A DNA stretch of 64,000 nucleotides from a virus. Below are positions 1 to 64,000 of this stretch, piece after piece. The notes under the pieces are model-generated. The model was not told the origin of the DNA. It was given only the letters and a program-made list of their open reading frames with translations, and made no database searches. The stretch lies in IMG/VR virus record IMGVR_UViG_3300045988_159816. One strand, written 5' to 3'. The translations under genes were made by a program, and so were the position numbers. Every line of letters starts with the position of its first letter. Positions within the stretch are counted from its first letter, which is position 1.

Positions 1-1
1 T

Positions 2-154
2 ATTGAAACAACTTTATCCGAAGTTAAATATGTTTTTGATGGTTTTGTGGTTGAAGTCGACTACGAAAATAATAAACTAATAAAATTAGTAATACATGAT
101 GAAACTCAGCCGGGTAAAATTATTAAATATGGTGAGGTATATACTAACGAATAA
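2..154 (+). CDS. 3' end of an upstream hypothetical protein (partial)
   Basis: Open frame running from the window edge to a TAA at 152-154. Not in the ORF track because it is short and truncated. Confidence 0.3.
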   Translation: METTLSEVKYVFDGFVVEVDYENNKLIKLVIHDETQPGKIIKYGEVYTNE

Positions 155-220
155 TAATTATTATATGTAAAAAATGAGTCCGTTTTAAAAATACAAATTA
201 ATAAAATTTACTGAAATTTT

Positions 221-268
221 TAGGCTGGCAAGGGTACATACAAACACCCTAACCAGCCTATTTACTTT
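221..268 (+). terminator. rho-independent terminator-like hairpin
   Basis: Imperfect long stem aggctggcaagggt...accctaaccagcct followed by a T-rich tract. Confidence 0.4.
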
Positions 269-478
269 TAATACAGCCCCATTTTCGTCGATGTAAATTT
301 GTAAATTCGGGCAAAAAATAACACCTTATGCAGTTATAAAGGCGTTATAGAGTAGGCACACACGAAAATTTTTAATTTGGCGAATATAAGGTTATAGTAA
401 ATATTGAAAATAAGCAAATAAGATTAATAAGAAAATAACAGTAATAGGAATAGTTATTATAAAAGCATCATTAGCATA

Positions 479-525
479 ATGGCAGCATTATTATTTGGGG
501 CAGCAAAGCAATTAGGGCAGCATCG
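479..525. repeat. three direct copies of GGGCAGCA(T/A) at roughly 17-bp spacing
   Basis: ggcagcatt / gggcagcaa / gggcagcat seen directly. The same 9-mer recurs four times at 63028-63097. Confidence 0.6.
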
Positions 526-753
526 TGTTTTACAACTTAATAGCAGCAAAACACTATTAAAACAATTTGCTATTAAACTTAAAATTGCTTATAAATATTG
601 CGTATTATTTAGTTAATATTACTATTAGTAATAATTACTATTAATGCTATTTTTTTATGCACTTTAATAATACTACTTTAAAGGTGACTTGTAAATAGGC
701 AAACTCGATTTATTTTTTACCAAAAAAATTTATAAAAAATGCTTAAAAAGGTA

Positions 754-782
754 TTGCAATTTATTTAGCAATATGGTATAAT
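754..782 (+). promoter_or_regulatory. sigma-70-like promoter (TTGCAA-17-TATAAT)
   Basis: ttgcaa, 17-nt spacer, then tataat. Followed by an AAGGGGG RBS and the ATG at 816. Confidence 0.55.
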
Positions 783-815
783 GTACTTAACTTAAATAAA
801 GGGGGTAACAATATT

Positions 816-1328
816 ATGTTACAAGCAAAAAGTAAAAACAACAAAACCTACAAAAATATGTTGGCGGTAAGCAACTTATACCAGTATTACTGGCAGGCAT
901 TAAATAGTTTAAAAGTGCCTACTAACAAGGTAAAAAACCAGCAGTATATTACACAATTAGTAACTAATATTATTAACGCCGAGCTACAATATAGCCCCGA
1001 GGTGCAACAAGTAACAAATGGTATTAAGTACGAGCTCGAGTTTATGCAAATGGGCAATATAAACAACTGCCCCAATTTAGGTTTACTAATTAATGTAATA
1101 ATAACAGTAAACAGTAATGGTACAGTTATGGTAAACACACTTACTTTAACGTACGAAAGTAAAGTAACACCAGCGTTTGTACCTAATTATAACTACATAC
1201 CATATGGTGGCTATATGCACACAATGTTTAATAATAAATTGGTGCAATTAGTAAATTATACTAATTACGAAAAATTATGGCAAATTGCATTTATAAATAA
1301 TGGGCGGTTAGGCATATTTAATGGTTAA
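816..1328 (+). CDS. hypothetical N/Q/Y-rich protein in a moron-like unit
   Basis: ORF with a strong RBS, its own promoter and its own terminator. No recognisable domain. Confidence 0.5.
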   Translation: MLQAKSKNNKTYKNMLAVSNLYQYYWQALNSLKVPTNKVKNQQYITQLVTNIINAELQYSPEVQQVTNGIKYELEFMQMGNINNCPNLGLLINVIITVNSNGTVMVNTLTLTYESKVTPAFVPNYNYIPYGGYMHTMFNNKLVQLVNYTNYEKLWQIAFINNGRLGIFNG

Positions 1329-1333
1329 CTTTT

Positions 1334-1362
1334 AAGGGGGTATTTACCCCCTTATTTTTTTA
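1334..1362 (+). terminator. rho-independent terminator
   Basis: aagggggta/taccccctt stem followed by a T7 run. Confidence 0.7.
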
Positions 1363-1381
1363 TAATTTTTTAAAAAACTGC

Positions 1382-1410
1382 TTGCAAATGTTGCTGGTTT
1401 GTGTTATAAT
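1382..1410 (+). promoter_or_regulatory. sigma-70-like promoter (TTGCAA-17-TGTgTTATAAT, extended -10)
   Basis: Same module architecture as the promoters at 754 and 63588. Confidence 0.55.
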
Positions 1411-1441
1411 TAAAGTACAAAATAAACAAGGGGGCTTTACA

Positions 1442-1744
1442 ATGTTACAAAATTGCATTAATGGTTTTAGCGAGCAAATTAATACCTGTTTGCAAATTTA
1501 TATGCAAATGGTACAGCAACTACAACAAGGGGTAAATGCAAGTAAGGTATTTAGTAATGCCGAGGTAATACTAAATAATAATTGCGATGCTTACTTTAAT
1601 AGTAATACTTATTGTTTAAAAATAGTTACTGTTAACGGGGGTATAAGTACTATAAATTTAAAAAATAATAAATTAATACTCGATGCTACTTATGCTATTG
1701 CAACAAATAACTATTTAAACTATTACAACGAAACTGCTATATAA
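1442..1744 (+). CDS. hypothetical small N/Q-rich protein
   Basis: ATG 7 nt after an AAGGGGG RBS. The track ORF 1382.. starts upstream inside the promoter, so the start was trimmed to 1442. Confidence 0.5.
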   Translation: MLQNCINGFSEQINTCLQIYMQMVQQLQQGVNASKVFSNAEVILNNNCDAYFNSNTYCLKIVTVNGGISTINLKNNKLILDATYAIATNNYLNYYNETAI

Positions 1745-1803
1745 TAATAATTACTAATAAGCTGGCAAACAATGCCAGTTTATTTTTTTAGCTAAAAATA
1801 GGC

Positions 1804-1840
1804 AAAAAAATAACCCCCTAATAAAGGGGGCATTTTTTTA
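1804..1840. terminator. bidirectional rho-independent terminator
   Basis: A-run, then the ccccct/aggggg stem, then a T7 run. Confidence 0.65.
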
Positions 1841-2099
1841 TTAAACTATGCAACTGCCTGTATAAACTATACAGTTTTTAGCGTTTGTATGCCAACTTAA
1901 ACAGTAGGTATTATGGCTATACTGGTAATGTTGCACATAAATATTAAAGGTAATATTGCCATTTTTGCCCTTGTAGGTTTTTAACCTTAAAACCCTAAAG
2001 TGTAAGGCTTTAATGTACTGCAATAAAACTGCAATAACTTTAGTGGCGTGTTGGCGTGGTAAATTGTGTTTGTTTAATTGGGCAAAGTGCCTTTTAAAA

Positions 2100-3050
2100 T
2101 AAGTTAACATAATTAAAACCCCCTTGTTATTTAAGTTACTTATATTATAACATTTATAAGCAATAATTGCAATATACAATATTAAAAAATTACAAGCAAA
2201 ATATGTAAACATATTGCTTATGTTGCAAACAAAAAAGGCAAAAAACAAGCAAATTACAGGTATTTTAATAAAATAAATAGCGTTTATAGGGGCATAAATG
2301 GGGCTATAAGCAGTTTTATGCAATATAGGTATAAATGTAAGTGGGGTGTTAAAAAGTATTAATACAGGGCAATTTTGCTGGCGGCGGTAAGTAAACATTT
2401 GTGTATTTTGTTGATTTATGAATTAATTAGTAAAAATAATAAAATAATAAATAAAAGGTAATAGTAAAGGTAGGCAAATATGTAAACAAACAGTAAATAA
2501 AACAAGCAAACTAGCAATAATTATTAATAAGTAAAAAGCATAAAAAAGCGAGTAAATAAGGCAGGTTTGGCAGGGTAATAAACAATAAGGAAATTGACAT
2601 TATTAGTAATAATTATTGATAGTGAAGTAATATTAAATAAAATATAAGGTAAAGTAAGGAAGGTAGATAAATAGGTATAATAAAAAATTTAAAACCGCGC
2701 GCTAAATGAAATTATGTGTTTATTAGGAATATAAGAGTAATAGTAATATAAGGTAAAAATAATACTATATAAACAAGAAATAATAGCAATTAAAAGTATT
2801 ATACAAGTAAGCTTTATTAGCTATTGTAGTTATAACAATATAGGCATAAATACTAATATAATAAGGTTTTATAAGGAAAACAAACACTTATAAAATAAGC
2901 TATTTTTAATAGTAATGATTATGAATAAGTAATAAAGTACTATTGTAGTTTAGCTTATTTAGTTATAAATATTAGGTATTAATGCTTATGAAGAGGTATA
3001 AGGAAGTAAAGGAGAATAGTGTAAAAATAGGTTTTAACGGCTGGACAGCA
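2100..3050. other. purine-rich, C-depleted non-coding tract with no credible ORF
   Basis: A sampled 60 nt is roughly 55% A, 17% G, 17% T and 12% C. GGTAA and AGGTA motifs recur throughout. Confidence 0.5.
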
Positions 3051-3521
3051 CATATACTTATAAGCATTTCATATTTTTAACGCCTTTTTACCTGTTTGCA
3101 CCCAATATTTAACAGTATTTGTTATTATTTTATGCTTAAATCAAGTAGTAACAATTATTATTAATCAATAATTGCAAGCAAGAGTTGTTATTACTCGCAA
3201 ACCAAGTGTATATGCCATGTTTGCCGAGTTAAGTAAGTGTTATTATTAGTAATTATGATTAAATGATTATGAAAGAAAATAATAAAAAGTGTTTATTTTA
3301 TATATAGGCAAAACACCAATAATACTTATTAGCAACCAATCAAACAAGCAATAGCAATTTATTAGTAATTATTACTAGCAACAATGACTGACTAATGTGC
3401 CAAAAGTACAATAAACAATAGCGACTAGCTGGCAAGCTCAGTTAGATAATAATAAAGATGATACCCCCCTGCGTCCGTTTTAAGAATTGTTGCTACCACC
3501 CACCCCATCTATAATACATAT

Positions 3522-3742
3522 CCATTATAGAGTCAATTTTACAAGTCAAAAATACAAACCCCCATTGAGTCTTTTTTCTTAATCAAAAATATCCCCCCTT
3601 ATAGAGTCATTTATTCCAATCAAATAATCTATGATTAATTCCCCACAAGGTCAGCAATCCCCCAATATAATCACAAGCAATCCCCCATTAAGTCCTCATA
3701 AATCAAATTCGATAATCAAAAATATCCTGCCCCATTGAGTCA
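3522..3742 (+). repeat. iteron-like array of five direct repeats
   Basis: The five copies, each with C-rich flanks, are ccattatagagtca, cccccattgagtc, ccccccttatagagtca, cccccattaagtc and ccccattgagtca. Their common core is CCaTT(AT)(A/G)AGTC. Two longer units of about 29 nt, starting aatcaaaaatatcc..., lie at about 3581 and 3714. The array sits 60-280 bp upstream of the early promoter. Confidence 0.6.
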
Positions 3743-3798
3743 ACTAATCCAATCAAATAAAGAACGACTAAAAATATTCTTTTCGTATAAATAAAATG

Positions 3799-3827
3799 TT
3801 GACAATAGCAAACTAAAGTATTATAAT
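3799..3827 (+). promoter_or_regulatory. early promoter with consensus TTGACA-17-TATAAT
   Basis: Exact consensus hexamers with a 17-nt spacer. A rightward operon of small genes follows. Confidence 0.7.
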
Positions 3828-3921
3828 AACTATAGTCAAAGTTTTAAATGCAAGTATGAAAAATGCCTTGTACACATTTAAAACTTTACTAATATAAAAG
3901 TAATAAGGGGGCGTATAAAAA

Positions 3922-4305
3922 GTGTGTAGTGGGCAAAATTCATTAGGTAAAGGAGGATTAAATGCAAAAGCTGGATTTTGTTATCCCTATAATAATAGGT
4001 ATATTAGTTTTTTACCTTCTGATGATACTGAAATTTTTATATCTAGAAATGTAAAAGCAAAGCGGCGAGAATTTATTGAATGTGATATTAGAAAATCCCC
4101 GTTTTCAAAACCTTGTGTAATGGATACTGATAGTGTCAATAAACGTATATTAAAGGATTTAGAAGATTATATAGCAAGATGTAAGGAATGTGATTTCCTT
4201 CCTTTAATTCCTGATGGCACTATGTATGAAATTAATCAATATGCTGAATATGTGGATTTAAGTATTACTTTAACAAGAAAGGATTTTAATTGTGGAATTG
4301 ATTAG
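3922..4305 (+). CDS. hypothetical early protein
   Basis: ORF with a GTG start after a GGGGG RBS. The start is uncertain. Confidence 0.4.
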   Translation: MCSGQNSLGKGGLNAKAGFCYPYNNRYISFLPSDDTEIFISRNVKAKRREFIECDIRKSPFSKPCVMDTDSVNKRILKDLEDYIARCKECDFLPLIPDGTMYEINQYAEYVDLSITLTRKDFNCGID

Positions 4306-4582
4306 CAAAGATGCTTTAGAAGCTAAATTAATGTTATGTATGGACATGAATAGGGCTGATTGGTCTTATAACAAAATGATTATGGCAAATAAAATGCTGG
4401 AAATTTTAGATCAAGAACCTATTATAGAAGAACGAAAGCACGGATACTGGATATTCATAGAACCTGATAAATATGGTAATTTTATTCAGTGCAGCGTTTG
4501 TGAAAGCAAGTTTGGATTATATAGCAAAGACAATTATTGTCAGAGTTGTGGTGCTATTATGGATAAGGAGGATAAATTATGA
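4292..4582 (+). CDS. small zinc-ribbon protein
   Basis: C-terminal CxxC...CxxC. The N-terminus is paralogous to the next ORF. Confidence 0.55.
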   Translation: MELISKDALEAKLMLCMDMNRADWSYNKMIMANKMLEILDQEPIIEERKHGYWIFIEPDKYGNFIQCSVCESKFGLYSKDNYCQSCGAIMDKEDKL

Positions 4583-4929
4583 GATTAATAGATGCGGACA
4601 AATTAAAAGATATAATACAGAATGGCTATGTTTGCCTTATTTCCGATCCGGAAACTGACAAAATCATTCAAATGATTGAGAACAGTATTATAAAAGTGAT
4701 AGACGAAGCCCCAGATGTAGAGGAGGAACTTGGCGTGTTGAAAGATATACCTGATGATGAAGCCTACTACAGAAATGGCTATTGTACTAAATGTAAAGCC
4801 CAAATGCCTACTGAAGTTCTACATGGCAAACTATCACAAAGATCTATCAGATTTTGTTTTAACTGCGGGGCTAAAATTAATGGCGTTTTATGGACTTTGA
4901 TAGAAGAAGGAATTATCAAGGAGAAGTAA
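4579..4929 (+). CDS. small zinc-ribbon protein, a paralog of 4292..4582
   Basis: Similar N-terminus and a C-terminal CxxC...CxxC. The ATGA overlap indicates translational coupling. Confidence 0.55.
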   Translation: MRLIDADKLKDIIQNGYVCLISDPETDKIIQMIENSIIKVIDEAPDVEEELGVLKDIPDDEAYYRNGYCTKCKAQMPTEVLHGKLSQRSIRFCFNCGAKINGVLWTLIEEGIIKEK

Positions 4930-4932
4930 ATA

Positions 4933-5181
4933 ATGAATGATGATTTATTAGTATTAAAATCACTTATAGCTGAAGCTAATGACATTATATCACAAAGAGA
5001 GCTTTATCAAAGGGATTCTTTACAATTTCTATTGTTGACTCAAAGATTAGTTGATACATTAAGTGTTTGTGAGCATGTTTCGTGTAAACATACTAATACT
5101 ATGAAAAATTTAAAAGAAGCTAATCTGATTATTCTTAATGATGCTATTGAATCAAAGAAATTAGTAGATAGGGGCGAATAA
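4933..5181 (+). CDS. hypothetical protein
   Basis: ORF in the operon with an RBS. Confidence 0.5.
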   Translation: MNDDLLVLKSLIAEANDIISQRELYQRDSLQFLLLTQRLVDTLSVCEHVSCKHTNTMKNLKEANLIILNDAIESKKLVDRGE

Positions 5182-5534
5182 TGATGTTGAATCAAGAATA
5201 TGTAAAAAAGTTGAATAAAAAATTTGAAGAGATAAAGGAATTAGCGACTAAAAAAGCAAATCAGTATAAAACTCATGAGGCTCTTGCCGCTTTTGAAACC
5301 GCCGCTAGATTGAAATACGGCGATGCTCGTTATAATTACCAATATGCCGCACTTAAAGATTTTATGTCAAAACACGTTGCTCATATTTATAATAATGACC
5401 TCGATGGCGATAAAGTATCTGAAAGTTTAACTGATATTGCTGTATACTGTATTATCGCTAGTGTTATGTTTGATGAACATTATGCTGAAAGATGTCATAT
5501 TAATCCGGAGGATGTAAATAATGCTAATAGTTGA
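5181..5534 (+). CDS. hypothetical protein
   Basis: ORF in the operon. Confidence 0.5.
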   Translation: MMLNQEYVKKLNKKFEEIKELATKKANQYKTHEALAAFETAARLKYGDARYNYQYAALKDFMSKHVAHIYNNDLDGDKVSESLTDIAVYCIIASVMFDEHYAERCHINPEDVNNANS

Positions 5535-6207
5535 ACATATGTCAACATGGGGTTTTGAGCATGCTATTAGGGGCATGAGAAATCCTATGAATAGTTGGGA
5601 TAAATCTGATAGTCATTTTCATTATAATGACTGTTTAAGTTGTGTTCACACAAACGAGGATTGTGTTAAAGAGCACAAAATTTGTGGAGATATAGTTTGC
5701 TTTAATATTGGCGAAAACGATCTAGACCTTATGCAACGTCTTTATAAAGCGGGTACTGAGCATGGTAAATTTTTACGTCAAATTTTTGTGAGTATGGATA
5801 TTACAGCCCCGCTTTATTGGTGGAAGGAGTTTGATACTTATAAAGTCGGCACTGTTGCTAATTCCTGTTCCACGATGCACAAAATTCATGCTAAAAAATT
5901 TGAGATGGAAGATTTTAGTCATGAACATTTAAATGAAGCTTGTTATTTGCAATTAGCACACGTTATTGAAACTCTAAACGTAGTACGAGATGTATATGTT
6001 GAAAATAATGATAAAGAATATTGGTGGCAGATGATTCAGTTATTGCCGTCAAGCTATAATCAAAAACGAACCATTACTATGAATTATGAGAATGTCATGA
6101 ATATTATAAATCAACGTCAGTATCATAAATTAGACGAATGGGTCAATTTTGTTAAGTATTTAAGAATATTACCATATATAAAAGAGATAAGGGATGAAGA
6201 AAAATGA
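5521..6207 (+). CDS. divergent ThyX (Thy1)-like protein lacking the RHR motif
   Basis: By eye, ...TAPLYWWKEFDTYK...VANSCSTM... lines up with ThyX ...APIFVARQWFRHR...SxNExSxRY. The catalytic RHR is replaced by TYK. Confidence 0.45.
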   Translation: MLIVEHMSTWGFEHAIRGMRNPMNSWDKSDSHFHYNDCLSCVHTNEDCVKEHKICGDIVCFNIGENDLDLMQRLYKAGTEHGKFLRQIFVSMDITAPLYWWKEFDTYKVGTVANSCSTMHKIHAKKFEMEDFSHEHLNEACYLQLAHVIETLNVVRDVYVENNDKEYWWQMIQLLPSSYNQKRTITMNYENVMNIINQRQYHKLDEWVNFVKYLRILPYIKEIRDEEK

Positions 6208-6521
6208 AAAATATGAATGCTAATACATTTAAATTAATGACAGAAACACTTGCTAGTTTAACTTATGTAATATTACAAAATAATTTCGATTTGGCTCAAT
6301 TAAAACAAAATGTTTATCGAGATAAATTAAATTTAGCTGCTGTACTTGGTGTATTGCTCAGGCGTGAATTAGTATCTGGAAGTGATGTTGATGAACTTTT
6401 GGCAGAAATTAAAAGGGACTCTGAAGTTCAGGAAGAATTACAAAAGTGTCGGGACGACTTAAAGAAAGCACAGGAAACGACTGAAAAATTATTATCATAT
6501 ATGAAAGCTATGGGAGATTAA
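6204..6521 (+). CDS. hypothetical protein
   Basis: ORF. Confidence 0.5.
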   Translation: MKNMNANTFKLMTETLASLTYVILQNNFDLAQLKQNVYRDKLNLAAVLGVLLRRELVSGSDVDELLAEIKRDSEVQEELQKCRDDLKKAQETTEKLLSYMKAMGD

Positions 6522-6523
6522 TT

Positions 6524-6829
6524 ATGGACTTAAAAGATTTTATTACTTGCCTTTCTATTGCTTTTAACTGTGCTATTTCTATCGCATATTTGGCAGAACG
6601 AAGTACGAAAAATCTGCATATAGCGAGAAATCATGAATTGGAAGCCAGACTATCCAAATTGTATAAAGAATATTTAGATAGTTTAAATCAACAAATGGTA
6701 GTTGTAAAAAAATTAGATGATACATTACATAATCAAAAAATAGTTTGTGATTGTTTAGTTCAGTTTTCTCATAATAATCCGGACAAAGAACAAATTTTGA
6801 AAAAATTAAATGGGGTGATTAAACTATGA
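6524..6829 (+). CDS. hypothetical protein
   Basis: ORF. Confidence 0.5.
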   Translation: MDLKDFITCLSIAFNCAISIAYLAERSTKNLHIARNHELEARLSKLYKEYLDSLNQQMVVVKKLDDTLHNQKIVCDCLVQFSHNNPDKEQILKKLNGVIKL

Positions 6830-6987
6830 CTTTTATGCAAAAGTTGACAGCGGCTCTTGTATTATTTGGATTATTTGCCAGTATTTATCTACTTAATGAA
6901 GGAGCCCCTATAAGTGCTACAGCGGTTAATACTGGACTTATTGTAGTATTACTTTATGATATATTTTGTGAGTTGGGGAAAAAGTAA
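6826..6987 (+). CDS. small membrane protein of 53 aa
   Basis: Hydrophobic, coupled by start/stop overlap to its neighbours. Below the ORF-track size cutoff. Confidence 0.35.
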   Translation: MTFMQKLTAALVLFGLFASIYLLNEGAPISATAVNTGLIVVLLYDIFCELGKK

Positions 6988-7253
6988 TGAATAAGTTTGT
7001 TGTATTTTCAATAATGGTATGTGCTTTCTACTTTTTAATAGAGCCTACTAAAAAATTAATTGACTATATACGTTGGTATTTCGGATTCACATATGGCTAT
7101 GAGGATAAAGTTTTAGTTCTTGGTATCGGTATTGGCTATATTAAGGGCGTGATTAATGGCAATATGTATTTAGTTGAATTTCCAAACCACCCTTTAAAAA
7201 TTGTTAGTCACGAGGATATTACAAGAATTTATCGTAGAGGTGAAGAGAAATGA
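6987..7253 (+). CDS. hypothetical protein with an N-terminal TM helix
   Basis: ORF. Confidence 0.5.
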   Translation: MNKFVVFSIMVCAFYFLIEPTKKLIDYIRWYFGFTYGYEDKVLVLGIGIGYIKGVINGNMYLVEFPNHPLKIVSHEDITRIYRRGEEK

Positions 7254-7387
7254 TTAAATTACTCTTACTCGCTATCACGCAGATATTACTTTATATTGTG
7301 TTGTTGACTACAAATGATCTGTCCACAAGACCATTGATTTTTGCAGCACAAATTTCGCTTTTTTTGTATCAATTTATATTCGAATAA
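7250..7387 (+). CDS. small hydrophobic protein of 45 aa
   Basis: Short ORF coupled to the upstream stop. Confidence 0.3.
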   Translation: MIKLLLLAITQILLYIVLLTTNDLSTRPLIFAAQISLFLYQFIFE

Positions 7388-7403
7388 GGAATGGAGTGAA
7401 AAA

Positions 7404-7634
7404 ATGACCGTAGGTGAAGTAAGAAAAATTTGTGATGGAGAACCAATACAGTTAATCGGAGCTCGTACTGGTAAAAAACTTACGAATAACTGGAATAATG
7501 TAACGGAAGTATTAGCAAGATATGATAATCATGAATCATGTGGAATATTTGCCAGTATGAGAGTTCAAACAGATAGAGTAAATATGCCAAACTACATAAC
7601 ACCCATTATTTGTATTTGGGTAACAGGAGAATAA
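7404..7634 (+). CDS. hypothetical protein
   Basis: ATG after a GGAG RBS. The track ORF starts upstream at 7341. Confidence 0.5.
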   Translation: MTVGEVRKICDGEPIQLIGARTGKKLTNNWNNVTEVLARYDNHESCGIFASMRVQTDRVNMPNYITPIICIWVTGE

Positions 7635-7638
7635 GAAT

Positions 7639-7839
7639 ATGAAAAAAGTAACAGCAGAAGTTATCGAGAAAAATCGTTATCTAGTCACAGTAGAGGTTGA
7701 AGATAATGCTACAGACGGTGATATTTATGATGCAATAGTAAGAGCTTATATAGGAGATGATACTTATATGGGAGATAGTTGTAAAGTTATTGAACAATAT
7801 ATTTATGACGTTACAAATATAAAGGTGAAAGAAAAATGA
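7639..7839 (+). CDS. hypothetical protein
   Basis: ORF. Confidence 0.5.
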   Translation: MKKVTAEVIEKNRYLVTVEVEDNATDGDIYDAIVRAYIGDDTYMGDSCKVIEQYIYDVTNIKVKEK

Positions 7840-8009
7840 TTAAAGAATATAAATGGATTGGAAATACATATATGACAAATTTAATGATTGATGTTAATAA
7901 AGATGCTTGTAACGGTTGGCGACTTGTAAGTGTTGGTCATAATGGCAAGTTTTATTTTGCAGTAGTTCAACGTGATAAAATTGAAACAGAGGAGAGTGAA
8001 GAAAAATGA
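7836..8009 (+). CDS. hypothetical protein of 57 aa
   Basis: Short ORF with start/stop overlaps on both sides. Confidence 0.35.
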   Translation: MIKEYKWIGNTYMTNLMIDVNKDACNGWRLVSVGHNGKFYFAVVQRDKIETEESEEK

Positions 8010-8209
8010 AATTCAATGTTAAATCGGAAAAAACTTACACAATTACTTTAGACGATAAAACTTGTTCATTATTAGTGCAAGCATTAAAATATGCAGATTT
8101 GCATATAATTGAATTACCTGTAGACGTTATAAAAAGTAAAGAATCTTTGTTAAGTGATATAAGATTCTTTATTAAAGAATTTACATCTAGAATGTCAGAG
8201 GAGGAATAA
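8006..8209 (+). CDS. hypothetical protein
   Basis: ORF. Confidence 0.5.
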   Translation: MKFNVKSEKTYTITLDDKTCSLLVQALKYADLHIIELPVDVIKSKESLLSDIRFFIKEFTSRMSEEE

Positions 8210-8210
8210 T

Positions 8211-8648
8211 ATGAGAAGATTTGAAGCTGTTCAAGGAAAATTAGTTACTTTACCAACAAGAAAAACTATTGGTTCTGCTGGGTATGATTTTTGTTGTCCT
8301 TACAGTTATACATTAAACGCAGGGGAAACTGTAGTTTTTAAAACAGGCGTCAAAGCTTGTATGAATCGTAATGAAGTATTATATATTTACATTCGTTCAA
8401 GCTTGGGAATCAAACATAAATTAGCCTTAACTAATGGTACAGGTATTATTGATTCAGACTATTATAATAATCCTGACAATGAAGGAGAAATTTTAATTCC
8501 TATTACTAATAATGGTAATACCCCTTATGAATTTACTATTGGGGATAGAATTGCACAGGGCATTTTTTCAACATATCTTACTGTAGATGGGGAGAATACA
8601 GAAGAATTGCAGGAAAGAGTTGGCGGAGTAGGAAGTACAGGCAAATGA
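8211..8648 (+). CDS. dut: dUTP diphosphatase (dUTPase)
   Basis: Motifs AGYDF, RSSLG, GIIDSDY and a C-terminal GGVGSTG. Confidence 0.9.
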   Translation: MRRFEAVQGKLVTLPTRKTIGSAGYDFCCPYSYTLNAGETVVFKTGVKACMNRNEVLYIYIRSSLGIKHKLALTNGTGIIDSDYYNNPDNEGEILIPITNNGNTPYEFTIGDRIAQGIFSTYLTVDGENTEELQERVGGVGSTGK

Positions 8649-8689
8649 AAATGCCCTTTTAAGGGTATTTATAAAGGGGGTTAAGGTGT

Positions 8690-8944
8690 TTGTATGTACA
8701 GAAAAATGTAATTTTACAGGTTTTAGAGCTGTATAATTTAAAGCCCTATCAAAAGTTCAAGCTTACAGATGGATATACTAAAAAGGTGCTTGGAATGTAT
8801 TACTTTAACAGATCCGGATATTTATGCCAATGTTTTAGTAAGAAATGGGATAATGATTTTAGTTGTATAATTCGAGATATAAATCATATCCACACTGTAA
8901 ATATTTTAAATGGTATTCATCTCATTGAATTAAAAGATGGTTGA
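8690..8944 (+). CDS. hypothetical protein
   Basis: ORF. Its TGA stop lies inside the TTGACA of the next promoter. Confidence 0.5.
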   Translation: MYVQKNVILQVLELYNLKPYQKFKLTDGYTKKVLGMYYFNRSGYLCQCFSKKWDNDFSCIIRDINHIHTVNILNGIHLIELKDG

Positions 8945-8969
8945 CATTCTTTAAGATTTGTTCTAAAAT
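8941..8969 (+). promoter_or_regulatory. promoter of the packaging and structural operon (TTGACA-17-TAAAAT)
   Basis: Consensus -35 and a near-consensus -10. Confidence 0.55.
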
Positions 8970-8983
8970 TAAATAAAGATATG

Positions 8984-9018
8984 AATGGGTATATCTTGGA
9001 TATACCCATTTTTATTGA
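8984..9018 (+). terminator. terminator-like hairpin in the 5' leader
   Basis: Perfect 12-bp stem aatgggtatatc/gatatacccatt with a 3-nt loop, then TTTTATT. It lies about 10 nt after the predicted start site and before the terminase-small RBS. Confidence 0.5.
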
Positions 9019-9031
9019 TAGGAGGAAAATC

Positions 9032-9592
9032 ATGATTAAACCATTAATATCTATTAAAGATATTCGTTCCGAAGAAGAAGAAGGCTTTTGCATGGATATC
9101 GCTCTTGGTGCTGGTTATGCTGAAGCATTTAAACATTGGTTTCCAGAAAGGGCTGAAAGGGTAAAATCTTTAGGTGCTTCCGGATATCAACTTGCACAAA
9201 GACCAAAAATGGCAAACAGAATAATGGAGCTTGTTAAAGCAAGAGAAGATCAAAACACTAAAGCATTAGAATGGACAAGAACTAAATCCATTGAAAAACT
9301 TCACTATGTTATTAATTGTTGTCAAGCTGAAATAAATAGGGTTAATAAAGCTTTTGAAGATGAATTGCAGTTTTTAGAAGAACAAATCAACGAAACTTCT
9401 GACCCCGCTGAAATTCGTAGACTTGTTAATAAAATGATTAAACTTCGTCAAAAAAGTCATCTTAATAAAATTCAGATTAGTGGCATAACAGATGCTATTG
9501 CCGAATTAAATACCATGCACGGATTCAATGAAAGTAATGTCAATATTAATAGCGCTGTTTCTTTTGTTGGGGAAGAAGACTTGGAGGACTAA
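9032..9592 (+). CDS. terminase small subunit (putative)
   Basis: Positioned directly upstream of the large terminase, right size, ATG after AGGAGG. The track start at 8981 would include the leader hairpin. Confidence 0.55.
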   Translation: MIKPLISIKDIRSEEEEGFCMDIALGAGYAEAFKHWFPERAERVKSLGASGYQLAQRPKMANRIMELVKAREDQNTKALEWTRTKSIEKLHYVINCCQAEINRVNKAFEDELQFLEEQINETSDPAEIRRLVNKMIKLRQKSHLNKIQISGITDAIAELNTMHGFNESNVNINSAVSFVGEEDLED

Positions 9593-10864
9593 ATGAGTTC
9601 AGTTAATATTGCTCAAGTTGTTGGTAAGGGATATAAATCTTTTTGGAATTTTAAAGGTAGATATCGTTGTTTAAAAGGTGGACGTGGTAGCAAAAAGTCT
9701 TGTACGGCTGCATTGTGGTATATTTTTAATATGATGAAGTTTTGGGAAAAATATCATTTAAAGCCAAATACAATGGTTGTTCGACGTTATTATAATACAC
9801 ACAGAGATTCTACTTTTCGTCAGTTAAAATGGGCAATTAATAGATTAGGTGTAAATCATTTGTGGAAAGCTACAGTCAATCCTTTGGAGATAACTTATAT
9901 TCCTTCCGGACAAAAGATATTTTTTAGGGGTATGGATGATGCACAATCTATTACATCTATCACAGTAGAAGATGGCTATCTTTGTTGGGTATGGTGGGAA
10001 GAAGCTTTTCAATGTTCTAATGAAGATGAATTTAATAAGGTAGATTTATCCATTCGTGGTGTTATTCCAGAACCTCTATTTAAGCAACATACGTTTACTT
10101 TCAATCCATGGTCTGATAAAATTTGGCTTAAAAAAAGATTCTTTGATAAAGCAGATGGTAAAGATATTTTTGCTTTAACAACTAATTATCAATGTAATGA
10201 ATGGTTAGGTGAAGATGATTTAGAAATTTTCGCTAAAATGAAATTAGAAAATCCACGTCGTTATAATATCGAAGGCATGGGAGATTGGGGTATCGCTGAA
10301 GGTCTTATTTATAATAACTGGCAAGAAATGGAATTTGATATTTCTTACTTCTTGAATGCAAAGGATATGAAAGGTAATCTTATATATCGTGATCTTAAAG
10401 GACTTGACTTTGGTTATACTAATGACCCAACAGCTTTGAGTTGTGTATTTGTTGATGAAAAGAAATATGAAATTTATATTTATGATGAAATTTATCGTAC
10501 TCGTATGAGTAATCAAATGATTTACGATAATATCAAATATAAAGGTTATCAACATCATCTAATTACAGCCGACTGCGAGGATACAAGAACAATCAATGAA
10601 TTATATTTATTAGGATTAAATCGAATTAAGGCATCTAAAAAAGGTCATGGTAGTAAAATTGCTGGTATTCAAAAATTGATGGATTATAAGATTTATGTTC
10701 ACCCACGATGTGTTAATCATATCGTAGAATTAAGTAACTATGTGTGGGATAAAGATAAAGATACTGGTAAACCTATTAATGAACCAATTGATGAATATAA
10801 TCATCTTATGGACGCATTACGTTACGCTACTGAAAAATGTAATGGAAGAACATTTAGTTTCTAA
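9593..10864 (+). CDS. terminase large subunit
   Basis: 423 aa with a PBSX/Terminase_6-like N-terminal ATPase and a C-terminal nuclease. Confidence 0.85.
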   Translation: MSSVNIAQVVGKGYKSFWNFKGRYRCLKGGRGSKKSCTAALWYIFNMMKFWEKYHLKPNTMVVRRYYNTHRDSTFRQLKWAINRLGVNHLWKATVNPLEITYIPSGQKIFFRGMDDAQSITSITVEDGYLCWVWWEEAFQCSNEDEFNKVDLSIRGVIPEPLFKQHTFTFNPWSDKIWLKKRFFDKADGKDIFALTTNYQCNEWLGEDDLEIFAKMKLENPRRYNIEGMGDWGIAEGLIYNNWQEMEFDISYFLNAKDMKGNLIYRDLKGLDFGYTNDPTALSCVFVDEKKYEIYIYDEIYRTRMSNQMIYDNIKYKGYQHHLITADCEDTRTINELYLLGLNRIKASKKGHGSKIAGIQKLMDYKIYVHPRCVNHIVELSNYVWDKDKDTGKPINEPIDEYNHLMDALRYATEKCNGRTFSF

Positions 10865-10876
10865 GGAGGTAGAATT

Positions 10877-12421
10877 ATGTTCAAGTTACCCGATTTTATG
10901 AGGATTGATCCAACAGATTTAAACGCTGAAAGTATTCGTCGTTTAAGTACTTTCGGAAAACCTCAAGAAGATTTTATTATGGGTGCAGTACAGCAATTTC
11001 AAAATTCTAATATTTTTAAAGAACGTGAAGTTGCTAGAAGGTATTTTGAGAATGAAACAGATATTGATAAAAAGGAAAGGTATTATTTTAATCGTCATAA
11101 ACAAAAAGTTCTTGATGATACTGTAACTAATACTAAATTAAGACACGCTTTTTATCGTAAACTTGTAAATCAAAAGGTAAATTATCTGTTAAGTAAACCA
11201 TTTACTATCAAATGCAGAAATAAAGAATTTGAACAATTATTAAAAACATATTTTGATAAAAAATTCTTACGTCAGTTACAAAATACGGTTAGAAAGACCG
11301 TTGTTACTGGAATAAGTTGGTTACAGGTTTATTATGATGTAAATGGCTCTTTAATGTTTAAACGCATTCCAGATGATGAAGTTATTCCATTTTGGGCAGA
11401 TGCCGATCATACTGTTTTAGATGCAGTTATCCGTTATTATATTATTTCAGAGTATAAACCAAATGGCGATGAAATCCAGCATCAAAAAGTAGAATACTAT
11501 ACTCCTGAAGGAGTGTGGTATTACGAAGTTAAAGAAACTGGTTTAGTAGTTGATCCGGATAAAACGCAACCAACTGATGGTCATTTTAAAGTTAAGCAGA
11601 AAAAATTAAATAATGATGGTCTTGTTTTAACAGATGATAAAGGTGATCCCATTTATGTTGCTGAACCTCAAAGCTGGGGACGTGTACCATTTATTCCTAT
11701 TAAATATAATAGCGAAGAATTGCCTTTATTACGATATGTTAAAACTCTAATTGATGATTATGATTTTATTACAAGCGATATTAGTGATCAAATTCATGAT
11801 GTTCCTAATAGTATTCGTATTGTAAAGGGTTATGATGGTACTGATAAAGACGAATTTATTTTAAACCTTAAACAAACGAAAATGGCATATGTAACAGAAG
11901 ATGGTGACGTTACTAACCTAGATATCCCATTTAAGCTGGAAGGTGCAGAATTGCACTTAAATCGTCTGCGTAAAGATATTTATGAAGATGGTTCTGGCGT
12001 AGATACTCAACAAGATGAAATGCGCGATATTAGTGGCGAGGCGTTGAAGTTTAAATATATTGATTTGTCTTTGGATTGTAATGATATTGGTGTACAAGTT
12101 ACGGAAGCTTTGGAAATATTAGCTTGGTTTATTAAAGAGCATGAAAAAACTTTCAATACTAAAGATTATGATCAAGAAAATTTCGATATTATCTTTAACA
12201 CTGATATGATTACCAACGAAGCTCAAACAATTCTTGATTGCAAAAACAGTGAAGGTATTATTAGTAAATCTACTATTGTTTCTAATCATCCTTGGGTTTT
12301 GGATTCTGAAGAAGAACTCAAGCTTATGGAACAAGATGAAGAAGCGGAACAGCAAAAAGAAATTGAATTACAAACTAAATTAGCACAAGCCACTTATACC
12401 GGAGGAGAGGGCAATGAATGA
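10877..12421 (+). CDS. portal protein
   Basis: 514 aa, directly after the terminase, with an acidic C-terminus. Confidence 0.8.
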   Translation: MFKLPDFMRIDPTDLNAESIRRLSTFGKPQEDFIMGAVQQFQNSNIFKEREVARRYFENETDIDKKERYYFNRHKQKVLDDTVTNTKLRHAFYRKLVNQKVNYLLSKPFTIKCRNKEFEQLLKTYFDKKFLRQLQNTVRKTVVTGISWLQVYYDVNGSLMFKRIPDDEVIPFWADADHTVLDAVIRYYIISEYKPNGDEIQHQKVEYYTPEGVWYYEVKETGLVVDPDKTQPTDGHFKVKQKKLNNDGLVLTDDKGDPIYVAEPQSWGRVPFIPIKYNSEELPLLRYVKTLIDDYDFITSDISDQIHDVPNSIRIVKGYDGTDKDEFILNLKQTKMAYVTEDGDVTNLDIPFKLEGAELHLNRLRKDIYEDGSGVDTQQDEMRDISGEALKFKYIDLSLDCNDIGVQVTEALEILAWFIKEHEKTFNTKDYDQENFDIIFNTDMITNEAQTILDCKNSEGIISKSTIVSNHPWVLDSEEELKLMEQDEEAEQQKEIELQTKLAQATYTGGEGNE

Positions 12422-13439
12422 TTTTGAGTATTGGCAAGAGCGTTCTGAACAAAATATAATTTTAACAGAACAGCTTGCTAACAGTTACAATGAGCAATTA
12501 GCTCGTGAATACAATAAAGTTATAAAATCCTTACAGCAACAGCTTTATGAGTTTTATGCTCTATATGCTAGCGAAAATGGATTGACTTTACAAGAGGCTC
12601 AAAAGAAACTAAGTTCAAAGGAATTAAAAGAATTAAGGGCTACTATTGATGAATATATTGAAGAAGCCAAAAAGTTTGACAGTAAGAATGCTAATAAATA
12701 TTTAAAAAATTTAGAAGAATTGCAAGCAAAAGCAAAGGTATCTAGATTAGAATTATTAATGGCAGAATACCGTCATGCAATTGAAATGTTGTTATTGCAA
12801 CAGGAGGTCGACCAGCCGAATATTTATTTAGAAGGCTATGAATCCTCCTTCTACCATACTTTATATGACATACAAACTTACTCCGGAATAGGGGCAACCT
12901 TCACTCGTCCTACAAGAGATATGGTAGTGGCTGCTCTTGCCCAAAAGTATTTAGGACAAAATTTTAGTGACCGTTTATGGCAAAATAAAGAAATGCTTAT
13001 TTACACATTAAAAAAAGAAATAAAGCAAGCCTTTGCCGCTGGTACATCTGCAAAGAATGTAGCAGAAACAGTCGCTAAAAAAATGAATACTCGATTGGGA
13101 GTTGCACAAACTCTTGTTCGTACAGAAATGGCGAATGTTGCAAATCAGGGAAATTTGCTTGCATATAAAGAAGCGGGCGTTAAAGAATATAAATTATTAG
13201 CAACATTGGATTTTAAAACATCAGAAATTTGTAGAGAATTAGATGGAAATGTATATTTAGTATCTCAAGCAGAAAGAGGAGTAAATTATCCACCATTTCA
13301 CCCTAATTGTCGCACAACTACTGTTCCGGTTATTGATGGAGAATCCTATCATACTAGAATTGCTAAAAAAGATGGTTCCTATGAAGTAGTTAAAGATATT
13401 ACCTATAAACAGTGGTATAAAAAATATGTAAAAGATTAA
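12414..13439 (+). CDS. head morphogenesis protein of the Mu F / SPP1 gp7 family
   Basis: Conserved FHPNCRTT motif. Confidence 0.8.
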   Translation: MNDFEYWQERSEQNIILTEQLANSYNEQLAREYNKVIKSLQQQLYEFYALYASENGLTLQEAQKKLSSKELKELRATIDEYIEEAKKFDSKNANKYLKNLEELQAKAKVSRLELLMAEYRHAIEMLLLQQEVDQPNIYLEGYESSFYHTLYDIQTYSGIGATFTRPTRDMVVAALAQKYLGQNFSDRLWQNKEMLIYTLKKEIKQAFAAGTSAKNVAETVAKKMNTRLGVAQTLVRTEMANVANQGNLLAYKEAGVKEYKLLATLDFKTSEICRELDGNVYLVSQAERGVNYPPFHPNCRTTTVPVIDGESYHTRIAKKDGSYEVVKDITYKQWYKKYVKD

Positions 13440-13482
13440 GAACTATTATAGTGACAATTAAGAATTATCCTGTTATACTTTA

Positions 13483-13512
13483 CTCATAAGGTTTTCCTTA
13501 TGAGTATTTTTT
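13483..13512 (+). terminator. rho-independent terminator or attenuator
   Basis: ctcataagg-tttt-ccttatgag followed by a T6 run. Confidence 0.55.
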
Positions 13513-13531
13513 ATGAAAAGGAGAGAAAGTA

Positions 13532-14140
13532 ATGACAAAAGAACAATTGATTGCTCTCGGCTTGACAGAAGAACAAGCTAATAAAGCAATCGAATTACAT
13601 ACCACTGCATTACAGGGGTATGTGGCTAAAGGCACTTATGACGTGCTAAAGGCAGAGGCTGATAATCTAAAAGCTACTAACGATTCTATGAAAGCCGAAG
13701 TTGACAAACTTAAAAAGTTCGAAGGCACTAATGCTGAATTAGCTGCTAAAATCGAAAAACTTCAAGGTGATGTGACTACAAAAGAAGAAACTTATAAATC
13801 TGAATTGGAGAAACTTCGCAAAATCAATGCTGTGGAACTGGTATTGTTGCAAGGCGAAAATAAACCTTATGATTTAGATTTAGTTAAGGGTCTTGTAGAT
13901 TTAAGTTTGATTAAACTTGATGGCGATAAAGTTGTTAGCGGTTTAAAAGAACAAATCGATACTCTGCGTACCGATAAAGCATTCTTATTTAATCCTGGAG
14001 AACAAAAAAGAGAACCTTTTGGAAATACTCCGAATGATAGTTTTAAACCTCTCAAAACAGATAATGTAGCTGATTTCGGTAAATCTTTAGCAAAGACTAA
14101 GCTCACTATGATGGGCATAAATCCTGAAGGAGGTAATTAA
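13532..14140 (+). CDS. scaffolding protein (putative)
   Basis: Coiled-coil rich and positioned before the capsid gene. Confidence 0.55.
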   Translation: MTKEQLIALGLTEEQANKAIELHTTALQGYVAKGTYDVLKAEADNLKATNDSMKAEVDKLKKFEGTNAELAAKIEKLQGDVTTKEETYKSELEKLRKINAVELVLLQGENKPYDLDLVKGLVDLSLIKLDGDKVVSGLKEQIDTLRTDKAFLFNPGEQKREPFGNTPNDSFKPLKTDNVADFGKSLAKTKLTMMGINPEGGN

Positions 14141-14142
14141 AA

Positions 14143-14502
14143 ATGATGAAATTCACCACTAAAGAATATGATTCTGCTAAACATATTCTTGCGATTCCTG
14201 ATCATTATGTTGCTATCGCACGCACTGCTGCAAAAGCTACTGCTGCTGGCGGTATGGTAGTATCTGAAAATGGTCGATTTATTATCAAAGCTGGTACTGT
14301 CTATCCTGCAAATGATGCAACTGCAATCGGTCTTGTAATGCAAGATTACGATGTAACCGATAGTGATGCTTCTATGGCAATCATTATTCATGGTTTCGTT
14401 CGTGCAGATCGTTTGCCCGCAGTTCTGTCTGCAACAGCAAAACCTGTTTTGCCACAAATTACAGTAATCGCTGCAATTACAGATAGCGAAGAAGGAGAAT
14501 AA
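14143..14502 (+). CDS. hypothetical head-associated protein
   Basis: Ala-rich ORF lying between the scaffold and capsid genes. Confidence 0.45.
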   Translation: MMKFTTKEYDSAKHILAIPDHYVAIARTAAKATAAGGMVVSENGRFIIKAGTVYPANDATAIGLVMQDYDVTDSDASMAIIIHGFVRADRLPAVLSATAKPVLPQITVIAAITDSEEGE

Positions 14503-14504
14503 TC

Positions 14505-15590
14505 ATGGCATCTTATAGCATTTTTGATATTTTTGATTCTAAAGCAATTGCAGCCTATTGGACTGACGTCAATACTGCAATGAAAGATCCGATGATCGGT
14601 TCTACATTCTTTCCGGATACTCGTACTGCAAGTTTAGAGTTATCTTGGATTAAAGGTCGTAACAATCTTCCGATTGCTTTGCAACCTTCTGCTTTTGATA
14701 CTAAAGCAAGTTTGAGAGATCGTATCGGTGTAACCGAGATCTCAACTGAAATGCCGTTCTTCCGTGAAGCGATGCGTATCGGAGAAAAAGAACGTCAGGA
14801 TATTCAAAACTTGTTAGCTAAGGGTATTCCTTTTGCACAACCTACCATTGCTAGAGTATATGACGACATCACTAATCTTGTTGATGGTGCTCGTGTTCAG
14901 GCAGAACGTATGCGTATGAGTTTGTTAGTAAATGGTAAAATTTCGGTAACTGCCACTAAAGGTACTGGTCGTGACATTACTTATCAGTATAACTACGATC
15001 CCAATGGAGATTGGGCAAGTGATCACTCTGTTACTTTGGCAGGTAATGGTACTTGGACTGTAGCTAATAAAGCAACTTCTGATCCTATTGGGGATTTGTT
15101 AGATGCTAAAGAAGCTATGGCTGATCAGTATGGCATTACTTTAACTCGTGCTTTGATGACTACCAAAACACTTCGTAATATGTTAGCTTCTGAATCTATT
15201 AAGAAAGCTATGAATCCTTTGGGTGCTACTAGCATGATCTTGTTGGATACTGAAGCAAAACGGTATTTAGAACAACAGACTGGATTAACTATTATCACTT
15301 ATGATAAAATGTTCAAAGACGAAGAAGGCGTAGATCAGAAATTCTATCCTGATAATTATGTAACCTTACTTCCCAGCTATGCTGTCGGAAATACTTGGTT
15401 TGGTACTACTCCGGAAGAATATGATCTTATGAGTGGTAATACTAATGCTTCTGTTTCTGTTGTTGGTAGTGGTATTGCAATTACTACTATTAAAGAACCG
15501 CATCCTGTAAACGTGTTCACAGTTGTTGATGCAATCGCGCTTCCTTCTTTTGAACGCATGGATGATATCTATGTAATGAAAGTTGCATAA
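14505..15590 (+). CDS. major capsid protein
   Basis: 361 aa at the expected position. Confidence 0.7.
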   Translation: MASYSIFDIFDSKAIAAYWTDVNTAMKDPMIGSTFFPDTRTASLELSWIKGRNNLPIALQPSAFDTKASLRDRIGVTEISTEMPFFREAMRIGEKERQDIQNLLAKGIPFAQPTIARVYDDITNLVDGARVQAERMRMSLLVNGKISVTATKGTGRDITYQYNYDPNGDWASDHSVTLAGNGTWTVANKATSDPIGDLLDAKEAMADQYGITLTRALMTTKTLRNMLASESIKKAMNPLGATSMILLDTEAKRYLEQQTGLTIITYDKMFKDEEGVDQKFYPDNYVTLLPSYAVGNTWFGTTPEEYDLMSGNTNASVSVVGSGIAITTIKEPHPVNVFTVVDAIALPSFERMDDIYVMKVA

Positions 15591-15606
15591 TTTTTAGGAG
15601 GTCAGT

Positions 15607-15840
15607 ATGGCTAAGGTTAAAGTTCAATTTCCTATCACAGTGAAATATCAGCGTGTAATATATCCTCCATACACCAATATCCTTGCGGATACTGAAGATC
15701 TTCCGGACATGAAAAAAGCTGGAGCCGTTATTTTTGAAGAAGAATCTGTTGAAGAAAAGATTTCTGAAGAAGTAGTTGCTCCAAAAACAAGTAAATCTAA
15801 ATCCCAACGAAAGAATAAATCTGGACGTTTGGTAGAATGA
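15607..15840 (+). CDS. hypothetical head protein
   Basis: ORF with a GGAGG RBS. Confidence 0.5.
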   Translation: MAKVKVQFPITVKYQRVIYPPYTNILADTEDLPDMKKAGAVIFEEESVEEKISEEVVAPKTSKSKSQRKNKSGRLVE

Positions 15841-16268
15841 TTACTGTTGATAAAGGTTTAATTGCGGACATCGTAAAGACTCAGCTCGGAGTGGATACAC
15901 CCTCCGAGCCTTTACTGAATTTAACTATTGACGAAGTAGAGCAAGAAATTAAAAACTTCTGCAATATAAAAGAAGTTCCACAAGAACTCACCTATACTTT
16001 CGCTAATATAGTAGTGGATTTATTTAGGTATCGTCAAGAGTTTATAAACGCCACTAAAAAACCTGTTGAGGGTGAAGAAGATGACGATATTACTATAAAT
16101 GAGGGTAATATGAACTCAATTCGTGTTGGTGATACCACAATTACTTTCGGTTCCGGAAGTGATACTATGGTTTATAATAAGAATATGAGGAGTCATCAGG
16201 CAAATTTAGACGATGTTATATTAAACTATAAAGCTCAACTCAAAAAGTTTCGGAGGATGGTGTGGTAA
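15837..16268 (+). CDS. head-tail connector protein (putative)
   Basis: Position and size. Confidence 0.45.
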   Translation: MITVDKGLIADIVKTQLGVDTPSEPLLNLTIDEVEQEIKNFCNIKEVPQELTYTFANIVVDLFRYRQEFINATKKPVEGEEDDDITINEGNMNSIRVGDTTITFGSGSDTMVYNKNMRSHQANLDDVILNYKAQLKKFRRMVW

Positions 16269-16658
16269 ATGGCGATTAGAATTGGTGGAACAAGGAAAAT
16301 ATTTAAAAAGTATATGTATAAGGATAGGTTCGAAGTTTATCGTTTAACTCAAAAAGAGAATGATGATTTCACTGTGAATAATCAAGTATTAGAACCTTTA
16401 TATACAAACGAACCTTGCAAAATCAGTTTAAATTATCAAGATTTACCTGAGGAAGATTCTTTGTTAGTTAATCCAACAAATCAACATATTGGTATTTTTT
16501 GTGATCCAAAACTCGATATTCGTAAAGGCGATAAAATTATAGCTTATATTATGGACGATCGAGGTAATGTATTAGATACCTTTACTGATTTTGCTGGTAG
16601 ACCTGAAAAACATACTTCCCATCAACAATTTGCTCTTGTGAATAGAGGATATGCTTAA
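16269..16658 (+). CDS. head closure protein (putative)
   Basis: Position and size. Confidence 0.4.
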   Translation: MAIRIGGTRKIFKKYMYKDRFEVYRLTQKENDDFTVNNQVLEPLYTNEPCKISLNYQDLPEEDSLLVNPTNQHIGIFCDPKLDIRKGDKIIAYIMDDRGNVLDTFTDFAGRPEKHTSHQQFALVNRGYA

Positions 16659-17131
16659 TGTCTAGGGTTAATTTTGATTTTAAAAACTTTGATAGGTTTA
16701 CAAAAAACTTTGAAAAACTTCAAAAAGAATTTGATCCATTTTGTCGAAGATTTCTGTTAGATCAGGCAATGATTGCTCTAGCAGATACTAAGGCAATGAC
16801 ACCAGTTAAAACAGGTGATTTAAGAAATAGGTGGGAGTTATCTCAAGTTTTTAAAACCACCAAAGGATATTATATTCAAATATTTAATACTTTAGAATAT
16901 GCCTCTTATGTAGAAGATGGGCATAGACAACAAGTAGGTAGATTCGTTCCTGGGATTTTCGTTGGTGGGAAGTTTGTTTATCAAAAAGGTGCTAAATCCG
17001 GAATGGTTTTAAAAAAGCCATGGGTAAATGGGTTTCATATGTGTCGAATAGCTGTTGATCGTGTTCAAGATAATATGCAACAGAAATTTGATCAAGCCTT
17101 TAAAAGTTTTTGCGGAAGGAATCAATTATGA
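16658..17131 (+). CDS. tail completion protein, HK97 gp10-like (putative)
   Basis: Position and size. Confidence 0.4.
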   Translation: MSRVNFDFKNFDRFTKNFEKLQKEFDPFCRRFLLDQAMIALADTKAMTPVKTGDLRNRWELSQVFKTTKGYYIQIFNTLEYASYVEDGHRQQVGRFVPGIFVGGKFVYQKGAKSGMVLKKPWVNGFHMCRIAVDRVQDNMQQKFDQAFKSFCGRNQL

Positions 17132-17625
17132 TTATACCAATAAAGGGAGATTTTATTATTAGCGCCATGGCAACAAAAATGGCACAGTGTCTAAGAAATG
17201 ATACAGTTGATCCTCCTGTTATTCCTACGATGTATAAAAATAAAATTATGGAAGGGGCTAAAGAACCTTTCTTTTTACTTTCTATTATTGATATGACTCA
17301 AGAAAACGGAATGACAACTTCTGCATGGAGAGTATATCGTATGAAAGTTGAATACCATTTAGAGGAAACAGATTACGATCGACATTCAGAGTATAGAGAT
17401 ATGGGTGAAAGACTTCTTGGTATTTTAAGAACGATTGATCTTCCAGATAAATATGAGGGTGATAAAATTATCACTCGATTAGTGAAAGCTAATAAAATGA
17501 GTTTTCAAATTGTTGAAAATGTTTTACAGTTTTTTGTTAATTACAAGATCAAAGTAAAATTAATTTTACCTGATCCAGTTAAAATGCAAGAACTGGAAAT
17601 CAATCGATTGGAGGTCGATGAATAA
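17128..17625 (+). CDS. tail protein (putative)
   Basis: Position. Confidence 0.4.
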   Translation: MIIPIKGDFIISAMATKMAQCLRNDTVDPPVIPTMYKNKIMEGAKEPFFLLSIIDMTQENGMTTSAWRVYRMKVEYHLEETDYDRHSEYRDMGERLLGILRTIDLPDKYEGDKIITRLVKANKMSFQIVENVLQFFVNYKIKVKLILPDPVKMQELEINRLEVDE

Positions 17626-18962
17626 TGGCAGGCGGAGTCTTTGAAGCTATGAATAAAGTTCGTCCTGGAGCTTATATTGTCTTTCAGAGTGCTTCTCAAC
17701 CCTTGAATATGGTTGGTGATCGTGGTATCGCCACTTTACCTATTCAAATGAATTGGGGTGCTAATGATACTCTGATAGAACTTACTCCGGAACAATTATT
17801 AGATGGCTCATGCGAAAGCATTATCGGTTGTAATATCATGGAAGAAGAATCTTTGATTTATCAACAGGTATTGACTGATTGTGTTAAAGTATTACTTTTT
17901 AGAATGGATACTGGCGGCGTTAAAGCAACATTGACCCTTAATACTTTAACTGCAACAGCTAAATATGCGGGAACGGCTGGTAATAAAATTGCCGTTTCCA
18001 TCGTTGAAAATGGGTCTAATTTCGACGTTATAACCTCTTTTAATGGTGCAGTTGTAGATACTCAAACAGGGGCATTAGTTGGAGATATCGTAGATAATGA
18101 TTTCGTTGATTTTAGTGGAACCTCTACCGCCGCTCTTGTTGCAAATGCGGGTGGAGAATTAGAAGATGGTGAAAATGGTACGGTTGTAAATAGTACCTAT
18201 AGCAAATATTTTGATTTGTTGAAAACTGCAAAATGGAATACACTGGGTATTCCACTTGAAACTTCCACAGAAATTCAAGCACAGTTAAAAACATTTATTA
18301 AATATATGCGTGATACTGTAGGTACAAAAGTTCAGGCAGTTGCTAATAACATTGATTCAGATACAGAGGGTATTATATCTACACTTAATCAGGGCTATAA
18401 ATCAGATCAGTATAATATTACAATTCCGATGTTTGTTGCAAGGGTTACAGGCATGACTGCTGGCTGTGCAATTAATAAGTCTTTGACTTATTATGCTTTT
18501 GAAGATGCGAATGAAATTATCGGTCAATTATCCCATGAAGAAATTGTATCGGCTTTGCAAAGTGGTAAGTTTGTGTTGTCCGCTCGTCAAGATGGTGTTG
18601 TTGTTGTCGAACAAGATATCAACACACTACATACCTTCACTTCGCAAAAAGATTATTCTTTTAGTAAAAATAGGGTTATTCGTACAATTGACCAAATAAA
18701 TAATGATATTCGTTTATTGTTTGAAAAGAGTTATCTAGGTAAACAGGATAATAATGATGATGGTCGTACAGTATTTAAAGCAGATATTATTGATTACTGC
18801 TATAAGTTACAAAAGATGAACGCCATTCAGAATTTTGATGGTTCTACTGATATTACCATTGCTCAAGGTGCAAATCTTGATGAAGTAATTGTTAAGTTGA
18901 ATATTCAACCTGTTGATTCTATGGAAAAACTCTACATGACAGTTACGCTTCGTCGTTATTAA
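17625..18962 (+). CDS. tail sheath protein (XkdK-like)
   Basis: 445 aa, immediately before the tube gene. Confidence 0.75.
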   Translation: MAGGVFEAMNKVRPGAYIVFQSASQPLNMVGDRGIATLPIQMNWGANDTLIELTPEQLLDGSCESIIGCNIMEEESLIYQQVLTDCVKVLLFRMDTGGVKATLTLNTLTATAKYAGTAGNKIAVSIVENGSNFDVITSFNGAVVDTQTGALVGDIVDNDFVDFSGTSTAALVANAGGELEDGENGTVVNSTYSKYFDLLKTAKWNTLGIPLETSTEIQAQLKTFIKYMRDTVGTKVQAVANNIDSDTEGIISTLNQGYKSDQYNITIPMFVARVTGMTAGCAINKSLTYYAFEDANEIIGQLSHEEIVSALQSGKFVLSARQDGVVVVEQDINTLHTFTSQKDYSFSKNRVIRTIDQINNDIRLLFEKSYLGKQDNNDDGRTVFKADIIDYCYKLQKMNAIQNFDGSTDITIAQGANLDEVIVKLNIQPVDSMEKLYMTVTLRRY

Positions 18963-18977
18963 TAGGAGGGATTTGTA

Positions 18978-19451
18978 ATGTCACAAGAACATGATTATTT
19001 ACGAGCTGGTGATGCCGTTTCCGGTCAAGAAGGTTGGGCAACAATGACCGTTGATGGCGTTGTACAAGAACTCTTTATGATTAAGGATTGTACAATGACA
19101 ATGACCAAACGTAAAAAGGAATTTAGAGCTCTTGGTTTTAGGGGTTCTCAACATAAGTCCGCAGGTTGGTCTGGTAAAGGTGAATTTACTATGTATCATG
19201 TTAGTTCTGTATTCCGCAAACTTATGCGTGAATATGCAAAAACTGGTAAAGATATTTATTTCACTCTTACCATTAAAAATAATGATCCAACAACCTCTAT
19301 TGGACAGCAGGTAGCTGCATTTTATTATGTGAACATCGATGAAGGTGTTCTTGCAAAATTAGACGTTGAAGCCGAAGTATTGGAAGAAACTATGACGGTT
19401 ACTTTCTCTGACTTCGAATATTTAGAATACTTCAACAGTCCTCAAAATTAA
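18978..19451 (+). CDS. tail tube protein (XkdM-like)
   Basis: 157 aa, directly after the sheath. Confidence 0.7.
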   Translation: MSQEHDYLRAGDAVSGQEGWATMTVDGVVQELFMIKDCTMTMTKRKKEFRALGFRGSQHKSAGWSGKGEFTMYHVSSVFRKLMREYAKTGKDIYFTLTIKNNDPTTSIGQQVAAFYYVNIDEGVLAKLDVEAEVLEETMTVTFSDFEYLEYFNSPQN

Positions 19452-19463
19452 AGGAGAATATAA

Positions 19464-19838
19464 ATGGAACTTTTAGATTTACTTAAATCGCGTGATATTC
19501 GCGCTACTAAAGAAATTGAATTAAAAGGTGAACTGGCTGGTTGTAAAATTACTATTCGTCCTGTAACTACAGAAGAATGGCAATCTGCAAGGGCTCGTTC
19601 TATTAAAATTAGTAAAACTGGTGAACCTTCTGTAGATCAGATTGCAATGGGAATTTCTTTAATGATTGATGGCTGTGTAGTACCGAACTTTAGATCTACT
19701 GAAGTATTAGGTACTTTTACAGTTCCGGAAGAATTTGTTAAGTATAATTTCAAGCCAGGTGAAATTGAAAGAATTGCTAATATAATCATGCAATATTCTG
19801 GCTATAGCGAGGATGTAAATCAAACTGTAAAAAAGTAA
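19464..19838 (+). CDS. tail assembly chaperone (XkdN / gpG-like)
   Basis: Lies between the tube and tape-measure genes and ends at an A_AAA_AAG slippery site. Confidence 0.55.
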   Translation: MELLDLLKSRDIRATKEIELKGELAGCKITIRPVTTEEWQSARARSIKISKTGEPSVDQIAMGISLMIDGCVVPNFRSTEVLGTFTVPEEFVKYNFKPGEIERIANIIMQYSGYSEDVNQTVKK

Positions 19839-20013
19839 AAAAGCTTTTTTATGATAATGATTCTGATACAGTCGCAGCTTATTGGTGTTTCCGAAAGTTA
19901 GGCTGGAAACCTTCAGAATTTTTAGATTTACCGATTGATGAAAAAGCCTGTGTATTTGCTTTTTTAGAAATAGCAGCTAAACAGGCAAAAGAAGCTCAAT
20001 CACAAATAAAATA
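19829..20013 (+). other. programmed -1 frameshift site and extension (G-T-like chaperone fusion)
   Basis: Heptamer A_AAA_AAG at 19829-19835 lies just before the stop. The -1 frame stays open for 59 codons, to 20013. Confidence 0.5.
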
Positions 20014-20041
20014 ATGATTTAAAGATAAGCGAGGTAAAATC

Positions 20042-21754
20042 ATGGAAGTCAGGAACTCAATTCATTTAGATGATGGGATGTCACCTGTTCTCAGTAAGAT
20101 TTTAGCCTCGCTTCGTCTTACTTTAACGGCTTTAAATAGTACGCCGGGCGAAGCGGGTTTATTTAGGGCGGCACAACGAGATATTTCAAGAGCTAATCAA
20201 CTTTTGAATGGATTTAATAGCGAATTAAAACAATCACAAGATTTAATTCGTAATCTTGGATACCGAGATGATAATCCAATAGGTAACGTTTTTTCACGAG
20301 CAATGAATCCTTTGACTGAGTTAGTTGCTGGAGTTTATTTATTAAAATCTGCAATTGATGAAGTTGGAAGACTAACAACTCTTGGCGATAATTTAATGTT
20401 AAATCAGGCAAGATTAAATATTGTCAACGATGGATTAAGAACACAAGAAGAATTATCAAAAGCTATTTATGAATCGGCACAAAGATCCAGAGCAGATTAT
20501 TTAGCTACAAGTCGTGTTATTGGTCGTATGGGTATTCTTGCTGGACAAGCCTTTAATAATAATGATGAATTAATCGCTTTTACAGAATTAGTTAATAAAG
20601 CTTTCCTTGTTGGTGGTAGTACTCAACAAGAACAGAGAGCCGCTATGTACCAATTGACTCAAGCGATGGCATCAGGCAGACTTCAAGGTGATGAAATGCG
20701 TACCATTCGTGAATCTGCTCCCTTACTGAAAAAGGCAATTCAAAATTATATGGGTTTAGATGATGCTGCTTTTAAAGAGGCTCAAAAGAATGGTGAAATT
20801 ACAGCGGAAGTTATTAAAAATGCTGTATTTGCATCTTCAGATGAAATCCAAAATAAATTTAATGAAATTCCTATAACTTTTAGTCAAGCAATGACGATGG
20901 CAGGAAACTCCTTATTGACTAATATGGAAGACATATTTACTGGTATTAGTACAAATGGAGTTAGTATGATACAGACTCTAGTTAGTAATTTTGATATCCT
21001 TGCAGGTATACTAGGTTATATCGCTGGCGTATCACTTGTTATCTTAATTAGAAACCTAGTAGCTGCACTACCAGCTGCGGCGGCGTTGGCATTAAGTTTC
21101 ATTGCCATGAATTGGCAGGTCTTATTATTAGTTGCGGCTGTAATGGCACTGTTTAAATTATTTTTAGCTTTTCCTGAAGCGTTTGGTGTTTTAATTGGTG
21201 GTGTTAAAGCATTAGGAACAGCTTTTATGAACATGGTAAAATTAGTAGCTGATTATTTCTTAATGTTATTTAATGAAATAATTTTAAGAGGTATGAATTT
21301 TGTTCTTGATAAATTAGGTAAAGAAAAAATTCAAAATGTAGAATATTTTGGAATGGAAAGTGTTGGATTAAGTTATCTTGAAGGATACTCTAGCGGTAAA
21401 AAATGGGCAGAGGATACAGGGGTTAAATTAGATAACTTTATGACTGGAATGAAGAATACTTTCAATCCAAATACATCTGTTTTAGGCGGAACTGTTCCTA
21501 AACCAGTAACAGATCTTGATACTGTTGGCGAAGTTAAAAACATTAAAGGTGGTAAAATTAATCTTGATGACAATAGTATTCAATGGATAAAAGATGCTGG
21601 AGCTATAGAATTTGTAAATCGTTTTACAAATATGCGACCTATCTTGAAAGTTAATTTTGGGGACGTACATCAAACGGCGGATGTTAATGAAATTGCCGAC
21701 GCTATTGCAGATATGGTTGAAAATGCCGTTACAACATCTTTAGAGGGGGAATGA
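20042..21754 (+). CDS. tail tape measure protein
   Basis: 570 aa, helical with internal hydrophobic segments, after the chaperone pair. Confidence 0.7.
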   Translation: MEVRNSIHLDDGMSPVLSKILASLRLTLTALNSTPGEAGLFRAAQRDISRANQLLNGFNSELKQSQDLIRNLGYRDDNPIGNVFSRAMNPLTELVAGVYLLKSAIDEVGRLTTLGDNLMLNQARLNIVNDGLRTQEELSKAIYESAQRSRADYLATSRVIGRMGILAGQAFNNNDELIAFTELVNKAFLVGGSTQQEQRAAMYQLTQAMASGRLQGDEMRTIRESAPLLKKAIQNYMGLDDAAFKEAQKNGEITAEVIKNAVFASSDEIQNKFNEIPITFSQAMTMAGNSLLTNMEDIFTGISTNGVSMIQTLVSNFDILAGILGYIAGVSLVILIRNLVAALPAAAALALSFIAMNWQVLLLVAAVMALFKLFLAFPEAFGVLIGGVKALGTAFMNMVKLVADYFLMLFNEIILRGMNFVLDKLGKEKIQNVEYFGMESVGLSYLEGYSSGKKWAEDTGVKLDNFMTGMKNTFNPNTSVLGGTVPKPVTDLDTVGEVKNIKGGKINLDDNSIQWIKDAGAIEFVNRFTNMRPILKVNFGDVHQTADVNEIADAIADMVENAVTTSLEGE

Positions 21755-21760
21755 GTATAA

Positions 21761-22618
21761 ATGGCTGCGCAGTCTGGTAATCCCAGTGAATTAAAGACAC
21801 TTCTTGAGAGTCTTTCTCCAAATTCGGATTCTATGAGCCAAGCTAGAGGCGATGTAAAGATATTTGTAGTGTATAAAGGGGATACAATACAGATTCCAGT
21901 GAATCCAGAAAAGTTGAATATAAGAACTCCCGGAAATAATAAAACTTTTCCGATAGTTTCTTTAGGTGAAATCAATGTTCTAAAAAATCCTAAATTGACC
22001 ACTATAGGATTTAGTTGTTTTTTTCCGATTCCGGAAAGACAGAATTATCCATATGTATTGACAGGTAATTCAGAACCAACATTTTACACAGCACTTATTA
22101 AGCAAATTTTAAATAAGCAAAATAAAACTCAATTTTTACCTCCAACTTTTTATACGACATTTTTTGAAAAAATTCGTAATGGAAAAGAACCTGTAAGACT
22201 AATAATTACAGGATTACCTGTCGGGTTTAATAAATTAGTGTCTGTAGAAAAATTTGATTATGGTTACGATGAAGGTGACTATGATGTTGTTTATGATATT
22301 GAGTTTAAAGTTTATCCTATTTATGCTATTAATGGAGCTACTATTGATGAAGATGGAACAATTACCGTTGATACTGGTGAGTTAAGAACAGATGAATCCG
22401 AAAGTTTAACAATGGGCGATGAAGTAAGTGTTACAGGTACAATTTATAAAGACCCGGCTATGCAATTTGTTGATAGGTATGTAAAAAATAAAACAGGCTG
22501 TTTTGTTAATTTATTAGATTTTGATAATAATGGAGCTATTCATCTAACAGATAGTGAAGATAGATGGATTGGTTGGGTATCAGAAACAGCTGTAAATAAA
22601 GTAACAGGTATTTTATGA
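21761..22618 (+). CDS. tail or baseplate protein (XkdP-position)
   Basis: Position. Confidence 0.45.
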   Translation: MAAQSGNPSELKTLLESLSPNSDSMSQARGDVKIFVVYKGDTIQIPVNPEKLNIRTPGNNKTFPIVSLGEINVLKNPKLTTIGFSCFFPIPERQNYPYVLTGNSEPTFYTALIKQILNKQNKTQFLPPTFYTTFFEKIRNGKEPVRLIITGLPVGFNKLVSVEKFDYGYDEGDYDVVYDIEFKVYPIYAINGATIDEDGTITVDTGELRTDESESLTMGDEVSVTGTIYKDPAMQFVDRYVKNKTGCFVNLLDFDNNGAIHLTDSEDRWIGWVSETAVNKVTGIL

Positions 22619-23607
22619 TGAAAATATTATTAGCAGTTGAAACTCCAGATAATAAAATATTTGAAATATCTGAAGTAGTTTATGATATATCATGGACTAC
22701 TACATTACTTGAACAGCCGGGAAAATTAAAATTTTCTATTCCAAGTAATGTTGAATTGGTATTAGATTTTGCAACAACTGTTAATTTAATGGTTGATGAA
22801 GTACCAGTCTTTTATGGATATGTAGTTAATATGAATTGTACTGAAGATACCATTATTTATGAAGCAGTAGATCAAATGTTTTATCTAAAAAATAAAGAAT
22901 CCTATGTATTTTCTGGAAAAACAGCCACTCAAATATTTAAAGCGATCTGTGATGACTGGAAATTTACCTATAAAATTGTAGATGAATGTAATTGGCAGGT
23001 ATCTACAAGAGTTCATGATGGAAAATCTTTATACTCGATAATTGCTTATGGTTATGATGAAGCTTTGGTAAATACTCAAAACTGGTTTATTATTCGAGAT
23101 AATTATGGAACATTGGAACAAATCAGTTTATTATCCCTTAAAACAAATTATTATATTTCTGATGACTTAAATGTTACCAACTTTAATTACCGAAAAAGTA
23201 TTGACAGAGATTCGTATAATCGGGTAAAATTAGTACAAGATAACACCAAAGAAGGTGTTAGAAAAGTATATGTTGCTCAAGATGATGAGAATCAACGAAA
23301 ATGGGGTATTTTACAATATTATGAAAAAGTTGATAAAAATGCAACAGAAAATCAAATAAAAGAACGTGGTAACGCTCTATTAAAAATTAAGAACAGAGAA
23401 TTAAAAACAATTAAAATTCAGTGTGTTGGTTTACCACATAATTTTAGAGCTGGGCACTGGTTATTTGTTGCATTAAATCCTTTAACAAAAGCAGGTTTTG
23501 TAAATAATCAAGAATATATTGTTGTTGATTGTACACATCAGTGGAAAAATAATGAGCATACTATTAGTTTAAATCTTAACGAATACAGTTTAAATGTAGG
23601 TGGTTAA
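22615..23607 (+). CDS. baseplate hub-like protein (XkdQ-position)
   Basis: Position. Confidence 0.45.
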   Translation: MMKILLAVETPDNKIFEISEVVYDISWTTTLLEQPGKLKFSIPSNVELVLDFATTVNLMVDEVPVFYGYVVNMNCTEDTIIYEAVDQMFYLKNKESYVFSGKTATQIFKAICDDWKFTYKIVDECNWQVSTRVHDGKSLYSIIAYGYDEALVNTQNWFIIRDNYGTLEQISLLSLKTNYYISDDLNVTNFNYRKSIDRDSYNRVKLVQDNTKEGVRKVYVAQDDENQRKWGILQYYEKVDKNATENQIKERGNALLKIKNRELKTIKIQCVGLPHNFRAGHWLFVALNPLTKAGFVNNQEYIVVDCTHQWKNNEHTISLNLNEYSLNVGG

Positions 23608-24004
23608 TGTGGCAGAAAGCACAGCAGGATTCAGATTAGTTAGTATTACAAGAAAAATGATTAAACAAAAAGCACAGAGTACTGATGTGGCTGATTGTGT
23701 GTATGGTACAGTTCTTTCTGTAGCTCCATTAAGTGTGCAATTAGACACAAGAACAACTTTACAGGAAGCTCAATTAGTTGTCGGTGCTCTATGTAAAGAA
23801 ACCATTATTAAGATTCCTTTTCCGGAAAAAGGTCAAATTAAACACAAACATCAGGCAATTCACAATGGTATGCACAATACGACAATGGAATTGCCTGAAA
23901 TTCAATTGTGGCGAGGTTTAAATACTGGAGATCGTGTTATTTTGCAAAGATTTAATAATGGTCAAAAGTATTTAATCTTGCAAAGAGTGGAGGGAATACC
24001 TTGA
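23600..24004 (+). CDS. baseplate protein (XkdR-position)
   Basis: Position. Confidence 0.4.
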   Translation: MVNVAESTAGFRLVSITRKMIKQKAQSTDVADCVYGTVLSVAPLSVQLDTRTTLQEAQLVVGALCKETIIKIPFPEKGQIKHKHQAIHNGMHNTTMELPEIQLWRGLNTGDRVILQRFNNGQKYLILQRVEGIP

Positions 24005-24402
24005 TACCGTCAAATCGTAACCTTATTGTTACTCAAATTGGACAAAATGAAGTTACAAGAACTTATAAAGTTGATTCTTATAATAAAAGAATTATTGGAA
24101 CAACTGATGGACAGCCTGCAATTGAACAAGCAATTTTAAAAAATTTTGATACAGAAAGATTTGCTTATGTTATTTATTCTAAAAATTATGGTATTGAATT
24201 AGAAAAATACATTGGTAAAGATTATGATTTTATTCGTTCAGATTTGCAAAGGGCAATAGAGGAATGTTTATTAGTTGATGCAAGAATTTATTCTATTAAT
24301 AATTTACAATTTACTCAAGAAGGTCTGGATTATATGTCAATTACAATGGATATAGAAACAGAACAAGGTGTTTTGACTACAACTTTAGAGGTGAAAAAAT
24401 GA
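24001..24402 (+). CDS. baseplate wedge protein, gpW/gp25-like (XkdS-position)
   Basis: Position and size. Confidence 0.45.
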   Translation: MIPSNRNLIVTQIGQNEVTRTYKVDSYNKRIIGTTDGQPAIEQAILKNFDTERFAYVIYSKNYGIELEKYIGKDYDFIRSDLQRAIEECLLVDARIYSINNLQFTQEGLDYMSITMDIETEQGVLTTTLEVKK

Positions 24403-25571
24403 ATGCACTTTCAACCTATTTAGAAAAATATTCATATGATTATATTTTATCTGAAGCACTAAAACAAGTTCCGGACACTGTGGATAAACGTGAAGGTGCT
24501 ATTATTCGAGATGCTTTGGCTCCTTGTTGTTATGAGGCAGCGAAGGCTATTTTGTATCTTGCAGATATTATCGAACAAACTTATGTAGCAACTGCAAATG
24601 GACTTTGGCTGGATGGTCGTGTTTTAGAGGGTGGAATTACTCGAGATCCTGCTACATATTCTAAAAATTTAGGTGTTTTTAAAGATCAATTAGGTAATCC
24701 TGTTCAAATTTCTATCGGACAAACTTTCTCGACTGTAGGAGATACCATTTTAAATTATGTTTGTGTACAGGTTTATGTGGATGAAAATGGGGATGTAGTT
24801 CCCGGAAGTTATGTATTACAATGTAATACTATAGGGTCTGTTGGTAATAGTTATATAGGTAGAATCGTTCCTAATGATTATATTGAAAAACTTGCTAGCG
24901 CTGAAATAACAAGTTTATTATATCCCGGCGAAGAAGAAGAAACAGATGAATCTTTACGTGAACGATATTTAGGTAATATGTTAAAAACAGCTTTTGGTGG
25001 TAATGTTGCACAGTATAGACAATGGGCAAAAGAAATTGCAGGTATTGGTGGAGTTCAGGTTTATCCTGTTTGGGCAGGTGGTGGAACAGTTAAATTGAGT
25101 ATTATTGATACGGATTATAATCCGGCTTCTACAGAATTTTGTCAAACTATTTTAGAAATGTTTGATCCAGAAAATTCCGGAGTAGAAAATACTCGTGGAT
25201 TAGGTTTAGGTATCGCTCCAATAGATCATAAAATGACAATATCAACTCCTTTACCAAGAACTATCAATGTATCTGGAAAAATCACATTATTACCCGGATA
25301 TAAATTAGAAACACTATTACCTAAAATTAAAGAATCTATTTCTAATTATCTATTAATGTTAAGACAACATTGGGAAGATAGTGACGAACAAAATAATTAT
25401 TCAGTTATTGTATATTTGGGCAGAATTACAGTTGCTATTTTAAGTGTTGAAGGTGTATCAAGTGCTTATGAATTAAAACTTAATGATACTGATACTGATG
25501 TTGTTTTAACAGAAACAAGTTCTTTACAGGAAGTTCCTGTTTTAGGGTCGGTGAATTTCATTGAACAATAA
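24399..25571 (+). CDS. baseplate J-like protein (XkdT-position)
   Basis: 390 aa at the expected position. Confidence 0.6.
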   Translation: MNALSTYLEKYSYDYILSEALKQVPDTVDKREGAIIRDALAPCCYEAAKAILYLADIIEQTYVATANGLWLDGRVLEGGITRDPATYSKNLGVFKDQLGNPVQISIGQTFSTVGDTILNYVCVQVYVDENGDVVPGSYVLQCNTIGSVGNSYIGRIVPNDYIEKLASAEITSLLYPGEEEETDESLRERYLGNMLKTAFGGNVAQYRQWAKEIAGIGGVQVYPVWAGGGTVKLSIIDTDYNPASTEFCQTILEMFDPENSGVENTRGLGLGIAPIDHKMTISTPLPRTINVSGKITLLPGYKLETLLPKIKESISNYLLMLRQHWEDSDEQNNYSVIVYLGRITVAILSVEGVSSAYELKLNDTDTDVVLTETSSLQEVPVLGSVNFIEQ

Positions 25572-26490
25572 AATTTATAATCGAACTGGGTTATATAGGA
25601 CAAGAATTGGTCGTTATTTTCCAAAATATTATGAAGGTATTTTGGAAACAGATGAACTAATTAAAGTTGAAAATGATATTTGGAATAACATTTATAATTT
25701 GATTGTAAAAGCTAAAAGAAATCAATTTATTGCTTATGCAGATGAAGATGGAATTTATGCTTATGAACAATTATTCCAAATAGTTTCAGATCCCACTACT
25801 GAAACATTAGAAGAAAGAAGATTTAGACTACTTAATAGAGTACAAACATTGTCTTATTATACAATGAATTTTCTTCGCGAAAAATTAGATAATTTATTTG
25901 GCGTGGATAATTATGAAATCCAAATGGATTATCCAAATAGAACATTATATGTCAAGAGTAATTTTTCAAATTATTTTGTTTACAATGAAACGATTGCATT
26001 AATTCACAAAATAAGACCAGCCAATATGGTTTTTGTTAATGTACCTTTAATTCCGTCAACAGTTGAAGTTGGAGAAGAAATCTATCAACAAAAATGGTGG
26101 TGGAATTATATTTTAGGTGGTAAATGGAAAGTCGGTGAAAAACCGATTATTAGTGTACAGGAATTGGCTAAATTAAAATCAGAGGAGGTACAATCCTTGA
26201 CGCCTTTAATGCTTAATAAATTAAAAGAATTTACAGCAGAAACAATTCAAGCTGTGCTAATCAATGATACCTATAAGGTAACAACATTCGTTCAAAAAAT
26301 TATTACTGGTGGGTATTTAAGAATCCAGTATAATATTGAAAATTGGGAACAAATAAAATTAATTACTAATATTAAATTTTTAGACGCTGAAGGATTTATT
26401 TTATCAAATAATGCTGTGTATATTCCAGTGGCTTCAGATACAATGATTGAACACAGAATTAATATTCGGGAGGTTACTTCAAATGGCTAA
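25561..26490 (+). CDS. tail protein (XkdU-position)
   Basis: Position. Confidence 0.4.
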   Translation: MNNKIYNRTGLYRTRIGRYFPKYYEGILETDELIKVENDIWNNIYNLIVKAKRNQFIAYADEDGIYAYEQLFQIVSDPTTETLEERRFRLLNRVQTLSYYTMNFLREKLDNLFGVDNYEIQMDYPNRTLYVKSNFSNYFVYNETIALIHKIRPANMVFVNVPLIPSTVEVGEEIYQQKWWWNYILGGKWKVGEKPIISVQELAKLKSEEVQSLTPLMLNKLKEFTAETIQAVLINDTYKVTTFVQKIITGGYLRIQYNIENWEQIKLITNIKFLDAEGFILSNNAVYIPVASDTMIEHRINIREVTSNG

Positions 26491-27391
26491 TATTATAATG
26501 CAAATTACTGATTACATTGCTCATTTATGGCATAACACATCTGATGATATTGTAATGGCTGAAAATATTAATGGTTGGGAAGATACATTACAACAACATT
26601 CACAATTCTTAAAAAGATTTTCTTGGCAACCGAATACTACTTATCTAAAAAATTCAGTATTACTTTATCCATTCGGATTACATACTAAATTAGTATCTAA
26701 AAACGCTGGTACAAGTGGCAGCGTTGAGCCTACATGGTCAGAGGCTACAGGGGTAGAAGGTTCAAGAACAATTCAGGATAATGATATTGTTTGGGAAGAA
26801 CAACCTATTCAAATATCTTCAGATACTACACCAGTGGGAACCATTAAACAGCAGCTCTGGAACTCAGCACCTCCTGGATATTTAAAACTTGATAAAAGTG
26901 TAATTCTAAATAGATCCGAATATCCGGAATTGTGGGATTTTGTTCAAAAATATATGCCTTTAACTACAGAGGTTGAATGGCAAAAGATGTTGACTCAAAA
27001 TGGGACTTCCGTTGGTTTCTTTTCACAAGGCGACGGCTCTACTACTTTTAGAACACCAATTATGATAGATTTTGGTCGTGGTGGCTCCTCTGCTGGTGCT
27101 TTCTTTAAAGACCAAAATAAACTCCATAACCATACGGCTAATATTGATACTACCCCCGCACAGGGTAGCTTCAGGTTGTGGAAATTTGATCCTGCCGCTA
27201 CTGGTGTATTCTCATCAAGTTATTTAGGAAGATGGGCAAACAGTAAAAACGGCGGTGATGATGCAATGTATCAAATTAATTTTAATCTTGCAAATGCTTT
27301 AAATAACATTACAATCGCTTCTTCGGGAGGATCTGAAGGGTATCCGAAACACGTTACAATGCCATTTTACTTGAGAACTTTAAATATTTAA
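26483..27391 (+). CDS. tail fiber protein with a tail-collar domain, and a C-terminus encoded in an invertible segment
   Basis: Collar motif FFSQGDGSTTFRTP. The last 86 codons lie between perfect inverted repeats. Confidence 0.7.
   Translation: MANIIMQITDYIAHLWHNTSDDIVMAENINGWEDTLQQHSQFLKRFSWQPNTTYLKNSVLLYPFGLHTKLVSKNAGTSGSVEPTWSEATGVEGSRTIQDNDIVWEEQPIQISSDTTPVGTIKQQLWNSAPPGYLKLDKSVILNRSEYPELWDFVQKYMPLTTEVEWQKMLTQNGTSVGFFSQGDGSTTFRTPIMIDFGRGGSSAGAFFKDQNKLHNHTANIDTTPAQGSFRLWKFDPAATGVFSSSYLGRWANSKNGGDDAMYQINFNLANALNNITIASSGGSEGYPKHVTMPFYLRTLNI
27099..27132. repeat. left inverted repeat (34 bp) inside the tail fiber gene
   Basis: ctttctttaaagaccaaaataaactccataacca. Its exact reverse complement lies at 27642-27675. 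Confidence 0.85.
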
Positions 27392-27641
27392 TGTTCTTAA
27401 ATAGTAAGGCATAATGATATGTTTAGGATAGGCTTCTGATCCACCACTATCACTCATGTTTAAATCGTGGGAGTGTGTACCATTAAAGTTGACAACTTCA
27501 CGAGCATCACCTTTATGAGCACAACTACCAGCCCATTGACCAGTTCTGGAAAATACTCCTGTTGTTCGACCTGAATCTTGTCCAACTTGTTGAGCTGCAA
27601 TAAAACTACCTGTTAAACTTTTAGATTGGATGCTTCCAGAG
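27133..27641. mobile_element. putative invertible segment carrying two alternative, convergent tail-fiber C-terminal cassettes (Mu G-segment-like)
   Basis: The minus strand read inward from 27641 is an 87-codon frame in phase with the left repeat. It ends ...YPKHIIMPYYLRTLNI*, against the forward ...YPKHVTMPFYLRTLNI*. The two cassettes meet at the palindrome ttaaatatttaa. Confidence 0.65.
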
Positions 27642-27675
27642 TGGTTATGGAGTTTATTTTGGTCTTTAAAGAAAG
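27642..27675. repeat. right inverted repeat (34 bp)
   Basis: tggttatggagtttattttggtctttaaagaaag, the reverse complement of 27099-27132. It overlaps the RBS of the next gene. Confidence 0.85.
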
Positions 27676-27684
27676 GAGTATAAA

Positions 27685-28869
27685 GTGATTAAATTTAGAA
27701 TATTCAATCAACGATTAAGTTATTATGGAGATTCTGAAGTAGTTGCAGATAGTAAAGGATATTTAACATTTACACTTGAAACCTCTGAAGATTGGGCTAA
27801 TTATGTAGGTAAGACTGTACAATTTACAAGGGACGGAAAAACTTACAGTGTAACCAATATTTCAGACGGCGTAGAGTATGTTGTTCCTTGGGAAGTCCTT
27901 GTTGGTGCAGGAGTAATGCAAGTAAATGCGTTCGCTGTATCAATGGTGGGAAGTAAAAGAGCAACTACAAATGAAATCCAAATAGAGGTTATAGACAGTG
28001 GATTTAATCCGGACGATCTAGAACCAACAGATCCAACTCCTGATATTTTTGAACAGTATGTTCAACAAGTTCAGGAAAATGCAGATAAAGCAGAACAAGC
28101 GGCTAAAGATGCAAAAGATTCTGCGGATACTGCGCAAGAATTAAAAAACAAAATTGATACTATTTATCAAAATGTTAAAGATATTAAGAGTGACATAGAA
28201 GATTTATTAGAACAAGTACAGAATTACGCTAATAATGCCTATCAATATGCAGAAGCCGCTAAATTATCTGCACAACAAGCTTCAAAATCTGAAACAGAAG
28301 CAGGTCGATATGCAGGCGAAGCAAAGGTATTTTCTCAAAATGCTAAAGAATCAGAAAATAATGCTAAAATCAGCGCAGATTCTGCTAAAGAATCAGAAAA
28401 TAATGCTAAAATCAGCGCAGATTCTGCTAAAGGTAATGCAGAATTAGTCTTAGCGACTAAAGAAGAGATAGATACTATTTATGCAAATATCGAAATAATT
28501 AAAGCGGATATTGATAATAAGTATACACAAATTAATTCACAAGCAGATTCAATAAATTCGATGTATACTCAAATACAAGAATGGTATAATTCTTTTTTAC
28601 AATCAGCTTCTTATATAAATTTTACAGATGAAGTTTCTGAAGATTTATGGAATGCAGACGAAAATGATTATACTCTATCTCTTGATACATCAGGAAGGGC
28701 TATTTTAAATATTCAAATGTTGGATACGAATGGATTATACACAAGAAGTCCTTTTGTAGATATGGAATTTCCTGATGACGTTAGTGTAACAATCAGGGCT
28801 ATTGCTCCTTTTACTGGTAGACTATGCTTATACGAATTAATGAAAGGAAGCGAAACTAATGCTCAATAA
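27685..28869 (+). CDS. tail fiber protein
   Basis: 394 aa, GTG start after GAAAGGAG, containing a tandem 14-aa repeat. Confidence 0.6.
   Translation: MIKFRIFNQRLSYYGDSEVVADSKGYLTFTLETSEDWANYVGKTVQFTRDGKTYSVTNISDGVEYVVPWEVLVGAGVMQVNAFAVSMVGSKRATTNEIQIEVIDSGFNPDDLEPTDPTPDIFEQYVQQVQENADKAEQAAKDAKDSADTAQELKNKIDTIYQNVKDIKSDIEDLLEQVQNYANNAYQYAEAAKLSAQQASKSETEAGRYAGEAKVFSQNAKESENNAKISADSAKESENNAKISADSAKGNAELVLATKEEIDTIYANIEIIKADIDNKYTQINSQADSINSMYTQIQEWYNSFLQSASYINFTDEVSEDLWNADENDYTLSLDTSGRAILNIQMLDTNGLYTRSPFVDMEFPDDVSVTIRAIAPFTGRLCLYELMKGSETNAQ
28342..28425 (+). repeat. perfect 42-bp tandem duplication inside the tail fiber gene
   Basis: The unit gctaaagaatcagaaaataatgctaaaatcagcgcagattct occurs twice, encoding AKESENNAKISADS twice. 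Confidence 0.8.
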
Positions 28870-29413
28870 AATTAGTCAAGTTATTTCTGGATTATCCCTA
28901 ATCAAATTTATTAATTCTGTTATAGATGGCATAAACGCTCATTTATCTGATTATAATAATCCTCATAAAGTAACAGCGGCTCAATTAGGTTTATCTAATG
29001 CGTATAAATATAAGGGTAGTGTTGAAACTTATGAGGATTTACCAACATCAGCTGAAAGTGGTGATGTTTATAATGTTGTTAAAGGTGATAAAGAACAAGG
29101 TATTGCAGATGGAGCAAATTTTGCTTGGGACGGTACTAAATGGGATAATTTAGGCGGGTTATTAACTGGTACAGGTGCAATTAGGGTTGAATTTGTGGCT
29201 GCAAGTTGGCAAATTAATTCTTCCACTAATTTATATGAACTTCCATTAAATCTTTTTGAACAAGTGGAAAGTGTTGGTGTTTTAAGTGTTGAGGCTGTTG
29301 AAAATAATGAAAGACATAGCGTTTTAATCGACACTATTGGGAATAAAGTAGTTGCTTTAAATGCTTTTGATGGTGCTATTTATTATACAACTTTTCGGGA
29401 GGTAACACAATGA
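28859..29413 (+). CDS. hypothetical tail fiber-associated protein
   Basis: ORF between two fiber genes. Confidence 0.5.
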   Translation: MLNKISQVISGLSLIKFINSVIDGINAHLSDYNNPHKVTAAQLGLSNAYKYKGSVETYEDLPTSAESGDVYNVVKGDKEQGIADGANFAWDGTKWDNLGGLLTGTGAIRVEFVAASWQINSSTNLYELPLNLFEQVESVGVLSVEAVENNERHSVLIDTIGNKVVALNAFDGAIYYTTFREVTQ

Positions 29414-31245
29414 AAAAAATTTCTCGCCAGCAAGATGTAACAGTAGCTAATGTTTTAAGATGTTTAAATGAATTAAATGATGAAAATATGGTTTATGTCG
29501 GAACAGAACCTCCGGAAGAAGTTAAAAAAGGATTAATATGGGTAAATCCAGAAGAAATAACAGAAGAACCTGAAAAAATTTATGTTGGTCATATGGTTGG
29601 GGATATCTATCCTGTTAGTTATACCGAATTAGAATCGGGTCAATTAGTATTAAAAGGTCAGTTAGTTAGTCGTGAAATTTATGGTGTATTATGGGCATGG
29701 TTGCAAAAACACCCTAGTTTACTAATAACAGAACAAGAATATACCGAATATTTAAATTCCTCAGAAAATTTATGTTGTCCTTATTTTAGCACAGGAACAA
29801 CAGAAAATAATTTCAGATTACCTAATTATAATGGCGTATTCTTTAAAGCAACTAATGATACTTCTAAAATTAACGAATTTGAAACTGATAAACAGAGAAA
29901 TATAACTGGTAGCTATGTTCAACTAGCTACCAGTTGGGATGATGGTGGAAGAGGTGTAATATCATTTTCAATGTCAGGAGCTTATTCTTCTACAGATGGT
30001 GGTACAACTAATGACAGTATACATCAGGATCCCAGTGATAGGACAGGTATAACAATAGATTTCGACGCCTCTCGTTCCGTCGGAACTGAGCACACTGGCA
30101 GCGAAGTTAAACCTAAAAGTCTTAATCAGGTATGGGTAGTTCAAGCTTTCGGAGTAATCACTAATGCAAGTTCCCTTGATATCTCTGTTTTAGAACAACA
30201 AATACAACAAATTACAGATTATAGCAATTATGAAGTTTCGTGTATTAAGAATAATCCAGTTTATTACAATAGAGATCAATTATTTTATTCTAATAAAACA
30301 AATATCACAATTCCAAAAAATCTAAAAATAAACATTGATGGAGAATGTTATATAAGTACCATTAATAAAGTTCTTCAATTATCCACTGTAGACACTCCTC
30401 AAAATTTAGCCGGGAAAGATGTTTACATTTATGCTTGTAAACCTCAAGATATTTCTTCTACAGAGCCAATTTTCATTTTGTCTTTAAATAGTACAGTGCC
30501 CACAGGTTATACTGCAAGTTCTAGCCGTAAAATAGGTGGATTTCATTGTTTATGTGCAGATGTTGGTACAATAGATGGACATACTTTATCCGGATATGTT
30601 ACTGGAGATATTTTACCCGCATCAATTTGGGATTTACTACACAGACCTAAAGGAGATTCAGAAGGACTTGCTTATGATGAAGTTTCTGAATGTTGGTTAA
30701 GTATTTATCAATTAAGTTGGGACGGCACTAAATTAGTCAGTGTTTATAATGGAGTTATTGCAGATGGTACTTCAACTAAAAAATGGCATGGTGAAGCTTT
30801 TATTGAACAATTAATGAATCAAAAAATGCGATTACCTTGGCGACATGAATTTCAGATGGCGGCAAAAGGAAGTAATGAAGGAACATCAATTAAGAATGCA
30901 GCAGATCCTAATACTACAGGTGGTCATGTAGATAGTAACAATAGAAGAATGATTAGTAATATTGGATTAGAAGATTGTTGTGGCTGTTCTTGGCAATGGG
31001 CTATGGATTTAGGCTTTGCAGGGGGATCAGGATGGAATGATTCTGTTTATAATTCCAATGTTGATTCTCAAAGATATGGTCAGTCTTATGGTACTTTATA
31101 TCGTTTGCTCCTGGGCGCTTGCTGGTATAGCGGTTCGTATTGCGGTTCTCGTTCTGTCGCTTGTCATTCTGGCTCGTCTAGTGTCATTTCCGCTTACTCT
31201 GCGCGCGGTGCGTCGGAGCCGAGGGTTGTCACGAATTTAAACTAA
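29410..31245 (+). CDS. tail fiber and receptor-binding protein, the DGR target
   Basis: N-terminal tail-collar motif (YPVSYTELESGQLVLKGQLVSREIYGVLW). The C-terminal 38 codons form the variable repeat, a Cys/Ser/Tyr-rich lectin-like tail. Confidence 0.8.
   Translation: MKKISRQQDVTVANVLRCLNELNDENMVYVGTEPPEEVKKGLIWVNPEEITEEPEKIYVGHMVGDIYPVSYTELESGQLVLKGQLVSREIYGVLWAWLQKHPSLLITEQEYTEYLNSSENLCCPYFSTGTTENNFRLPNYNGVFFKATNDTSKINEFETDKQRNITGSYVQLATSWDDGGRGVISFSMSGAYSSTDGGTTNDSIHQDPSDRTGITIDFDASRSVGTEHTGSEVKPKSLNQVWVVQAFGVITNASSLDISVLEQQIQQITDYSNYEVSCIKNNPVYYNRDQLFYSNKTNITIPKNLKINIDGECYISTINKVLQLSTVDTPQNLAGKDVYIYACKPQDISSTEPIFILSLNSTVPTGYTASSSRKIGGFHCLCADVGTIDGHTLSGYVTGDILPASIWDLLHRPKGDSEGLAYDEVSECWLSIYQLSWDGTKLVSVYNGVIADGTSTKKWHGEAFIEQLMNQKMRLPWRHEFQMAAKGSNEGTSIKNAADPNTTGGHVDSNNRRMISNIGLEDCCGCSWQWAMDLGFAGGSGWNDSVYNSNVDSQRYGQSYGTLYRLLLGACWYSGSYCGSRSVACHSGSSSVISAYSARGASEPRVVTNLN
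31103..31217 (+). repeat. DGR variable repeat
   Basis: 115 bp matching the template repeat except at 20 positions, all of which are A in the template. Confidence 0.9.
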
Positions 31246-31278
31246 TGACCGAGGGAACTATTTTACGAGGAAAACGGT

Positions 31279-31300
31279 GGCTAGTATGAAATACTAGCCA
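31279..31300 (+). promoter_or_regulatory. hairpin downstream of the variable repeat (candidate DGR homing element)
   Basis: ggctagtat-GAAA-atactagcc, a 9-bp stem with a 4-nt loop, about 35 nt after the stop. Confidence 0.5.
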
Positions 31301-31368
31301 AAGCTAACTTTTTAGTGTATAATATTAATTAGGTTAATGTATTTTTCAGTAGCTGGCGGTTTTTTCGG

Positions 31369-31483
31369 GTTTGCTCATGGGCGCTAACTGGAATAACAGT
31401 TCGAATTGCAGTTCTCGTTCTGTCAATTGTAATAATGGCTCGTCTAATGTCAATTCCAATTACTCTGCACGCAGTACGTCGGA
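31369..31483 (+). repeat. DGR template repeat
   Basis: Intergenic copy of the variable repeat, rich in AAC and AAT codons in the corresponding frame. Confidence 0.9.
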
Positions 31484-31593
31484 TACGGGGAAAATTAGCA
31501 GGTGCGGCTAACCCTCGGCTGATACATTGACCTTGCTGAAAAGCAAAATACGAAAAAGGGTGAAGCAGTGGTTAGTAGTTAATTCGAACGTCA

Positions 31594-32640
31594 TTGCTTC
31601 AATTTTTAATAATGAAAAGACATAATAATTTATTTGACAAAATTGTAGACAAGGATAATCTTTTGTTAGCGTATAAAAAAGCTAAAAAACATAAAAGCTG
31701 GCAACAAAAAGTTATTCGTGTTGAAAAAGATTTGGATAATTTAATTGAAGAATTAAGATTAAGTCTAATTAATGGTACTTACAAAACAGCTGAATACAGA
31801 ACAAAGAAAATTTATGAACCAAAAGAAAGAACAATTTATGTACTTCCATTTTATCCAGATCGCATTGTTCATCACGCTATAATGAATATTTTAGAACCTA
31901 TATGGGATAACCTTTTTATTTCTGATAGTTATGCTTGTAGAAATGGTAAAGGTCAACATAAAGGAAGTCAAAAATGTATGGAATTTGTTCGCAAAAATAA
32001 GTATTGTTTAAAATGTGATATTAGTAAATTTTATCCATCTATAAATCATGAAATATTAAAATTAATTATTCGTAAGAAAATAAAATGTAAACGCACTTTA
32101 AATTTATTAGATACCATTATTGATAGTATTGATGGAGAAACAAATATTCCTATTGGTAATTATCTTAGTCAATGGTTTGGAAATTTATATTTAAACGAAT
32201 TAGATATGTTTATGAAACATGATAATAAAATTAAATGTTATATTCGTTATTGTGATGATTTTCTTTTATTTTCTAATGATAAAGCTTTATTAAAAGAAAT
32301 GGCTATTAAAATCAAAGATTATGTTGAAAATATTTTAAAATTAAGATTAAGTAAATGTAATTTATTCCCGACTTCTCAGGGAATAGATTTTTTAGGTTAT
32401 AGGCATTTTTCGTCTGGATATATTCTTGTTCGTAAAACTACAGCTAAAAGAATGAAGAAAAGAATCCGGAGATTAAAATGGGAATTGGCTAAAAAGAAAA
32501 TTACTAATGATAGAGCTTTATCTGTTATTGGAAGTATTTCGGGCTGGTTAAAATGGGCTAATACATATAACCTTCAAATATCCTTACAACTAAATGAATT
32601 AAAAGAATCTATAGGAGGTTCTGTTAATGAACAAATTTAG
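31594..32640 (+). CDS. DGR reverse transcriptase
   Basis: Motifs IGNYLSQ (the DGR-type IGxxxSQ) and RYCDDFLLF (YxDD). About 340 aa. The true start may be the ATG at 31612. Confidence 0.9.
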   Translation: MLQFLIMKRHNNLFDKIVDKDNLLLAYKKAKKHKSWQQKVIRVEKDLDNLIEELRLSLINGTYKTAEYRTKKIYEPKERTIYVLPFYPDRIVHHAIMNILEPIWDNLFISDSYACRNGKGQHKGSQKCMEFVRKNKYCLKCDISKFYPSINHEILKLIIRKKIKCKRTLNLLDTIIDSIDGETNIPIGNYLSQWFGNLYLNELDMFMKHDNKIKCYIRYCDDFLLFSNDKALLKEMAIKIKDYVENILKLRLSKCNLFPTSQGIDFLGYRHFSSGYILVRKTTAKRMKKRIRRLKWELAKKKITNDRALSVIGSISGWLKWANTYNLQISLQLNELKESIGGSVNEQI

Positions 32641-32908
32641 TGATTTTGCCGAAGAAAAATTTATCGGCGAAAAGATTAAAATATCAAAAGTGTTGAATAA
32701 AGAAATTAAAGTTTTAGCTTTTCAAGTTAAGAAAAGTAAAATTGAAAAAGATGGTTTTTATATTCAAATGCAAATAGAAGTAGACGATGAAAGAAAAGTC
32801 TTATTTACTAATTCAAGTGTATTAAAAGACCAACTTGAAAAGTATAAAGATAACCTTCCATTTATCACTACTATTATCCAACCAAAGAAATATTTTTCAT
32901 TTAGTTAG
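32627..32908 (+). CDS. hypothetical basic protein (possible DGR accessory protein)
   Basis: Lys-rich 93 aa directly after the reverse transcriptase. Function not shown. Confidence 0.45.
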   Translation: MNKFSDFAEEKFIGEKIKISKVLNKEIKVLAFQVKKSKIEKDGFYIQMQIEVDDERKVLFTNSSVLKDQLEKYKDNLPFITTIIQPKKYFSFS

Positions 32909-32918
32909 GAGGATTATT

Positions 32919-33218
32919 ATGTATGGCTATCCAAAAGCACTAAAAACAAAAGAAGATTATGAATATGTTCGTAATTATTTTCCAAAAGAACTTTGGAAAA
33001 AAGATTTTCAGGCTTTATTAGATACTCAATATGATTGGTTTTTTATTGATAAACTACTAAAAAATGAAGAGGTTGTTTTAAAGAAAAATCAAAGAATTGA
33101 GTATAATGAAGAATTAGATGAAAGATACTTATACGAATATAAGTATAATCCTAATTGTAAATTAGCTACTATTGGTTATTCAGAAGAAGAAGTACAATCA
33201 ATTTTACAGGAGGATTAA
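32919..33218 (+). CDS. hypothetical protein
   Basis: ATG after AGGAGG. Trimmed from the track ORF starting at 32835. Confidence 0.5.
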   Translation: MYGYPKALKTKEDYEYVRNYFPKELWKKDFQALLDTQYDWFFIDKLLKNEEVVLKKNQRIEYNEELDERYLYEYKYNPNCKLATIGYSEEEVQSILQED

Positions 33219-33220
33219 TC

Positions 33221-34825
33221 ATGGCAGATGTAAAAATTTATGACGGCGAAAAATTTGTAAACTTTAACATATCAAATGGTATTGAATTACCTGTAGGATT
33301 TGAATACTATGTACCTTATTCAGAATTAGATAGTGGTCAATTAATTCGTGATGGACAAATTGTAAGTCGTAGTGTTTATAAAGATTTATGGGATTTTGTT
33401 CAAAAGCATCCGTCTTTATTATTGACCGAGGAACAATGGCAAGCTGAATTATCTGCTAATGAAGGAATAGTAAATAATTATTATTCTTCGGGTGATGGTT
33501 CAACTACTTTTAGATTACCTAAAGCTGGAGTTATTGAATTACCTGTTATCACAGCTGAAGGACTTAATAAATTTAGTACGGATAGTTTTAAATCTCATAA
33601 TCACGAAAATATAACAGAGCCTATTAGTGGAAAAATATTAAATCCTATATATTGGAATACTACTGATAATGGTGCAATATTAAATAACGCAAATATTAAA
33701 TCTCAAAACTCTGGCTCTCTTACTCCTTATTTTGCGCCACTATCAGGAACTAATATAACTAATGTTGGAGGAACAGAAACTAAACCTAAAACAATAACTA
33801 AATTAGCTGTAGTTCAAGCCTTTGGTAGAGTTATAAATACAGGTACTTTAGATATTAATGATTTGGTAAACGATGTAAATAACTTAATTCAATCTAATCA
33901 TATTAAAACCTATACAGATTTAACTCAAATTGGCTTAACTAATGGAATTGAGCAATTCCAGGATATTGGTAAAAACTTGCCTGAAAATTCTCAAATAACT
34001 TATCGAGTTTGGGAGAAAGATAATCATAATCACGTCCTTTATCCTAGTATAAGTGGAATATTCACAATGGAAAAAGCAATAACATTTTGCAGATGTTTTT
34101 ATAATAGTATAACACCTAATAAACAATGGCAAATGGCTTTTGATTATCGTGATGAATTTTACATTGAACCAACTTGGGAATTATTAGCAAAAAATAATAA
34201 ATTGAGTATGCCTTCTAATAACAAGATAATTATTAATTTAAAAAATCAGGGAGATTCCTGGACAGCTCCCTGTGATGGTTATATATGGGGAATGAAAATT
34301 GGGGGTAGTGATGTTGTAAACAGTTGGTTAAATGTTTGGGACTCTACTGATGCAGATACAAGTAATTATGGCACTTTGATTTATTGTGATTATGGTCAAC
34401 CATATATTAATTTATGCGGTAATTTAGCTGTACGAAAAGGGCAAACTGTTTATTTTAACTGGAATAATAATTGTAGAGTATATTTTTATCCAGCTTTAAA
34501 TAATAATATGCCTGTTTATGGTGAGGATGTAAGAATTTACATCAAAGCTATTAATATAAATGGTTATCCAGTTAAGGGAGCTAATGTTGAGATAACAATA
34601 TCTTCTGGCCATACAGAAAATGGAAAAACTAATAATGATGGTAGATATTTACTATCCTACGCTGGTTATAAGAAGATAAAAAATGCAAATATAAGTTCAG
34701 GCGATATGCCTAAAGTGATGGATGTTAAAGTATCAAGCAACGAAGGAAGTGACGTACTCACACTTTATAATTTAGAAGAATTACAAGAAAATAAAATTTA
34801 TGATTTAGAAATACACATTGTATAA
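33221..34825 (+). CDS. tail fiber protein with a tail-collar domain
   Basis: The motifs YSELDSGQLIRDGQIVSRSVYKDLWDFV and GDGSTTFRLPK match the collar domain. Confidence 0.65.
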   Translation: MADVKIYDGEKFVNFNISNGIELPVGFEYYVPYSELDSGQLIRDGQIVSRSVYKDLWDFVQKHPSLLLTEEQWQAELSANEGIVNNYYSSGDGSTTFRLPKAGVIELPVITAEGLNKFSTDSFKSHNHENITEPISGKILNPIYWNTTDNGAILNNANIKSQNSGSLTPYFAPLSGTNITNVGGTETKPKTITKLAVVQAFGRVINTGTLDINDLVNDVNNLIQSNHIKTYTDLTQIGLTNGIEQFQDIGKNLPENSQITYRVWEKDNHNHVLYPSISGIFTMEKAITFCRCFYNSITPNKQWQMAFDYRDEFYIEPTWELLAKNNKLSMPSNNKIIINLKNQGDSWTAPCDGYIWGMKIGGSDVVNSWLNVWDSTDADTSNYGTLIYCDYGQPYINLCGNLAVRKGQTVYFNWNNNCRVYFYPALNNNMPVYGEDVRIYIKAININGYPVKGANVEITISSGHTENGKTNNDGRYLLSYAGYKKIKNANISSGDMPKVMDVKVSSNEGSDVLTLYNLEELQENKIYDLEIHIV

Positions 34826-34837
34826 TTATAATAAAGC

Positions 34838-34866
34838 TTGACAAAATAAAAGAAATATACTATAAT
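34838..34866 (+). promoter_or_regulatory. promoter of the lysis cassette (TTGACA-17-TATAAT)
   Basis: Consensus hexamers with a 17-nt spacer. Confidence 0.6.
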
Positions 34867-34879
34867 TAAGGAGTATAAG

Positions 34880-35209
34880 ATGAAAGATAAAATACTTAAC
34901 TGGTTTAAAAAATTGGTTGAAAATACACCACAATTAATAGGTAACAAATACATTAAGTATATAGCTTTCTACCTTATATTGGTGTATCTCGGCTTTACTG
35001 TAATGTTTGTTTACGGATGGATACATAACCTAAATGTAACAAATGAAGCAGACTTGCCGATAATTATTTCATTTTTGACTTTCTTTGTAAGTGGGTCAAC
35101 TGTTTATGCTATTACATTTTTAGCTAAATTATTTATTGATAAAAATAATAATGGCATATCAGATATTCTTGAAGGAAAGGAGGAAAAAGACAATGGTAAC
35201 TATAAATGA
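34880..35209 (+). CDS. holin (putative)
   Basis: 109 aa with two TM helices and a charged C-terminus, directly upstream of the endolysin. Confidence 0.6.
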   Translation: MKDKILNWFKKLVENTPQLIGNKYIKYIAFYLILVYLGFTVMFVYGWIHNLNVTNEADLPIIISFLTFFVSGSTVYAITFLAKLFIDKNNNGISDILEGKEEKDNGNYK

Positions 35210-35735
35210 AATCATTGCACTTGCCGAAAGGGCTAAAAATGGTGGTATTAATCGAATTTATTGTCATCATACTGGTGGATTATACAAAATGAATAGTGTT
35301 GAAAAAGAACATTATCATATTTGTATTGAAAGTGATGGAACTGTTCGTATTAATGGTGAACTTACAGACTACAAAGAGCATACATGGCATCGAAACAGTA
35401 ATGCTATTGGAATCGCTTTATGTTGTGCTTATGGGGCGACTGTTTATAAAAATCCTGAAAGAATTAATTGGAACGGTTATCCACCAACACCAATTCAAGT
35501 CGAACGGTTAGCCGAGGTAATTTGTTTTATAGCAACTGTTCTAGAAATTCCAATAGACTCAGAGCATGTTATGACTCATGCAGAAATCGCTGATATTGAT
35601 GGTTATGGTCTTTATGGTAATGATCCGGATTTAAGATGGGATTTACTTCTTTTAGACGATCCCGGAACAGGTAGAAAAGATCAGCCCGGCGGCGATGTAA
35701 TTCGTGGATTGGCAATCTGGAAACAAAATAATTGA
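35193..35735 (+). CDS. endolysin, N-acetylmuramoyl-L-alanine amidase (Amidase_2/PGRP fold)
   Basis: Motifs HHTGG, NSNAIGIAL and a C-terminal H/E pattern like T7 lysozyme. ATG after GGAGG. Confidence 0.8.
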   Translation: MVTINEIIALAERAKNGGINRIYCHHTGGLYKMNSVEKEHYHICIESDGTVRINGELTDYKEHTWHRNSNAIGIALCCAYGATVYKNPERINWNGYPPTPIQVERLAEVICFIATVLEIPIDSEHVMTHAEIADIDGYGLYGNDPDLRWDLLLLDDPGTGRKDQPGGDVIRGLAIWKQNN

Positions 35736-35748
35736 GGAGGAATCTAAA

Positions 35749-35868
35749 ATGGAAGAAATTAAAGAATTTTTTGATAAAATAAAAGCTACTTTTAATCGTT
35801 ATCCAAAACTGATCTCCTTTGGACTTGGATTTGCAATCGGAGTTTACTTTACTTGGAAGCAATGGTAA
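35749..35868 (+). CDS. small single-TM protein of 39 aa
   Basis: ORF after GAGGAGG, coupled to the next gene by TAAATG. Confidence 0.35.
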   Translation: MEEIKEFFDKIKATFNRYPKLISFGLGFAIGVYFTWKQW

Positions 35869-36218
35869 ATGAAAAGAAAAATATTTTTCATGCTTTTGTT
35901 GTTTGGTTTATCATTGGGTTTATGTCAGCAGGCTTATGCACAGGATTATTATTTAGTTCCAGCGAAGAAATTCGAAATGCAAGAACAACAAATAGCGCAA
36001 GCGATATCCCTAAACGAACAATCGATAAACAAAATTCTGACGTTGAAAAAACAACGGACGGAATTAAACAACAACTTACAGAAAGCCAATCAGTCAGTAA
36101 TAACATTGGAAAAACAGCAAACGATGTTGAAGACATCTTACGACAACAAAATCAAATACTTAGAGAGTTGCAATCAGACTTTAGAACAGGAGTCCAAAGA
36201 ATACAAAAAGAAGATTAA
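35853..36218 (+). CDS. N-terminal TM plus helical hydrophilic domain protein (i-spanin-like), overlapping 35869..36288 in another frame
   Basis: 121-aa ORF with TM segment FHAFVVWFIIGFMSAGLCTGLLF. The rest is hydrophilic. Confidence 0.35.
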   Translation: MEAMVNEKKNIFHAFVVWFIIGFMSAGLCTGLLFSSSEEIRNARTTNSASDIPKRTIDKQNSDVEKTTDGIKQQLTESQSVSNNIGKTANDVEDILRQQNQILRELQSDFRTGVQRIQKED

Positions 36219-36288
36219 ACAATTAAAAGCTGAAAAAACTTTATTGTATATTGGACTTGGCACTGTTTTATTAATTGCGATATCCTAG
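35869..36288 (+). CDS. secreted or lipoprotein-like coiled-coil protein with a C-terminal TM anchor (u-spanin-like topology)
   Basis: Signal peptide MLLLFGLSLGLC/QQAYA, heptad-repeat middle and a C-terminal hydrophobic LLYIGLGTVLLIAIS. Confidence 0.5.
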   Translation: MKRKIFFMLLLFGLSLGLCQQAYAQDYYLVPAKKFEMQEQQIAQAISLNEQSINKILTLKKQRTELNNNLQKANQSVITLEKQQTMLKTSYDNKIKYLESCNQTLEQESKEYKKKIKQLKAEKTLLYIGLGTVLLIAIS

Positions 36289-36297
36289 GAGGATGTA

Positions 36298-36642
36298 ATG
36301 GAAAATCCAAATAATAAAGATTTGCAGCACCTAGATAAGTATCTAGAGAGGTTAATGCAAAGACAAGATGAAATAGATAAAAAAGCAAAAGACGCTCAAA
36401 TTTATCGGGACTATAATGTAAAGCTTTTAGGTCTTTTGAAAATCATGGTCGTTGGATTTTTATGCTGTATTTTTTTATGCGCTTGTGCAATAGGAATCTC
36501 TTCGGTACTTATTGCTAAAGAATACTTTACTTATGAACAGGGTATTGTCAGAACTGTTACTGAAGATTCTGATACTATTTCCGGCTCTGGAAGCAGTGTT
36601 ATTATGAACAGAAGTAACGGAGCAACAATAAATGGAAAATAG
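36298..36642 (+). CDS. membrane protein
   Basis: Central TM helix. GGAGG RBS. Confidence 0.45.
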   Translation: MENPNNKDLQHLDKYLERLMQRQDEIDKKAKDAQIYRDYNVKLLGLLKIMVVGFLCCIFLCACAIGISSVLIAKEYFTYEQGIVRTVTEDSDTISGSGSSVIMNRSNGATINGK

Positions 36643-37012
36643 AGTAAATTATGAAAAATTAAAAGCTGAAATTCAAAATCTGACTCATAGAATGGATCAG
36701 ATGGAGAAAAGAGCATCCATGTATGAAGAACAATTCCGTGAAACCTCGAAAACTGTGCAATCAATAGATTTTAATGTCAATAATTTATTAAAATTATTCG
36801 ACAAACTTGAATCAAGAATGTCTAACGATCAGGAGATATTACATAAAAGAATAGGTTCTTTAAAACAGGATTTTGAAGATTATCAAATGAAAGATTTAAA
36901 GAATTACTATAACTATAAAAGAGTTATAGTAAACACTGTTCTAACTCTAATTATCGGAGGACTTTTTGGTGGAGTTGTTACAGCCTGGAGAGTCTTCAAG
37001 ATTAATGGTTGA
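36632..37012 (+). CDS. coiled-coil protein with a C-terminal TM anchor
   Basis: ORF. Confidence 0.45.
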   Translation: MENRVNYEKLKAEIQNLTHRMDQMEKRASMYEEQFRETSKTVQSIDFNVNNLLKLFDKLESRMSNDQEILHKRIGSLKQDFEDYQMKDLKNYYNYKRVIVNTVLTLIIGGLFGGVVTAWRVFKING

Positions 37013-37295
37013 ATCAGATTTTAATAAAAAACTCAAAACATTGTCACAAATTGCACTAAAGGTGATCATAAAAGGAACTGGCTTAAAAACGAAAAGTGAA
37101 TTGCTTTTATGGAAATTTTACATAGAAGATAAAACTTATTCCGAAATAGCCGATGACTTAGGAATTGAAATATCTTCAGTTGGCAAAGCCTTATGGAATG
37201 CCAAAAAGGAATTAAAAGAAATCATTAATAATGAAAGGCATTTAATTCCACAGGAAATCCAACCATATATTGAGCTCTTGTTGCAAAAACAATAG
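37005..37295 (+). CDS. sigma-70 region-4-like HTH regulator (ArpU/RinA-like late activator candidate)
   Basis: ...KTYSEIADDLGIEISSVGKALWNAKKELKEII matches a sigma region 4 helix-turn-helix. Confidence 0.5.
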   Translation: MVESDFNKKLKTLSQIALKVIIKGTGLKTKSELLLWKFYIEDKTYSEIADDLGIEISSVGKALWNAKKELKEIINNERHLIPQEIQPYIELLLQKQ

Positions 37296-37310
37296 CAAGG
37301 GAATAAATAG

Positions 37311-37358
37311 ACAAGCTCTTTACATATTTTAGGAAATATGTAGAGGGCTTGTTTTTGT
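37311..37358 (+). terminator. rho-independent terminator
   Basis: 16-bp stem with G-T wobbles (acaagctctttacatat/atatgtagagggcttgt) followed by TTTTTGTT. Confidence 0.65.
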
Positions 37359-37446
37359 TATAATAATTACAGGTAATAACCCCTGCGGGGTGTTAAAAAA
37401 GTTTAATATCGTCCAAATATGGTGGCGGTATAGGGAGGACAAATGT

Positions 37447-37980
37447 ATGTATCCAACTAATTACATGAATCCAATGAATAATCAGCCAATGAGTCCGGAT
37501 TATGGTTATAATCGTATGCAACAAGTACAGCAAATGCAACAAGCAATAAATCCTACTGTTCCAAATATGTTTGGTCAGATGAATCAAATGAATAATATGA
37601 ATCAACAACAGCAAACACCGTATATTTCAGCGATTCCTGTTACTTGTTTAGATGAAGCGAAAGCCGCAAGAATTTCTTTAGATGGCACTTTAAGTGTTTT
37701 TATTAATATTCAAGATGGTGAAATTTATACTAAACAATTAAACATGAATGGTTTGGCAGAATTAAAAACTTATAAATTAGTCAACCCACAAGAAAACAAG
37801 GTTGAATATATTACTTCAGATACCTTTAATGGTTTAGACCAACGTGTTCAAAATATTGAACAATTATTAGCAAGTATAGGAGGAAATAATCATGAATCCA
37901 ATGCAAATGTTACAAGTATTCAACCAAATACGAGCGATGCAAAATCCTCAACAAGGAATGGAGCAAATGTTCGGAAGTAA
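37447..37980 (+). CDS. protein with a Q/N/M-rich low-complexity N-terminus
   Basis: ATG after GGGAGG. The first 70 aa are dominated by Q, N, M and P. Confidence 0.45.
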   Translation: MYPTNYMNPMNNQPMSPDYGYNRMQQVQQMQQAINPTVPNMFGQMNQMNNMNQQQQTPYISAIPVTCLDEAKAARISLDGTLSVFINIQDGEIYTKQLNMNGLAELKTYKLVNPQENKVEYITSDTFNGLDQRVQNIEQLLASIGGNNHESNANVTSIQPNTSDAKSSTRNGANVRK

Positions 37981-38125
37981 TCCAGTATTTCAACAAGCTA
38001 GAAAAATGGCTGAAGGAAAAAGCCCTGAACAAATGAAAGAAACCGTTTTAAATTTAGCTAAAACACAGGGTGTAGATATTCAGCAAATTATGGGTATGTT
38101 AAATCAATTCGGAATTAAAATTTAA
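37892..38125 (+). CDS. small Q/M-rich protein
   Basis: Strong AGGAGG RBS. Overlaps the 3' end of the previous ORF. Confidence 0.45.
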   Translation: MNPMQMLQVFNQIRAMQNPQQGMEQMFGSNPVFQQARKMAEGKSPEQMKETVLNLAKTQGVDIQQIMGMLNQFGIKI

Positions 38126-38176
38126 TAGATGCGCACTGTTAAATTTTGATTTAATAAATTAAGGGAGTGTTCAATT

Positions 38177-38839
38177 ATGGCATTCGAAGGGGCTCAAATG
38201 GTTCCGGTTTACGACATGAATAAGTCTGACAACGCTGGTATGATGGGCGGCGGAGCTGGCTGGATGTGGGTAATTATGTTATTCTTCCTGCTTGCTTGGG
38301 GCGGCTTCGGCGGCGGTGGATTTGGTGGTGCTAATGGCGCTGTCAATACATTGACTAACGAATTTCTTTATACCAACTTGAACAACACTTTGGATCGTGG
38401 ATTCAACCAGTTGGCTAATCAAAACTTTGGTATCCAACGTGATATCTGTCAATCCACTGGTGCTATCCAAATGGGTATGTGTCAAGGATTCAATCAGACT
38501 AACGCTGCAATAGCTGAAAGTCGTTTTGCTGCTCAGCAATGCTGCTGCGAAACCAATCGCAACATTGATGCTGTTCGTGCAGAAAACTACAAAAACACTT
38601 GTGAAATCACTACTGCAATTCATGCAGAAGCTGAAGCAACTCGTGCTTTGATGACTGCAAATGTAATGCAAGAATTGCGTGATCAGTTACAGGCAGCTCA
38701 ATTGCAACTTGGTAACCTTTCTCAAACTCAAAACATTATCAACGCAGTTCGTCCGTTCCCGCAGCCCGCTTATATCACTTGCAGTCCTTATACATCTGTA
38801 AATGGTTTCGGTTGTGGCAATGGTTGCGGAATTGTCTAA
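38177..38839 (+). CDS. membrane protein with Gly-rich and Cys-rich segments
   Basis: TM helix WMWVIMLFFLLAW, a GGFGGGGFGG run, CCC and a C-terminal CGNGCG. Confidence 0.5.
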   Translation: MAFEGAQMVPVYDMNKSDNAGMMGGGAGWMWVIMLFFLLAWGGFGGGGFGGANGAVNTLTNEFLYTNLNNTLDRGFNQLANQNFGIQRDICQSTGAIQMGMCQGFNQTNAAIAESRFAAQQCCCETNRNIDAVRAENYKNTCEITTAIHAEAEATRALMTANVMQELRDQLQAAQLQLGNLSQTQNIINAVRPFPQPAYITCSPYTSVNGFGCGNGCGIV

Positions 38840-38854
38840 TTAGGAGTGATTATT

Positions 38855-39208
38855 GTGGCTTGTAACCGCTGTGATAGATTTATTAAAAGTTCCAGCATCA
38901 CAGCCAGTTCTTCTGACGTGATCATTACTATTAGTTCTGCTCCCACTCTTACAAATTTAAAACGATTCTGTCTTGTGCTTGCACAAAATCTTCCTGAAGG
39001 AGCGAATACCTTACCTGTTCAAATTAGTATTGGCGGGACGACATATCCTGTTTATACAAGAACTGGTAATCTGTTAAGAGCAGATCAAATTCGTTGCCGT
39101 AGAGTATATCCGATTATCTTTGGTAATGATCCCAATCATTTCTCATTGTTATGTTGCGTACCTAATACAGTATATACACCACCTGTAGTAGTTCCGACGG
39201 AGGGTTAA
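38855..39208 (+). CDS. hypothetical Cys-containing protein
   Basis: GTG after TAGGAG. Confidence 0.4.
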   Translation: MACNRCDRFIKSSSITASSSDVIITISSAPTLTNLKRFCLVLAQNLPEGANTLPVQISIGGTTYPVYTRTGNLLRADQIRCRRVYPIIFGNDPNHFSLLCCVPNTVYTPPVVVPTEG

Positions 39209-39212
39209 TATT

Positions 39213-39677
39213 ATGTTAGATACCTTATTAAAACATCTCAAAGAGCAAAAAGATGTCGGCTTAACTAATGAAATTTTAATGGAAACCTTTAAGGAGTCCA
39301 TTAAACCATTAAAATACTCTGATAGGGAAATCTATGAAGAAGTCGTTGACAAGTTGTATAAAGAGTGTTATGGAGAACATTTCAGTGATTGGTTAGCGGA
39401 AAAGGCTGTTGAAAACTTTAAGAACGTAGACGGCACGGAAGGAGCACACTGGACGATTGAACAAATTGATGATGTAATTCGTCAATATAACATTAAATGT
39501 GTTGGTTTCAATCGTTGGGATTTATATTATGTAATGAATATGCTTTATAGCGATTATTACAATGTATTAGGCTCGGATACCGCTATCTATGTAAAGTTGA
39601 GTAAGGCATGGTTTGAAGACCCGGATGTAAGCGAGGGCAAAGCCTACCGTTACTATATGCAAGTAGCAAAAGCCTAA
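39213..39677 (+). CDS. hypothetical protein
   Basis: ORF. Confidence 0.5.
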   Translation: MLDTLLKHLKEQKDVGLTNEILMETFKESIKPLKYSDREIYEEVVDKLYKECYGEHFSDWLAEKAVENFKNVDGTEGAHWTIEQIDDVIRQYNIKCVGFNRWDLYYVMNMLYSDYYNVLGSDTAIYVKLSKAWFEDPDVSEGKAYRYYMQVAKA

Positions 39678-39686
39678 TTAAAGAAA

Positions 39687-39716
39687 GAGTACATTCTTCG
39701 GAGTGTACTCTTTTTT
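39687..39716 (+). terminator. rho-independent terminator
   Basis: gagtaca...tgtactc followed by a T6 run. Confidence 0.7.
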
Positions 39717-39717
39717 A

Positions 39718-39746
39718 TTGACAATTTTAGTTCGTTGGAGTATAAT
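39718..39746 (+). promoter_or_regulatory. promoter (TTGACA-17-TATAAT) for the replication module
   Basis: Consensus hexamers immediately after the terminator. Confidence 0.65.
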
Positions 39747-39768
39747 TGTCACATAAGGAGGAATAACA

Positions 39769-41439
39769 GTGGTCAAAATTAATATTAAAAAATCCAGAAA
39801 ATTTACTGAATTTGAATATAGTTTATTTATTATATTTGATTTTGATATTAAGATTGTAAGTCAATTAAGAAAGTTGACTTATAGATATTTTCATACAGAA
39901 TCAAACTGCTGGGAAGTTCCTTCTGTGCACTACGAAGCCGTATTAAAAATATTAAATGGCACTCAATTTGTCATTTCTAATAAAGAACTATTAGAAAAGA
40001 ATATGCCTGATTATGAATTTAAAACAACTCCTTATAATTACCAATTAGAAGGTATTAAATTTGGATTGTCTAAAAATAGATTTCATTTGGGTGATGAACA
40101 AGGTTTAGGTAAAACTAAACAATGTATTGATTTAGCCTGTATTCAAAAGCAGGAAAAAGGTATTCAACATTGTTTAATTATTTGTGGTGTAGCAACTCTA
40201 CGCTGGAATTGGCGTGATGAAATTGAAACACATAGTAATGAAGATCATTGTATATTAGGATTGCGTAAACGTAAACGTAAAAATACTATGTATGATGGCG
40301 GCACTACTGCAAAGATTGAAGATTTGCAAAGTATTCCGGAAGCGTTCTTTTGGATAATCAATGTAGAAGCTTTACGTGATGAAACCATAATCAAAATATT
40401 AAAAAAATATCATGAAGATGGTATTATTGGAATTATTATTACTGACGAAGTTCATAAAATAAAAAATCCTTTATCTGCACAAGGCAAAGGATATTTGAAG
40501 ATTGTAAATATTAAGGATACTGAAGATATTCGTATAACTATTAGTGGCACACCCTTAATTAATCAACCAATGGATTTATATATGATTTTTAAATCTTTGG
40601 GCTATGAAAATAATAGTTACACAGCTTTTAAAAACCATTATTGTATCATGGGCGGTTATATGAATAGGGAGATTATTGGATATCAAAATCTTCAAGAATT
40701 AAAGAATCGTTTAAAAAATATTCAGATAAGAAGATTAAAAAAAGATGTTCTTGAACTCCCTGAAAAGTTACCTCAAACAATTTACGTTGAATTAGCTAAA
40801 GAACAAATGGATCTTTATCAGGAAGTAAGAATAGCTTTACAAGATAAAGTTGATTTAATAAAATTAAATCCAAATCCGCTTGCACAATTTACAAGATTAA
40901 GACAGGTCACAGGCACTCCGCAGTTAATTAGTTCTATTGTTAGCAAATCCACTAAATTGGATAGGTTAGTAGAGCTTGTGAACGAAATTGCCGATAGGGG
41001 AGAACAATGCCTTATCTTTAGTAATTGGGCAGAGGTATGTAAGATAATAGTTGATAAGCTAAAGAGTGTTAATGCTCTAGGTTATATTAGTGGCTGTAAG
41101 GATTTAAAAGCCATAGAAACAGAGTTTAAAGCTAATTCTAATCATGTTGCATTAGTTGGTACTATCAAATTAATGGGTACAGGCTTAACTTTTAATAATA
41201 GCAATAATGTAATATTCTTTGATAGTCCATGGACTGATGCGGATAAACAACAAGCAATTGATCGTTGTCATCGTATAGGACAAACAAGTGATTTAAATAT
41301 TTATACTCTTGTTTGTGCTAATACTATAGATGAAAAAGTTGAGAAAATTATTCAAAGAAAACATATTTTGTCAGATGGTATTGTAGATGGCGGAAATGTA
41401 ATGAAACTTGAACAATTAATCAACTTACTCTTATCGTAA
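39769..41439 (+). CDS. SNF2-family helicase (DEXH-box plus helicase C)
   Basis: Motifs LGDEQGLGKTKQ, DEVH, ISGTPLINQ and HRIGQ. Confidence 0.85.
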   Translation: MVKINIKKSRKFTEFEYSLFIIFDFDIKIVSQLRKLTYRYFHTESNCWEVPSVHYEAVLKILNGTQFVISNKELLEKNMPDYEFKTTPYNYQLEGIKFGLSKNRFHLGDEQGLGKTKQCIDLACIQKQEKGIQHCLIICGVATLRWNWRDEIETHSNEDHCILGLRKRKRKNTMYDGGTTAKIEDLQSIPEAFFWIINVEALRDETIIKILKKYHEDGIIGIIITDEVHKIKNPLSAQGKGYLKIVNIKDTEDIRITISGTPLINQPMDLYMIFKSLGYENNSYTAFKNHYCIMGGYMNREIIGYQNLQELKNRLKNIQIRRLKKDVLELPEKLPQTIYVELAKEQMDLYQEVRIALQDKVDLIKLNPNPLAQFTRLRQVTGTPQLISSIVSKSTKLDRLVELVNEIADRGEQCLIFSNWAEVCKIIVDKLKSVNALGYISGCKDLKAIETEFKANSNHVALVGTIKLMGTGLTFNNSNNVIFFDSPWTDADKQQAIDRCHRIGQTSDLNIYTLVCANTIDEKVEKIIQRKHILSDGIVDGGNVMKLEQLINLLLS

Positions 41440-41451
41440 AGGAGGGATAAT

Positions 41452-41766
41452 GTGTCAAGAACTCGTAGACATAGAAAACGTCAAGGCTTTAAAAAACGAA
41501 ATGTTAATTGTTCTTTGTGTCTTTTTGAAGAAAGTTGCAATCTAAAAGATGCTAAAATTTGTCATGGGTTTGTATTAAAGGATACTAAACCAATCGTTAC
41601 TAATGCTGATACTAAAATAACGAATGTAGACAAAGAAAATCAAGTAGAACAATTACCAATGTACGATCCTGAATATACAGCACCAGTATCAATGTCTGAA
41701 TGTCTTGCTATGTTTTTATTTATTATTTTATTGTTTATTGGTTGTGCTTACTTAATTTTAAGATAG
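41452..41766 (+). CDS. hypothetical protein with a C-terminal TM helix
   Basis: ORF. Confidence 0.45.
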   Translation: MSRTRRHRKRQGFKKRNVNCSLCLFEESCNLKDAKICHGFVLKDTKPIVTNADTKITNVDKENQVEQLPMYDPEYTAPVSMSECLAMFLFIILLFIGCAYLILR

Positions 41767-41778
41767 GAGATGCCTTGA

Positions 41779-42141
41779 ATGAATGAAATTATTGCTAATT
41801 TTATCAATGTACACAAACAAGAATCTGTTTTAGCTAAACAATTAAAATCTCTTAAAGAGCAAGTAAAAAATATCTTAAAAGAAGCAAATCAAGATTCTTA
41901 TGTTATTGATGGAGTAGGTAGTGTTTCTATTAGTGAAAGTAAATCATTACAATTTGATGAACAAAGATTAATAGCATATTTAGAAGAACACTATCCTCAG
42001 TGTATTATTCAAGAACCTAAGATTGATTATACTTTATTAGATAAATTAGCGTATGAAAATCAAGAAATTATTAAAGAATTAGTTCCTTTTCAATATGAAA
42101 AAGTAACAGAAAGGATTAATGTTAAATATGTCAAAGATTAA
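41779..42141 (+). CDS. hypothetical protein
   Basis: ORF. Confidence 0.45.
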   Translation: MNEIIANFINVHKQESVLAKQLKSLKEQVKNILKEANQDSYVIDGVGSVSISESKSLQFDEQRLIAYLEEHYPQCIIQEPKIDYTLLDKLAYENQEIIKELVPFQYEKVTERINVKYVKD

Positions 42142-42319
42142 AGAATTTACAGTTAGCAGTAAACGTAGTGTTCAAATACAGGGTGAATTTTTTACTTTTG
42201 AATGTTCTGAATTAATTAGTTTGGACGAAAAAGATGATATTGAAAAAGCAAGATTTGAAGCTTGGGAAAGAGTTAATAATGAAGTAGATAATCAAGTTAT
42301 TGATGCGTCTAAAATGTAA
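42119..42319 (+). CDS. hypothetical small protein
   Basis: ORF. Confidence 0.35.
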   Translation: MLNMSKIKEFTVSSKRSVQIQGEFFTFECSELISLDEKDDIEKARFEAWERVNNEVDNQVIDASKM

Positions 42320-42344
42320 ATAAAAAATATTTTTTTACGAATAG

Positions 42345-42373
42345 TTGACAACTAAAAAGGGATATGTTATTAT
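42345..42373 (+). promoter_or_regulatory. promoter (TTGACA-17-TATTAT)
   Basis: Consensus -35 with a 17-nt spacer. Confidence 0.55.
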
Positions 42374-42378
42374 ACTTA

Positions 42379-42497
42379 TAGAGCGGTAATGTACTCGGCG
42401 GTCTTACTGCCTCATAAGTACATATCGCTCTAGACCCCTATTTATTTAAGTCAAAAAAGGCTCCTTACGACCGCCGAGAAAGTAAGGGGTCTTTTTT
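42379..42497 (+). ncRNA. structured 5' leader: a long hairpin plus a terminator-like hairpin whose loops carry a perfect 10-nt complement
   Basis: First hairpin has stems tagagcg/cgctcta and atgtact/agtacat. Second hairpin is ccttac-[13 nt]-gtaagg followed by a T6 run. ctcggcggtc at 42394-42403 is the exact complement of gaccgccgag at 42469-42478. Confidence 0.45.
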
Positions 42498-42525
42498 GTT
42501 GAAAAGTGAAAGTGAGGTTTTTACA

Positions 42526-42861
42526 ATGTTAAAAAAAATGTTAATTAGTGGACTAATGATATTAGCCATTAGCAGCTCTGTAAGTGCCTGCGAGGTGGAG
42601 AATAAGGGGGTAACTGCGGAAGGTAACATCATTACTGATTTCAAGCCTTGTATGCAAGAAAGTTGCCCCATGTACCGTAAATATAGAGAGTTAGAAATAT
42701 TAATAGAGATTGAATTAGGGGAAAATATGTCTGATGAAGAAGTTCAAACAAGAGCAGCTCGTCAAGATTTCGTAAAAGCTAATACTAGAGTAATTGAACC
42801 TAAAAAAATCGTATATGGCGAAGTTTCGATGGATGTAAATAAACATTTAAGGAGAAAATGA
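42526..42861 (+). CDS. lipoprotein (putative)
   Basis: Signal peptide ending in the lipobox VSAC. Confidence 0.5.
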   Translation: MLKKMLISGLMILAISSSVSACEVENKGVTAEGNIITDFKPCMQESCPMYRKYRELEILIEIELGENMSDEEVQTRAARQDFVKANTRVIEPKKIVYGEVSMDVNKHLRRK

Positions 42862-43706
42862 TGACTAATAATTTTTCATTTATTATTCACTCTTGGATGC
42901 TAACTTCATTAGAGCTAAAAGGAAATGAATTAATTGCTTATGCAATAATTTATAAATATTCAGATATTAAAGGTCAAAAATTTGTTGTTAGTATTAGAAA
43001 ATTAGCAGAAATTATGAATGTTAGTAAAAATACAGCTCAGGCTGTGCTTGATTCATTAATCGAAAAAGGTTTTATTCTTAAGTGTGCAAGTCTTGATAAT
43101 GTTATGGGTAGCAATACCTATAAAGTTGATTTAGATTTAATTGAGAGTTTTGTTGGGTGTGAAAATGGGACTATCCCCAAAAATGGGACACACCAAAAAA
43201 GCCAGGAAAAACAAGGCTCTATAGGCATTTCTAATCAGAGCGATGGGTCAGAAACTGGGACTTTAGAAAACAAGAAAATAAATAATATTAATAATATAAA
43301 TAAACTAGCTAATAAGAATACTAGAAAACAAGGGGGTTTATTAAGGGGGGGCAGTACGTCAACATCAAAGTATTCAACCATGTTAGGTCAACTACTTGCA
43401 TTTTGCAGAACAAATTTTTACACTCGAAAAGAGCAACAGGAATATGTTTTTAAAGCTTTAAAGCAATATTTAGATTATCGCATTAAATTTAAACTCGAGC
43501 CTGAACAATGGCAAGCAATTTTAGATTCTGTAAAAGATTTTGACGCTGAGGACATTGCAAGGCGGGTACAGACAGCTCTTGCGGGGGGTTATAAAATTTT
43601 AGTGCCATCGTGGGAAGTTAATAAACCGCAAAGAAGAGTTGATAATATTACTCCTCAAAAAGATGACGATAATGATCATCATGATGTTGAAGGAGTGTAT
43701 TTCTAA
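42858..43706 (+). CDS. replication initiation or replisome organiser protein (HTH N-terminus, DnaD-like C-terminus)
   Basis: N-terminal wHTH-like segment. Positioned before the loader, helicase and primase. Confidence 0.5.
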   Translation: MMTNNFSFIIHSWMLTSLELKGNELIAYAIIYKYSDIKGQKFVVSIRKLAEIMNVSKNTAQAVLDSLIEKGFILKCASLDNVMGSNTYKVDLDLIESFVGCENGTIPKNGTHQKSQEKQGSIGISNQSDGSETGTLENKKINNINNINKLANKNTRKQGGLLRGGSTSTSKYSTMLGQLLAFCRTNFYTRKEQQEYVFKALKQYLDYRIKFKLEPEQWQAILDSVKDFDAEDIARRVQTALAGGYKILVPSWEVNKPQRRVDNITPQKDDDNDHHDVEGVYF

Positions 43707-44390
43707 ATGGCTTATGAATACAAATTTGATCGTGAAAGTTGCTGGTTTAAAAAAGTTTGTACGGCGTATAAGTCAAATACTTGTGAAAAGTTTTGTGTTA
43801 GATACATGGAGTTTGACTTTTTAATTTATGCTAGCCGCCTGCCTAAAAAGTTACAGTATCCAGCAAAGCTAATTCCGGAAGATAAAGATTTAGCTTGTTT
43901 TACAATGCTTGATGATTTAAGAAGTGATATTTTAACTTTTGTTGAAGAAGGTGAAAATTTAATTATAGCTGGGGCTAATACTGGCAATGGCAAGACTACA
44001 TGGGCTGTTAAGCTACTACTGCGGTATTTTCAAGAAATATGGGCTTGTAATGGTTTTAGACCTAGAGGATTATTTATATCGACATCGAGTTTATTTTTTG
44101 CAATTAAGCAATCTTTTAGCAAAGAAAATGATGTTAAAGAAATTTTAGACCTTATTCCGAAAGTGGATTTGATAGTATGGGACGATGTTGCGGTTAAAAG
44201 TTTAACAGCCTTTGAACAGGATTTACTTTATGATTTTATCAATACAAGAATGAATAACGGATTATCAAATATTTTTACGACAAACATTTTGCCTGAAAAT
44301 TTAGAAGTTGAAATTGGCAAAAGAATTGCAAGTCGAATTATGAGTGGTAATCAGGCATTCATTTTGGGAAGGGATCGTCGTCATGGTTGA
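43707..44390 (+). CDS. DnaC/IstB-like helicase loader ATPase
   Basis: Walker A GANTGNGKT and Walker B LIVWDDV. Confidence 0.75.
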   Translation: MAYEYKFDRESCWFKKVCTAYKSNTCEKFCVRYMEFDFLIYASRLPKKLQYPAKLIPEDKDLACFTMLDDLRSDILTFVEEGENLIIAGANTGNGKTTWAVKLLLRYFQEIWACNGFRPRGLFISTSSLFFAIKQSFSKENDVKEILDLIPKVDLIVWDDVAVKSLTAFEQDLLYDFINTRMNNGLSNIFTTNILPENLEVEIGKRIASRIMSGNQAFILGRDRRHG

Positions 44391-45669
44391 TCTTCAGATA
44401 CTTAACAAGTGTATTAGCAGTGGAAATTTTGATTTAGTAGTTAATAATAATCTTACAGAGGATTATTTTGCTGCTTACCCTGATGAATATAATTTTATAA
44501 AATATCAAGTAAACAGATTCGGTAAAGTTCCGGATAAAGAAACAATGTTATTGAATTTTCCGGAATTTACTTTACTTGATGTAAAAGAAACTGATGAATA
44601 TTTAGTCACTACCATTCGGGAAGAATACTTGTATGGACAAATGGTTCCGGTTATTACCGAGTGCGCAGACCTTGTTAAAAATGATGCGAATGAAGCTTTA
44701 AAGTTTTTAACAAGTAAATTAGCTGTATTAAATAGTCAAGCTACTGCTGGTGGTGTGGATATTGTTAAAGAGTCACAAGAAAGACTTGAATTGCATAAGC
44801 ATAAAAAAGAACATGGTACTAATTATATTAAAACAGGTTTTCCACAGCTTGACGACGCTATTTATGGATTAGAACCAGGAAACGAATTATTGACTATTGC
44901 AGGTAGACCTAATCAGGGCAAAACATGGATATTATTAAAAATGCTAGTAGAGGCGTGGAAGCAAGGAAAAACTGTTGCCATGTATAGTGGCGAAATGAAT
45001 AAATATCAAATAGGGTATCGCTTTGATACCTTATTAGGTAACTTTTCAAATCGTTCATTGATTAATGGCACAGAAACAAATGGCTATGAATCGTTTGTTC
45101 TTGATATGCAGAAAGAGAAAGTGCCCTTTTATATTTTTACCCCTAAAAGCTTTGGCGGTAGGGCAACATTATCCTCTATTCAATCAATGATAAACTCTTG
45201 TCATGCAGATATTGTTGGTATCGACCAATACAGTTTAATGGACGATGAAAATTATCGTAAAGGTAAAAGTAAAACAGAGCAATTATTTAGTATCACAGAA
45301 GGCTTAATGCGTTTATCAGAAAATCATAATATTCCAATAATTGGATTATCCCAGTTAAATCGTGATGGGGAAATATCTAAGGATAATGTAGATGCTGATG
45401 CTGATTTATCCAATTTAGCGGATAGTGATAGTATTGGTCAAAATAGTTCAAAGGTATTATTTATACGACAAACTGGAGCGGGGTTAAAATTATCCTTAAC
45501 GAAGAATAGAAGTGGTACAGTTGGAGTCAACTTTATTTATTTTTGGGATATTGATAATGGTAGATTTATTTATGTTCCCAGTGCAACAGATTCATCTACA
45601 CCACAGCAAAAACAAGAAGCACAACAAACTCAAAAAAAGAAATTTAAAGATAGAAAAGAGGTTTTTTGA
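44383..45669 (+). CDS. DnaB-family replicative helicase
   Basis: Walker A GRPNQGKT in a RecA-like C-terminal domain. ATG overlaps the upstream stop. Confidence 0.8.
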   Translation: MVDLQILNKCISSGNFDLVVNNNLTEDYFAAYPDEYNFIKYQVNRFGKVPDKETMLLNFPEFTLLDVKETDEYLVTTIREEYLYGQMVPVITECADLVKNDANEALKFLTSKLAVLNSQATAGGVDIVKESQERLELHKHKKEHGTNYIKTGFPQLDDAIYGLEPGNELLTIAGRPNQGKTWILLKMLVEAWKQGKTVAMYSGEMNKYQIGYRFDTLLGNFSNRSLINGTETNGYESFVLDMQKEKVPFYIFTPKSFGGRATLSSIQSMINSCHADIVGIDQYSLMDDENYRKGKSKTEQLFSITEGLMRLSENHNIPIIGLSQLNRDGEISKDNVDADADLSNLADSDSIGQNSSKVLFIRQTGAGLKLSLTKNRSGTVGVNFIYFWDIDNGRFIYVPSATDSSTPQQKQEAQQTQKKKFKDRKEVF

Positions 45670-46682
45670 TGTTTAGTGTTAATGGTAAAACTTTGCTAGA
45701 AGATGATTTACATATTTTATCAATGTTGCAATCAGAAATTTATAATCGAACAGGTATAACCTTTTTGGGTAAATTTATTGTTAGTGATACAGATATTCAA
45801 TTTTGCTGTCCTTTTCATAGCAATGGACAAGAAAGAAGACCTTCTTGCGGTATTACAAGAGTTGAAAAAGGTACAGGTAAAAATAAAATTCCAGCTGGTA
45901 CTGTACATTGTTTTACCTGTGGAGCGACTACATCACTAGAGAATATGGTTAGTTATTTATTTGGTTTTAATGATGAAGGTATTTATGGGTCAAAATGGTT
46001 AATATCTAAATTCTTATCTGTAGAAATTGAAGATAGAAAAGATATAAGATTAGAATTTAATAGATATAAAGCGAATGCAATTCTTAAAAAATATGTATCA
46101 GAAAAAGAGTTAGATCGTTATAGATATATTCATCCTTATATGTATAAGAGAGGTATGACAGATGATTTAATTGAAAAGTTCGATGTAGGTTATGACCCAG
46201 CTTTTAAATTAAAGAAAGGTGAAAAGACATTCCCCTGCATTACTTTTCCTGTGAGGGATAAACAAGGCAATACTTTATTTATTGCAAGACGTGCAATAGA
46301 TTTCAAGCTCTATCACTATCCCGAGGGAGTAGATAAGCCCTTGTATGGGGTATATGAGCTGGACTACAGTAAAAATACATTAGTTGTTTGCGAAAGTATT
46401 ATTAATGCAATTACGGCTACTAAGTATGGGGATAACGCTATTGCTTTATTAGGTACAGGAGCAAAGAATCAATATGATTTAATTAAAAAGTTACCATTTA
46501 GATATATTATAGCTGCTTTTGATGGTGATGAAGCTGGAGAACGTGGTGCTTATAGGTTAATCAAAAACTTACCTAATAAATTAGTTAAGGTTTTAAAAGT
46601 CCCACAAGGTAAAGATATTAATGATTTAACAGAGGAAGAATATAATAATCTTCCCGAATATTTTTTATCTAAAAGGTATTGA
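45666..46682 (+). CDS. DNA primase (zinc-binding plus TOPRIM)
   Basis: CPFH...C...HCFTCG zinc motif, and a TOPRIM acidic cluster FDGDEAG. Confidence 0.8.
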   Translation: MMFSVNGKTLLEDDLHILSMLQSEIYNRTGITFLGKFIVSDTDIQFCCPFHSNGQERRPSCGITRVEKGTGKNKIPAGTVHCFTCGATTSLENMVSYLFGFNDEGIYGSKWLISKFLSVEIEDRKDIRLEFNRYKANAILKKYVSEKELDRYRYIHPYMYKRGMTDDLIEKFDVGYDPAFKLKKGEKTFPCITFPVRDKQGNTLFIARRAIDFKLYHYPEGVDKPLYGVYELDYSKNTLVVCESIINAITATKYGDNAIALLGTGAKNQYDLIKKLPFRYIIAAFDGDEAGERGAYRLIKNLPNKLVKVLKVPQGKDINDLTEEEYNNLPEYFLSKRY

Positions 46683-46761
46683 CATTGAGATATCTAAGCA
46701 GTATAATGTATTTGAAGGTGAAGGTTTTCACCAATAAAATTTATAAAAAGGTGGTAATATT

Positions 46762-47625
46762 ATGAAGGTAATTTGTACTCGAAACAATGCAGAATTTGAA
46801 TTTGTAAGAATGGAAGGCGAAGATTATGTATTAGCCGATCCGGAAACTGGTAAAGAAAAAATTATTAATGCAAAAGCATATAAACGCTTTTACAAAGAAG
46901 TTGAAGAACCTGAAGATCCGGTTGTTGATGAAGAAGTAGAAGAAGAAACTGAATCTGAAGATGTTGAAGACGAGGAAGAGGTTGAGGAAGCTGAGGAGGA
47001 AGAAACTCCGAAAGAAGAACCTAAAACTAAAAAAGCCCCTGCAAAAGAAAAGAAAGCAGCTGCTAAAGCTAAAGAACCTAAAACTAAAAAAGTCAAGGAG
47101 CCAAAAGCACCTCGTGAAATTTCTCCCTTGAAAGATATTGTAGAAAAGATTGTTCTTGCAGCTGATTGTACAATTTTTGAAACACAAGTAAAAGGTTTCC
47201 ATACTTTTAAAGTTGCTGAACATATGTGCATGGCAATGACTTTTAGTACAAAAGGTGTTGTGCTTTGGTTGCGTACTAAAGTATTAAAAGATTTAGATTT
47301 GGGAATTAATTACAAACCTATGAAGCATATGTTTGATGCTCGTTTGCCCATTACTGAAGTAACAGATGAAAATGTTGATTTGATTCGCAAACTTGTAGCT
47401 GCTCATGTAGAGTATCAAAAGGGCATTAATAAACAACGTGCAGAAAAGGTTTTAAAACAAGAAGCTGCTCGTAAAAAACGTGAAGAAAAAGCTGAAGCTA
47501 AGAAAAAAGAAGAAATGGCTAAAAAGTTGGGAGTTAAATCTAAAAAATCTAAAAAAGAAGAAAAAGTTGAAAAACCAGTAGAAGCTGAAGTAGAAGAATC
47601 CGAAGAGGTTGAAGAGGAGGAATAA
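46762..47625 (+). CDS. hypothetical protein with highly acidic and Lys-rich low-complexity segments
   Basis: ORF with E/D runs and KKxxKK runs. Confidence 0.5.
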   Translation: MKVICTRNNAEFEFVRMEGEDYVLADPETGKEKIINAKAYKRFYKEVEEPEDPVVDEEVEEETESEDVEDEEEVEEAEEEETPKEEPKTKKAPAKEKKAAAKAKEPKTKKVKEPKAPREISPLKDIVEKIVLAADCTIFETQVKGFHTFKVAEHMCMAMTFSTKGVVLWLRTKVLKDLDLGINYKPMKHMFDARLPITEVTDENVDLIRKLVAAHVEYQKGINKQRAEKVLKQEAARKKREEKAEAKKKEEMAKKLGVKSKKSKKEEKVEKPVEAEVEESEEVEEEE

Positions 47626-47628
47626 TCA

Positions 47629-48267
47629 ATGGCTCGCGTAAAACTTGAAGATGTCGATAAAGTAGTAACATCATCAACACAGTTTTTTCAAATGAAAAAC
47701 GATGGGGATATCGAAAAAGTTAATATATTATATGAAACAATTGATGATGTTGAATGTCATTCCCTTCATAAAGTTAAAGTTAATGGACGCGATCGTTGGG
47801 TTGAATGCTTGCGGGAAGTTGGGGATGAAGTAGAGGCTTGTCCTTTATGTGCTTCCGGAAGTAAAATAGCATTAAGAGTATTTGTTCCATTGTATGTTAA
47901 TGGTCAGGTTCAATTTTGGGAACGTGGTAAGAGTTTTGTTGATGATTTGAAAAGTTATTGTAATCGTTATAAACCTTTATGCGGTATGAATTTTGAAATT
48001 GAACGTCAGGGTGAAAAAGGCAATACTCAAACAAAATATCAATTCTTTCCATTAGAAAAGAATGGCAAAACTTTGAAGGACTTTCCGGAGGTTCCGGAAG
48101 TTCCAGACCAGTTCTTGCTTACTAAAACGGCTGATGAACTGTATGACTTTTTAGATACGGGTATTATGCCAGGAGTTGAAGCAACACAAGAAAAGAAACA
48201 GGAAGTTCAGCCAAGACGTCGAGAGGGTAGTCCACGAACAAACCGCCGTCGTGAAGTTCAATTTTAA
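47629..48267 (+). CDS. zinc-finger protein, possibly ssDNA-binding
   Basis: A C..H...C..C cluster. Positioned between the primase and the polymerase. Confidence 0.4.
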   Translation: MARVKLEDVDKVVTSSTQFFQMKNDGDIEKVNILYETIDDVECHSLHKVKVNGRDRWVECLREVGDEVEACPLCASGSKIALRVFVPLYVNGQVQFWERGKSFVDDLKSYCNRYKPLCGMNFEIERQGEKGNTQTKYQFFPLEKNGKTLKDFPEVPEVPDQFLLTKTADELYDFLDTGIMPGVEATQEKKQEVQPRRREGSPRTNRRREVQF

Positions 48268-50552
48268 TGGCACTGTTTAATTTTAAACCTCGTTCAACAA
48301 AAGCAACTGATGCTGAAATAGCGAGTAAGGCTAAATCTAAATTACCTGTTTTATCTTCTGGCGGTGTAAAATTAAAAGCAGGTAATTTAGCTAGTACCAT
48401 TACTTCCATAAAAGCAATGACCAATAGGTATTTTGCTGATAAAAAAGATATGTATCTTAATATTATGGAAGAAGATGTTTTAATAGGATTAATTGATAAA
48501 TTTATTGAAAATGGAATTGGAGCAATTGATACCGAAACAACAAGCCTTGATCCTATAACAACCACCTTAGCGGGTGTTTGTATATATACTCCTAACCATA
48601 AGGCGGGATATATTCCTATTAATCACATTAGTTATTTAACTGGAGTTAAGATTAAAGGTCAACTTACTCCCGAGTTTGTCCGAAGTCAATTACAAAGATT
48701 AAAAGATGCTAATGTAAAGATTGATATGTTTAACAGCGATTTCGATTGCCGTGTATTAAAACATACTTTAGGAATTATCTTGCCTTGTTGGTGGGACGGT
48801 TATATTGCACAGCGTTTGTTGGACGAAAATAATAAAGACAATGCTTTAAAACCTTTATGGGATAAGTATGTTAATAAAGGCAAAGACAAGTCCCATACAT
48901 TTAGTGAGTTATTTAAGGGAATACCATTTACAATGATTCCTTTAGATATAGCCTATTTATATGCTGCAAATGATCCGCAGATAACATATGAATTGGCAGA
49001 GTTTCAAAGACCATTTTTAACAGAAACATCACAAGTATGTCAGGAGTATGACCTCGCGGATGTAGCTAAATTATTCCACGAATTAGAAATGCCTTTAGTT
49101 CCTGTTGTTTCGGAAATGGAAGATACTGGTGTTGCATTTGATTTAGATGTACAACAGAAACTTTCCATCAAGTATAATAAGCTGGTTGAAGAAGCGAATA
49201 CAGAATTTAAAGAAACTTTAAAAATGTATGAATCTGAAATTGAAGCTTATAGAATTAAAAAAGGTTCTTCCTGTAAATTACCCGAAGAAATAAACGTAGC
49301 AAGTCCTGAACAGATTGCAATTTTATTGTACGATGTTTTAGAACTACCTCCTGCCAGTAAAAAAGAGCCGAGAGGTACAGGTGAAAAAATATTATTACAA
49401 TATGATAATGATTTGGTTAAAGCGATATTAAAATATCGTGGGGCGGCAAAGTTAGTATCTACTTATGTGGATAAATTTCCGAAAATTCTTAATCCGAAAA
49501 CAGGGCGTGTTCATGCACGGTTTAATCAATTAGGCACAGTAACAGGTCGGTTTTCAAGCAATGACCCTAATTTGCAAAACATTCCCAGCCACGCTAAAGA
49601 TATTCGTAAGATGTTCAAAGCTAGTGACGGCTATGTAATGTTATCTTGTGACTATTCCGCACAGGAGCCTAGACTCACTGTTCATTTGGCACAAGACCAA
49701 AAAGGTATTCAAGCCTACCTTGATGGAAAAGATTTATATGCCGAAATCGCTTCATTAGCGTTTGGAGTACCTTATGAAGAATGCTTAGAGTTCAGACCTG
49801 ATGGTACACATAATCCGGAAGGAAAGGACAGACGTGGCAGGGCAAAAGCAATATTATTAGGAATCAACTATGATAAAGGTGTTCCAGCTATTGCAGAGGA
49901 CTTGCGCATATCTAAAAAATTAGCACAAGAAATTTATGATGCTGTATTAAATGCCTTTCCGAAGTTAAGGGATTTCCGTGATGATAGTCGAAGCATGGCA
50001 AGGGAATTAGGATATGTTACAACTATATGGGGACGTAAAAGACGTTTACCCGATATGCAATTACCTGATTACGAGTTTTATTGGAAAGATGGTGTTGCTC
50101 GTGATTATGATCCTCTTGCAGATGATGAAGATGAAAACACAGAAGTTCCTGAAGAAACAGTAAACTATTATTGGAGTAAATTAGAGAGTTGTAAAAGTTT
50201 TAAGCAGGTTAAAGCTATAATTGCAGAAGCTAATAACGAAGGAATTAGAGTAGTTGATAATCGAATGAAAATTGCTGACGCCACTAGAATGTGTGTTAAT
50301 GCAAGGGTACAGGGCAGTGCGGCGGACTTAACTAAATTCGCAATGCTTAAAATTAGTAGATGTGAAGAGTTAAAACAGCTTGGCTTCCGTTTATTAATTC
50401 AAGTACATGATGAAATTATTGGTGAGTGTCCGGAAGAAAATAAAGATCGTGTTGCAGAGTTAATAAATGAATGTATGGTAAATGCAGTTAAATTATCTAT
50501 TCCTTTCAAATGTGATGTCGAAGTTACAAAATGCTGGTATGAAAACGAATAA
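48267..50552 (+). CDS. DNA polymerase I-like (family A) with a 3'-5' exonuclease
   Basis: Exo motifs DTETTSL and YAANDPQITYEL, motif B RRGRAKAILLGINYDKG, motif C VHDEII. Confidence 0.9.
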   Translation: MALFNFKPRSTKATDAEIASKAKSKLPVLSSGGVKLKAGNLASTITSIKAMTNRYFADKKDMYLNIMEEDVLIGLIDKFIENGIGAIDTETTSLDPITTTLAGVCIYTPNHKAGYIPINHISYLTGVKIKGQLTPEFVRSQLQRLKDANVKIDMFNSDFDCRVLKHTLGIILPCWWDGYIAQRLLDENNKDNALKPLWDKYVNKGKDKSHTFSELFKGIPFTMIPLDIAYLYAANDPQITYELAEFQRPFLTETSQVCQEYDLADVAKLFHELEMPLVPVVSEMEDTGVAFDLDVQQKLSIKYNKLVEEANTEFKETLKMYESEIEAYRIKKGSSCKLPEEINVASPEQIAILLYDVLELPPASKKEPRGTGEKILLQYDNDLVKAILKYRGAAKLVSTYVDKFPKILNPKTGRVHARFNQLGTVTGRFSSNDPNLQNIPSHAKDIRKMFKASDGYVMLSCDYSAQEPRLTVHLAQDQKGIQAYLDGKDLYAEIASLAFGVPYEECLEFRPDGTHNPEGKDRRGRAKAILLGINYDKGVPAIAEDLRISKKLAQEIYDAVLNAFPKLRDFRDDSRSMARELGYVTTIWGRKRRLPDMQLPDYEFYWKDGVARDYDPLADDEDENTEVPEETVNYYWSKLESCKSFKQVKAIIAEANNEGIRVVDNRMKIADATRMCVNARVQGSAADLTKFAMLKISRCEELKQLGFRLLIQVHDEIIGECPEENKDRVAELINECMVNAVKLSIPFKCDVEVTKCWYENE

Positions 50553-50649
50553 GACCATTAATAACCATTACGATTGAATCGTAATGGTTATTTTTATTGA
50601 CATTACTATAATAGTGTAGTATAATAGTAAATAGAAAAGGGGGTTTAAA

Positions 50650-51573
50650 ATGTTTGATTTATACTTCGCAGGTCAAGTAACAGACCATGTTGACAAATGT
50701 TTATTTGACATGGGAGCTAACCATCTATTTTCTTTTTTAAATGAAAGAAAAAATATTGATAGATGGATCAGGTGGGTCGATACCTATGGCAAAAGGGGAA
50801 AGTTATTTATTGATAGTGGTGCTTTTACAGCGTGGACTAAAGGTACTTATATCAACGTAGATGACTATATTTATTTCTTAAATGATAGGGTACAGTATAT
50901 TGACCTTTTTGGGCAGTTGGATTGTATTCCCGGAAACATCAGAAATAAACCAACACAGGCACAAGTAAATGATGCGGCTGTTAAAACTTGGAAAAACTTC
51001 ATTTATATGAGGGAGAGAGTGCTTAACAAAAAAGGTTTATTATTTACTTTTCATGTAGGTGAGCCTATATGGTGTCTGCGTAGAGCCTTAGAGTGGAAAG
51101 ACGAAAATGGGTTGCCATTGGACTATATTGCCCTCGGTGGTATGGTTGGTAAGCCTAAAGACGTACAAAAGAATTTTTTAGATTTATGTTTTGACATTAT
51201 TAAAAGTTCTAGTAATCCGAATGTCAAGGTTCATGCTTTTGGAATGACAGTAAGAAAGATATTACAGTCATTTCCAGTATTTTCAGCAGATAGTTCTTCA
51301 TGGATTCAAAGTGGTCACAATGGAGCTATTTATACTCCTTGGGGTACAGTTATTATTAGTGCTCAGCAAAAGGATAAAATAGTTCATCCTTTAAATGGTA
51401 GTGCGGTTGCTTTAGAAGACTTGAAAAATTATATTTCCAGTAAGAAGTTCGATTTTGAACAGCTTATGGAAGATTATGTTCAGCGTGATCTATGGAATGT
51501 TACATTCTTAATGGATTGGGCAAAAGATTATACCTATCATGGTGGAAAACTTATCAGGAGGCGATTATTTTGA
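50650..51573 (+). CDS. dpdA: DpdA-like DNA-guanine transglycosylase (TGT paralog)
   Basis: FIDSGAF resembles the TGT DSGGFQ motif. Adjacent to queC, queD, queE and folE. Confidence 0.55.
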   Translation: MFDLYFAGQVTDHVDKCLFDMGANHLFSFLNERKNIDRWIRWVDTYGKRGKLFIDSGAFTAWTKGTYINVDDYIYFLNDRVQYIDLFGQLDCIPGNIRNKPTQAQVNDAAVKTWKNFIYMRERVLNKKGLLFTFHVGEPIWCLRRALEWKDENGLPLDYIALGGMVGKPKDVQKNFLDLCFDIIKSSSNPNVKVHAFGMTVRKILQSFPVFSADSSSWIQSGHNGAIYTPWGTVIISAQQKDKIVHPLNGSAVALEDLKNYISSKKFDFEQLMEDYVQRDLWNVTFLMDWAKDYTYHGGKLIRRRLF

Positions 51574-52250
51574 AAGCAGTAGTATTATTAAGTGGTGGTG
51601 TAGATAGTGCCACTTGTTTAGCGATGGCAGTAAACAGTTATGGAAATGACGAGGTTACTGCCTTATCTATTCATTATGGTCAAAAACACGAAAAAGAAAT
51701 TGAGTGTGCAAGAAAGCTTGCTGAATATTATAAGGTAAAACACATTGAACATGATGTTAGTAGCGTAATGGATTTTAGTTCTTGTCCCTTATTGAAAGAT
51801 AGAGGAGAGATTGAACATAAAAGTTATGCTGAACAACTTAAAGAAAAAGGCGGGGAAGGAACTGTTGATACTTATGTCCCTTTTAGAAATGGCTTATTTT
51901 TAAGTGTAGCAACTGCTATTGCATTAAGTTTGTATGCAAGTGAGGTTTGGTATGGCGCACATTTAGATGATGCGGCAGGCAGAGCCTATCCGGATTGTAC
52001 AAGCGAATTTGTAGATAGTATGCGTCGAGCAATTCTTGAAGGTACAGCCTATCAGGTTACTTTAAGAGCTCCTTTGATTTTCTTTAATAAAGCGGGAGTT
52101 GTTGAAGCTGGTTTACGTTTAGATGTACCTTATCAATATACATGGTCTTGCTATGAAGGCGGGGATAAACCTTGTGGTGAGTGTGGTACTTGTTTAGACC
52201 GTCAGAAAGCTTTTGAATTAAATGGTGTTAAAGACCCTGCAATGAGGTAA
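51570..52250 (+). CDS. queC: 7-cyano-7-deazaguanine synthase
   Basis: N-terminal VVLLSGGVDSATC PP-loop. TTG start after CAGGAGG. Confidence 0.8.
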   Translation: MKAVVLLSGGVDSATCLAMAVNSYGNDEVTALSIHYGQKHEKEIECARKLAEYYKVKHIEHDVSSVMDFSSCPLLKDRGEIEHKSYAEQLKEKGGEGTVDTYVPFRNGLFLSVATAIALSLYASEVWYGAHLDDAAGRAYPDCTSEFVDSMRRAILEGTAYQVTLRAPLIFFNKAGVVEAGLRLDVPYQYTWSCYEGGDKPCGECGTCLDRQKAFELNGVKDPAMR

Positions 52251-52254
52251 TAAT

Positions 52255-52443
52255 ATGAACTGTTTAAAAGGTGAAATTATCAAAGAAATGGAAGCTAAAG
52301 CTAAAAGGGCTATTGACCAAAAAGAATATACAATGGGCAATGTTTTAGTCAATGCAGAACAGTTATTAAGCCTTATTTATGAAGTTAAAGTAAAAAGATA
52401 TCATAATCATATTAAACCAGGAGGAAAGAAATGTACACAGTAA
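52255..52443 (+). CDS. hypothetical small protein
   Basis: ORF. Confidence 0.4.
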   Translation: MNCLKGEIIKEMEAKAKRAIDQKEYTMGNVLVNAEQLLSLIYEVKVKRYHNHIKPGGKKCTQ

Positions 52444-52766
52444 TTAAAGATTTAGAAATTTCAGCTTGCCACAGATTAAATTTGAATTATGCAAGTAAAT
52501 GTACTCAAAGGCATGGTCACAACTGGCATATCAGAGTGATATGCGAAAGTAATGAATTAAACGAAAATGGTATGGTGGTTGATTTTACTCATATTAAACA
52601 ATTTATTTCAGATATGTTTGATCATCAAGATTTAAACGAAAAAATGGACGTAAATCCTACAGCAGAAAATATTGCAAAAATGATTTGTGATAATGTTGCA
52701 AATTGTGTTAGGGTAGAAGTTCAAGAAAGTGATGGTAATTTAGCTATTTATGACAAAACAAGATAA
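52431..52766 (+). CDS. queD: 6-carboxy-5,6,7,8-tetrahydropterin synthase
   Basis: CxxxHGH motif (CTQRHGHNWH). Confidence 0.8.
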   Translation: MYTVIKDLEISACHRLNLNYASKCTQRHGHNWHIRVICESNELNENGMVVDFTHIKQFISDMFDHQDLNEKMDVNPTAENIAKMICDNVANCVRVEVQESDGNLAIYDKTR

Positions 52767-53409
52767 AGTTTATAGTGTAAACGAAATATTTACAAGTATT
52801 GAAGGAGAAGGTATTCGTACTGGATTTCTTTCAACATTTGTCAGATTTAATGGTTGTAATTTAGCTTGCGGTTACTGCGATACAAAATATGCACAAGAAC
52901 CTCAAGAACCTAATATGTCATTGCATGATATTTTAGAAGCCGTTAGTCAATCGGGATGTGGTAGAGTTACCCTCACAGGCGGAGAACCTTTATTTAGAGG
53001 TTATATGCAGGAGTTAATTCAAGAATTATCATGGCTTAGTTATCATGTTAATATTGAAACTAATGGGTCAATCATTCTTCCAGATTGTGTAACATTACCC
53101 GGAGTTTTTGTCACAATGGATTGGAAATGTCCGAGTAGTGGTCAAAATGGTAGTATGAAATCAGAAAATTTAAAAAAATTAACTTTAGTAGATGTATTGA
53201 AATTTGTTGTTGCTACGGAAGAAGATTTAGCTGAATTTAAACGTATTTATGAACAAAATTTAGTTTGTACTTATGTGTTAAGCCCAGTATTCGGAGCAAT
53301 TGAGCCAAAAGCATTAGTTGAATTTATTAAAGAAAATAAAATGAATAATGCAATGGTACAAGTACAACTTCATAAAATTATTTGGGATCCGAATGAAAGA
53401 GGTGTCTAA
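52750..53409 (+). CDS. queE: 7-carboxy-7-deazaguanine synthase (radical SAM)
   Basis: CNLACGYC cluster. Confidence 0.85.
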   Translation: MTKQDKVYSVNEIFTSIEGEGIRTGFLSTFVRFNGCNLACGYCDTKYAQEPQEPNMSLHDILEAVSQSGCGRVTLTGGEPLFRGYMQELIQELSWLSYHVNIETNGSIILPDCVTLPGVFVTMDWKCPSSGQNGSMKSENLKKLTLVDVLKFVVATEEDLAEFKRIYEQNLVCTYVLSPVFGAIEPKALVEFIKENKMNNAMVQVQLHKIIWDPNERGV

Positions 53410-54004
53410 AGTGGAAGTAAATATTGATAAGGAGCAATCATTAAAGCTCCTTGAACAGGCTGGTACACTTATTTTGCAAGCGTTAAATAAAAATATAAAT
53501 GAACCAGGATTAATTGAAACTCCAAAAAGATTTGCTAAAATGATTATGGAACAATGCGAAGGCGAATTTGTTACAGACAAAGATATTATTAGAATGTTTG
53601 ATAAATGTTTCCCACAGGATTCTGAAGATATTGTTACCTGTTGCAATATCCCTGTATTTAGTCATTGCGAACATCATCTTGCATTAATGTATGACATGAC
53701 TGTAAGCATTGGTTATTATCCTAATGGAAAAGTGATTGGACTTTCTAAGATGGCTCGTATTGCAGATATGGTTTCAAAAAGACTTCAACTGCAAGAAAGA
53801 ATCGGAAATCAAATTAAATATATTTTATCCAATATTTTAGAAACAGAAAATGTTATTGTAGTTGTTAGTGGTAAACATTCTTGTATGACTGCAAGGGGAA
53901 TTAAAAAGCCAGAGGCGGGAACTGTAACTGTTCATACTTCAGGTAGATTTAAATATATTGATGAACAGGAAAAATTTATGGAAATTGTGAGGTTAAGTAA
54001 ATGA
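53393..54004 (+). CDS. folE: GTP cyclohydrolase I
   Basis: SHCEHH motif. Confidence 0.8.
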   Translation: MKEVSKVEVNIDKEQSLKLLEQAGTLILQALNKNINEPGLIETPKRFAKMIMEQCEGEFVTDKDIIRMFDKCFPQDSEDIVTCCNIPVFSHCEHHLALMYDMTVSIGYYPNGKVIGLSKMARIADMVSKRLQLQERIGNQIKYILSNILETENVIVVVSGKHSCMTARGIKKPEAGTVTVHTSGRFKYIDEQEKFMEIVRLSK

Positions 54005-55080
54005 AGATTGATATTATAACTACCGAATTAAAGGATATGGTTGCTCGAGCAATTAAAGGTGCAAGCTGTAATAAAATTCTTCCTTTAACGAATTATATGG
54101 GCTTTGAGGTTGTTGATAATACCCTGTATTTAAAAACTACTGACGGCTTGCATTATTTGACAGTATGTAAAGATAAAGTAAAATGTGAAGACTTTGCCTG
54201 TGTACTACCTGTGCAAACTTTTGCTAAATTAGTAAATAAAACCACCAGTGAACACATTATTTTAACTGTTAAAGACGGTGTACTTACCGTTAAAGGTAAT
54301 GGTTATTACCACATTGAGCTTGTACTGGACGAAAATGGGGATATATTGCAATTTCCGGATACGTCTATAGAAATACCTGAAGATATTAAGGCGGTAAAGG
54401 TTAAACAGCCAATTCTTCAGGCGGTTTTCGATATTTGTACAGCAAGTTTATCTAAAACAATGGAAAATGCAGTTTTAACAGGTTATTTCTTTGATAAGAA
54501 TGTAATTACTACAGACAGTATTAAACTTTGCGTTTATTCAGTCAATGTATTTAAAAGACCTGCACTGTTATCTGTAGAGATGCTTAAACTTGCAACTTTA
54601 ATTCCGGAAGAAGATATATCTGTTTATTTTGTTGATAACGATGTAATCTTTAAAACCGAAACAATGGAAATTGCAGGTGCACAATTAGAAGATATTGAAA
54701 CATATCCAGTTGAAGAACTTGAATCCTTTTTAGAAACAGAATTTCCTTCAAATTGTGTAGTAAATAAGGGGCTTGTACTTTCTGCCCTTGACCGTTTAAA
54801 TATCTTTGTATCTGAATATGATAAAAACACTATTAAATTAGTATTTACTAAAGATGGTATGAAAATTATTTCTAGACGTACTAAAGCCGAAGAAACTATT
54901 CCTTATATGGAGAGTGAAAGCTTTGAAGAGTTTGAATGTTTGGTAGACATTCAACAATTTAAAGACCAGTTAAACGCTTTAGCAACCGATTCTATCGACT
55001 TGTCTTATGGTTCTCCTCAAGCTATTAAGATTGTCGAAGGTAAGGTAGTACAAATTCTTTCTTTGGTTGATGAAGAATAA
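54001..55080 (+). CDS. DNA polymerase sliding clamp (beta-like)
   Basis: 359 aa, three-domain-sized, next to the clamp-loader genes. Confidence 0.55.
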   Translation: MKIDIITTELKDMVARAIKGASCNKILPLTNYMGFEVVDNTLYLKTTDGLHYLTVCKDKVKCEDFACVLPVQTFAKLVNKTTSEHIILTVKDGVLTVKGNGYYHIELVLDENGDILQFPDTSIEIPEDIKAVKVKQPILQAVFDICTASLSKTMENAVLTGYFFDKNVITTDSIKLCVYSVNVFKRPALLSVEMLKLATLIPEEDISVYFVDNDVIFKTETMEIAGAQLEDIETYPVEELESFLETEFPSNCVVNKGLVLSALDRLNIFVSEYDKNTIKLVFTKDGMKIISRRTKAEETIPYMESESFEEFECLVDIQQFKDQLNALATDSIDLSYGSPQAIKIVEGKVVQILSLVDEE

Positions 55081-55871
55081 TGGCTAAATCATCTTTAAAA
55101 AATTTACTTGCCATAGTAAATGAAACAAAGAAGCAAAGCCCTATTGCAGAATCCTTTTTGATGGACTTAATACAGTCCATCGAAAGGACTGCAAATAAGA
55201 ATGAGAAAAAACCTAGTCCTCATTATAAGCCCAGTAGTTTGAATTGTATTCGTAATATGTATTATCAAATTGTAGGTCAAGATATGGACGAAAGTATTAA
55301 AGAGGCTGTGCTTGTTGGTATTGGGGAAAGTGGTACGGATCGTCACGAACGTATCCAAAAAGCAATTATGCAAATGAAATCAAACGGTTTTGATTGCGAA
55401 TATTTAGATGTTGGGGAATATGTAGAAGAAAATGAAATTCCAGGATTGATTGTAAAAGGTAAAAGTGGAGTAGAAACACGACTTTTCAATGAACCATGGA
55501 ATTTAAGTTTTCTTTGTGATGGTATTATTAAATATAAAGGTCAATATTATATATTTGAATTTAAAACTGAAGTATCTAAGAAATTTTTAATGCGTAAAGA
55601 TGTTGATGAAGACCATAAAAAACAGGCAACAGCCTATGCTTTATCTTTAGGAATTGATAAAGTTTTATTTGTTTATGAATGTCGAGATAACTGTGATAAA
55701 AAATCTTATATGTTAGATGTAACAGATGACATGAAAAAGAATTTAATACAGTTAATTCAGGATTGCGATGATTATGTAGATGCTAATGTAGTCCCGCCTA
55801 AACCAAAAGATATTAAAACTAAAACTTGTCAATATTGTAAATATCGCCTAGCGTGCAGAAAGGACGTATAA
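55080..55871 (+). CDS. Cas4/RecB-like PD-(D/E)XK exonuclease with a Cys cluster
   Basis: D...EFK motif and a C-terminal CQYCKYRLAC. Confidence 0.6.
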   Translation: MAKSSLKNLLAIVNETKKQSPIAESFLMDLIQSIERTANKNEKKPSPHYKPSSLNCIRNMYYQIVGQDMDESIKEAVLVGIGESGTDRHERIQKAIMQMKSNGFDCEYLDVGEYVEENEIPGLIVKGKSGVETRLFNEPWNLSFLCDGIIKYKGQYYIFEFKTEVSKKFLMRKDVDEDHKKQATAYALSLGIDKVLFVYECRDNCDKKSYMLDVTDDMKKNLIQLIQDCDDYVDANVVPPKPKDIKTKTCQYCKYRLACRKDV

Positions 55872-55872
55872 T

Positions 55873-56358
55873 ATGCCTGTATCCCTCGGAAAAAAGTTTG
55901 AAGAACACTTTTCAACCCAACTTGAAGACGCTGCAATATGTTTTGATCGTTTTAAAGATGATACCGCAGGGTATAAAGGTATTCGTAATATATGCGACTT
56001 TTCTGTCTTTTTTAATGGGTATTTATTTTACATCGAATGTAAAAGTATACATGGCAAAACCTTTAATTATGCTAATTTAACTGATAATCAATACACTGGA
56101 TTATTAGATAAATGTGAATATGATAAAGTTATTGCAGGAGTTTTAATATGGTTTATAGACTGTGATGTTACGGTATTTGTTCCTATTTCTGTTATTAAAC
56201 AGCATAAGGAATTATTAAACTATAAATCGTTTAAAAGCTATGAAATTCCGGATATGTGTACTATTTTTGAAGGTAAAAAATTAAGAAAATTCTTTAAATA
56301 TGATATAGATAAAAATTTATCTACGATCATAAGAAAGGCTAATCAATATGGAAGTTGA
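55873..56358 (+). CDS. RecU-like Holliday junction resolvase (putative)
   Basis: PD-(D/E)XK-like CDFSV...IECKS. Confidence 0.45.
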   Translation: MPVSLGKKFEEHFSTQLEDAAICFDRFKDDTAGYKGIRNICDFSVFFNGYLFYIECKSIHGKTFNYANLTDNQYTGLLDKCEYDKVIAGVLIWFIDCDVTVFVPISVIKQHKELLNYKSFKSYEIPDMCTIFEGKKLRKFFKYDIDKNLSTIIRKANQYGS

Positions 56359-56869
56359 TAAATCATTCGTAAAAAGTAGAATGGAAGATATAACAACTCA
56401 GCAAAGGTATTTAACAAGATTTGTAAATCAGGTTGTTAGAGAAGCTTGTGGAGAACTTGATTCTTTGATGTCTACTATTAGAACAAGAATTAAGGATATC
56501 AATAATCCAATCACAGATATGGAGTTAGAACACTTTATATTGAACTTACCTGCATTGATGTATTATGCTTATGAATGTCAAGAAGCAATTGGTATTCGGG
56601 AAGACTTGGCAAAACAGGAAAAAACTCAAAAATATAATAACAGTTATATGTCAAATGATGGCAATATGCAGGAACGCAAACAACAGGCTGAATTGGATAT
56701 AATTACAGATTCTTTAGTATTGAATATTTATGTTCGTGCAAGACGGCAAATTCAGAATAAATTAGATACTTCAACAGAGATGTTGCAAAGTCTAAAGAAA
56801 ATAGCTACTCGTAGAATTAGTGAAAATAATTTTAATAATTTAACCAATTTACCATATAAGGAGGATTAA
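56348..56869 (+). CDS. hypothetical protein
   Basis: ORF. Confidence 0.45.
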   Translation: MEVDKSFVKSRMEDITTQQRYLTRFVNQVVREACGELDSLMSTIRTRIKDINNPITDMELEHFILNLPALMYYAYECQEAIGIREDLAKQEKTQKYNNSYMSNDGNMQERKQQAELDIITDSLVLNIYVRARRQIQNKLDTSTEMLQSLKKIATRRISENNFNNLTNLPYKED

Positions 56870-56870
56870 G

Positions 56871-57443
56871 ATGTATACAGCTGAAATATTTACTAGATAT
56901 ATCAATCAAATTAAAAGTCCGGAAGTAAAGAATATTGTTAAAAGAGGATTAGCAGAATGTCCTGAAGAATTTTATACAATGGCAGCGTCAACTACAGGTA
57001 AGTATCATCCTAAATTCGCTCTTGGTGAAGGTGGACTCATTCGTCATACGTTAGCGGCTTGTTGTTGGGCAGTAGATATGCTGGAAATGGAACAGTATGA
57101 AGAATTGAGAGCCTATAAAGACTTAATTTTAGCAGCTTTAATTCTTCATGACAGCGTTAAAAAGGGTACAGGCAAAAGTAAATATACCTTATTTGAACAT
57201 CCAATATTTGCGGCTGAAATGGTAGAAAGAATTAGTAAAGAACTGTATAATGAAACATTCAATGAAGTGTATAAAGAAAAAGGTCATTATATAGCTTGTT
57301 TAATTGCTAGTCATATGGGGCAATGGAATGTTAATCTTTATAGTAAAACAATATTACCAAAACCTAAAACTGCAACTCAAAAATTTGTTCATTTATGTGA
57401 CTATTTAGCTAGTCGAAAAGGTGATGTTGATGTCCAATATTGA
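56871..57443 (+). CDS. HD-domain phosphohydrolase
   Basis: H...HD...D pattern (KYHPKF...ILHDS). Confidence 0.65.
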   Translation: MYTAEIFTRYINQIKSPEVKNIVKRGLAECPEEFYTMAASTTGKYHPKFALGEGGLIRHTLAACCWAVDMLEMEQYEELRAYKDLILAALILHDSVKKGTGKSKYTLFEHPIFAAEMVERISKELYNETFNEVYKEKGHYIACLIASHMGQWNVNLYSKTILPKPKTATQKFVHLCDYLASRKGDVDVQY

Positions 57444-58581
57444 TGCTGTATTAAAAGAAATCAATAAAAAATTTAAAGCTGAACTTGTATTTCAAGGTAG
57501 GGCTGAATATGATGTTAAAGAAACAGAAAAGATTCAGTTTACAAGTTGCAGATTAAATTATATGCTCTATGGGGGCTTACCTCGTGGAAAACTGATTGAG
57601 TTTTCGGGAGAAGAAAATTCAGGCAAAACAACTACAGCTTTAGATGCTGTAGGAAATGCACAACAACAATTCATCAAAGAGTATAAAGAACAACTTGCAG
57701 AATTGGAAGAAATTCCAAAAAGAAATAAAGCAGAAGAAGAGGCTTATCGTAAATTAAAAGCAAGAGGAGCTTTAAAGGCTTTATTTGTAGATTGTGAAAA
57801 TACTTTAGATGAAGAGTGGGCAGAAAAGCTTGGTGTTGATGTAGATTCCTTGTATGTTGTAAAACCTACCAATCAAACGGCAGAACAAATCTTTGATATC
57901 ATTGAAAGTCTTGTTGAAACAGAAGAATTTGGAATCGTTGTCATTGATAGTTTTGCAGTTATGTTATCTCAAGATGAATATGACGAATCTGCTGAAAAAA
58001 GAACATATGGCGGTATATCCAAACCTCTAACGAAATTTACTAAAAAAATGATACAGTTGTGTAGTAGGTTAAATGTTACCTTAATTGGTATAAACCAGCT
58101 CAGGGACAAAATAAATAGTCCATATGGGGGGAAAGATACTCCCGGCGGCAGGGCTTGGAAACATAATGCAGTATTACGTTTATTTTTTAGCAAAGGAACA
58201 TATTTTGATGAAAATTTAAAAGATTTAACTCGTAATACGGAAGAACCAGCTGGTAATTATGTCATGATTAATATAGCTAAAACTAAAGTTTGTAAACCTG
58301 ATAGACGTGTTGGTTGCTATACATTAAATTATACATTCGGTATTGATTGGATAAATGATTTAGTTGAAATGGGACTTAAATTAGGTTATATTGATCAGGC
58401 TGGTGCATGGTTTAGATTTATTGATGAAGATGGCGTTATTATGTGTGATGAAAATGGTGATGATATTAAATTACAAGGTAAAGCCTCTGTAACTGCCTTT
58501 TTAGAAGATGAAGCAAATGCAGATATTTTGCAAGATTTTGACCAATTAATTAATAGTAAAATTTCAAGTAACGTTCGGTAA
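57421..58581 (+). CDS. RecA-family recombinase or ATPase
   Basis: Walker A GEENSGKT in a RecA-like core. Confidence 0.65.
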   Translation: MMLMSNIDAVLKEINKKFKAELVFQGRAEYDVKETEKIQFTSCRLNYMLYGGLPRGKLIEFSGEENSGKTTTALDAVGNAQQQFIKEYKEQLAELEEIPKRNKAEEEAYRKLKARGALKALFVDCENTLDEEWAEKLGVDVDSLYVVKPTNQTAEQIFDIIESLVETEEFGIVVIDSFAVMLSQDEYDESAEKRTYGGISKPLTKFTKKMIQLCSRLNVTLIGINQLRDKINSPYGGKDTPGGRAWKHNAVLRLFFSKGTYFDENLKDLTRNTEEPAGNYVMINIAKTKVCKPDRRVGCYTLNYTFGIDWINDLVEMGLKLGYIDQAGAWFRFIDEDGVIMCDENGDDIKLQGKASVTAFLEDEANADILQDFDQLINSKISSNVR

Positions 58582-58642
58582 AAGTAATTGTTGACAACTC
58601 CCTCTAAGTGTACTATAATAGTATCATAAGGAGGGAGTTGAT

Positions 58643-58993
58643 ATGGCATTATTTGACGTTAAAAAATTAGTAAAGAAAGACCCAACAGTTCCTGAAGATA
58701 TTAAAGCCCTTATCAAACGTAGAAGGTTGCAGCTTATTGTTCATAGCTGTATATATTACAGATTGAATAATAACCTTATAACTGATGCAACTTATGATAA
58801 ATGGGCGAGAGAACTTGCAAAACTTCATCAAAAGTATGGCGTAGTTAAAATTAATTGTTATGATGAATACTTCAATGATTGGGTATTTGCATTAGGTAAA
58901 ACCTATTCAGGATTTCAATTACCAATTAATAATTATGAAATAATTGCACTTGCAGGAGATCTGATATCTTATGAACACAAGAAAGTACAGTAA
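58643..58993 (+). CDS. hypothetical protein
   Basis: ORF with a GGAGGG RBS. Confidence 0.5.
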   Translation: MALFDVKKLVKKDPTVPEDIKALIKRRRLQLIVHSCIYYRLNNNLITDATYDKWARELAKLHQKYGVVKINCYDEYFNDWVFALGKTYSGFQLPINNYEIIALAGDLISYEHKKVQ

Positions 58994-59294
58994 TTTGCAA
59001 GAAAGAAGAATCGCTAAAAAATTACAAGGTAAAAAGCAATTAAACAGTGGGGCGACTATGTTTGCTAAAGGCGATGTAGTTACCGATAATTTTTTAGTGG
59101 AGTGTAAAACCAAAATTAAAGATTCAAAGTCTATTTCAATTCAGAAAGAGTGGATTGAAAAATTAAAAGAAGAGTGTTTTGCAATGCGAAAACCTTATTG
59201 GGCTATATCCTTTAGTTTTGGGGATAATGAAGATTATTTCATTATCAATGAAAAATTATTTAAACAATTAATGGAGGCTTGCAATAATGAGTAA
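58971..59294 (+). CDS. small PD-(D/E)XK-like nuclease (putative)
   Basis: GDVVTD...VECKT. Confidence 0.4.
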   Translation: MNTRKYSNLQERRIAKKLQGKKQLNSGATMFAKGDVVTDNFLVECKTKIKDSKSISIQKEWIEKLKEECFAMRKPYWAISFSFGDNEDYFIINEKLFKQLMEACNNE

Positions 59295-59730
59295 AAAAGA
59301 TATGGATAATTATATTAAAGATGTGCAGGAAGGCGGTATCATTGATCCTGGTCATGTAAGAGAAATGAATATGTTGGCATATTTAGGAACTCTGCCTGAA
59401 TTTGATGAATTATTAGGTGGTATGAGTAGTGAAAATGAATTATCTATGCAAATAGTACAAGCTGAAGATGAATTTAGTACAAATGTACATATTAATGGAT
59501 ATGATTATCCTTTAGCTTATCTTGGAGTTTTAGGTGTAGTTACAGCAGCTAAAGCACGTGATATAGACCCGATTGTTATGTTTACAGCTTGTTATTATAA
59601 ATGGCTTAAAGATGGCAATCTTAAAAGATTAGGAAAATTTAGAACAAAAAGTCCGAATGAGGGCGCTGTTAAAGAAATGATAGACTTTATGGATTTGATG
59701 TATTCTTTACAAAAAGAAAGAGGAAAATAA
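59287..59730 (+). CDS. hypothetical protein
   Basis: ORF. Confidence 0.5.
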   Translation: MSKKDMDNYIKDVQEGGIIDPGHVREMNMLAYLGTLPEFDELLGGMSSENELSMQIVQAEDEFSTNVHINGYDYPLAYLGVLGVVTAAKARDIDPIVMFTACYYKWLKDGNLKRLGKFRTKSPNEGAVKEMIDFMDLMYSLQKERGK

Positions 59731-59733
59731 AAG

Positions 59734-60750
59734 ATGATTTCACTCGCTGTTAAATATAGACCAACAAAATTTGATGACGTTGTTTCTCAAGATAGTATTA
59801 AAGCTATTTTACAACAACAAATTGAGAGCAAAAATCATAAAAATTGTTACTTATTTACTGGCGGTGCTGGCACAGGTAAAACAACCTGTGCTCGCATTTT
59901 TGCCAATGCTCTTAATGCTGGCAAAGGAAATGCCATTGAAATTGACGCGGCTTCAAATAATGGTGTAGAAAATGTTCGTGGCATTATCGAAGATTCTAAA
60001 CATAAATCTTTAGATAGTGAATTTAAAGTTTATATACTTGACGAAGTTCATATGTTAAGTACAGGTGCATGGAATGCAATGCTTAAATTATTAGAAGAAC
60101 CGCCATTGAAAACAATTTTCTTAATGTGTACTACAGACCCACAGAAAATCCCTGCAACAATTTTGAGTCGTGTTCAAAGATTTGATTTTCATAGAATACC
60201 AACCGATCAGATAGTTCAAAGACTTGATGATATATTGGTTATGGAATTAGAAGAATCTGCAATAGATTGCGAATGGGAAATGGACGCTTTGGAATATATT
60301 GCTAAAATTGCAGATGGTGGTATGCGTGATGCAATTACATTATTAGATAAATGTTTATCTTATGATTCTACAGAACTAACAATGCAAACAGTTATTACTG
60401 CTTTGGGTGTTATGGATTATTCAGAATTATTTAGTTTATTTAAGGATATTTATCATGCAGAAGATGCGAATATCATTCGTAGTATTGAAGATACTTATAT
60501 GAACGGTAAGGATTTAAAGCAATTTACAAGACAATTCTTCTTCTTTGTGCTTGAGCTTGTTAAGTATAATGTTGTTAAAGATTTCAAATATGTATCAATT
60601 CCTAATACTTATGCTGACCAGTGTAGTTTATCTGCTGGGGAACAAGAGTTCGCAATGAGGTTAATTATTAAATTACAGGAACTTGTAAATGTGATTAAAT
60701 GGGAACAAAATCCAAAACCGTTTATTATTGCAAGGTTGTTGACGATATGA
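59734..60750 (+). CDS. clamp loader AAA+ ATPase subunit (DnaX/gp44-like)
   Basis: GGAGTGKTT, DEVH and an SRVQRF sensor. Confidence 0.8.
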   Translation: MISLAVKYRPTKFDDVVSQDSIKAILQQQIESKNHKNCYLFTGGAGTGKTTCARIFANALNAGKGNAIEIDAASNNGVENVRGIIEDSKHKSLDSEFKVYILDEVHMLSTGAWNAMLKLLEEPPLKTIFLMCTTDPQKIPATILSRVQRFDFHRIPTDQIVQRLDDILVMELEESAIDCEWEMDALEYIAKIADGGMRDAITLLDKCLSYDSTELTMQTVITALGVMDYSELFSLFKDIYHAEDANIIRSIEDTYMNGKDLKQFTRQFFFFVLELVKYNVVKDFKYVSIPNTYADQCSLSAGEQEFAMRLIIKLQELVNVIKWEQNPKPFIIARLLTI

Positions 60751-61580
60751 TGCAGGAAAAATTAAAGAACCAACTTGATCAAATGAATATAGCAAGGTTT
60801 ACGATTGTTGTTGGAGATAGTGCAATGGGCTGTGAAGAAATTGCAAAGTGTATTGCAACAAGATGTAATGCGACTTTTGTAGATTGTGGCATTAAAGTTG
60901 ATGATGTTCGCAATATTATTTCTATGGCATATAAGCAAAGCAGCCCGATTGCATATGTTTTTAAGAATAGTGATTTAATGAGTCCAGCCGCAAAAAATGC
61001 TTTATTAAAAGTTATAGAAGAACCTCCAAGACAGGCATATTTTATAATGATTTTAAAAGATAAAGCAAATACTTTAGCTACAATTTTAAGCAGAGGTATG
61101 GTTATTACTTTAAATCCATACACAGCAAAAGAGTTAAGGCAGTATGCCCTGCGTAAGAACAAAACTTTAAACAAAACACAGTTAAATTACATTGAAAATA
61201 CCTGTACAACTCCGGAACAGGTAAATTTGTTATTATCCTATGGCATAGAGGAATTTTATGAGTTCGTTGAGAATGTCGTGGATTACCTTCCTGAAGTAAC
61301 GATAACTAATAGTTTAAAAATTGCAGGGCGATTAAACTTAAAAGATAAGGAAGAAGAACAGGATAAATATGATGTAGGTTTGTTTTTAAATACTTATACG
61401 AATCTTGTTTTGGATAAATTTCTTGATGGTATTTACGATGAAGAACAAATCGAATTAATTATGAATAGTCTTTTAACGATTAAATCGAGATTGAGAGTAG
61501 TTGGAATAAATAAATCTTCTTTAGTTAAGCAATGGTTAATGCGTCAATGGGAAATAGTTGGGGGTGAGGATATTGCATGA
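60747..61580 (+). CDS. clamp loader subunit (delta-prime-like)
   Basis: AAA+-like with degenerate motifs, coupled to the ATPase subunit. Confidence 0.5.
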   Translation: MMQEKLKNQLDQMNIARFTIVVGDSAMGCEEIAKCIATRCNATFVDCGIKVDDVRNIISMAYKQSSPIAYVFKNSDLMSPAAKNALLKVIEEPPRQAYFIMILKDKANTLATILSRGMVITLNPYTAKELRQYALRKNKTLNKTQLNYIENTCTTPEQVNLLLSYGIEEFYEFVENVVDYLPEVTITNSLKIAGRLNLKDKEEEQDKYDVGLFLNTYTNLVLDKFLDGIYDEEQIELIMNSLLTIKSRLRVVGINKSSLVKQWLMRQWEIVGGEDIA

Positions 61581-61830
61581 TTGGTTAAATGAGATTGAAA
61601 TTGGTACGAAATTATATGTAGGCGCACAGTATAAAAATCGGGTATTATATCGAACAGGTGAATATGCGGGTAGTGAAAATAATATTTTAAAGTTAGCAAC
61701 TACTCGAAAATATCGTCATAAATTAGCTAATTTAACATGGGAAATTCCCTTAGATATAGTTCGTTTATGTAAGATAATGGACACCAATGAAACGGTTTAT
61801 GCAGATCCGGATAGATATGCGCAAAAGTAA
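61558..61830 (+). CDS. hypothetical protein
   Basis: ORF. Confidence 0.45.
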   Translation: MGVRILHDWLNEIEIGTKLYVGAQYKNRVLYRTGEYAGSENNILKLATTRKYRHKLANLTWEIPLDIVRLCKIMDTNETVYADPDRYAQK

Positions 61831-62026
61831 AATTTATGAATTATATAAAAAGATAATCAAAAAAGAAATTCGTGTTTGCAAGTGTGGCAAATTTACGCAC
61901 TTGCAAATTATTGAAATTGATGGTATTAAATATAGACAGTATATCTGTTCAAAATGTGGTACAATATATCAGAAGAGGTGGAGTAATGAACATCGCCGAA
62001 TTAAAAAAAGATATGAAAGCAAATAA
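61817..62026 (+). CDS. small zinc-ribbon protein
   Basis: CKCG...CSKCG. Confidence 0.35.
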   Translation: MRKSKIYELYKKIIKKEIRVCKCGKFTHLQIIEIDGIKYRQYICSKCGTIYQKRWSNEHRRIKKRYESK

Positions 62027-63023
62027 TTTAGCAGGTTTATATATATTTACTGGAGAAGAAATTTATATTCGCAATCTTTATATTGAGCAAATAGTTGATT
62101 TAGGGTTTATCTGGAAAGAATTGCCAAATGTAGCCGAATTATTTAAGTCTGTAGGTACAACTAAATTAATACAAAAGCCAACCTTGTATGTTATTAGAGA
62201 TGATATGGACTTTATTAAACAGGATTCTACAGTTTGGGATAAATTGGTGGCATGGGTAAATAACTCTGTAAATAAAGTAATACTCATTTACAACAATATA
62301 GACAAACGTAATAAATTTTTCAAAACTTTTGAAGAAAACACTGTTAAATTTGAAAAATTATCCGAAACGGTTTTATTAAAATATGTGCAAAAAGAAGCAG
62401 ATATTTCCAGGGAAAACGCACTGGATTTAATTCATAGATGTGATTCTAATTTTAACTTATGCCTGCTCGAGCTAAATAAAGTTATTATGTTTTCGTTAAG
62501 TAATAATATTAGTATTGACGAAGCATATAGAAAGTGCTGTGCCGATCGTATTGTGTTAGACTTACCTAAAGAAAGCCTTGAAAAATATATTACTGCGGTT
62601 ATGAATAAAGATTTTTCTTTAGCTATTGAAATTAGTAATGATTTTGATTTTACAGAAGAACCTCCATTAAAAATATTAGCCTTTTTGTATAATTCATTCG
62701 AAGCGTTGTTTGCTGTAGTAGCATATGAGTCCGGTTTGAGTTTGAAAAAAAATGAGTCCGGTGCAAATTTTTGGGCTGTAAAAAATGCTGAAATTTTTGG
62801 GATGAAATGGCAAATTAAACAAGTGCGTGATATGATGGATTTCATTCAATTTTTAGAAAGTGGAATAAAGATGGGCATGGTATCTGCAGATGCAGCTATA
62901 CCAATGTTATCCGCTACATTCATCGCTTTACAAAATAATTTTAAATTTTGTACAAGATATAAAGATGAAATAAAAGAGCGTAATCGTAAGCTTGTAAAAC
63001 AAAATCTTAAAATTGCAAAATAA
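61986..63023 (+). CDS. clamp loader delta-like subunit (HolA-like)
   Basis: N-terminus LYIFTGEE resembles the start of HolA. Confidence 0.5.
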   Translation: MNIAELKKDMKANNLAGLYIFTGEEIYIRNLYIEQIVDLGFIWKELPNVAELFKSVGTTKLIQKPTLYVIRDDMDFIKQDSTVWDKLVAWVNNSVNKVILIYNNIDKRNKFFKTFEENTVKFEKLSETVLLKYVQKEADISRENALDLIHRCDSNFNLCLLELNKVIMFSLSNNISIDEAYRKCCADRIVLDLPKESLEKYITAVMNKDFSLAIEISNDFDFTEEPPLKILAFLYNSFEALFAVVAYESGLSLKKNESGANFWAVKNAEIFGMKWQIKQVRDMMDFIQFLESGIKMGMVSADAAIPMLSATFIALQNNFKFCTRYKDEIKERNRKLVKQNLKIAK

Positions 63024-63027
63024 AAAA

Positions 63028-63097
63028 AGCAGCATTTACCTATGCACAAGGGGCAGCATCACGATTAAGGGCAGCATTTGATTTTTGGGGGCAGCAT
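63028..63097. repeat. four direct copies of GGGCAGCAT at 18-20-bp spacing
   Basis: agcagcat, ggggcagcat, gggcagcat and gggggcagcat. The last copy abuts the ATG at 63099. Confidence 0.65.
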
Positions 63098-63098
63098 T

Positions 63099-63287
63099 AT
63101 GTTTAAAAATATTACACACTGTTTACGGTGTGGTAAACTATTAAAAGATAGTATTTCAAGACAGAGAGGATACGGTGCTGAATGTTGGAAAATTGTATGT
63201 AGGAATCGTTCCTTGAAACATCATAATTTAATTGAGATTGGAGAACAAAATGCAAATAGTATCAAAAAAGACATTAAAAGAACTTGA
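63099..63287 (+). CDS. small zinc-ribbon protein
   Basis: CLRCG...CWKIVC. Confidence 0.4.
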   Translation: MFKNITHCLRCGKLLKDSISRQRGYGAECWKIVCRNRSLKHHNLIEIGEQNANSIKKDIKRT

Positions 63288-63582
63288 AAATATTATTATT
63301 AGAAATAATAAGGCTCCTAATAATACGAATGTACTAGCAAATTTGACTTATAAGTGTGTAGATGATTTAAAGAATTATTGTTTACAAAATAGTGATTTGC
63401 ATTATAGGTTTTTAACGAATGTACTTTTAACTGACTTTGCCAAAAACAGGGAAGAAAAAATACAAGAGTTTGCAATAGCGAACCAAATAAGCGAAAGCCA
63501 TGTGTACGTTATACGCCGGGAAATAATATTAAGGTTTTTAGTTACCATGCAAAATTGCAAGGCGTATAAATTAAACGAATAA
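63250..63582 (+). CDS. hypothetical protein
   Basis: ORF. Confidence 0.45.
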   Translation: MQIVSKKTLKELENIIIRNNKAPNNTNVLANLTYKCVDDLKNYCLQNSDLHYRFLTNVLLTDFAKNREEKIQEFAIANQISESHVYVIRREIILRFLVTMQNCKAYKLNE

Positions 63583-63587
63583 AATGG

Positions 63588-63616
63588 TTGACATTGCTTT
63601 AAAGTTGTGTTATAAT
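63588..63616 (+). promoter_or_regulatory. promoter (TTGACA-17-TGTgTTATAAT)
   Basis: Same module as the promoters at 754 and 1382, followed by an AAGGGGG RBS. Confidence 0.6.
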
Positions 63617-63642
63617 GTAGTTAAATAAAGGGGGTATTTAAA

Positions 63643-63864
63643 ATGAAAAAGTTTTCAATTATATTATTTTTAGTGGTATGCAGTTTTTTAATGACTCGAC
63701 CAGTCGATGAACCTACAGTATATAAACCTGCACCACGAGTTATAATGCAAAACGAAACACATGAGTTTTTAGAAGACCCTGTAACTAAAACCGTTTACAA
63801 ACGTAACAAGGTAACTGGCGAAGTAGTCGATTTACAAAAAACAAAACAAAAATTAATGAAATAG
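63643..63864 (+). CDS. small secreted or lipoprotein-like protein
   Basis: N-terminal signal peptide MKKFSIILFLVVCSF. Confidence 0.5.
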   Translation: MKKFSIILFLVVCSFLMTRPVDEPTVYKPAPRVIMQNETHEFLEDPVTKTVYKRNKVTGEVVDLQKTKQKLMK

Positions 63865-63891
63865 CCTGCATTTTGCAGGTTATTTTTTTTT
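63865..63891 (+). terminator. rho-independent terminator
   Basis: cctgcattttgcagg followed by a T10 run. Confidence 0.75.
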
Positions 63892-64000
63892 GCTATTTTT
63901 GCAGAATACCCTTTAAACCTTCATATTTTAGTTTTAACGGCTTTTTTGCTTTACAGGTATAAATATATGCGTTGTTGCTAAAAAATTAAATACAGGGCAA

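Follow-up and report, generated by a model that had tools for sequence, protein, structure and literature searches.

The window analysed here, a stretch of 64,000 nucleotides, belongs to an approximately 66-kb myophage that is apparently virulent and very common and abundant in the human gut. The phage genome contains its own replisome and lacks an integrase, and no relatives of the phage were found among 185,579 species-representative genomes. Genes for Baseplate_J and Mu gp48-like proteins precede a fibre locus in which the initial annotation counted four fibre genes. The stretch contains five structural genes, starting at positions 26483, 27685, 28859, 29410 and 33221. The proteins from 26483, 29410 and 33221 have one homologous region (PHROGs 6921, 13173, 4849 and 327) and match each other with 44–54% identity. 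The tail-collar motifs ascribed to these three proteins are present at the level of the motif, but not as Pfam Collar domains: two of the proteins lack a match, and that of the protein from 33221 falls below the threshold (E 0.0046, 17.3 bits, cut-off 24). The inverted repeat, the 42-bp duplication and the diversity-generating retroelement (DGR) all lie at the positions that had been claimed for them.

The first structural gene, fibre gene A (26483–27391, plus strand), encodes 302 residues in its current form, composed of a constant body and tip A. Gene callers place its start at ATG 26483, while the mechanical open reading frame begins at TTG 26447. The protein has PHROG tail-fibre matches, and its residues 138–203 resemble the L-shaped tail fibre of T5 (8hqz, E 1e-13). 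The gene contains one arm of a perfect 34-nt inverted repeat. The left, expression-side arm (27099–27132) codes for (A)FFKDQNKLHNH, the end of the constant body, and the crossover falls within this arm. The right, silent-side arm (27642–27675) adjoins the Shine-Dalgarno sequence of the next gene, which starts with GTG. The arms are 509 nt apart and delimit an invertible segment of 577 bp. The window contains no other long perfect inverted repeat, and 100 shuffles produced no match, even when up to three mismatches were allowed. Tip cassette A (27133–27391, plus strand; 85 residues, TANIDTT...YLRTLNI-stop) is joined to fibre gene A in the window. Silent tip cassette B (27380–27641, minus strand; 86 residues in translation, SGSIQSK...YLRTLNI-stop) has neither a start codon of its own nor an upstream open reading frame and can be expressed only after inversion. 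The two tips are homologous and convergent, with 51% identity over 63 residues (E 7e-20), and overlap tail to tail near the centre of the segment at a perfect 12-nt palindrome (TTAAATATTTAA, 27380–27391), which reads Leu-Asn-Ile-stop on either strand.

The inversion is live. In all loci of the arm comparison the outer flanks are fixed and the inner flanks are swapped at the arms, and in 12 of the 16 related loci the reverse complement of the interior is 95–100% identical. Cassette A occupies the silent position, reverse-complemented, in L001–4, L009–12 and L014–17. In other assemblies cassette B is expressed as the 303-residue P0006 (214 member sequences) and as P0007, and the counts of the two tip forms are comparable (n=234 for P0001, n=214 for P0006). 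Both orientations coexist within a sample, as judged from contig breaks at the arms in assemblies. The contig of L018, assembled with k=127, stops 93 nt beyond the arm, and 34+93 equals k. This is the exact merge point of a mixed-orientation graph. One 64-kb IMG/VR contig has an arm at each end.

It is highly improbable that the orientations are old alleles that have become fixed, or artefacts of assembly, in which case the locus would hold a historical inversion polymorphism and a DGR, with no present switching. The data are assemblies rather than reads, and at k=31 any repeat of 34 nt will break a Logan contig, heterogeneous or not, both of which favour such an explanation. However, the window and L002, which have opposite orientations, are separated by 8 SNPs over 3.76 kb, a flank divergence of 0.2%, and by none in the 509-nt interior. 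Orientation A occurs on several divergent backgrounds and in all combinations with one or two copies of the 42-bp unit. A second clade, whose arms and second cassette are different, again contains both orientations. The k values of 95–141 used by MEGAHIT exceed 34 nt, and an erroneous flip by the assembler is therefore impossible; the k=127 contig that ends at the graph merge likewise speaks against artefacts.

The approximately 66.3-kb genome contains no recognisable serine or tyrosine recombinase. Searches by tblastn with Hin and gamma-delta resolvase queries gave no match, and Pfam and PHROGs searches of most open reading frames of at least 150 residues returned no recombinase family. The scan left out the 514-residue frame at 10877–12421, in the portal position. 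For the large terminase the assignment comes from tblastn alone, and precomputed Pfam assignments on called genes covered the tail, lysis and replication regions and 2.2–2.5 kb outside the window. The initial annotation had called the inversion site-specific; the inversion itself stands, with both orientations observed, but the qualifier is unsupported, and no invertase was recognised in the genome. An invertase of the phage's own, from a family that Pfam and PHROGs miss because it is new or highly divergent, is improbable. Eight open reading frames of at least 150 residues lack informative annotation, one of which could be an unrecognised recombinase. Four have no match (816–1328; 1841–2398, minus strand; 8981–9592; 56348–56869), three match only a PHROG family of unknown function (5521–6207, 37390–37980, 38177–38839), and 46762–47625 has no family match and encodes an acidic/basic low-complexity protein. 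However, none of them adjoins the segment, 46762–47625 is of low complexity, 8981–9592 occupies the small-terminase position, and the catalytic domains of serine and tyrosine recombinases can usually be detected with ease. The comparison with the outgroups L051 and L052, in which the cassette is missing, was local only, and therefore gives no presence/absence correlation for such an enzyme.

We tentatively favour, at slightly less than even odds, a flip on the 34-nt repeat through general recombination, short-homology recombination or template switching during replication, rather than by a dedicated invertase. The genome encodes a phage RecA-family recombinase (57421–58581, plus strand; Pfam RecA 2.8e-37), which is a candidate catalyst of recombination between the arms. 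A Cas4-like PD-(D/E)XK nuclease (55080–55871, plus strand) and a RecU-like Holliday-junction resolvase (55873–56358, plus strand; Pfam RecU 2.6e-6), a pair with matches to PHROG 1706 and 1990, may be its partners in general recombination, and an SSB gene is also present. The presence of these genes favours a recombinase-free flip, as does the 42-bp rearrangement in the same locus, which is recombinase-independent and equally polymorphic. The 3-nt loop of a hairpin downstream of the DGR target is exactly reverse-complemented (TTC) in some relatives, which points in the same direction. Three synonymous differences between the clades are found in both arms, indicating inter-arm conversion over at least 10 bp. 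The genotypes of L029, L033 and L075 have naturally mismatched arms. No dyad symmetry of the arms is conserved from one clade to the other, and their similarity to the hix, gix and cix (Din-site) sequences used for comparison was no better than that of shuffles. On the other side, a repeat of 34 bp is on the short side for recombination of the RecA type, and the concerted changes in the arms could reflect acquisition of a new cassette with the arm as homology anchor. The perfect arms and the sharp outer boundary, identical in two clades, fit a site-specific system equally well. The repeats of the Mu G segment are also 34 bp long, and asymmetric recombination sites are known, for example the sfx sites of shufflons.

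The main rival to this recombinase-free flip is a site-specific "master" invertase of the host, a low-GC Firmicute, which would act in trans on arms that mimic or contain its site. We consider it unlikely, although it would explain why no phage invertase is recognised, and why the arms are perfectly conserved in all 22 clade-1 loci examined, against a variation of up to 5% in the interior. Some invertases, among them Mpi and RecV, are global and act on many loci. Bacteria are known to contain invertible regions without a nearby recombinase (PMC9881135). However, the phage looks strictly virulent, and a host enzyme could therefore act only during the infection cycle. The arm sequence is absent from all 185,579 species-representative genomes, and both the concerted synonymous changes and the lack of conserved dyad symmetry also argue against a host enzyme.

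The second device is a live DGR of the BPP-1 type. Its target (29410–31245, plus strand) is an Mtd homologue of 611 residues with the variable repeat (VR) at the C-terminus (Pfam mtd_2nd, 2.6e-22); residues 319–603 correspond to residues 87–376 of BPP-1 Mtd (1yu0, E 7e-18). The initial annotation named the next-but-one gene after the inverting one as the target; the diversification was borne out, but two genes intervene. The VR (31103–31224, plus strand) and the template repeat (TR; 31369–31490, plus strand) are 81% identical, and the TR contains 29 adenines and 11 AAY codons in the frame of the target. Over the 122-nt core and 10 flanking nucleotides, 25 differences lie at TR adenines and the other 5 at or past the 3′ boundary, whereas the in-register count over the core gives 21 adenine and 2 non-adenine differences. 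Fifteen loci contained 15 distinct VRs, varying at TR adenines, while the TRs (n=4) were nearly identical; the VR of L003 is interrupted by a run of N. The hairpin GGCTAGTAT-GAA-ATACTAGCC (31279–31299), which begins 55 nt past the VR core, is a candidate target-recognition hairpin of the DGR, terminator, or both. The bRT-like reverse transcriptase (31612–32640, plus strand; 342 residues from ATG 31612) matches RVT_1 (1e-17), PHROG 1423 (3e-118) and, over its full length, PDB 8ub7 (E 4e-52), and has the motifs IGNYLSQ and YCDD.

No Avd gene was found in the DGR, and the 120 nt from VR to TR hold no open reading frame. The reverse transcriptase is followed by a 93-residue protein (32627–32908, plus strand), which is beta-rich, not Avd-like, and possibly a DGR accessory. 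Its AlphaFold model (pLDDT 78) consists mostly of strands; it has no Pfam match, a PDB fold search gave no significant match, and tblastn was negative in the DGR-less L014, L029 and L031. A 99-residue protein (32919–33218, plus strand) and a 184-residue protein (28859–29413, plus strand) also accompany the DGR block. The latter has an N-terminal "NPHxVT..QLGL" fibre motif and PHROG tail matches on residues 14–75. It is kept in the DGR-bearing loci examined, is reduced to a 49-residue remnant in L012, and was not detected in L014, L029 and L031.

The gene downstream of the invertible segment encodes a coiled-coil fibre protein of 394 residues (27685–28869, plus strand) with PHROG tail-fibre matches over residues 118–323 and a Pfam Alanine_zipper. 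It contains a 42-bp tandem unit in two perfect copies (28341–28424, plus strand; 2.2 copies, 100% matches). The unit (SAKESENNAKISAD) encodes 14 residues, or two coiled-coil heptads, and one copy gives a protein of 380 residues, two copies one of 394. A single copy is present in L001, 2, 4, 5, 9, 13 and 16, and a double copy in the window and in L003, 10, 11, 12, 14, 15 and 17, which agrees with the slippage-prone duplication of the initial annotation. L001 and L010 have no SNPs over 3.76 kb, yet differ in copy number. The third fibre protein (33221–34825, plus strand; 534 residues) has PHROG tail-fibre matches, including 523, "tail collar fiber protein". In its distal part divergent alleles are substituted in otherwise near-identical genomes, so that proteins of 523–535 residues share 55–77% identity among genomes at least 97% identical elsewhere.

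The invertible segment resembles those of Mu (G/Gin), P1 and P7 (C/Cin), p15B (Min) and e14 (Pin), in which a tail-fibre gene also contains short inverted repeats, its constant N-terminal part is combined with one of two C-terminal parts from opposite strands, and populations contain both orientations. Unlike in those systems, no Gin/Hin-family invertase was recognised beside the segment or genome-wide, the arms are not gix-, hix- or cix-like, and the overlap between the tips forms a palindromic stop. The segment of 577 bp with tips of 85 and 86 residues has no fibre-assembly chaperone genes (U/U′), and its carrier is an apparently virulent phage of a low-GC gut host, whereas the others are temperate enterobacterial phages. 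In the Rin shufflons of gut prophages of Bifidobacterium and Eggerthella and in BV01-like Phocaeicola phages (PMC8778435, PMC13596623), the distal end of a receptor-binding protein is likewise recombined, with all configurations detectable in populations. Those shufflons have more than two cassettes and short motifs with a direction, and a recombinase gene lies next to them, in contrast to the two cassettes, single repeat pair, lack of a recognised recombinase and DGR in the same locus found here; in E. lenta, shufflon and DGR occur in separate prophage clades and not in one genome. Recombinase-free isomerisation is known from herpesvirus L and S segments, chloroplast inverted repeats and hairpin-loop flips. 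Anabaena cyanophages form isomers of approximately 30 kb at inverted repeats (bioRxiv 10.64898/2026.02.14.705889). As in the herpesvirus, chloroplast and cyanophage isomers, both forms coexist and no dedicated invertase was identified. However, their repeats of hundreds to thousands of base pairs flip large blocks with no coding effect at the junction, whereas the 34-nt repeat lies within a gene and splices alternative protein ends. The DGR shares with that of BPP-1 (Mtd, Avd, TR, Brt) a target homologous to Mtd with a C-terminal VR, a reverse transcriptase homologous to bRT over its full length, adenine-specific substitutions from AAY codons, a hairpin downstream of the VR, and constantly different 3′ ends of VR and TR, as in IMH/IMH*. 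It differs from BPP-1 in having the 93- and 99-residue proteins after the reverse transcriptase instead of an Avd gene, and in the additional approximately 290 N-terminal residues of the target, which are homologous to the neighbouring fibres.

A mechanism of fibre variation can be proposed. Crossover in the arms would flip the 577-bp segment and splice the alternative tip onto fibre gene A, with the palindrome supplying the last three codons and the stop to both tips; the enzymes would be the phage's own RecA, RecU-like resolvase, Cas4-like nuclease and SSB. TR RNA would be reverse-transcribed with adenine-specific errors, and the product would replace the VR of the Mtd homologue. Gain or loss of the 42-bp unit would make the coiled-coil fibre two heptads longer or shorter, and the distal part of the third fibre would change by allelic replacement. 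We assign a probability of about 0.6 to this explanation as a whole, namely that the stretch is a receptor-binding locus in which several independent mechanisms of variation (inversion, DGR, 42-bp unit and allele swap) are stacked. Inversion, VR turnover and 42-bp copy-number change were all seen among near-identical natural genomes. Among the relatives compared, outgroups lack both devices, and some lineages have independently lost one or the other. A combination of DGR and invertible fibre in one phage was not found described in the open-access literature, which does not prove its rarity. The population data strongly support two diversification devices in one fibre locus, and neither a dead inversion remnant nor an inactive DGR was found. 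By analogy, changes in the fibre locus may alter the host range of the phage, in which inversion and DGR are both visibly active in public metagenomes.

The 3' part of the fibre gene at 26483-27391 (fibre gene A) contains the left arm (27099-27132) of a perfect 34-nt inverted repeat, whose right arm lies at 27642-27675; the window has no other repeat of this kind. In the frame of the gene, the left arm reads FFKDQNKLHNH and is followed by an 85-residue tip (tip A) that ends in ...YPKHVTMPFYLRTLNI and a stop codon. The minus strand encodes FFKDQNKLHNH again from the right arm, followed by an 86-residue tip (tip B) that ends in ...YPKHIIMPYYLRTLNI and a stop codon. The tips are 51% identical over 63 residues (E 7e-20) and meet at a 12-nt palindrome, TTAAATATTTAA (27380-27391), which reads Leu-Asn-Ile-stop on either strand. 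Since tip B has neither a start codon of its own nor an upstream frame, it stays silent until the segment inverts. The next gene (27685) has its ribosome-binding site and GTG codon directly beside the right arm and so determines the outer limit of the repeat.

The inversion proposed in the initial annotation is borne out by near-identical genomes in opposite orientations. The window and L002, one of the related loci from other metagenome assemblies, are oppositely oriented and differ by eight SNPs in 3.76 kb of flanks and by none in the 509-nt interior between the arms. Among 16 related loci with two arms, L005 and L013 have the interior in the window orientation, as does L018, which is cut after the left arm; in 12 other loci the interior is reverse-complemented at 95–100% identity. 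Across the loci the inner flanks of the arms are exchanged and the outer flanks are constant, which places the crossover inside the arm. Several diverged backgrounds carry orientation A, which is found in all combinations with one or two copies of a 42-bp unit of the neighbouring fibre gene. A second clade, with fibre A 68–82% identical, has three synonymous changes in the arm and a different second cassette, and is also found in both orientations. Alternative C-terminal fibre coding sequences bracketed by inverted repeats and seen in both orientations are thus present, as in Din-type segments. An independent collection contained three A and two B contigs of the main clade and, for the second clade, four contigs directly expressing A (seven including those with the silent side only) and four C. 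Clusters of proteins with one body and either tip A or tip B had 234 and 214 member sequences, respectively. The MEGAHIT k-mers of 95–141 are longer than 34 nt, so the flips cannot be assembler errors. The L018 contig (k=127) ends exactly 93 nt beyond the arm; because 34 + 93 = 127, its end is the merge point of a graph holding both orientations. A 64,185-bp IMG/VR contig carries an arm at both ends and no interior. In three loci the arms are mismatched, with A/G at arm position 23 in L029 and, in L033 and L075, C at position 11 of one arm and C at position 25 of the other; no flipped partner of these genotypes was retrieved.

The diversity-generating retroelement (DGR) of the initial annotation is confirmed; its variable repeat (VR) lies at 31103-31224 and its template repeat (TR) at 31369-31490. 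The repeats are 122 nt long and 81% identical; counted over the core plus 10 flanking nucleotides, they differ at 25 TR adenines and at five other positions, the latter at or beyond the 3' boundary. The reverse transcriptase (31612-32640) carries the DGR-clade motif IGNYLSQ at residue 181 and YCDD at residue 213, matches Pfam RVT_1 (1e-17), and aligns over its full length with the 328-residue reverse transcriptase of PDB 8ub7 (E 4e-52), which we take to be the BPP-1 bRT. Residues 319–603 of the target protein (29410-31245) match residues 87–376 of Mtd (1yu0, 2iou; E 7e-18) and Pfam mtd_2nd (2.6e-22). Judged by sequence, the target is a homologue of BPP-1 Mtd with a predicted Mtd-like fold, and it has an additional N-terminal region akin to the neighbouring fibres. 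The VR differs among close relatives and the TR is conserved, which indicates that the DGR is active: 15 loci contain 15 different VRs and four TR variants, the latter at most five positions apart. Each of these VRs has 14–25 differences at A sites and 2–5 elsewhere, and the VR of one scaffold contains Ns. The TR contains 29 adenines and 11 in-frame AAY codons, from which roughly 10^16 or more protein variants are possible by recount; the first tally of about 10^17.8 takes in codons beyond the VR. The 3' end of the VR, GGAGCCGAGGG, differs from that of the TR, GGATACGGGGA, in the same way in all loci, and the two ends are candidate counterparts of IMH and IMH*. A conserved hairpin with a 9–10-bp stem (31279-31299) begins 55 nt downstream of the VR, a spacing that exceeds that of BPP-1. 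Its loop is GAA in the window and most relatives and TTC, the exact reverse complement, in L015, L027, L035, and L037.

The accessory variability determinant (Avd), a basic four-helix-bundle protein, is common, though not universal, in DGRs. None was found here: the 120 nt from VR to TR and the 120 nt from TR to reverse transcriptase contain no ORF, and the two small ORFs after the reverse transcriptase (93 residues, 32627-32908, and 99 residues) have no Pfam match. The 93-residue ORF was considered as Avd and dismissed; its model is β-rich (pLDDT 78) and has no PDB fold match at E<0.01. A deletion in L012 (14461-15609) fuses the 184-residue gene that precedes the target with the Mtd gene, giving a 382-residue product made of the first 49 residues of the 184-residue protein and Mtd-like residues 259–611; the VR and DGR are kept.

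The initial annotation counted four fibre genes, with a single gene between the invertible gene and the DGR target. The stretch has five structural genes, and two of them, at 27685 and 28859, lie in that interval. The tail-collar motif that had been ascribed to the 26483, 29410, and 33221 fibres holds at the level of a motif and fails as a Pfam domain. The three proteins have a homologous region in common, and PHROG 523 (tail collar fiber protein) and the common motif DGSTTFR(T/L)P support the assignment at motif level. The gathering score of PF07484 was not reached in any of the three: there was no match in 26483 or 29410, and 33221 matched Collar over residues 85–100 only (E 0.0046, 17.3 bits, below 24). 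The 42-bp tandem duplication is perfect, as first described (28341-28424, in the fibre gene at 27685-28869). The unit encodes 14 residues, or two heptads, with a visible 21-bp sub-period, so changes in copy number keep the coiled-coil register. Genomes that are otherwise at least 97% identical share only 55–77% identity in the distal part of the third fibre (33221-34825), where allele replacement provides a fourth route of variation in the locus. A sister lineage (L036/L037, 10001-10975; collection proteins P0013-P0120) has a fibre A of 327 or 328 residues with an unrelated, non-invertible C-terminal domain. The 90% clusters of this protein are very numerous, nearly all singletons, and vary at a few scattered positions; that it is a second DGR target was not supported, as neither L036 nor L037 contains a TR-like repeat.

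Comparative genomics, which the initial annotation had suggested for finding the element acquired first, revealed independent gain and loss of both elements; the loci compared do not put the two in order of age. The outgroups L051 and L052, with fibre A 55–57% identical, have neither silent cassette nor DGR, and the next gene follows directly after fibre A. The window and most loci combine the invertible cassette with an intact DGR. The cassette occurs with a truncated DGR in L032, where reverse transcriptase residues 1–97 alone were detected, and without any DGR in L014, L029, and L031. A DGR without the cassette is found in the L037 lineage with the unrelated fibre A; it is visibly decaying, with reverse transcriptase residues 195–340 alone detected, and the 88 nt from the target gene to this fragment are too few for a TR. 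Since each element occurs without the other, both are accessory, and neither depends on the other.

The window has a G+C content of about 31%, and nearly every gene is on the plus strand. It encodes head and contractile-tail genes, including Baseplate_J (24399-25571, by Pfam) and a Mu gp48-like baseplate gene (25561-26490), and an amidase downstream of the fibre locus. In relatives, 2.18–2.49 kb of small ORFs bridge the window end to its start, and the genome is therefore about 66.3 kb long, nearly all of it in the window. Exact-protein look-ups found the phage in very many human-gut assemblies, as contigs of 61–68 kb, and 1,340 indexed blocks of the assembly collection contain its baseplate protein. 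None of 50,697 GenBank phages matched the locus by megablast, and protein searches returned only distant Firmicute-phage terminases, which the large terminase resembles by tblastn, and Burkholderia P2-like fibre fragments; there is thus no cultured relative or host. No integrase was found in the phage genome, and a fibre-A profile found no relative among 185,579 species-representative bacterial genomes. Together with the lack of anything similar in GenBank, this suggests that the phage is virulent and uncultured.

Several other features of the genome were recorded. About 2.5 kb at 1330-3900 have no called gene here or in relatives, a G+C content of 27–28%, several TTATTAGTAATWATTA-like motif copies in both orientations, and 39–59-nt repeats at 3533-3771; the region may be an origin or early regulatory region. 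Scans for tRNAs and Rfam families found no match there or elsewhere in the window. A 7-deazaguanine gene cluster at 50650-54004 (tRNA-guanine-transglycosylase/DpdA-like, QueC, QueD/PTPS, radical-SAM QueE, and GTP cyclohydrolase I) suggests hypermodification of the phage DNA. Between the last fibre gene and the lysis genes, which start at 34880, there is a promoter that matches the sigma-70 consensus perfectly (TTGACA, 17 nt, TATAAT; 34838-34866). Selfish-endonuclease insertions are present in some relatives: the SNF2 helicase gene of L007 (11620-14238) is enlarged to 894 residues, with a faint LAGLIDADG match and an intein-like look, and L026 (20248-21017) has an additional NUMOD4/HNH_3 endonuclease gene. 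Two contigs of about 1.7 genome lengths, OIYW01000024.1 (115,199 bp; L066 and L079) and ERZ772854 NODE_75 (113,939 bp), contain the locus twice, in the same orientation both times, with no host flanks seen; a circularly permuted genome assembled as a concatemer would look like this.

The fibre inversion is of the kind of Mu G and P1 C. In Din-family segments a serine invertase gene adjoins the segment, but none adjoins it here or was found in the phage genome. The best tblastn match to Hin or gamma-delta resolvase had an E of 0.34 and lay within a clamp-loader-like gene, and the Resolvase and Phage_integrase Pfam families had no match in the scanned ORFs and called genes, which cover most of the ~66-kb genome. 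Pfam and PHROGs covered most ORFs of at least 150 residues, all but a 514-residue ORF in the portal position (10877-12421) and the large terminase, which was identified by tblastn only, and detected no serine or tyrosine recombinase. Precomputed Pfam annotations of the genes called in related contigs covered the tail, lysis, and replication regions and 2.2–2.5 kb outside the window and likewise showed none. A 287-residue ORF between primase and SSB (46762-47625) was considered as an annealing protein or recombinase and rejected as a low-complexity protein of long acidic and lysine-rich tracts; it varies from 268 to 310 residues among 91–98% identical copies. An unrecognised phage enzyme is an improbable agent of the flip, although eight ORFs of at least 150 residues are without informative annotation.

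Of the two enzymatic explanations, a host invertase that acts in trans is the less remote, albeit unlikely. The perfect conservation of the arms is what site-specific systems show. In the 26-bp crossover sites of the Din family, a 2-bp core separates two inverted half-sites. The arm matches hix, gix, and cix at 11–12 of 26 positions at best, and shuffled sequences did as well or better in 0.64–0.88 of cases. Its one weak dyad (7-8-7) is gone in the second clade, but asymmetric sites exist. A shufflon of the Rci/Rin type combines multiple cassettes, set apart by short repeats, with a neighbouring tyrosine recombinase. With up to three mismatches, the window contains exactly two copies of the arm, and two cassettes without a recombinase do not make a shufflon. 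A pattern search for the arm in the 185,579 species-representative genomes had no match; together with the fibre-A profile, which found none, this leaves neither a host site nor an invertase-bearing prophage relative.

We tentatively favour, with a probability of about 0.45, a flip by general machinery, through recombination or template switching on the 34-nt repeat. The phage has a replication and recombination set of SNF2 helicase, DnaB, primase, SSB, PolA, clamp, clamp loader, RecA (57421-58581), a RecU-like resolvase (55873-56358), and a Cas4-like nuclease (55080-55871), of which the last three and SSB speak for this reading. Gain and loss of the 42-bp unit, which need no site-specific enzyme, are equally polymorphic: L001 and L010 differ by no SNPs, yet have one and two copies. 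General machinery is also favoured by the 3-nt hairpin loop downstream of the VR, which is exactly reverse-complemented among relatives (GAA or TTC); this mini-inversion points to stem-mediated, recombinase-free flipping in the phage lineage. Furthermore, the three synonymous clade differences span 10 bp and occur in both arms, and strand exchange within a 2–8-bp overlap would not yield such concerted changes. Against general machinery stand the possible signs of a dedicated enzyme, namely the perfect arms and the unannotated ORFs, and the length of the repeat, since 34 bp are short for RecA-type recombination. With slightly less confidence than in general machinery as such, we propose that a virulent phage without a dedicated invertase splices alternative receptor-binding tips in a programmed and reversible manner by its own general recombination or replication on an intragenic 34-nt repeat, which arm conversion and selection would keep perfect. 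It would be a recombinase-free 'poor man's G segment' next to a DGR.

The DGR is of the BPP-1 type, and the open-access literature searched contained no paper describing a DGR and an invertible fibre in one phage. Prophages of E. lenta have a shufflon and a DGR in separate clades (PMC8778435), the shufflons of BV01-like phages adjoin their recombinase (PMC13596623), and invertible regions without a nearby recombinase have been noted in bacteria (PMC9881135). New here are the joint presence of the two devices in a single locus of an apparently virulent phage, with population evidence for the activity of each, the invertible fibre cassette without an invertase in the genome, and the compact tail-to-tail cassettes with a common palindromic stop. 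By analogy, we infer that the fibre variation alters host range. A phage widespread in human-gut metagenomes combines, in a single receptor-binding locus, a two-state switch with a hypermutator, a length polymorphism, and allele swapping, and because the elements are present or absent by lineage, the locus allows coarse switching to be compared with fine diversification. Short-read assemblies are interrupted by these features at predictable positions, with consequences for gut-virome catalogues. If the flipping without an invertase is true, programmed inversions are not always marked by a nearby recombinase, and screens for invertons or phase variation that require one would overlook a class of such inversions, above all in virulent phages.

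Follow-up and report, generated by a model that had tools for sequence, protein, structure and literature searches.

Comparison of public phage contigs with the 64-kb stretch of DNA analyzed here (the window) shows, at the level of assembled sequence, that a 509-bp segment at the 3′ end of a tail-fiber gene inverts in nature, and that this inversion is precise, recurrent and acts on identical alleles. The segment lies between the two arms of a 34-nt inverted repeat (IR) and holds two alternative fiber tips, here called F and R. The phage is uncultured and widespread in the human gut, has an integrase-less genome of ~66 kb, and is apparently virulent. We infer, with moderate confidence, that the locus is a Mu G-like host-range switch that flips by homologous recombination across an identity tract of 34–36 nt.

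Organization of the tail-fiber switch

Besides the perfect 34-nt IR with 509 nt between its arms, first seen in the first-pass annotation, the 64-kb window contains no other long perfect IR, the runners-up being imperfect and no longer than 27 nt (Table 1). A rough hand calculation for 32% GC puts the number of such 34-nt repeats expected by chance at ~10-9 or less. No further copies of the IR were found in the window. There is one segment, bounded by one pair of arms, and not the multi-segment layout of a shufflon with its ~19-bp repeats.

Table 1. Features of the switch, its surroundings and the recombination genes of the window.
Feature	Position	Strand	Evidence or remark
Constant tail-fiber part, residues 1–205	26483..27098	+	translation; common to both isoforms
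IR-L, left arm	27099..27132	+	encodes (A)FFKDQNKLHNH; switch point
F cassette, tip expressed in the window (TANIDTTPAQGSF...MPFYLRTLNI, stop)	27133..27391	+	translation
Imperfect palindrome, 63-nt arms	27326..27445	.	homologous C-terminal ends of the cassettes, 75% complementary
12-nt perfect palindrome TTAAATATTTAA	27380..27391	.	last three codons and stop of both cassettes overlap here
R cassette, tip silent in the window (SGSIQSKSLTGSF...MPYYLRTLNI, stop)	27380..27641	-	in phase with the IR
IR-R, right arm	27642..27675	-	outer end overlaps the Shine-Dalgarno AAGGAG of the next gene, 27673-27678
Coiled-coil fiber protein, 394 aa, outside the switch	27685..28869	+	GTG start at 27685
Single-strand DNA-binding protein (SSB)	47629..48267	+	PHROG 14578, 4e-46
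Cas4-like PD-(D/E)XK exonuclease	55080..55871	+	PHROG 1706, 2e-43
Holliday-junction resolvase, RecU-like	55873..56358	+	PHROG 843, 1.7e-20; weak precomputed RecU match
RecA-family recombinase	57421..58581	+	Pfam RecA 2.8e-37; NCBIfam recA 8e-47

The forward gene (26483–27391), which is also the gene called on public contigs, directly follows the genes for baseplate J (24399–25571) and a Mu gp48-like protein (25561–26490), and encodes 302 aa ending in ...GSEGYPKHVTMPFYLRTLNI. Its constant part is conserved in an alignment of 17 homologues and matches PHROG tail-fiber families, and residues ~131–194 are similar to the collar-like domains that recur in the L-shaped tail fiber of T5 (8hqz, E = 3.8 × 10-16). 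The AlphaFold model of the fiber monomer (pLDDT 56) was too poor for a fold search.

The IR begins at codon position 2 on either strand and encodes FFKDQNKLHNH. When the minus strand is read inward from the right arm, the frame stays open for 86 further residues and a stop, ending in ...GSEAYPKHIIMPYYLRTLNI, and has the same codon phase as the left repeat; the reverse 87-codon frame described earlier is therefore borne out, as is the tail-to-tail meeting of the two cassettes at a perfect palindrome. Since the F cassette (259 nt) and the R cassette (262 nt) overlap by 12 nt and add up to 509 nt, the invertible segment contains no non-coding base. It consists of the two overlapping tip cassettes only, and tail-fiber-assembly genes of the U/U′ type are absent from it. 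A second HxH motif is present in the R tip, which also shows a weak resemblance to the needle tip of T4 gp37 (2xgf). As in gp37, the variable module of the tips starts at HxH and ends in a conserved C-terminal strand.

Both cassettes were intact at all 46 loci compared, with pN/pS between 0.23 and 0.32. The 22 distinct alleles of the F cassette are all intact, whether expressed or silent (pN/pS 0.23), and the R cassette gave 0.27–0.32. As far as sequence comparison goes, these data show that both tips are kept functional by selection.

The homologous ends of the cassettes fold as a long RNA hairpin centered on the stop codons in either orientation (−45 kcal/mol, z = −5.6), probably as a side effect of the tail-to-tail arrangement. 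A promoter and terminator scan around the switch gave nothing above the shuffled expectation, and Rfam and tRNA scans of the window gave no matches. The gene that follows the switch holds a perfect 42-nt tandem repeat (28341–28424), ~700 nt from the switch, and its copy number differs between genomes that are otherwise identical (0 mismatches over 7.4 kb). An apparently active DGR, acting on a different fiber protein, is located 1.7 kb downstream of the switch.

Inversion in natural populations

Inversion had been predicted to fuse an alternative tip onto the constant fiber body, and the presence of both orientations in sequence data had been named as the check on this prediction. Both orientations are found among public contigs, and natural variants with intact IRs carry the alleles of the window exactly flipped. 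When the hypothetical flipped protein was used as the query, it found a protein (P0001) with 98% identity over 100% coverage. The exact chimera of the window's own alleles (P0121) occurs on 7 public contigs, and the precise counterpart of the flipped L016 genome (P0135) on 10. In L014–L017, L022–L029, L043 and L053, the expressed tip is the R cassette, joined to the same constant region. Of these, L028 is identical to the window apart from reverse complementation of the 509 bp, with 0 mismatches over 793 + 509 + 700 nt.

Among 16 near-identical genomes the orientation changed at least 4–5 times, and the closest pair in opposite orientations differs at 6 of 7,400 nt. Identical segment alleles are found in both orientations in backgrounds only 0–0.1% apart. 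The sister species (species 2) has the same switch in both states, and in one metagenome F and R contigs are both present. In addition, one contig comprises the whole genome without the segment, with both ends exactly at the IR arms. Together with a hairpin contig described below, these F and R contigs and this break are indirect signs that both orientations may exist within one clonal population.

The flipped strains were found through protein search and a mismatch-tolerant scan. A search of IMG/VR and JGI metagenomes for exact flipped-junction patterns gave no matches, a result that was falsely negative because the flipped strains differ by SNPs. The sizes of the two protein clusters (214 vs 234 members) are not clean counts of orientation, because the clusters include short open reading frames (ORFs) called on silent cassettes.

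De Bruijn assemblers can be led astray by inverted repeats, and one hairpin contig (L027), which joins both junction types, is clearly chimeric. That the flipped contigs in general are assembly artefacts of the inverted repeat is nevertheless scarcely credible, because they come from assemblies with final k-mers of 99, 119 and 141 and from SPAdes NODE contigs, for which k is far above the IR length of 34–36 nt, and because the flipped arrangement recurs across many independent samples, assemblers and lineages together with lineage-specific SNPs.

The orientation data are comparisons of assemblies between samples, and the phages are clearly mosaic, with the DGR module present or absent and tips exchanged. 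Both facts would suit a static polymorphism, in which one or a few old inversions were spread by recombination between phages. We regard this explanation as very improbable, since it has to account for identical alleles in both orientations in such close backgrounds, for exact reciprocal chimeras in two different lineages, for a silent cassette that is intact and under purifying selection at every locus, and for an assembly break exactly at the IR arms. Importing the opposite arrangement would moreover need crossovers inside the same 34-nt arms or in their immediate flanks.

With regard to rate, the population data require roughly 1 × 10-5 events per replication plus selection, and therefore fit a fast programmed switch and rare recombination alike. 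The two tips presumably bind different receptors. Among relatives, the tips found between these two conserved boundaries are many and unrelated. Only species 1 and 2 have two toggling tips per genome, whereas the other relatives have one tip that is exchanged horizontally.

Repeat evolution, recombination genes and the route of inversion

Both arms are perfectly conserved in nearly all of the 46 loci. By inspection, the IR contains no dyad of the AAACC..GGTTT type, and a 26-bp crossover site with two half-sites was not found; the sole symmetry, a 10-bp TCTTTAAAGA, is lost in L049, where the arms are nonetheless perfect. The IR variants (L049, species 2) carry synonymous changes at four sites, IR positions 8, 14, 17 and 23, which cover a span of 16 nt, and the two arms share every change. 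These mirrored changes point to gene conversion between the arms. Site-specific recombinases exchange a short region, 2 bp in the case of serine enzymes and 6–8 bp in that of tyrosine enzymes. The 16-nt mirrored span exceeds both and therefore counts in favor of homology-driven exchange, of which the concerted evolution of the two arms is a characteristic feature. Conversely, in the variant L055, which is naturally locked in the R state, a 67-nt deletion has removed the inner part of IR-R and the start of the silent cassette, and the orphaned arm that lost its partner has begun to drift. The more distant relatives, species 3 and the 325–328-aa tip type, lack both the IR and the silent cassette, so they cannot serve as a test of whether the mechanism is independent of the IR sequence.

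No serine or tyrosine recombinase was detected in the window with Pfam, PHROGs or NCBIfam, the family scans covering every ORF of ~120 aa or longer without precomputed Pfam coverage. A tblastn search with Hin and Gin queries gave no match better than E = 0.3 and no recombinase. These results uphold the earlier statement that no recombinase is recognizable in the 64 kb. An invertase-sized minus-strand ORF (1841–2398, 185 aa) was rejected as a candidate, being of low complexity and without recombinase features. It had been proposed that the invertase must be host-encoded, located outside the window or of an unrecognized type. The genome is ~66.2 kb long, and the 2.2 kb outside the window contain only small ORFs and a DUF2786/DUF7168 protein, with no recombinase according to precomputed Pfam; therefore the second of these locations is excluded. 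Homologous recombination across the identity tract, which the data favor over the other options, was missing from the list.

An enzyme of an unrecognized family might be encoded by the phage itself, since a new recombinase might be concealed among its ~35 small or unannotated ORFs. They include a 287-aa protein (46762–47625) without a family match, the AF2 model of which (pLDDT 56) is uninformative. This alternative seems quite unlikely. The 287-aa protein sits in the replication module between primase and SSB, nothing of the kind is encoded beside the switch, and the segment has no spare base. Furthermore, same-species genomes with and without the switch are all 66.1–66.4 kb long, and one with a single non-switching tip is equal in length and syntenic across the 21-kb stretch fetched.

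A host-encoded site-specific invertase acting in trans during infection, on sites that are all the phage carries, is a more serious alternative, though we still consider it unlikely. The candidates would be a promiscuous tyrosine recombinase like RecV, which in Clostridioides difficile flips many unrelated switches, or a host serine invertase; the invertases Gin, Cin and Pin complement each other in trans, which provides a precedent. The lack of a recombinase in the phage genome speaks for this explanation, as do the sharply conserved IR boundaries and the near-perfect arms in almost all loci. The nearest cultured relatives of the terminase are Bacillota phages, a group having such recombinases. 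On the other hand, the IR has neither dyad symmetry nor a shared invertase-site motif, and it drifts at four synonymous positions while the arms remain identical, which fits a need for identity and not for a specific sequence. A search of 185,579 reference genomes for prophages or hosts, by protein profile and IR pattern, gave no matches, and the IR itself occurs in none of them, which indicates that hosts carry no sites of this kind. A virulent phage would also have to rely on the host enzyme within a short lytic cycle. Megablast with 12 kb of sequence found no match among cultured phages.

The DGR reverse transcriptase was considered as the agent of inversion and rejected, because strains without the DGR show both flipped and unflipped states (for example, L022 and L026 lack it). 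DGRs, known from tropism switching by Mtd of BPP-1, serve the same goal of diversifying receptor-binding fiber tips, but by the unrelated mechanism of mutagenic retrohoming.

Several observations favor homologous recombination instead: no dedicated recombinase within the limits of family recognition, an IR without dyad symmetry, a set of recombination genes in the phage, the change in copy number of the 42-nt repeat, and the drift of the orphaned arm in L055. Among the gene products, RecA and the RecU-like resolvase are candidate trans-acting factors, the Cas4-like exonuclease (NCBIfam cas4, 2e-08, under the curated cutoff) may act in end resection, and SSB may be an accessory factor. Against this model, a tract of 34 nt lies close to the minimum that RecA-type recombination requires, and gene conversion between the arms could accompany inversions made by a site-specific enzyme.

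In summary, the baseplate-attached fiber is composed of a 205-residue constant body, the conserved junction motif FFKDQNKLHNH and a tip of ~86 residues. The 34-nt sequence encoding the junction is present twice, with the F and R tips placed tail to tail in between, and inversion of the 509 bp brings the other tip in frame. Under the homology model, the flip would need no dedicated invertase and would be a reciprocal homologous recombination or a related replication template switch, performed by the phage RecA, RecU-like resolvase, Cas4-like exonuclease and SSB or by their host equivalents. Gene conversion would keep the arms identical, and variation in the host receptor would select and amplify the useful orientation.

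Relation to known switches and implications

The locus had been described as Mu G-segment-like. The logic of the switch agrees with this description, but membership of the Gin/Hin family does not hold, because the invertase, the dyad site and the fiber-assembly genes are all missing. With the Mu G segment and Gin, and likewise the C segment of P1 and P7 (Cin), the P segment of e14 (Pin) and Min of p15B, it shares IRs of ~34 bp, the left one inside the tail-fiber gene, and, with the Gin/Hin/Cin/Pin systems in general, an IR-bounded invertible segment that switches alternative coding sequences. As in Mu, a constant N-terminal part is joined to alternative receptor-binding C-terminal parts encoded on opposite strands; inversion changes host range in Mu and would do so here. 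Unlike Mu, which has a serine invertase, this phage encodes no recognizable one, either adjacent or anywhere in the genome, and its IR has no dyad-symmetric 26-bp site of the gix/hix type. The Mu segment is 3–4 kb long, compared with 0.5 kb here, where there are two tips only and no fiber-assembly genes, and where a Fis-dependent recombinational enhancer would seem to have no room, the segment being entirely coding and no invertase gene being there to house one. In addition, Mu-type phages are temperate, whereas this phage is apparently virulent and its arms evolve in concert. The comparison with Mu draws partly on summaries in PMC9881135 and bioRxiv 10.64898/2026.02.14.705889.

Shufflons and tyrosine invertons (Rci, Rin, Tsr, FimB/E, RecV) differ in that the Phage_integrase domain is absent from this phage genome. 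Closer in form are the gene-altering programmed inversions, or intragenic invertons, of bacteria and prophages (PMC9881135; bioRxiv 10.1101/2023.03.11.532203), in which an IR-bounded 3′ coding part is likewise swapped for an inverted alternative copy. The locus has the features that define this class operationally in PMC9881135, namely an IR pair, a homologous inverted 3′ cassette and both orientations. In that survey, tail fibers and recombinases were both enriched gene families and the confirmed tail-fiber cases were in prophages (PMC9881135), whereas the present element was found in the genome of a free phage with neither an integrase nor a recombinase.

Flip-flop across long inverted repeats offers another comparison, and plastid and herpesvirus genome isomers are examples. 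In the cyanophage A-1(L)/N-1/Elbi group, a 30-kb segment with IRs of 400–700 nt shows recombinase-free flip-flop, for which homologous recombination was suggested as the cause (bioRxiv 10.64898/2026.02.14.705889). Coexisting orientations, no correlation with phylogeny and no dedicated recombinase identified are common to the flip-flop systems and the present locus. However, the IRs of the former are ten to twenty times longer the inverted part is a large multi-gene block, and no protein is recoded, whereas in this phage one protein is recoded, exactly in frame, by way of a 34-nt tract. The locus also differs from modular exchange of fiber tips, by which relatives swap tips horizontally, one per genome, since species 1 and 2 toggle between two. 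Somewhat tentatively, then, the system may be regarded as a programmed recombinase-free host-range switch, which combines two tips, a 34-nt in-frame tract and general phage recombination of the RecA/RecU type with a DGR on a second fiber.

The tail-fiber inversion described in textbooks is that of temperate phages with an invertase of their own. Here, the same outcome is found in an apparently virulent gut phage with a complete genome that lacks a recognizable invertase, and the flip is proved by population data. If homology alone drives the flip, a minimal switch of coding sequence would consist of two cassettes and ~34 nt of identity. Searches anchored on a recombinase would not see such minimal invertons, which could be frequent in surface genes of phages and bacteria; search strategy would then have to change, because an inverton finder that demands a recombinase close by would overlook them. 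The locus also provides a compact substrate for testing the shortest repeat that phage recombination systems can use. For gut phages, the reading of host range from a single assembly would be affected, as each genome would encode two specificities and a DGR.

Structure and natural states of the switch

The first-pass annotation described a perfect 34-nt inverted repeat (IR) with arms 509 nt apart, the left one inside a tail-fibre gene, a reverse cassette in phase with it, and homologous cassette ends meeting tail to tail at a palindrome; all of these elements proved correct. This IR is the sole long perfect one in the 64-kb window, the runners-up being imperfect and at most 27 nt, and its chance expectation is ~1e-9 or less (hand estimate at 32% GC). 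The left arm encodes FFKDQNKLHNH. On the minus strand the right arm occupies the same codon position and opens a frame of 86 residues and a stop, whose C-terminus, ...GSEAYPKHIIMPYYLRTLNI, is homologous to the forward one, ...GSEGYPKHVTMPFYLRTLNI. The two frames overlap in the palindrome TTAAATATTTAA, and the 509-bp segment is therefore coding throughout. The cassette ends also form a larger palindrome with 63-nt arms, and its RNA hairpin (-45 kcal/mol, z = -5.6) is centred on the shared stop codons and identical in either orientation.

Flipping was expected to fuse the alternative tip to the fibre, and both orientations are indeed found in public contigs. The protein flipped in silico retrieved P0001, a natural fibre, at 98% identity over its full length, and at the contig loci L014-L017 the segment is reverse-complemented with intact arms. 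The exact chimera of the window's own alleles (P0121) occurs on 7 contigs, and the exact reciprocal of L016, itself a flipped genome, (P0135) on 10. When the locus L028 was compared with the window, no mismatch was observed over 793 + 509 + 700 nt, the segment alone being inverted; the segments of L023 and L024 showed no mismatch either. When orientation is placed on a tree of the 7.4 kb upstream of the switch, 16 genomes show at least 4-5 changes, and only 6 of 7,400 nt differ in the closest pair of opposite orientation; we consider a static polymorphism improbable. An assembly artefact is scarcely conceivable, because the assemblies behind these contigs used k of 99-141, far above the IR length. 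In IMG/VR, a contig of 64,185 nt comprises the whole genome except the segment, its two ends falling exactly at the inner edges of the arms, and one hairpin contig joins both junction types; the two orientations probably coexist within single samples.

A sister species, 79% identical in the constant region, carries the switch in both states, and both cassettes are intact in all 46 loci having both arms (pN/pS 0.23-0.32). We are highly confident that the inversion is genuine, recurrent and precise and swaps the fibre tip. From the position of the two tips, their divergence and the selection on both, we infer that they bind different receptors.

Arm evolution and the agent of inversion

The earlier remark that no recombinase is recognisable in the 64 kb was borne out. 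Scans with Pfam, PHROGs and NCBIfam, together with precomputed Pfam of called genes, covered the structural, lysis, replication and recombination modules and 2.2 kb outside the window and gave no serine or tyrosine recombinase or transposase, and tblastn with Hin and Gin gave no match. An invertase beyond the window had also been proposed, and the precomputed Pfam of those 2.2 kb contained none. Within the segment no base is left over for a gene or enhancer, and single-tip, non-switching genomes of the same species are of equal length and syntenic over the 21-kb stretch fetched. Dyad symmetry of the hix/gix type is absent from the IR; the one palindrome it contains, TCTTTAAAGA, is lost in L049 although the arms there are still perfect. 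The reverse transcriptase of a nearby diversity-generating retroelement (DGR) was rejected as the flipping agent, since both states are also seen in strains that lack the DGR.

The arms change together. L049 carries TTT>TTC, and the sister species GAC>GAT, CAA>CAG and AAA>AAG, each mirrored in both arms, the four sites spanning 16 nt. In site-specific recombination, strand exchange covers 2 bp (serine enzymes) or 6-8 bp (tyrosine enzymes), and such enzymes are not known to homogenise their sites, so that comparison of these sequences points to concerted evolution of the arms by gene conversion, that is, homologous pairing. Unpaired changes are rare: L037 has one and L041/L058 two. In the locked L055, the arm left without a partner has drifted. 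Among the switch variants of the sister species, L055 (3590-4400) is locked because a 67-nt deletion took away the inner part of its right arm together with the beginning of the silent cassette, the two mismatches in L041/L058 are non-synonymous, and L052 has a 12-nt in-frame deletion in its silent R cassette.

Inversion would proceed across the 34-36-nt tract, either by homologous recombination or by template switching, a reading to which we give about even credence. The phage encodes its own RecA, RecU-like Holliday-junction resolvase, Cas4-like exonuclease and SSB. All but SSB lie in a compact recombination module that also holds an HD-domain protein and a 173-aa protein without assignment beyond a faint YraN-like nuclease match. 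A perfect 42-nt tandem repeat 700 nt downstream of the switch (14 aa, AKESENNAKISADS) is an internal control for short-repeat recombination: genomes have one or two copies of it, so that the protein is 380 or 394 aa long, and copy number differs between genomes otherwise identical over 7.4 kb (L001 versus L008, L016 versus L017), indicating that short-repeat recombination or slippage outpaces point mutation in these phages.

Against the homology reading, 34 nt is short for RecA-type exchange, and gene conversion could exist alongside a site-specific inversion mechanism. A host invertase acting in trans is a tentative alternative. Inversion by an unrecognised phage enzyme is rather unlikely; some 35 ORFs lack annotation, among them a 287-aa protein encoded between primase and SSB, for which Pfam, PHROG, NCBIfam and PDB gave no match and a single-sequence AF2 model was of low confidence and uninformative. 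This protein could be a recombination or replication accessory factor.

The fibre and its genome

The fibre gene is preceded by those for baseplate J and a Mu gp48-like protein in a contractile-tail module (sheath, tube, tape measure, baseplate proteins). The collar-like domains repeated in the T5 L-shaped fibre (8hqz, E=3.8e-16) match its constant region. The variable module has a weak resemblance to the needle tip of T4 gp37 (2xgf, E=0.54), with which it has HxH motifs and the final strand in common. Alignment of 17 homologues gave a conserved body, a DQNKxHxH junction, a hypervariable module and a conserved MP(Y/F)(Y/F)LRxLNI end. The tip is a mobile module (L077/L078, with protein P0012; L059-L070, P0080 type; L073-L076): the constant body, even that of the window's species, also carries a third, unrelated tip of ~120 aa, and distant relatives carry many others, always between the same two boundaries and with neither IR nor silent cassette.

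Contigs of 65.4-66.5 kb in public assemblies of many human-gut metagenomes put the genome at ~66.2 kb, so that the window lacks ~2.2 kb. No integrase was found in the genome, no copy of the phage among 185,579 reference genomes, and nothing closely related among cultured phages; its terminase shares 46-52% identity with terminases of Bacillota phages. OIYW01000024.1 (L047/L048, 115 kb) and OGHC01000030.1 (L061/L062, 132 kb) each contain two genome copies ~64-66 kb apart with the same switch orientation in both, which suggests concatemeric or circularly permuted assemblies.

The DGR lies 1.7 kb downstream of the switch and has a second fibre protein as its target; the 130-nt TR/VR pair has 27 mismatches, 21 at TR adenines, and L003, L018, L022 and L026, otherwise near-identical strains, carry unrelated genes in place of the whole module. 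A 7-deazaguanine/queuosine-type cluster suggests that guanine in the phage DNA is modified to counter restriction. A very AT-rich stretch of ~2.2 kb has no credible gene and no Rfam or tRNA matches, and may be an origin or regulatory region; a 185-aa minus-strand ORF called there on public contigs (1841-2398) was rejected as low-complexity.

Features of the phage genome, in window positions
Feature	Position	Match or remark
AT-rich stretch	1745-3921	
Tail-fibre gene	26483-27391	302 aa
IR left arm	27099-27132	
Palindrome of cassette ends	27326-27445	
Frame overlap	27380-27391	
IR right arm	27642-27675	
Gene with 42-nt repeat	27685-28869	
42-nt tandem repeat	28341-28424	
DGR	29410-32640	
DGR target, Mtd-like	29410-31245	PF21916, 2.6e-22
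DGR VR	31095-31224	
DGR TR	31361-31490	
DGR reverse transcriptase	31594-32640	RVT_1, 1e-17
287-aa protein	46762-47625	
SSB	47629-48267	
7-deazaguanine cluster	50650-54004	
Queuine tRNA-ribosyltransferase-like	50650-51573	DpdA-like
QueC	51492-52250	
Small ORF in cluster	52431-52766	
Radical-SAM QueE-like protein	52750-53409	
GTP cyclohydrolase I	53348-54004	
Recombination module	55080-58581	
Cas4-like exonuclease	55080-55871	
RecU-like resolvase	55873-56358	
RecA	57421-58581	

Relation to known inversion systems

In function the switch follows the design of Mu G and P1 C, but it does not qualify for that family, since it lacks both a recognisable invertase and a dyad crossover site and its segment contains no assembly genes. 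Operationally it can be classed with the gene-altering programmed inversions of PMC9881135, yet its home is a free phage genome in which no recombinase was found. Mechanistically, the closest precedent is the recombinase-free isomerisation of cyanophages across 400-700-nt IRs, which inverts 30 kb and recodes nothing (bioRxiv 10.64898/2026.02.14.705889). No description of this phage or switch was found in the literature. Fibre inversion as a class of phenomenon is classic; moderately unexpected here are a natural switch in a widespread gut phage without a recognisable invertase, its concertedly evolving arms and a DGR on a second fibre. As a compact and testable substrate, the locus lends itself to asking how little a DNA inversion switch requires.

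Follow-up and report, generated by a model that had tools for sequence, protein, structure and literature searches.

Targeted protein hypermutation is carried out in nature, to our knowledge, by diversity-generating retroelements (DGRs) only, and these are being developed into tools of directed evolution. What is known of their mechanism comes, as far as we know, entirely from the Avd-dependent element of Bordetella. The avd gene is present in about 74% of DGRs and is not universal, about a quarter of the elements being without Avd. According to Wu et al. 2018 (PMC5758913), accessory genes are missing in 29% of DGRs and an Avd-independent mechanism must exist; how Avd-less DGRs work is flagged by the same authors as an open question. 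This question is raised by a locus of a large contractile-tailed phage, contained in the 64-kb stretch of DNA analysed here (the window). Is the locus a working DGR, and what may serve it in the place of Avd?

Repeats, target gene and reverse transcriptase

The components of the locus follow each other on the plus strand in the order target gene, template repeat (TR), reverse transcriptase (RT) gene and a small gene for a predicted OB-fold protein. The variable repeat (VR, 31103..31217) is separated from the non-coding TR (31369..31483, with a conserved TAC next to it at 31484-31486) by 151 nt only, a gap in which no ORF was found. The two repeats align without gaps over 115 nt at an offset of 266, and differ at exactly 20 positions. 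When mismatches were tabulated, none mapped off template adenines: all 20 fall on the 28 adenines found among the 115 nt of the TR (hypergeometric P = 2.7e-16), as the preliminary description of this DNA had claimed. TR adenines occupy the first, second and third codon position in 15, 12 and 1 cases, respectively. The runs of Asn codons noticed earlier in the template correspond to 12 AAY codons, and a stop codon cannot arise from any A-to-N change. No second TR-like site was found in the window, scanned on both strands.

The VR covers codons 565-603 of the 611 codons of a gene (29410..31245) encoding a tail-fibre/receptor-binding protein, the target of the element. The protein has an N-terminal fibre/collar-like part, and a Mtd-like C-terminal half which ends in the variable region. 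It matches Pfam mtd_2nd (PF21916, 2.6e-22) and phrog_11262, a tail protein family (4.5e-53). By phmmer, residues 319-603 align to residues 87-376 of Mtd (1yu0, 6.7e-18), variable C-terminus included. The tail-fibre gene proposed as DGR target is therefore a Mtd homologue through its variable C-terminal domain, and homology to Mtd suggests that the VR sits in a variation-tolerant C-type-lectin fold.

The RT measures 342 aa (31612..32640) and carries the motifs IGNYLSQ (IGxxxSQ) and YCDD. The TTG at 31594 originally taken as start has been replaced by the ATG at 31612, which falls on residue 2-3 of the Bordetella RT in the alignment, and coincides with the start codon of every relative. HMM searches matched the protein to RVT_1 (1.1e-17) and phrog_1423 (3.4e-118); NCBIfam contains no DGR model. 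Among solved structures the closest relative is the BPP-1 bRT (8ub7, 4.3e-52, residues 2-322, 321 residues), followed by a group II intron RT (1.7e-22). In the 8ub7 alignment the catalytic residues D136, D215 and D216 correspond to bRT D138, D215 and D216, and residues K26, R73, I75, I181, G182 and Q187 to the template-contacting bRT K29, R74, I76, I181, G182 and Q187. The closest solved relative and the profile matches point to a DGR-type RT whose catalytic site is intact, in agreement with the reading first drawn from the two motifs.

Four sister phages encode RT proteins 100% identical to that of this phage. The TR is common to them, except for its 5' end, and the VRs are five different alleles, varying in the span 31110-31196. 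Of the 25 columns which vary across the five VRs, 23 coincide with an adenine in the TR of the phage concerned; the exceptions are two single T-to-G, non-adenine changes in sister VRs. The differences between the five assembled genomes suggest, indirectly, that mutagenic homing may be ongoing. An identical VR-TR-RT layout, with A-only mismatches, marks ~17 further IMG/VR relatives and 50 GTDB loci. Since an A-only TR/VR pair is combined with a Mtd-like target, a BPP-1-like RT and sister VRs varying almost only at TR adenines, the locus can be regarded with high confidence as a genuine, functional, apparently recently active DGR. Each of the defining components put forward with the proposal of adenine-specific mutagenic homing (TR/VR, RT, target) has been recovered. 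The host replicon is a low-GC myovirus (genome 32% GC), encoding sheath, tube and baseplate genes.

Sequences flanking the repeats and the template RNA

The VR terminates in an IMH-like segment, CTCTGCGCGCGGTGCGTCGGAGCCGAGG (31197..31224), of 79% GC within a 32% GC genome. VR/TR homology ends after the trinucleotide GGA, followed by GCC in the VR and by TAC in the TR, and the GCC/TAC break point is kept in most relatives. As in DGRs generally, the end of the VR (IMH) differs in sequence from the end of the TR (IMH*), their function here being putative. The three 3'-most A-to-G differences (31203, 31207, 31210) are the same in all five sister VRs, and probably belong to the fixed IMH/IMH* boundary, not to ongoing diversification.

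A perfect inverted repeat with no strand assignment, TGGCTAGTAT-GAA-ATACTAGCCA (31278..31300), is found 33 nt past the target stop codon and 54-61 nt past the end of VR/TR homology. It had been described as a 9-bp stem with a GAAA loop ~35 nt past the VR; the sequence folds instead into a 10-bp stem with a 3-nt loop or, in an alternative reading, a 9-bp stem with a 5-nt loop, and a symmetric 4-nt GAAA loop is impossible. The stem is AT-rich (4/10 GC pairs), and features a compensatory change in the relatives L005 and L020; the loop is GAA in this phage, and flipped to TTC in the four sister phages. A terminator-like score is obtained on the minus strand only. Hairpins of this type, known in a minority of DGRs, have GC-rich stems of 7-10 bp and 4-nt GRNA loops, and lie 4-34 bp after the VR. 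The BPP-1 hairpin, whose loop sequence and size are critical, has a GC-rich 8-bp stem and a GAAA loop immediately after the VR. Of the homing-enhancing hairpin proposed earlier, existence and conservation with compensatory change stand; loop, stem composition and distance are unlike those of the characterised element. The structure is real but non-canonical, a candidate cruciform/target-recognition element.

The 3' arm of the hairpin overlaps the -35-like hexamer of a promoter-like site (TAGCCA, 17 nt, TATAAT; 31295..31323, plus strand), recognised by consensus match only (10/12 positions), with motif and spacing kept in L005. A TR RNA may start from this site at ~31330. Immediately downstream, AGGTTAATGTATT (31331..31343) is the upstream strand of a long-range duplex bracketing the TR, as it is complementary over 13 bp to residues 31521-31533. 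The duplex recurs at the homologous position, with differing sequences, in 12 loci. In 11 of these 12 no upstream region pairs better than the locus's own, and the mean pairing score is 24.9 for own pairs vs 14.2 +/- 2.5 for cross-locus pairs.

The spacer between TR and RT gene (31484..31611) is structured, as indicated by RNAalifold, by the folds of 15 loci and by motifs in the alignment. A P1 stem may form by pairing of CGGGG (31486-31490) with CCCTCG (31512-31517). The latter is followed by an invariant GGCTGA (31517-31522) revealed by the spacer alignment, and by the downstream strand of the bracketing duplex (31521-31533). The P2 hairpin, TTGCT-GAAA-AGCAA (31533-31546), is followed by AAAATAC, and recurs with the A-run in 14/15 folds. 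P3 (31562-31600), a 13-bp stem with the loop TTAGTAG...CGAA, lies inside the RNAalifold consensus fold, in which 17 of 19 pairs feature compensatory changes; single-sequence folds of the 15 loci agree with it. Rfam matches to RT-14 (31.8 bits vs 48.1) and RT-17 (23 vs 40.4) at 31514-31623 fall below gathering scores, and no gathering-level match was found in 15 relatives. Covariation in duplex and P3 fold, as P2 and its A-run, denote a structured RNA flanking the TR, like that of the BPP-1 ribonucleoprotein (RNP).

The OB-fold gene, alternative explanations and proposed mechanism

The lack of an Avd ORF between the repeats, remarked upon earlier, extends to the whole window: no predicted protein matches Avd (PF05635) or HRDC in Pfam at E <= 0.01 to 0.1, although Avd is poorly conserved as a family and a very divergent member may have escaped detection. 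The two small ORFs downstream of the RT gene had been indicated as candidate accessory factors, basic or unknown. The first (32627..32908, plus strand) overlaps by its start the last 14 nt of the RT gene, has its own GGAGG ribosome-binding site, and encodes a 93-aa basic protein (pI 9.25) predicted to form a beta-rich, five-stranded OB barrel with one helix. The predicted OB fold, not a four-helix bundle, and the absence of a Pfam Avd match set it apart from Avd. No Pfam (SSB included) or NCBIfam family matches the protein. The OB family includes ~1,040 clusters, and has a pI of 8.6 +/- 0.8.

Loci retrieved by the OB protein alone contain a DGR-type RT in 54 of 56 Bacteroidota genomes, the two genes abutting or overlapping in 48. 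A DGR-type RT is similarly found in 6 of 7 metagenomic contexts of the gene, where other neighbours are unrelated (TerL, primase, Mu-like genes, methyltransferase). Several representatives of independent clusters at 50% identity are RT-OB fusions, and three of these are full-length, though some fusions could be frameshift artefacts of overlapping ORFs. In L021 and L092 the OB gene is located upstream of the TR, in the position of avd. OB-linked DGRs are almost all from Bacteroidota. Linkage, fusions and predicted fold make the OB protein a strong candidate accessory factor of Avd-less DGRs.

The second ORF (32919..33218, plus strand) encodes a 99-aa protein which is acidic (pI 4.77), only the first of the two products being basic. 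In some relatives the gene comes after the OB gene; in L016 it stands directly behind the RT gene. By tblastn the protein was detected in L005-L007, L016-L019 and L023 at 27-76% identity, and not in distant DGRs. Close homologues in the protein database number only 6, Pfam gives no Avd match, and the AF2 model is helical but unusable (pLDDT 55.8).

Three other explanations of the locus have been weighed. The repeats might be an ordinary duplication or gene-conversion tract, next to a RT derived from an unrelated group II intron, retron or defence system. NCBIfam yields sub-threshold matches to group II intron, retron and Drt models only, in a database from which a DGR model is absent. Restriction of the mismatches to one base of one copy (P = 2.7e-16), the distance between the DGR RT relative (4e-52) and the best group II intron RT (2e-22), the lack of intron or retron RNAs at Rfam gathering score, and repetition of the arrangement in relatives leave this explanation a negligible probability, and effectively refute it. 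The locus might alternatively be a fossil, a DGR recently inactivated in which parts are recognisable and homing has stopped, for instance upon loss of Avd with a non-canonical target hairpin left behind. Avd is indeed undetected in 64 kb, the hairpin is unlike the functional BPP-1 type, and decayed relatives exist (in L022 the TR and the N-terminus of the RT are missing, and L025 shows VR/TR collapse and RT-OB deletion). However, the RT ORF is intact, with catalytic and template-contact residues all kept, and phages with an invariant TR and 100% identical RT proteins have VRs which differ at adenine sites. Flanking RNA structures are moreover maintained through compensatory changes, and A-only TR/VR pairs are found in dozens of genomes across the Avd-less lineage. 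A fossil is accordingly very improbable, and an active element is the preferred reading.

Within an active element, the OB protein could be no part of the DGR, but a SSB/housekeeping or hitch-hiking product, the element running on RT alone, as in Architecture A of Wu et al. Structural comparison returns replicative SSBs as top matches; the phage has its own replisome, yet Pfam finds no SSB elsewhere in the window; and such a neighbour is missing beside some related DGR RTs. Proteins of 93-101 aa with no SSB Pfam match are however unlike replicative SSBs, and both the association with DGR-type RTs in loci and contigs selected by the OB protein and the independent fusions to RT argue against a chance neighbour, which makes this explanation unlikely, though less so than a fossil.

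For the preferred reading, an active DGR, the following mechanism is proposed. RNA starting at ~31330 would carry the TR plus structured flanks; bracketing duplex, small hairpin with adenosines, and long stem-loop before the RT gene would fold it around the RT, like in the BPP-1 ribonucleoprotein. The RT would self-prime near the invariant GGCUGA/UAC junction, and make cDNA from the TR with misincorporation opposite adenines. The cDNA would then take the place of the VR, where the Mtd-like gene ends, with the GC-rich IMH-like segment as 3' boundary. Up to ~12 codons of the receptor-binding surface, mostly Asn-templated, would thereby be randomised, changing host range. Without Avd, the basic OB protein may be the nucleic-acid-binding cofactor of the lineage, either keeping the RNA or primer duplex in place on the RT in the manner of Avd, or binding single-stranded cDNA. 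Transcription start, priming site, integration mechanism and OB biochemical role are all inferred. There is about an even chance that a DGR lineage residing mainly in Bacteroidota phages and prophages, plus this low-GC myovirus, swapped the Avd pentamer for a ~100-aa basic OB protein, encoded 3' of, overlapping or sometimes fused to the RT, as obligate cofactor of cis-primed cDNA synthesis or of single-stranded-cDNA handling.

Relation to known DGRs and significance

The BPP-1 DGR (mtd-avd-TR-brt) and the present one share a Mtd homologue as target (PF21916; 1yu0, 7e-18) whose last ~40 codons contain the VR, homologous RTs (8ub7, 4e-52) in which catalytic and template-contacting residues coincide, adenine-only mismatches, AAY codons in the TR and a GC-rich IMH-like VR end. 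RNA topology is also alike: a duplex of upstream and downstream sequences around the TR, and then adenosines between a short stem-loop and a second one. In contrast, avd is present in BPP-1 and was not found in this window, where target, TR, RT and OB follow each other with 151 nt between VR and TR. BPP-1 Mtd measures 381 aa and lacks the long N-terminal fibre part of the 611-aa target, and the hairpin, GC-rich and next to the VR in BPP-1, is here AT-rich, with 10 bp and a 3-nt loop, at 54-61 nt. Apart from the OB gene, the locus is a clean but otherwise ordinary case of phage tropism switching by a known kind of element.

In gene content, a target-TR-RT core without avd, HRDC, MSL or CH1 resembles the Avd-less DGRs which Wu et al. 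2018 (PMC5758913) described as Architecture A and as RT Lineage 3; the present RT may or may not belong to that lineage. Lineage 3 is without avd, and Lineage 3A occurs in Bacteroides and relatives only (PMC5758913). In contrast to Architecture A, a conserved small gene here adjoins the RT, and because such a gene accompanies the RT, OB-linked cassettes may not be accessory-free. The OB family is unnamed in Pfam and NCBIfam, and may or may not equal one of the tentative PAG1-4 genes (PMC5758913). Like Avd, a four-helix-bundle pentamer (PF05635), OB proteins are small and basic (pI 9.5 +/- 0.7 for Avd, 8.6 +/- 0.8 for the OB family) and encoded beside TR and RT, in two loci at the very position of avd (L021, L092). 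Unlike Avd, they are predicted five-stranded barrels with one helix, usually encoded 3' of the RT, overlapping and sometimes fused to it.

RT genes of the DGRs of crAss-like gut phages (cr60_1, LMMB, cr7_1), mostly reported without Avd, share 65-75% DNA identity with the present one over parts of the gene, and have Mtd-like or tail-collar fibre targets directly upstream. These phages are podoviruses, whereas the present phage is a myovirus. HMM and profile comparisons detected no OB family member downstream of their RTs, and the OB protein is thus not universal among Avd-less DGRs.

The locus offers a concrete, testable answer on Avd-less DGRs: a candidate cofactor, a ~2 kb cassette (TR RNA, RT, OB) and RNA helices supported by covariation. 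If true, an OB cofactor would explain the working of DGRs regarded so far as accessory-free or incomplete. Substitution of Avd by the OB protein would moreover mean that nucleic-acid chaperones of unrelated structure can be recruited by the RT-RNA core, and a smaller system with a monomeric cofactor might become available for engineering.

Repeats, target gene and natural variation

The variable repeat (VR, 31103-31217) and the template repeat (TR, 31369-31483) of the diversity-generating retroelement (DGR) align without gaps when offset by 266 nt, with 20 mismatches, each of them an adenine in the downstream copy, which holds 28 A per 115 nt; the probability that 20 random mismatches all land on the 28 TR adenines is 2.7e-16. 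Gap-free repeats differing at template adenines only had been reported in the preliminary description, and the mismatch table confirms it. In the target frame the TR adenines are distributed over codon positions 1, 2 and 3 as 15, 12 and 1. Twelve TR codons are AAY, in line with the richness in Asn codons remarked earlier, and no stop codon can be reached by any A-to-N substitution. This codon make-up is the classic design of a DGR template. On both strands of the 64-kb window the TR matches one site only, which rules out additional VRs. In the frame of the VR, the TR pseudo-ORF closes with a TAA at 31509-31511, and the target gene with a TAA at 31243-31245, at the same offset of 266; the six codons preceding the two TAAs are unrelated. 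The matching offset might go back to the duplication from which the TR arose, or be due to chance.

The target gene (29410-31245) encodes a protein of 611 aa which matches the Pfam 'Mtd second domain' (2.6e-22). Residues 319-603, variable C-terminus included, align with the Bordetella phage major tropism determinant (Mtd; 1yu0, 6.7e-18 by phmmer), and the N-terminal half resembles tail-fibre/collar PHROGs; both halves support the initial view that the DGR aims at a tail-fibre gene. The Mtd-like half is closer to a protein of 'Caudoviricetes sp. vir525' (38% identity, 5e-53), its nearest annotated phage relative, from a record listing Methanosarcinales as host, than to Bordetella phage proteins (30%). 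Three fibre-like genes (26447-27391, 29410-31245 and 33221-34825) have a common N-terminal or central segment, marked by the same PHROG tail-fibre families and by direct repeats D2, D4 and D10. A VR is found in the middle gene only; in the sister loci the target and the fibre following the DGR are 41% identical.

Four IMG/VR contigs (sister phages L001-L004) encode an RT 100% identical to that of the window, and their TRs diverge from the window TR by two bases at the 5' end only. The five VRs vary at 25 columns. Twenty-three of these are adenines of each phage's own TR, and the other two are single T-to-G changes adjoining adenine sites. Of the 20 VR/TR differences of the preliminary description, the three 3'-most A-to-G ones appear fixed, not variable, when the sister VRs are compared. 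More distant relatives (47–81% RT identity) feature the same compact VR-TR-RT layout and A-only mismatches. A close phage relative was not found in GenBank by megablast. Two relatives of the window region 31190-32700 (both at 5850-6010 of their contigs) contain decayed versions of the DGR. In L022 a promoter-like TATAAT runs directly into mid-RT, the TR and RT codons 1-194 being deleted. In L025 a VR-type IMH is joined straight to the TR-type TAC and spacer, a collapse by VR/TR recombination, and a deletion extends from RT codon ~98 to codon ~63 of the small gene following the RT.

Elsewhere in the window, an ORF of 307 aa with no Pfam match (50650-51573) precedes genes for a QueD-like 6-pyruvoyl-tetrahydropterin synthase (52431-52766) and a QueE-like radical SAM protein (52750-53409), the region spanning 50650-53409. 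This gene set suggests 7-deazaguanine-type modification of the phage DNA.

Reverse transcriptase, DGR RNA and VR boundary

The ORF proposed to encode the reverse transcriptase does so, although its start is to be moved from a TTG at 31594 to the ATG at 31612 (RT, 31612-32640). The closest solved relative is the DGR RT of the Bordetella phage BPP-1 (8ub7; 4.3e-52, residues 2-322), and group II intron and retron RTs score 1e-22 or worse. Alignment to 8ub7 shows that the catalytic aspartates D136, D215 and D216 are kept. Residues K26, R73, I75, I181, G182 and Q187 correspond to BPP-1 K29, R74, I76, I181, G182 and Q187, which contact the template and the incoming nucleotide in the BPP-1 structure. 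No NCBIfam model names the target, the RT or the protein encoded next to it. The RT start codon lacks a ribosome-binding site and lies 11 nt past the 3' arm of stem P3 (31595-31612), which suggests that RT translation is low or structure-controlled. The two small genes that follow have each their own GGAGG ribosome-binding site (32612-32627 and 32903-32919).

The spacer between TR and RT (31484-31611) is predicted to fold with sequences upstream of the TR. An ungapped scan found a 13-nt complementarity between 31331-31343 and 31521-31533, which gives a duplex bracketing the TR. The homologous part of the spacer, just 5' of a small hairpin, pairs in 12 loci with a segment located 4–45 nt before the TR; the paired sequences of one locus are unrelated to those of another. 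When segments were matched across loci, the own upstream region was the best partner in 11 of 12 (mean score 24.9 vs 14.2 +/- 2.5). The interval between TR and duplex contains stem P1, with a variable insert, and then an invariant GGCUGA. Directly after the duplex come P2, a 4–6-bp hairpin with covarying arms and a loop which is often GNRA, the motif AAAAYAC, and P3, a 13-bp stem around UUAGUAG...CGAAA. Compensatory changes were observed in 17 of the 19 pairs of the spacer consensus fold. The order of the elements corresponds one for one to that of the BPP-1 ribonucleoprotein, in which a primer duplex between TR and spacer is followed by the priming nucleotide, the 'cPRT Stop' duplex formed with upstream sequence, a short stem-loop, adenosines left unpaired and the stem-loop that binds the RT. 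By position relative to BPP-1, the priming nucleotide should lie in or beside GGCUGA. Pairing of GGCUGA with the TR 3' end, present in two single-sequence folds, was discarded because the TR end varies, GGCUGA is invariant and no covariation is seen. No Rfam family matched the spacer above threshold; RT-14 and RT-17, motifs which comparative genomics identified upstream of RT genes, gave sub-threshold matches in the window and none in 15 relatives.

The VR-end segment (31197-31224) is 79% GC, in a genome of 32% GC. VR/TR homology breaks at GGA|GCC in the VR and GGA|TAC in the TR, a break point kept in most relatives, and by the published definition the VR end is a boundary of the IMH/IMH* type. 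The stem-loop reported downstream of the VR exists (31278-31300), having a 10-bp stem and a 3-nt GAA loop rather than a 9-bp stem and a GAAA loop. Its reported distance of about 35 nt holds from the stop codon (33 nt), not from the end of VR/TR homology (54–61 nt). The hairpin is kept among close relatives, with one compensatory stem change. The loop (31288-31290) is GAA in the window only, and the complement TTC in all four sisters, within identical surroundings. Such a flip is characteristic of recombination that crosses a hairpin or cruciform, and shows that the palindrome is recombinationally active. In contrast to the characterised element, which is GC-rich, GRNA-looped and reported at 4–34 bp from the VR, the window hairpin is more distant and has GC pairs at 4 of 10 stem positions; in the characterised element, replacement of GAAA by CTTT abolishes function. 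The hairpin is no plus-strand terminator, as no T-run follows and it scores on the minus strand only. A promoter-like site (31295-31323; TAGCCA, 17 nt, TATAAT), kept also in the relative L005, matches the consensus, and from it transcription of the DGR RNA would start at about 31330.

Avd and the OB protein

No ORF is found in the VR-TR gap, as already noted for the usual DGR helper protein Avd, and no predicted protein of the 64-kb window has a Pfam match to Avd or HRDC domains. DGRs lacking Avd have been described as a class before ('Architecture A', 29%; 'Lineage 3'), and a mechanism that works independently of Avd has been postulated for them (Wu et al. 2018, PMC5758913). DGRs of this type in crAss-like phages have been termed incomplete.

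Two small ORFs following the RT had been indicated as basic or unknown accessory candidates. The description fits the first (OB protein, 93 aa, 32627-32908), which is linked to the RT and belongs to a basic family (pI 8.6 +/- 0.8). The second (99 aa, 32919-33218) is acidic, is kept in part of the lineage only, and has too few homologues and an unusable structure model. The AlphaFold model of the OB protein (pLDDT 82.9) is a beta-barrel plus one helix, and the protein is therefore not Avd. It shares the general character of Avd, being small, basic, RT-linked and endowed with a predicted nucleic-acid-binding fold. Foldseek gave no significant match to the model in the PDB; among viral proteins the top structural match carries the annotation reverse transcriptase.

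The OB ORF overlaps the RT stop codon. About 20 of the 25 IMG/VR relatives, some with an RT as little as 47% identical, keep it beside the RT, while the rest of the gene neighbourhood changes. The family comprises 722 clusters at 90% identity by profile search, and 1,044 clusters at 50% identity by exhaustive search, nearly all stand-alone proteins of ~100 aa without name or Pfam domain; several representatives are RT-OB fusions of 411–507 aa. Linkage was counted at loci retrieved by the OB protein alone. An RVT_1 gene lies directly upstream of the OB gene, and overlaps it, in 6 of 7 metagenomic contexts with otherwise unrelated neighbours; in the seventh a TR-like segment is directly upstream. 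Of the GTDB loci, 56 had enough upstream sequence; 54 of them have a DGR-type RT (48 abutting, five ~370–390 nt off, one downstream), and 50 have A-only TR/VR pairs, usually with two VRs, located in two small target genes. Nearly all the hosts are Bacteroidota.

Distant, mostly Bacteroidota OB-linked DGRs (L026-L033, L036, L038, most of L039-L096) differ from the window, where one large tail-fibre gene is the target, as they have two adjacent small targets (about 135–157 aa), each with its own VR matching a single TR. The OB gene of L021 (5382-5669) and L092 (3501-3815) is upstream of TR and RT rather than downstream of the RT, in the position of avd in BPP-1. In L037 (1-760) an OB-family gene directly follows a VR-like ORF end and an Asn-rich TR-like segment, with no RT between, and the remainder of the 4.6-kb contig has no clear RT gene. 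The family HMM found no OB homologue in crAss-like phage DGRs, and hhalign was likewise negative for the C-terminal extension of the LMMB RT and for the 93-aa LMMB neighbour. A hypothetical gene overlapping the DGR RT end in the crAss-like phage cr7_1 (L098:3521-3886) has two in-frame stops under table 11, consistent with stop-codon recoding in cr7_1.

Activity of the DGR and role of the OB protein

A source of the repeats other than a DGR is effectively excluded. The DGR could be a fossil, no longer active, and this is unlikely, as the RT is intact, the TR is invariant while the VRs vary, and the RNA helices are maintained. The OB protein could be an unrelated SSB or a hitch-hiker; the RT linkage statistics and the RT-OB fusions make this unlikely too. 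We infer the function of the OB protein, as we do the role of the hairpin and the sites of transcription start and priming.

The DGR itself belongs to a very well known type. No relevant account of an OB, SSB or Avd-independent cofactor of DGRs turned up in open-access papers and bioRxiv preprints, and within this literature the OB-fold partner appears undescribed. The reading with the best support is that a large myovirus carries an active Mtd-type DGR, by which the receptor-binding tip encoded by one of its three paralogous fibre genes would be diversified. The DGR would use a self-priming RNA similar to that of BPP-1, and the OB protein would take the place of Avd.
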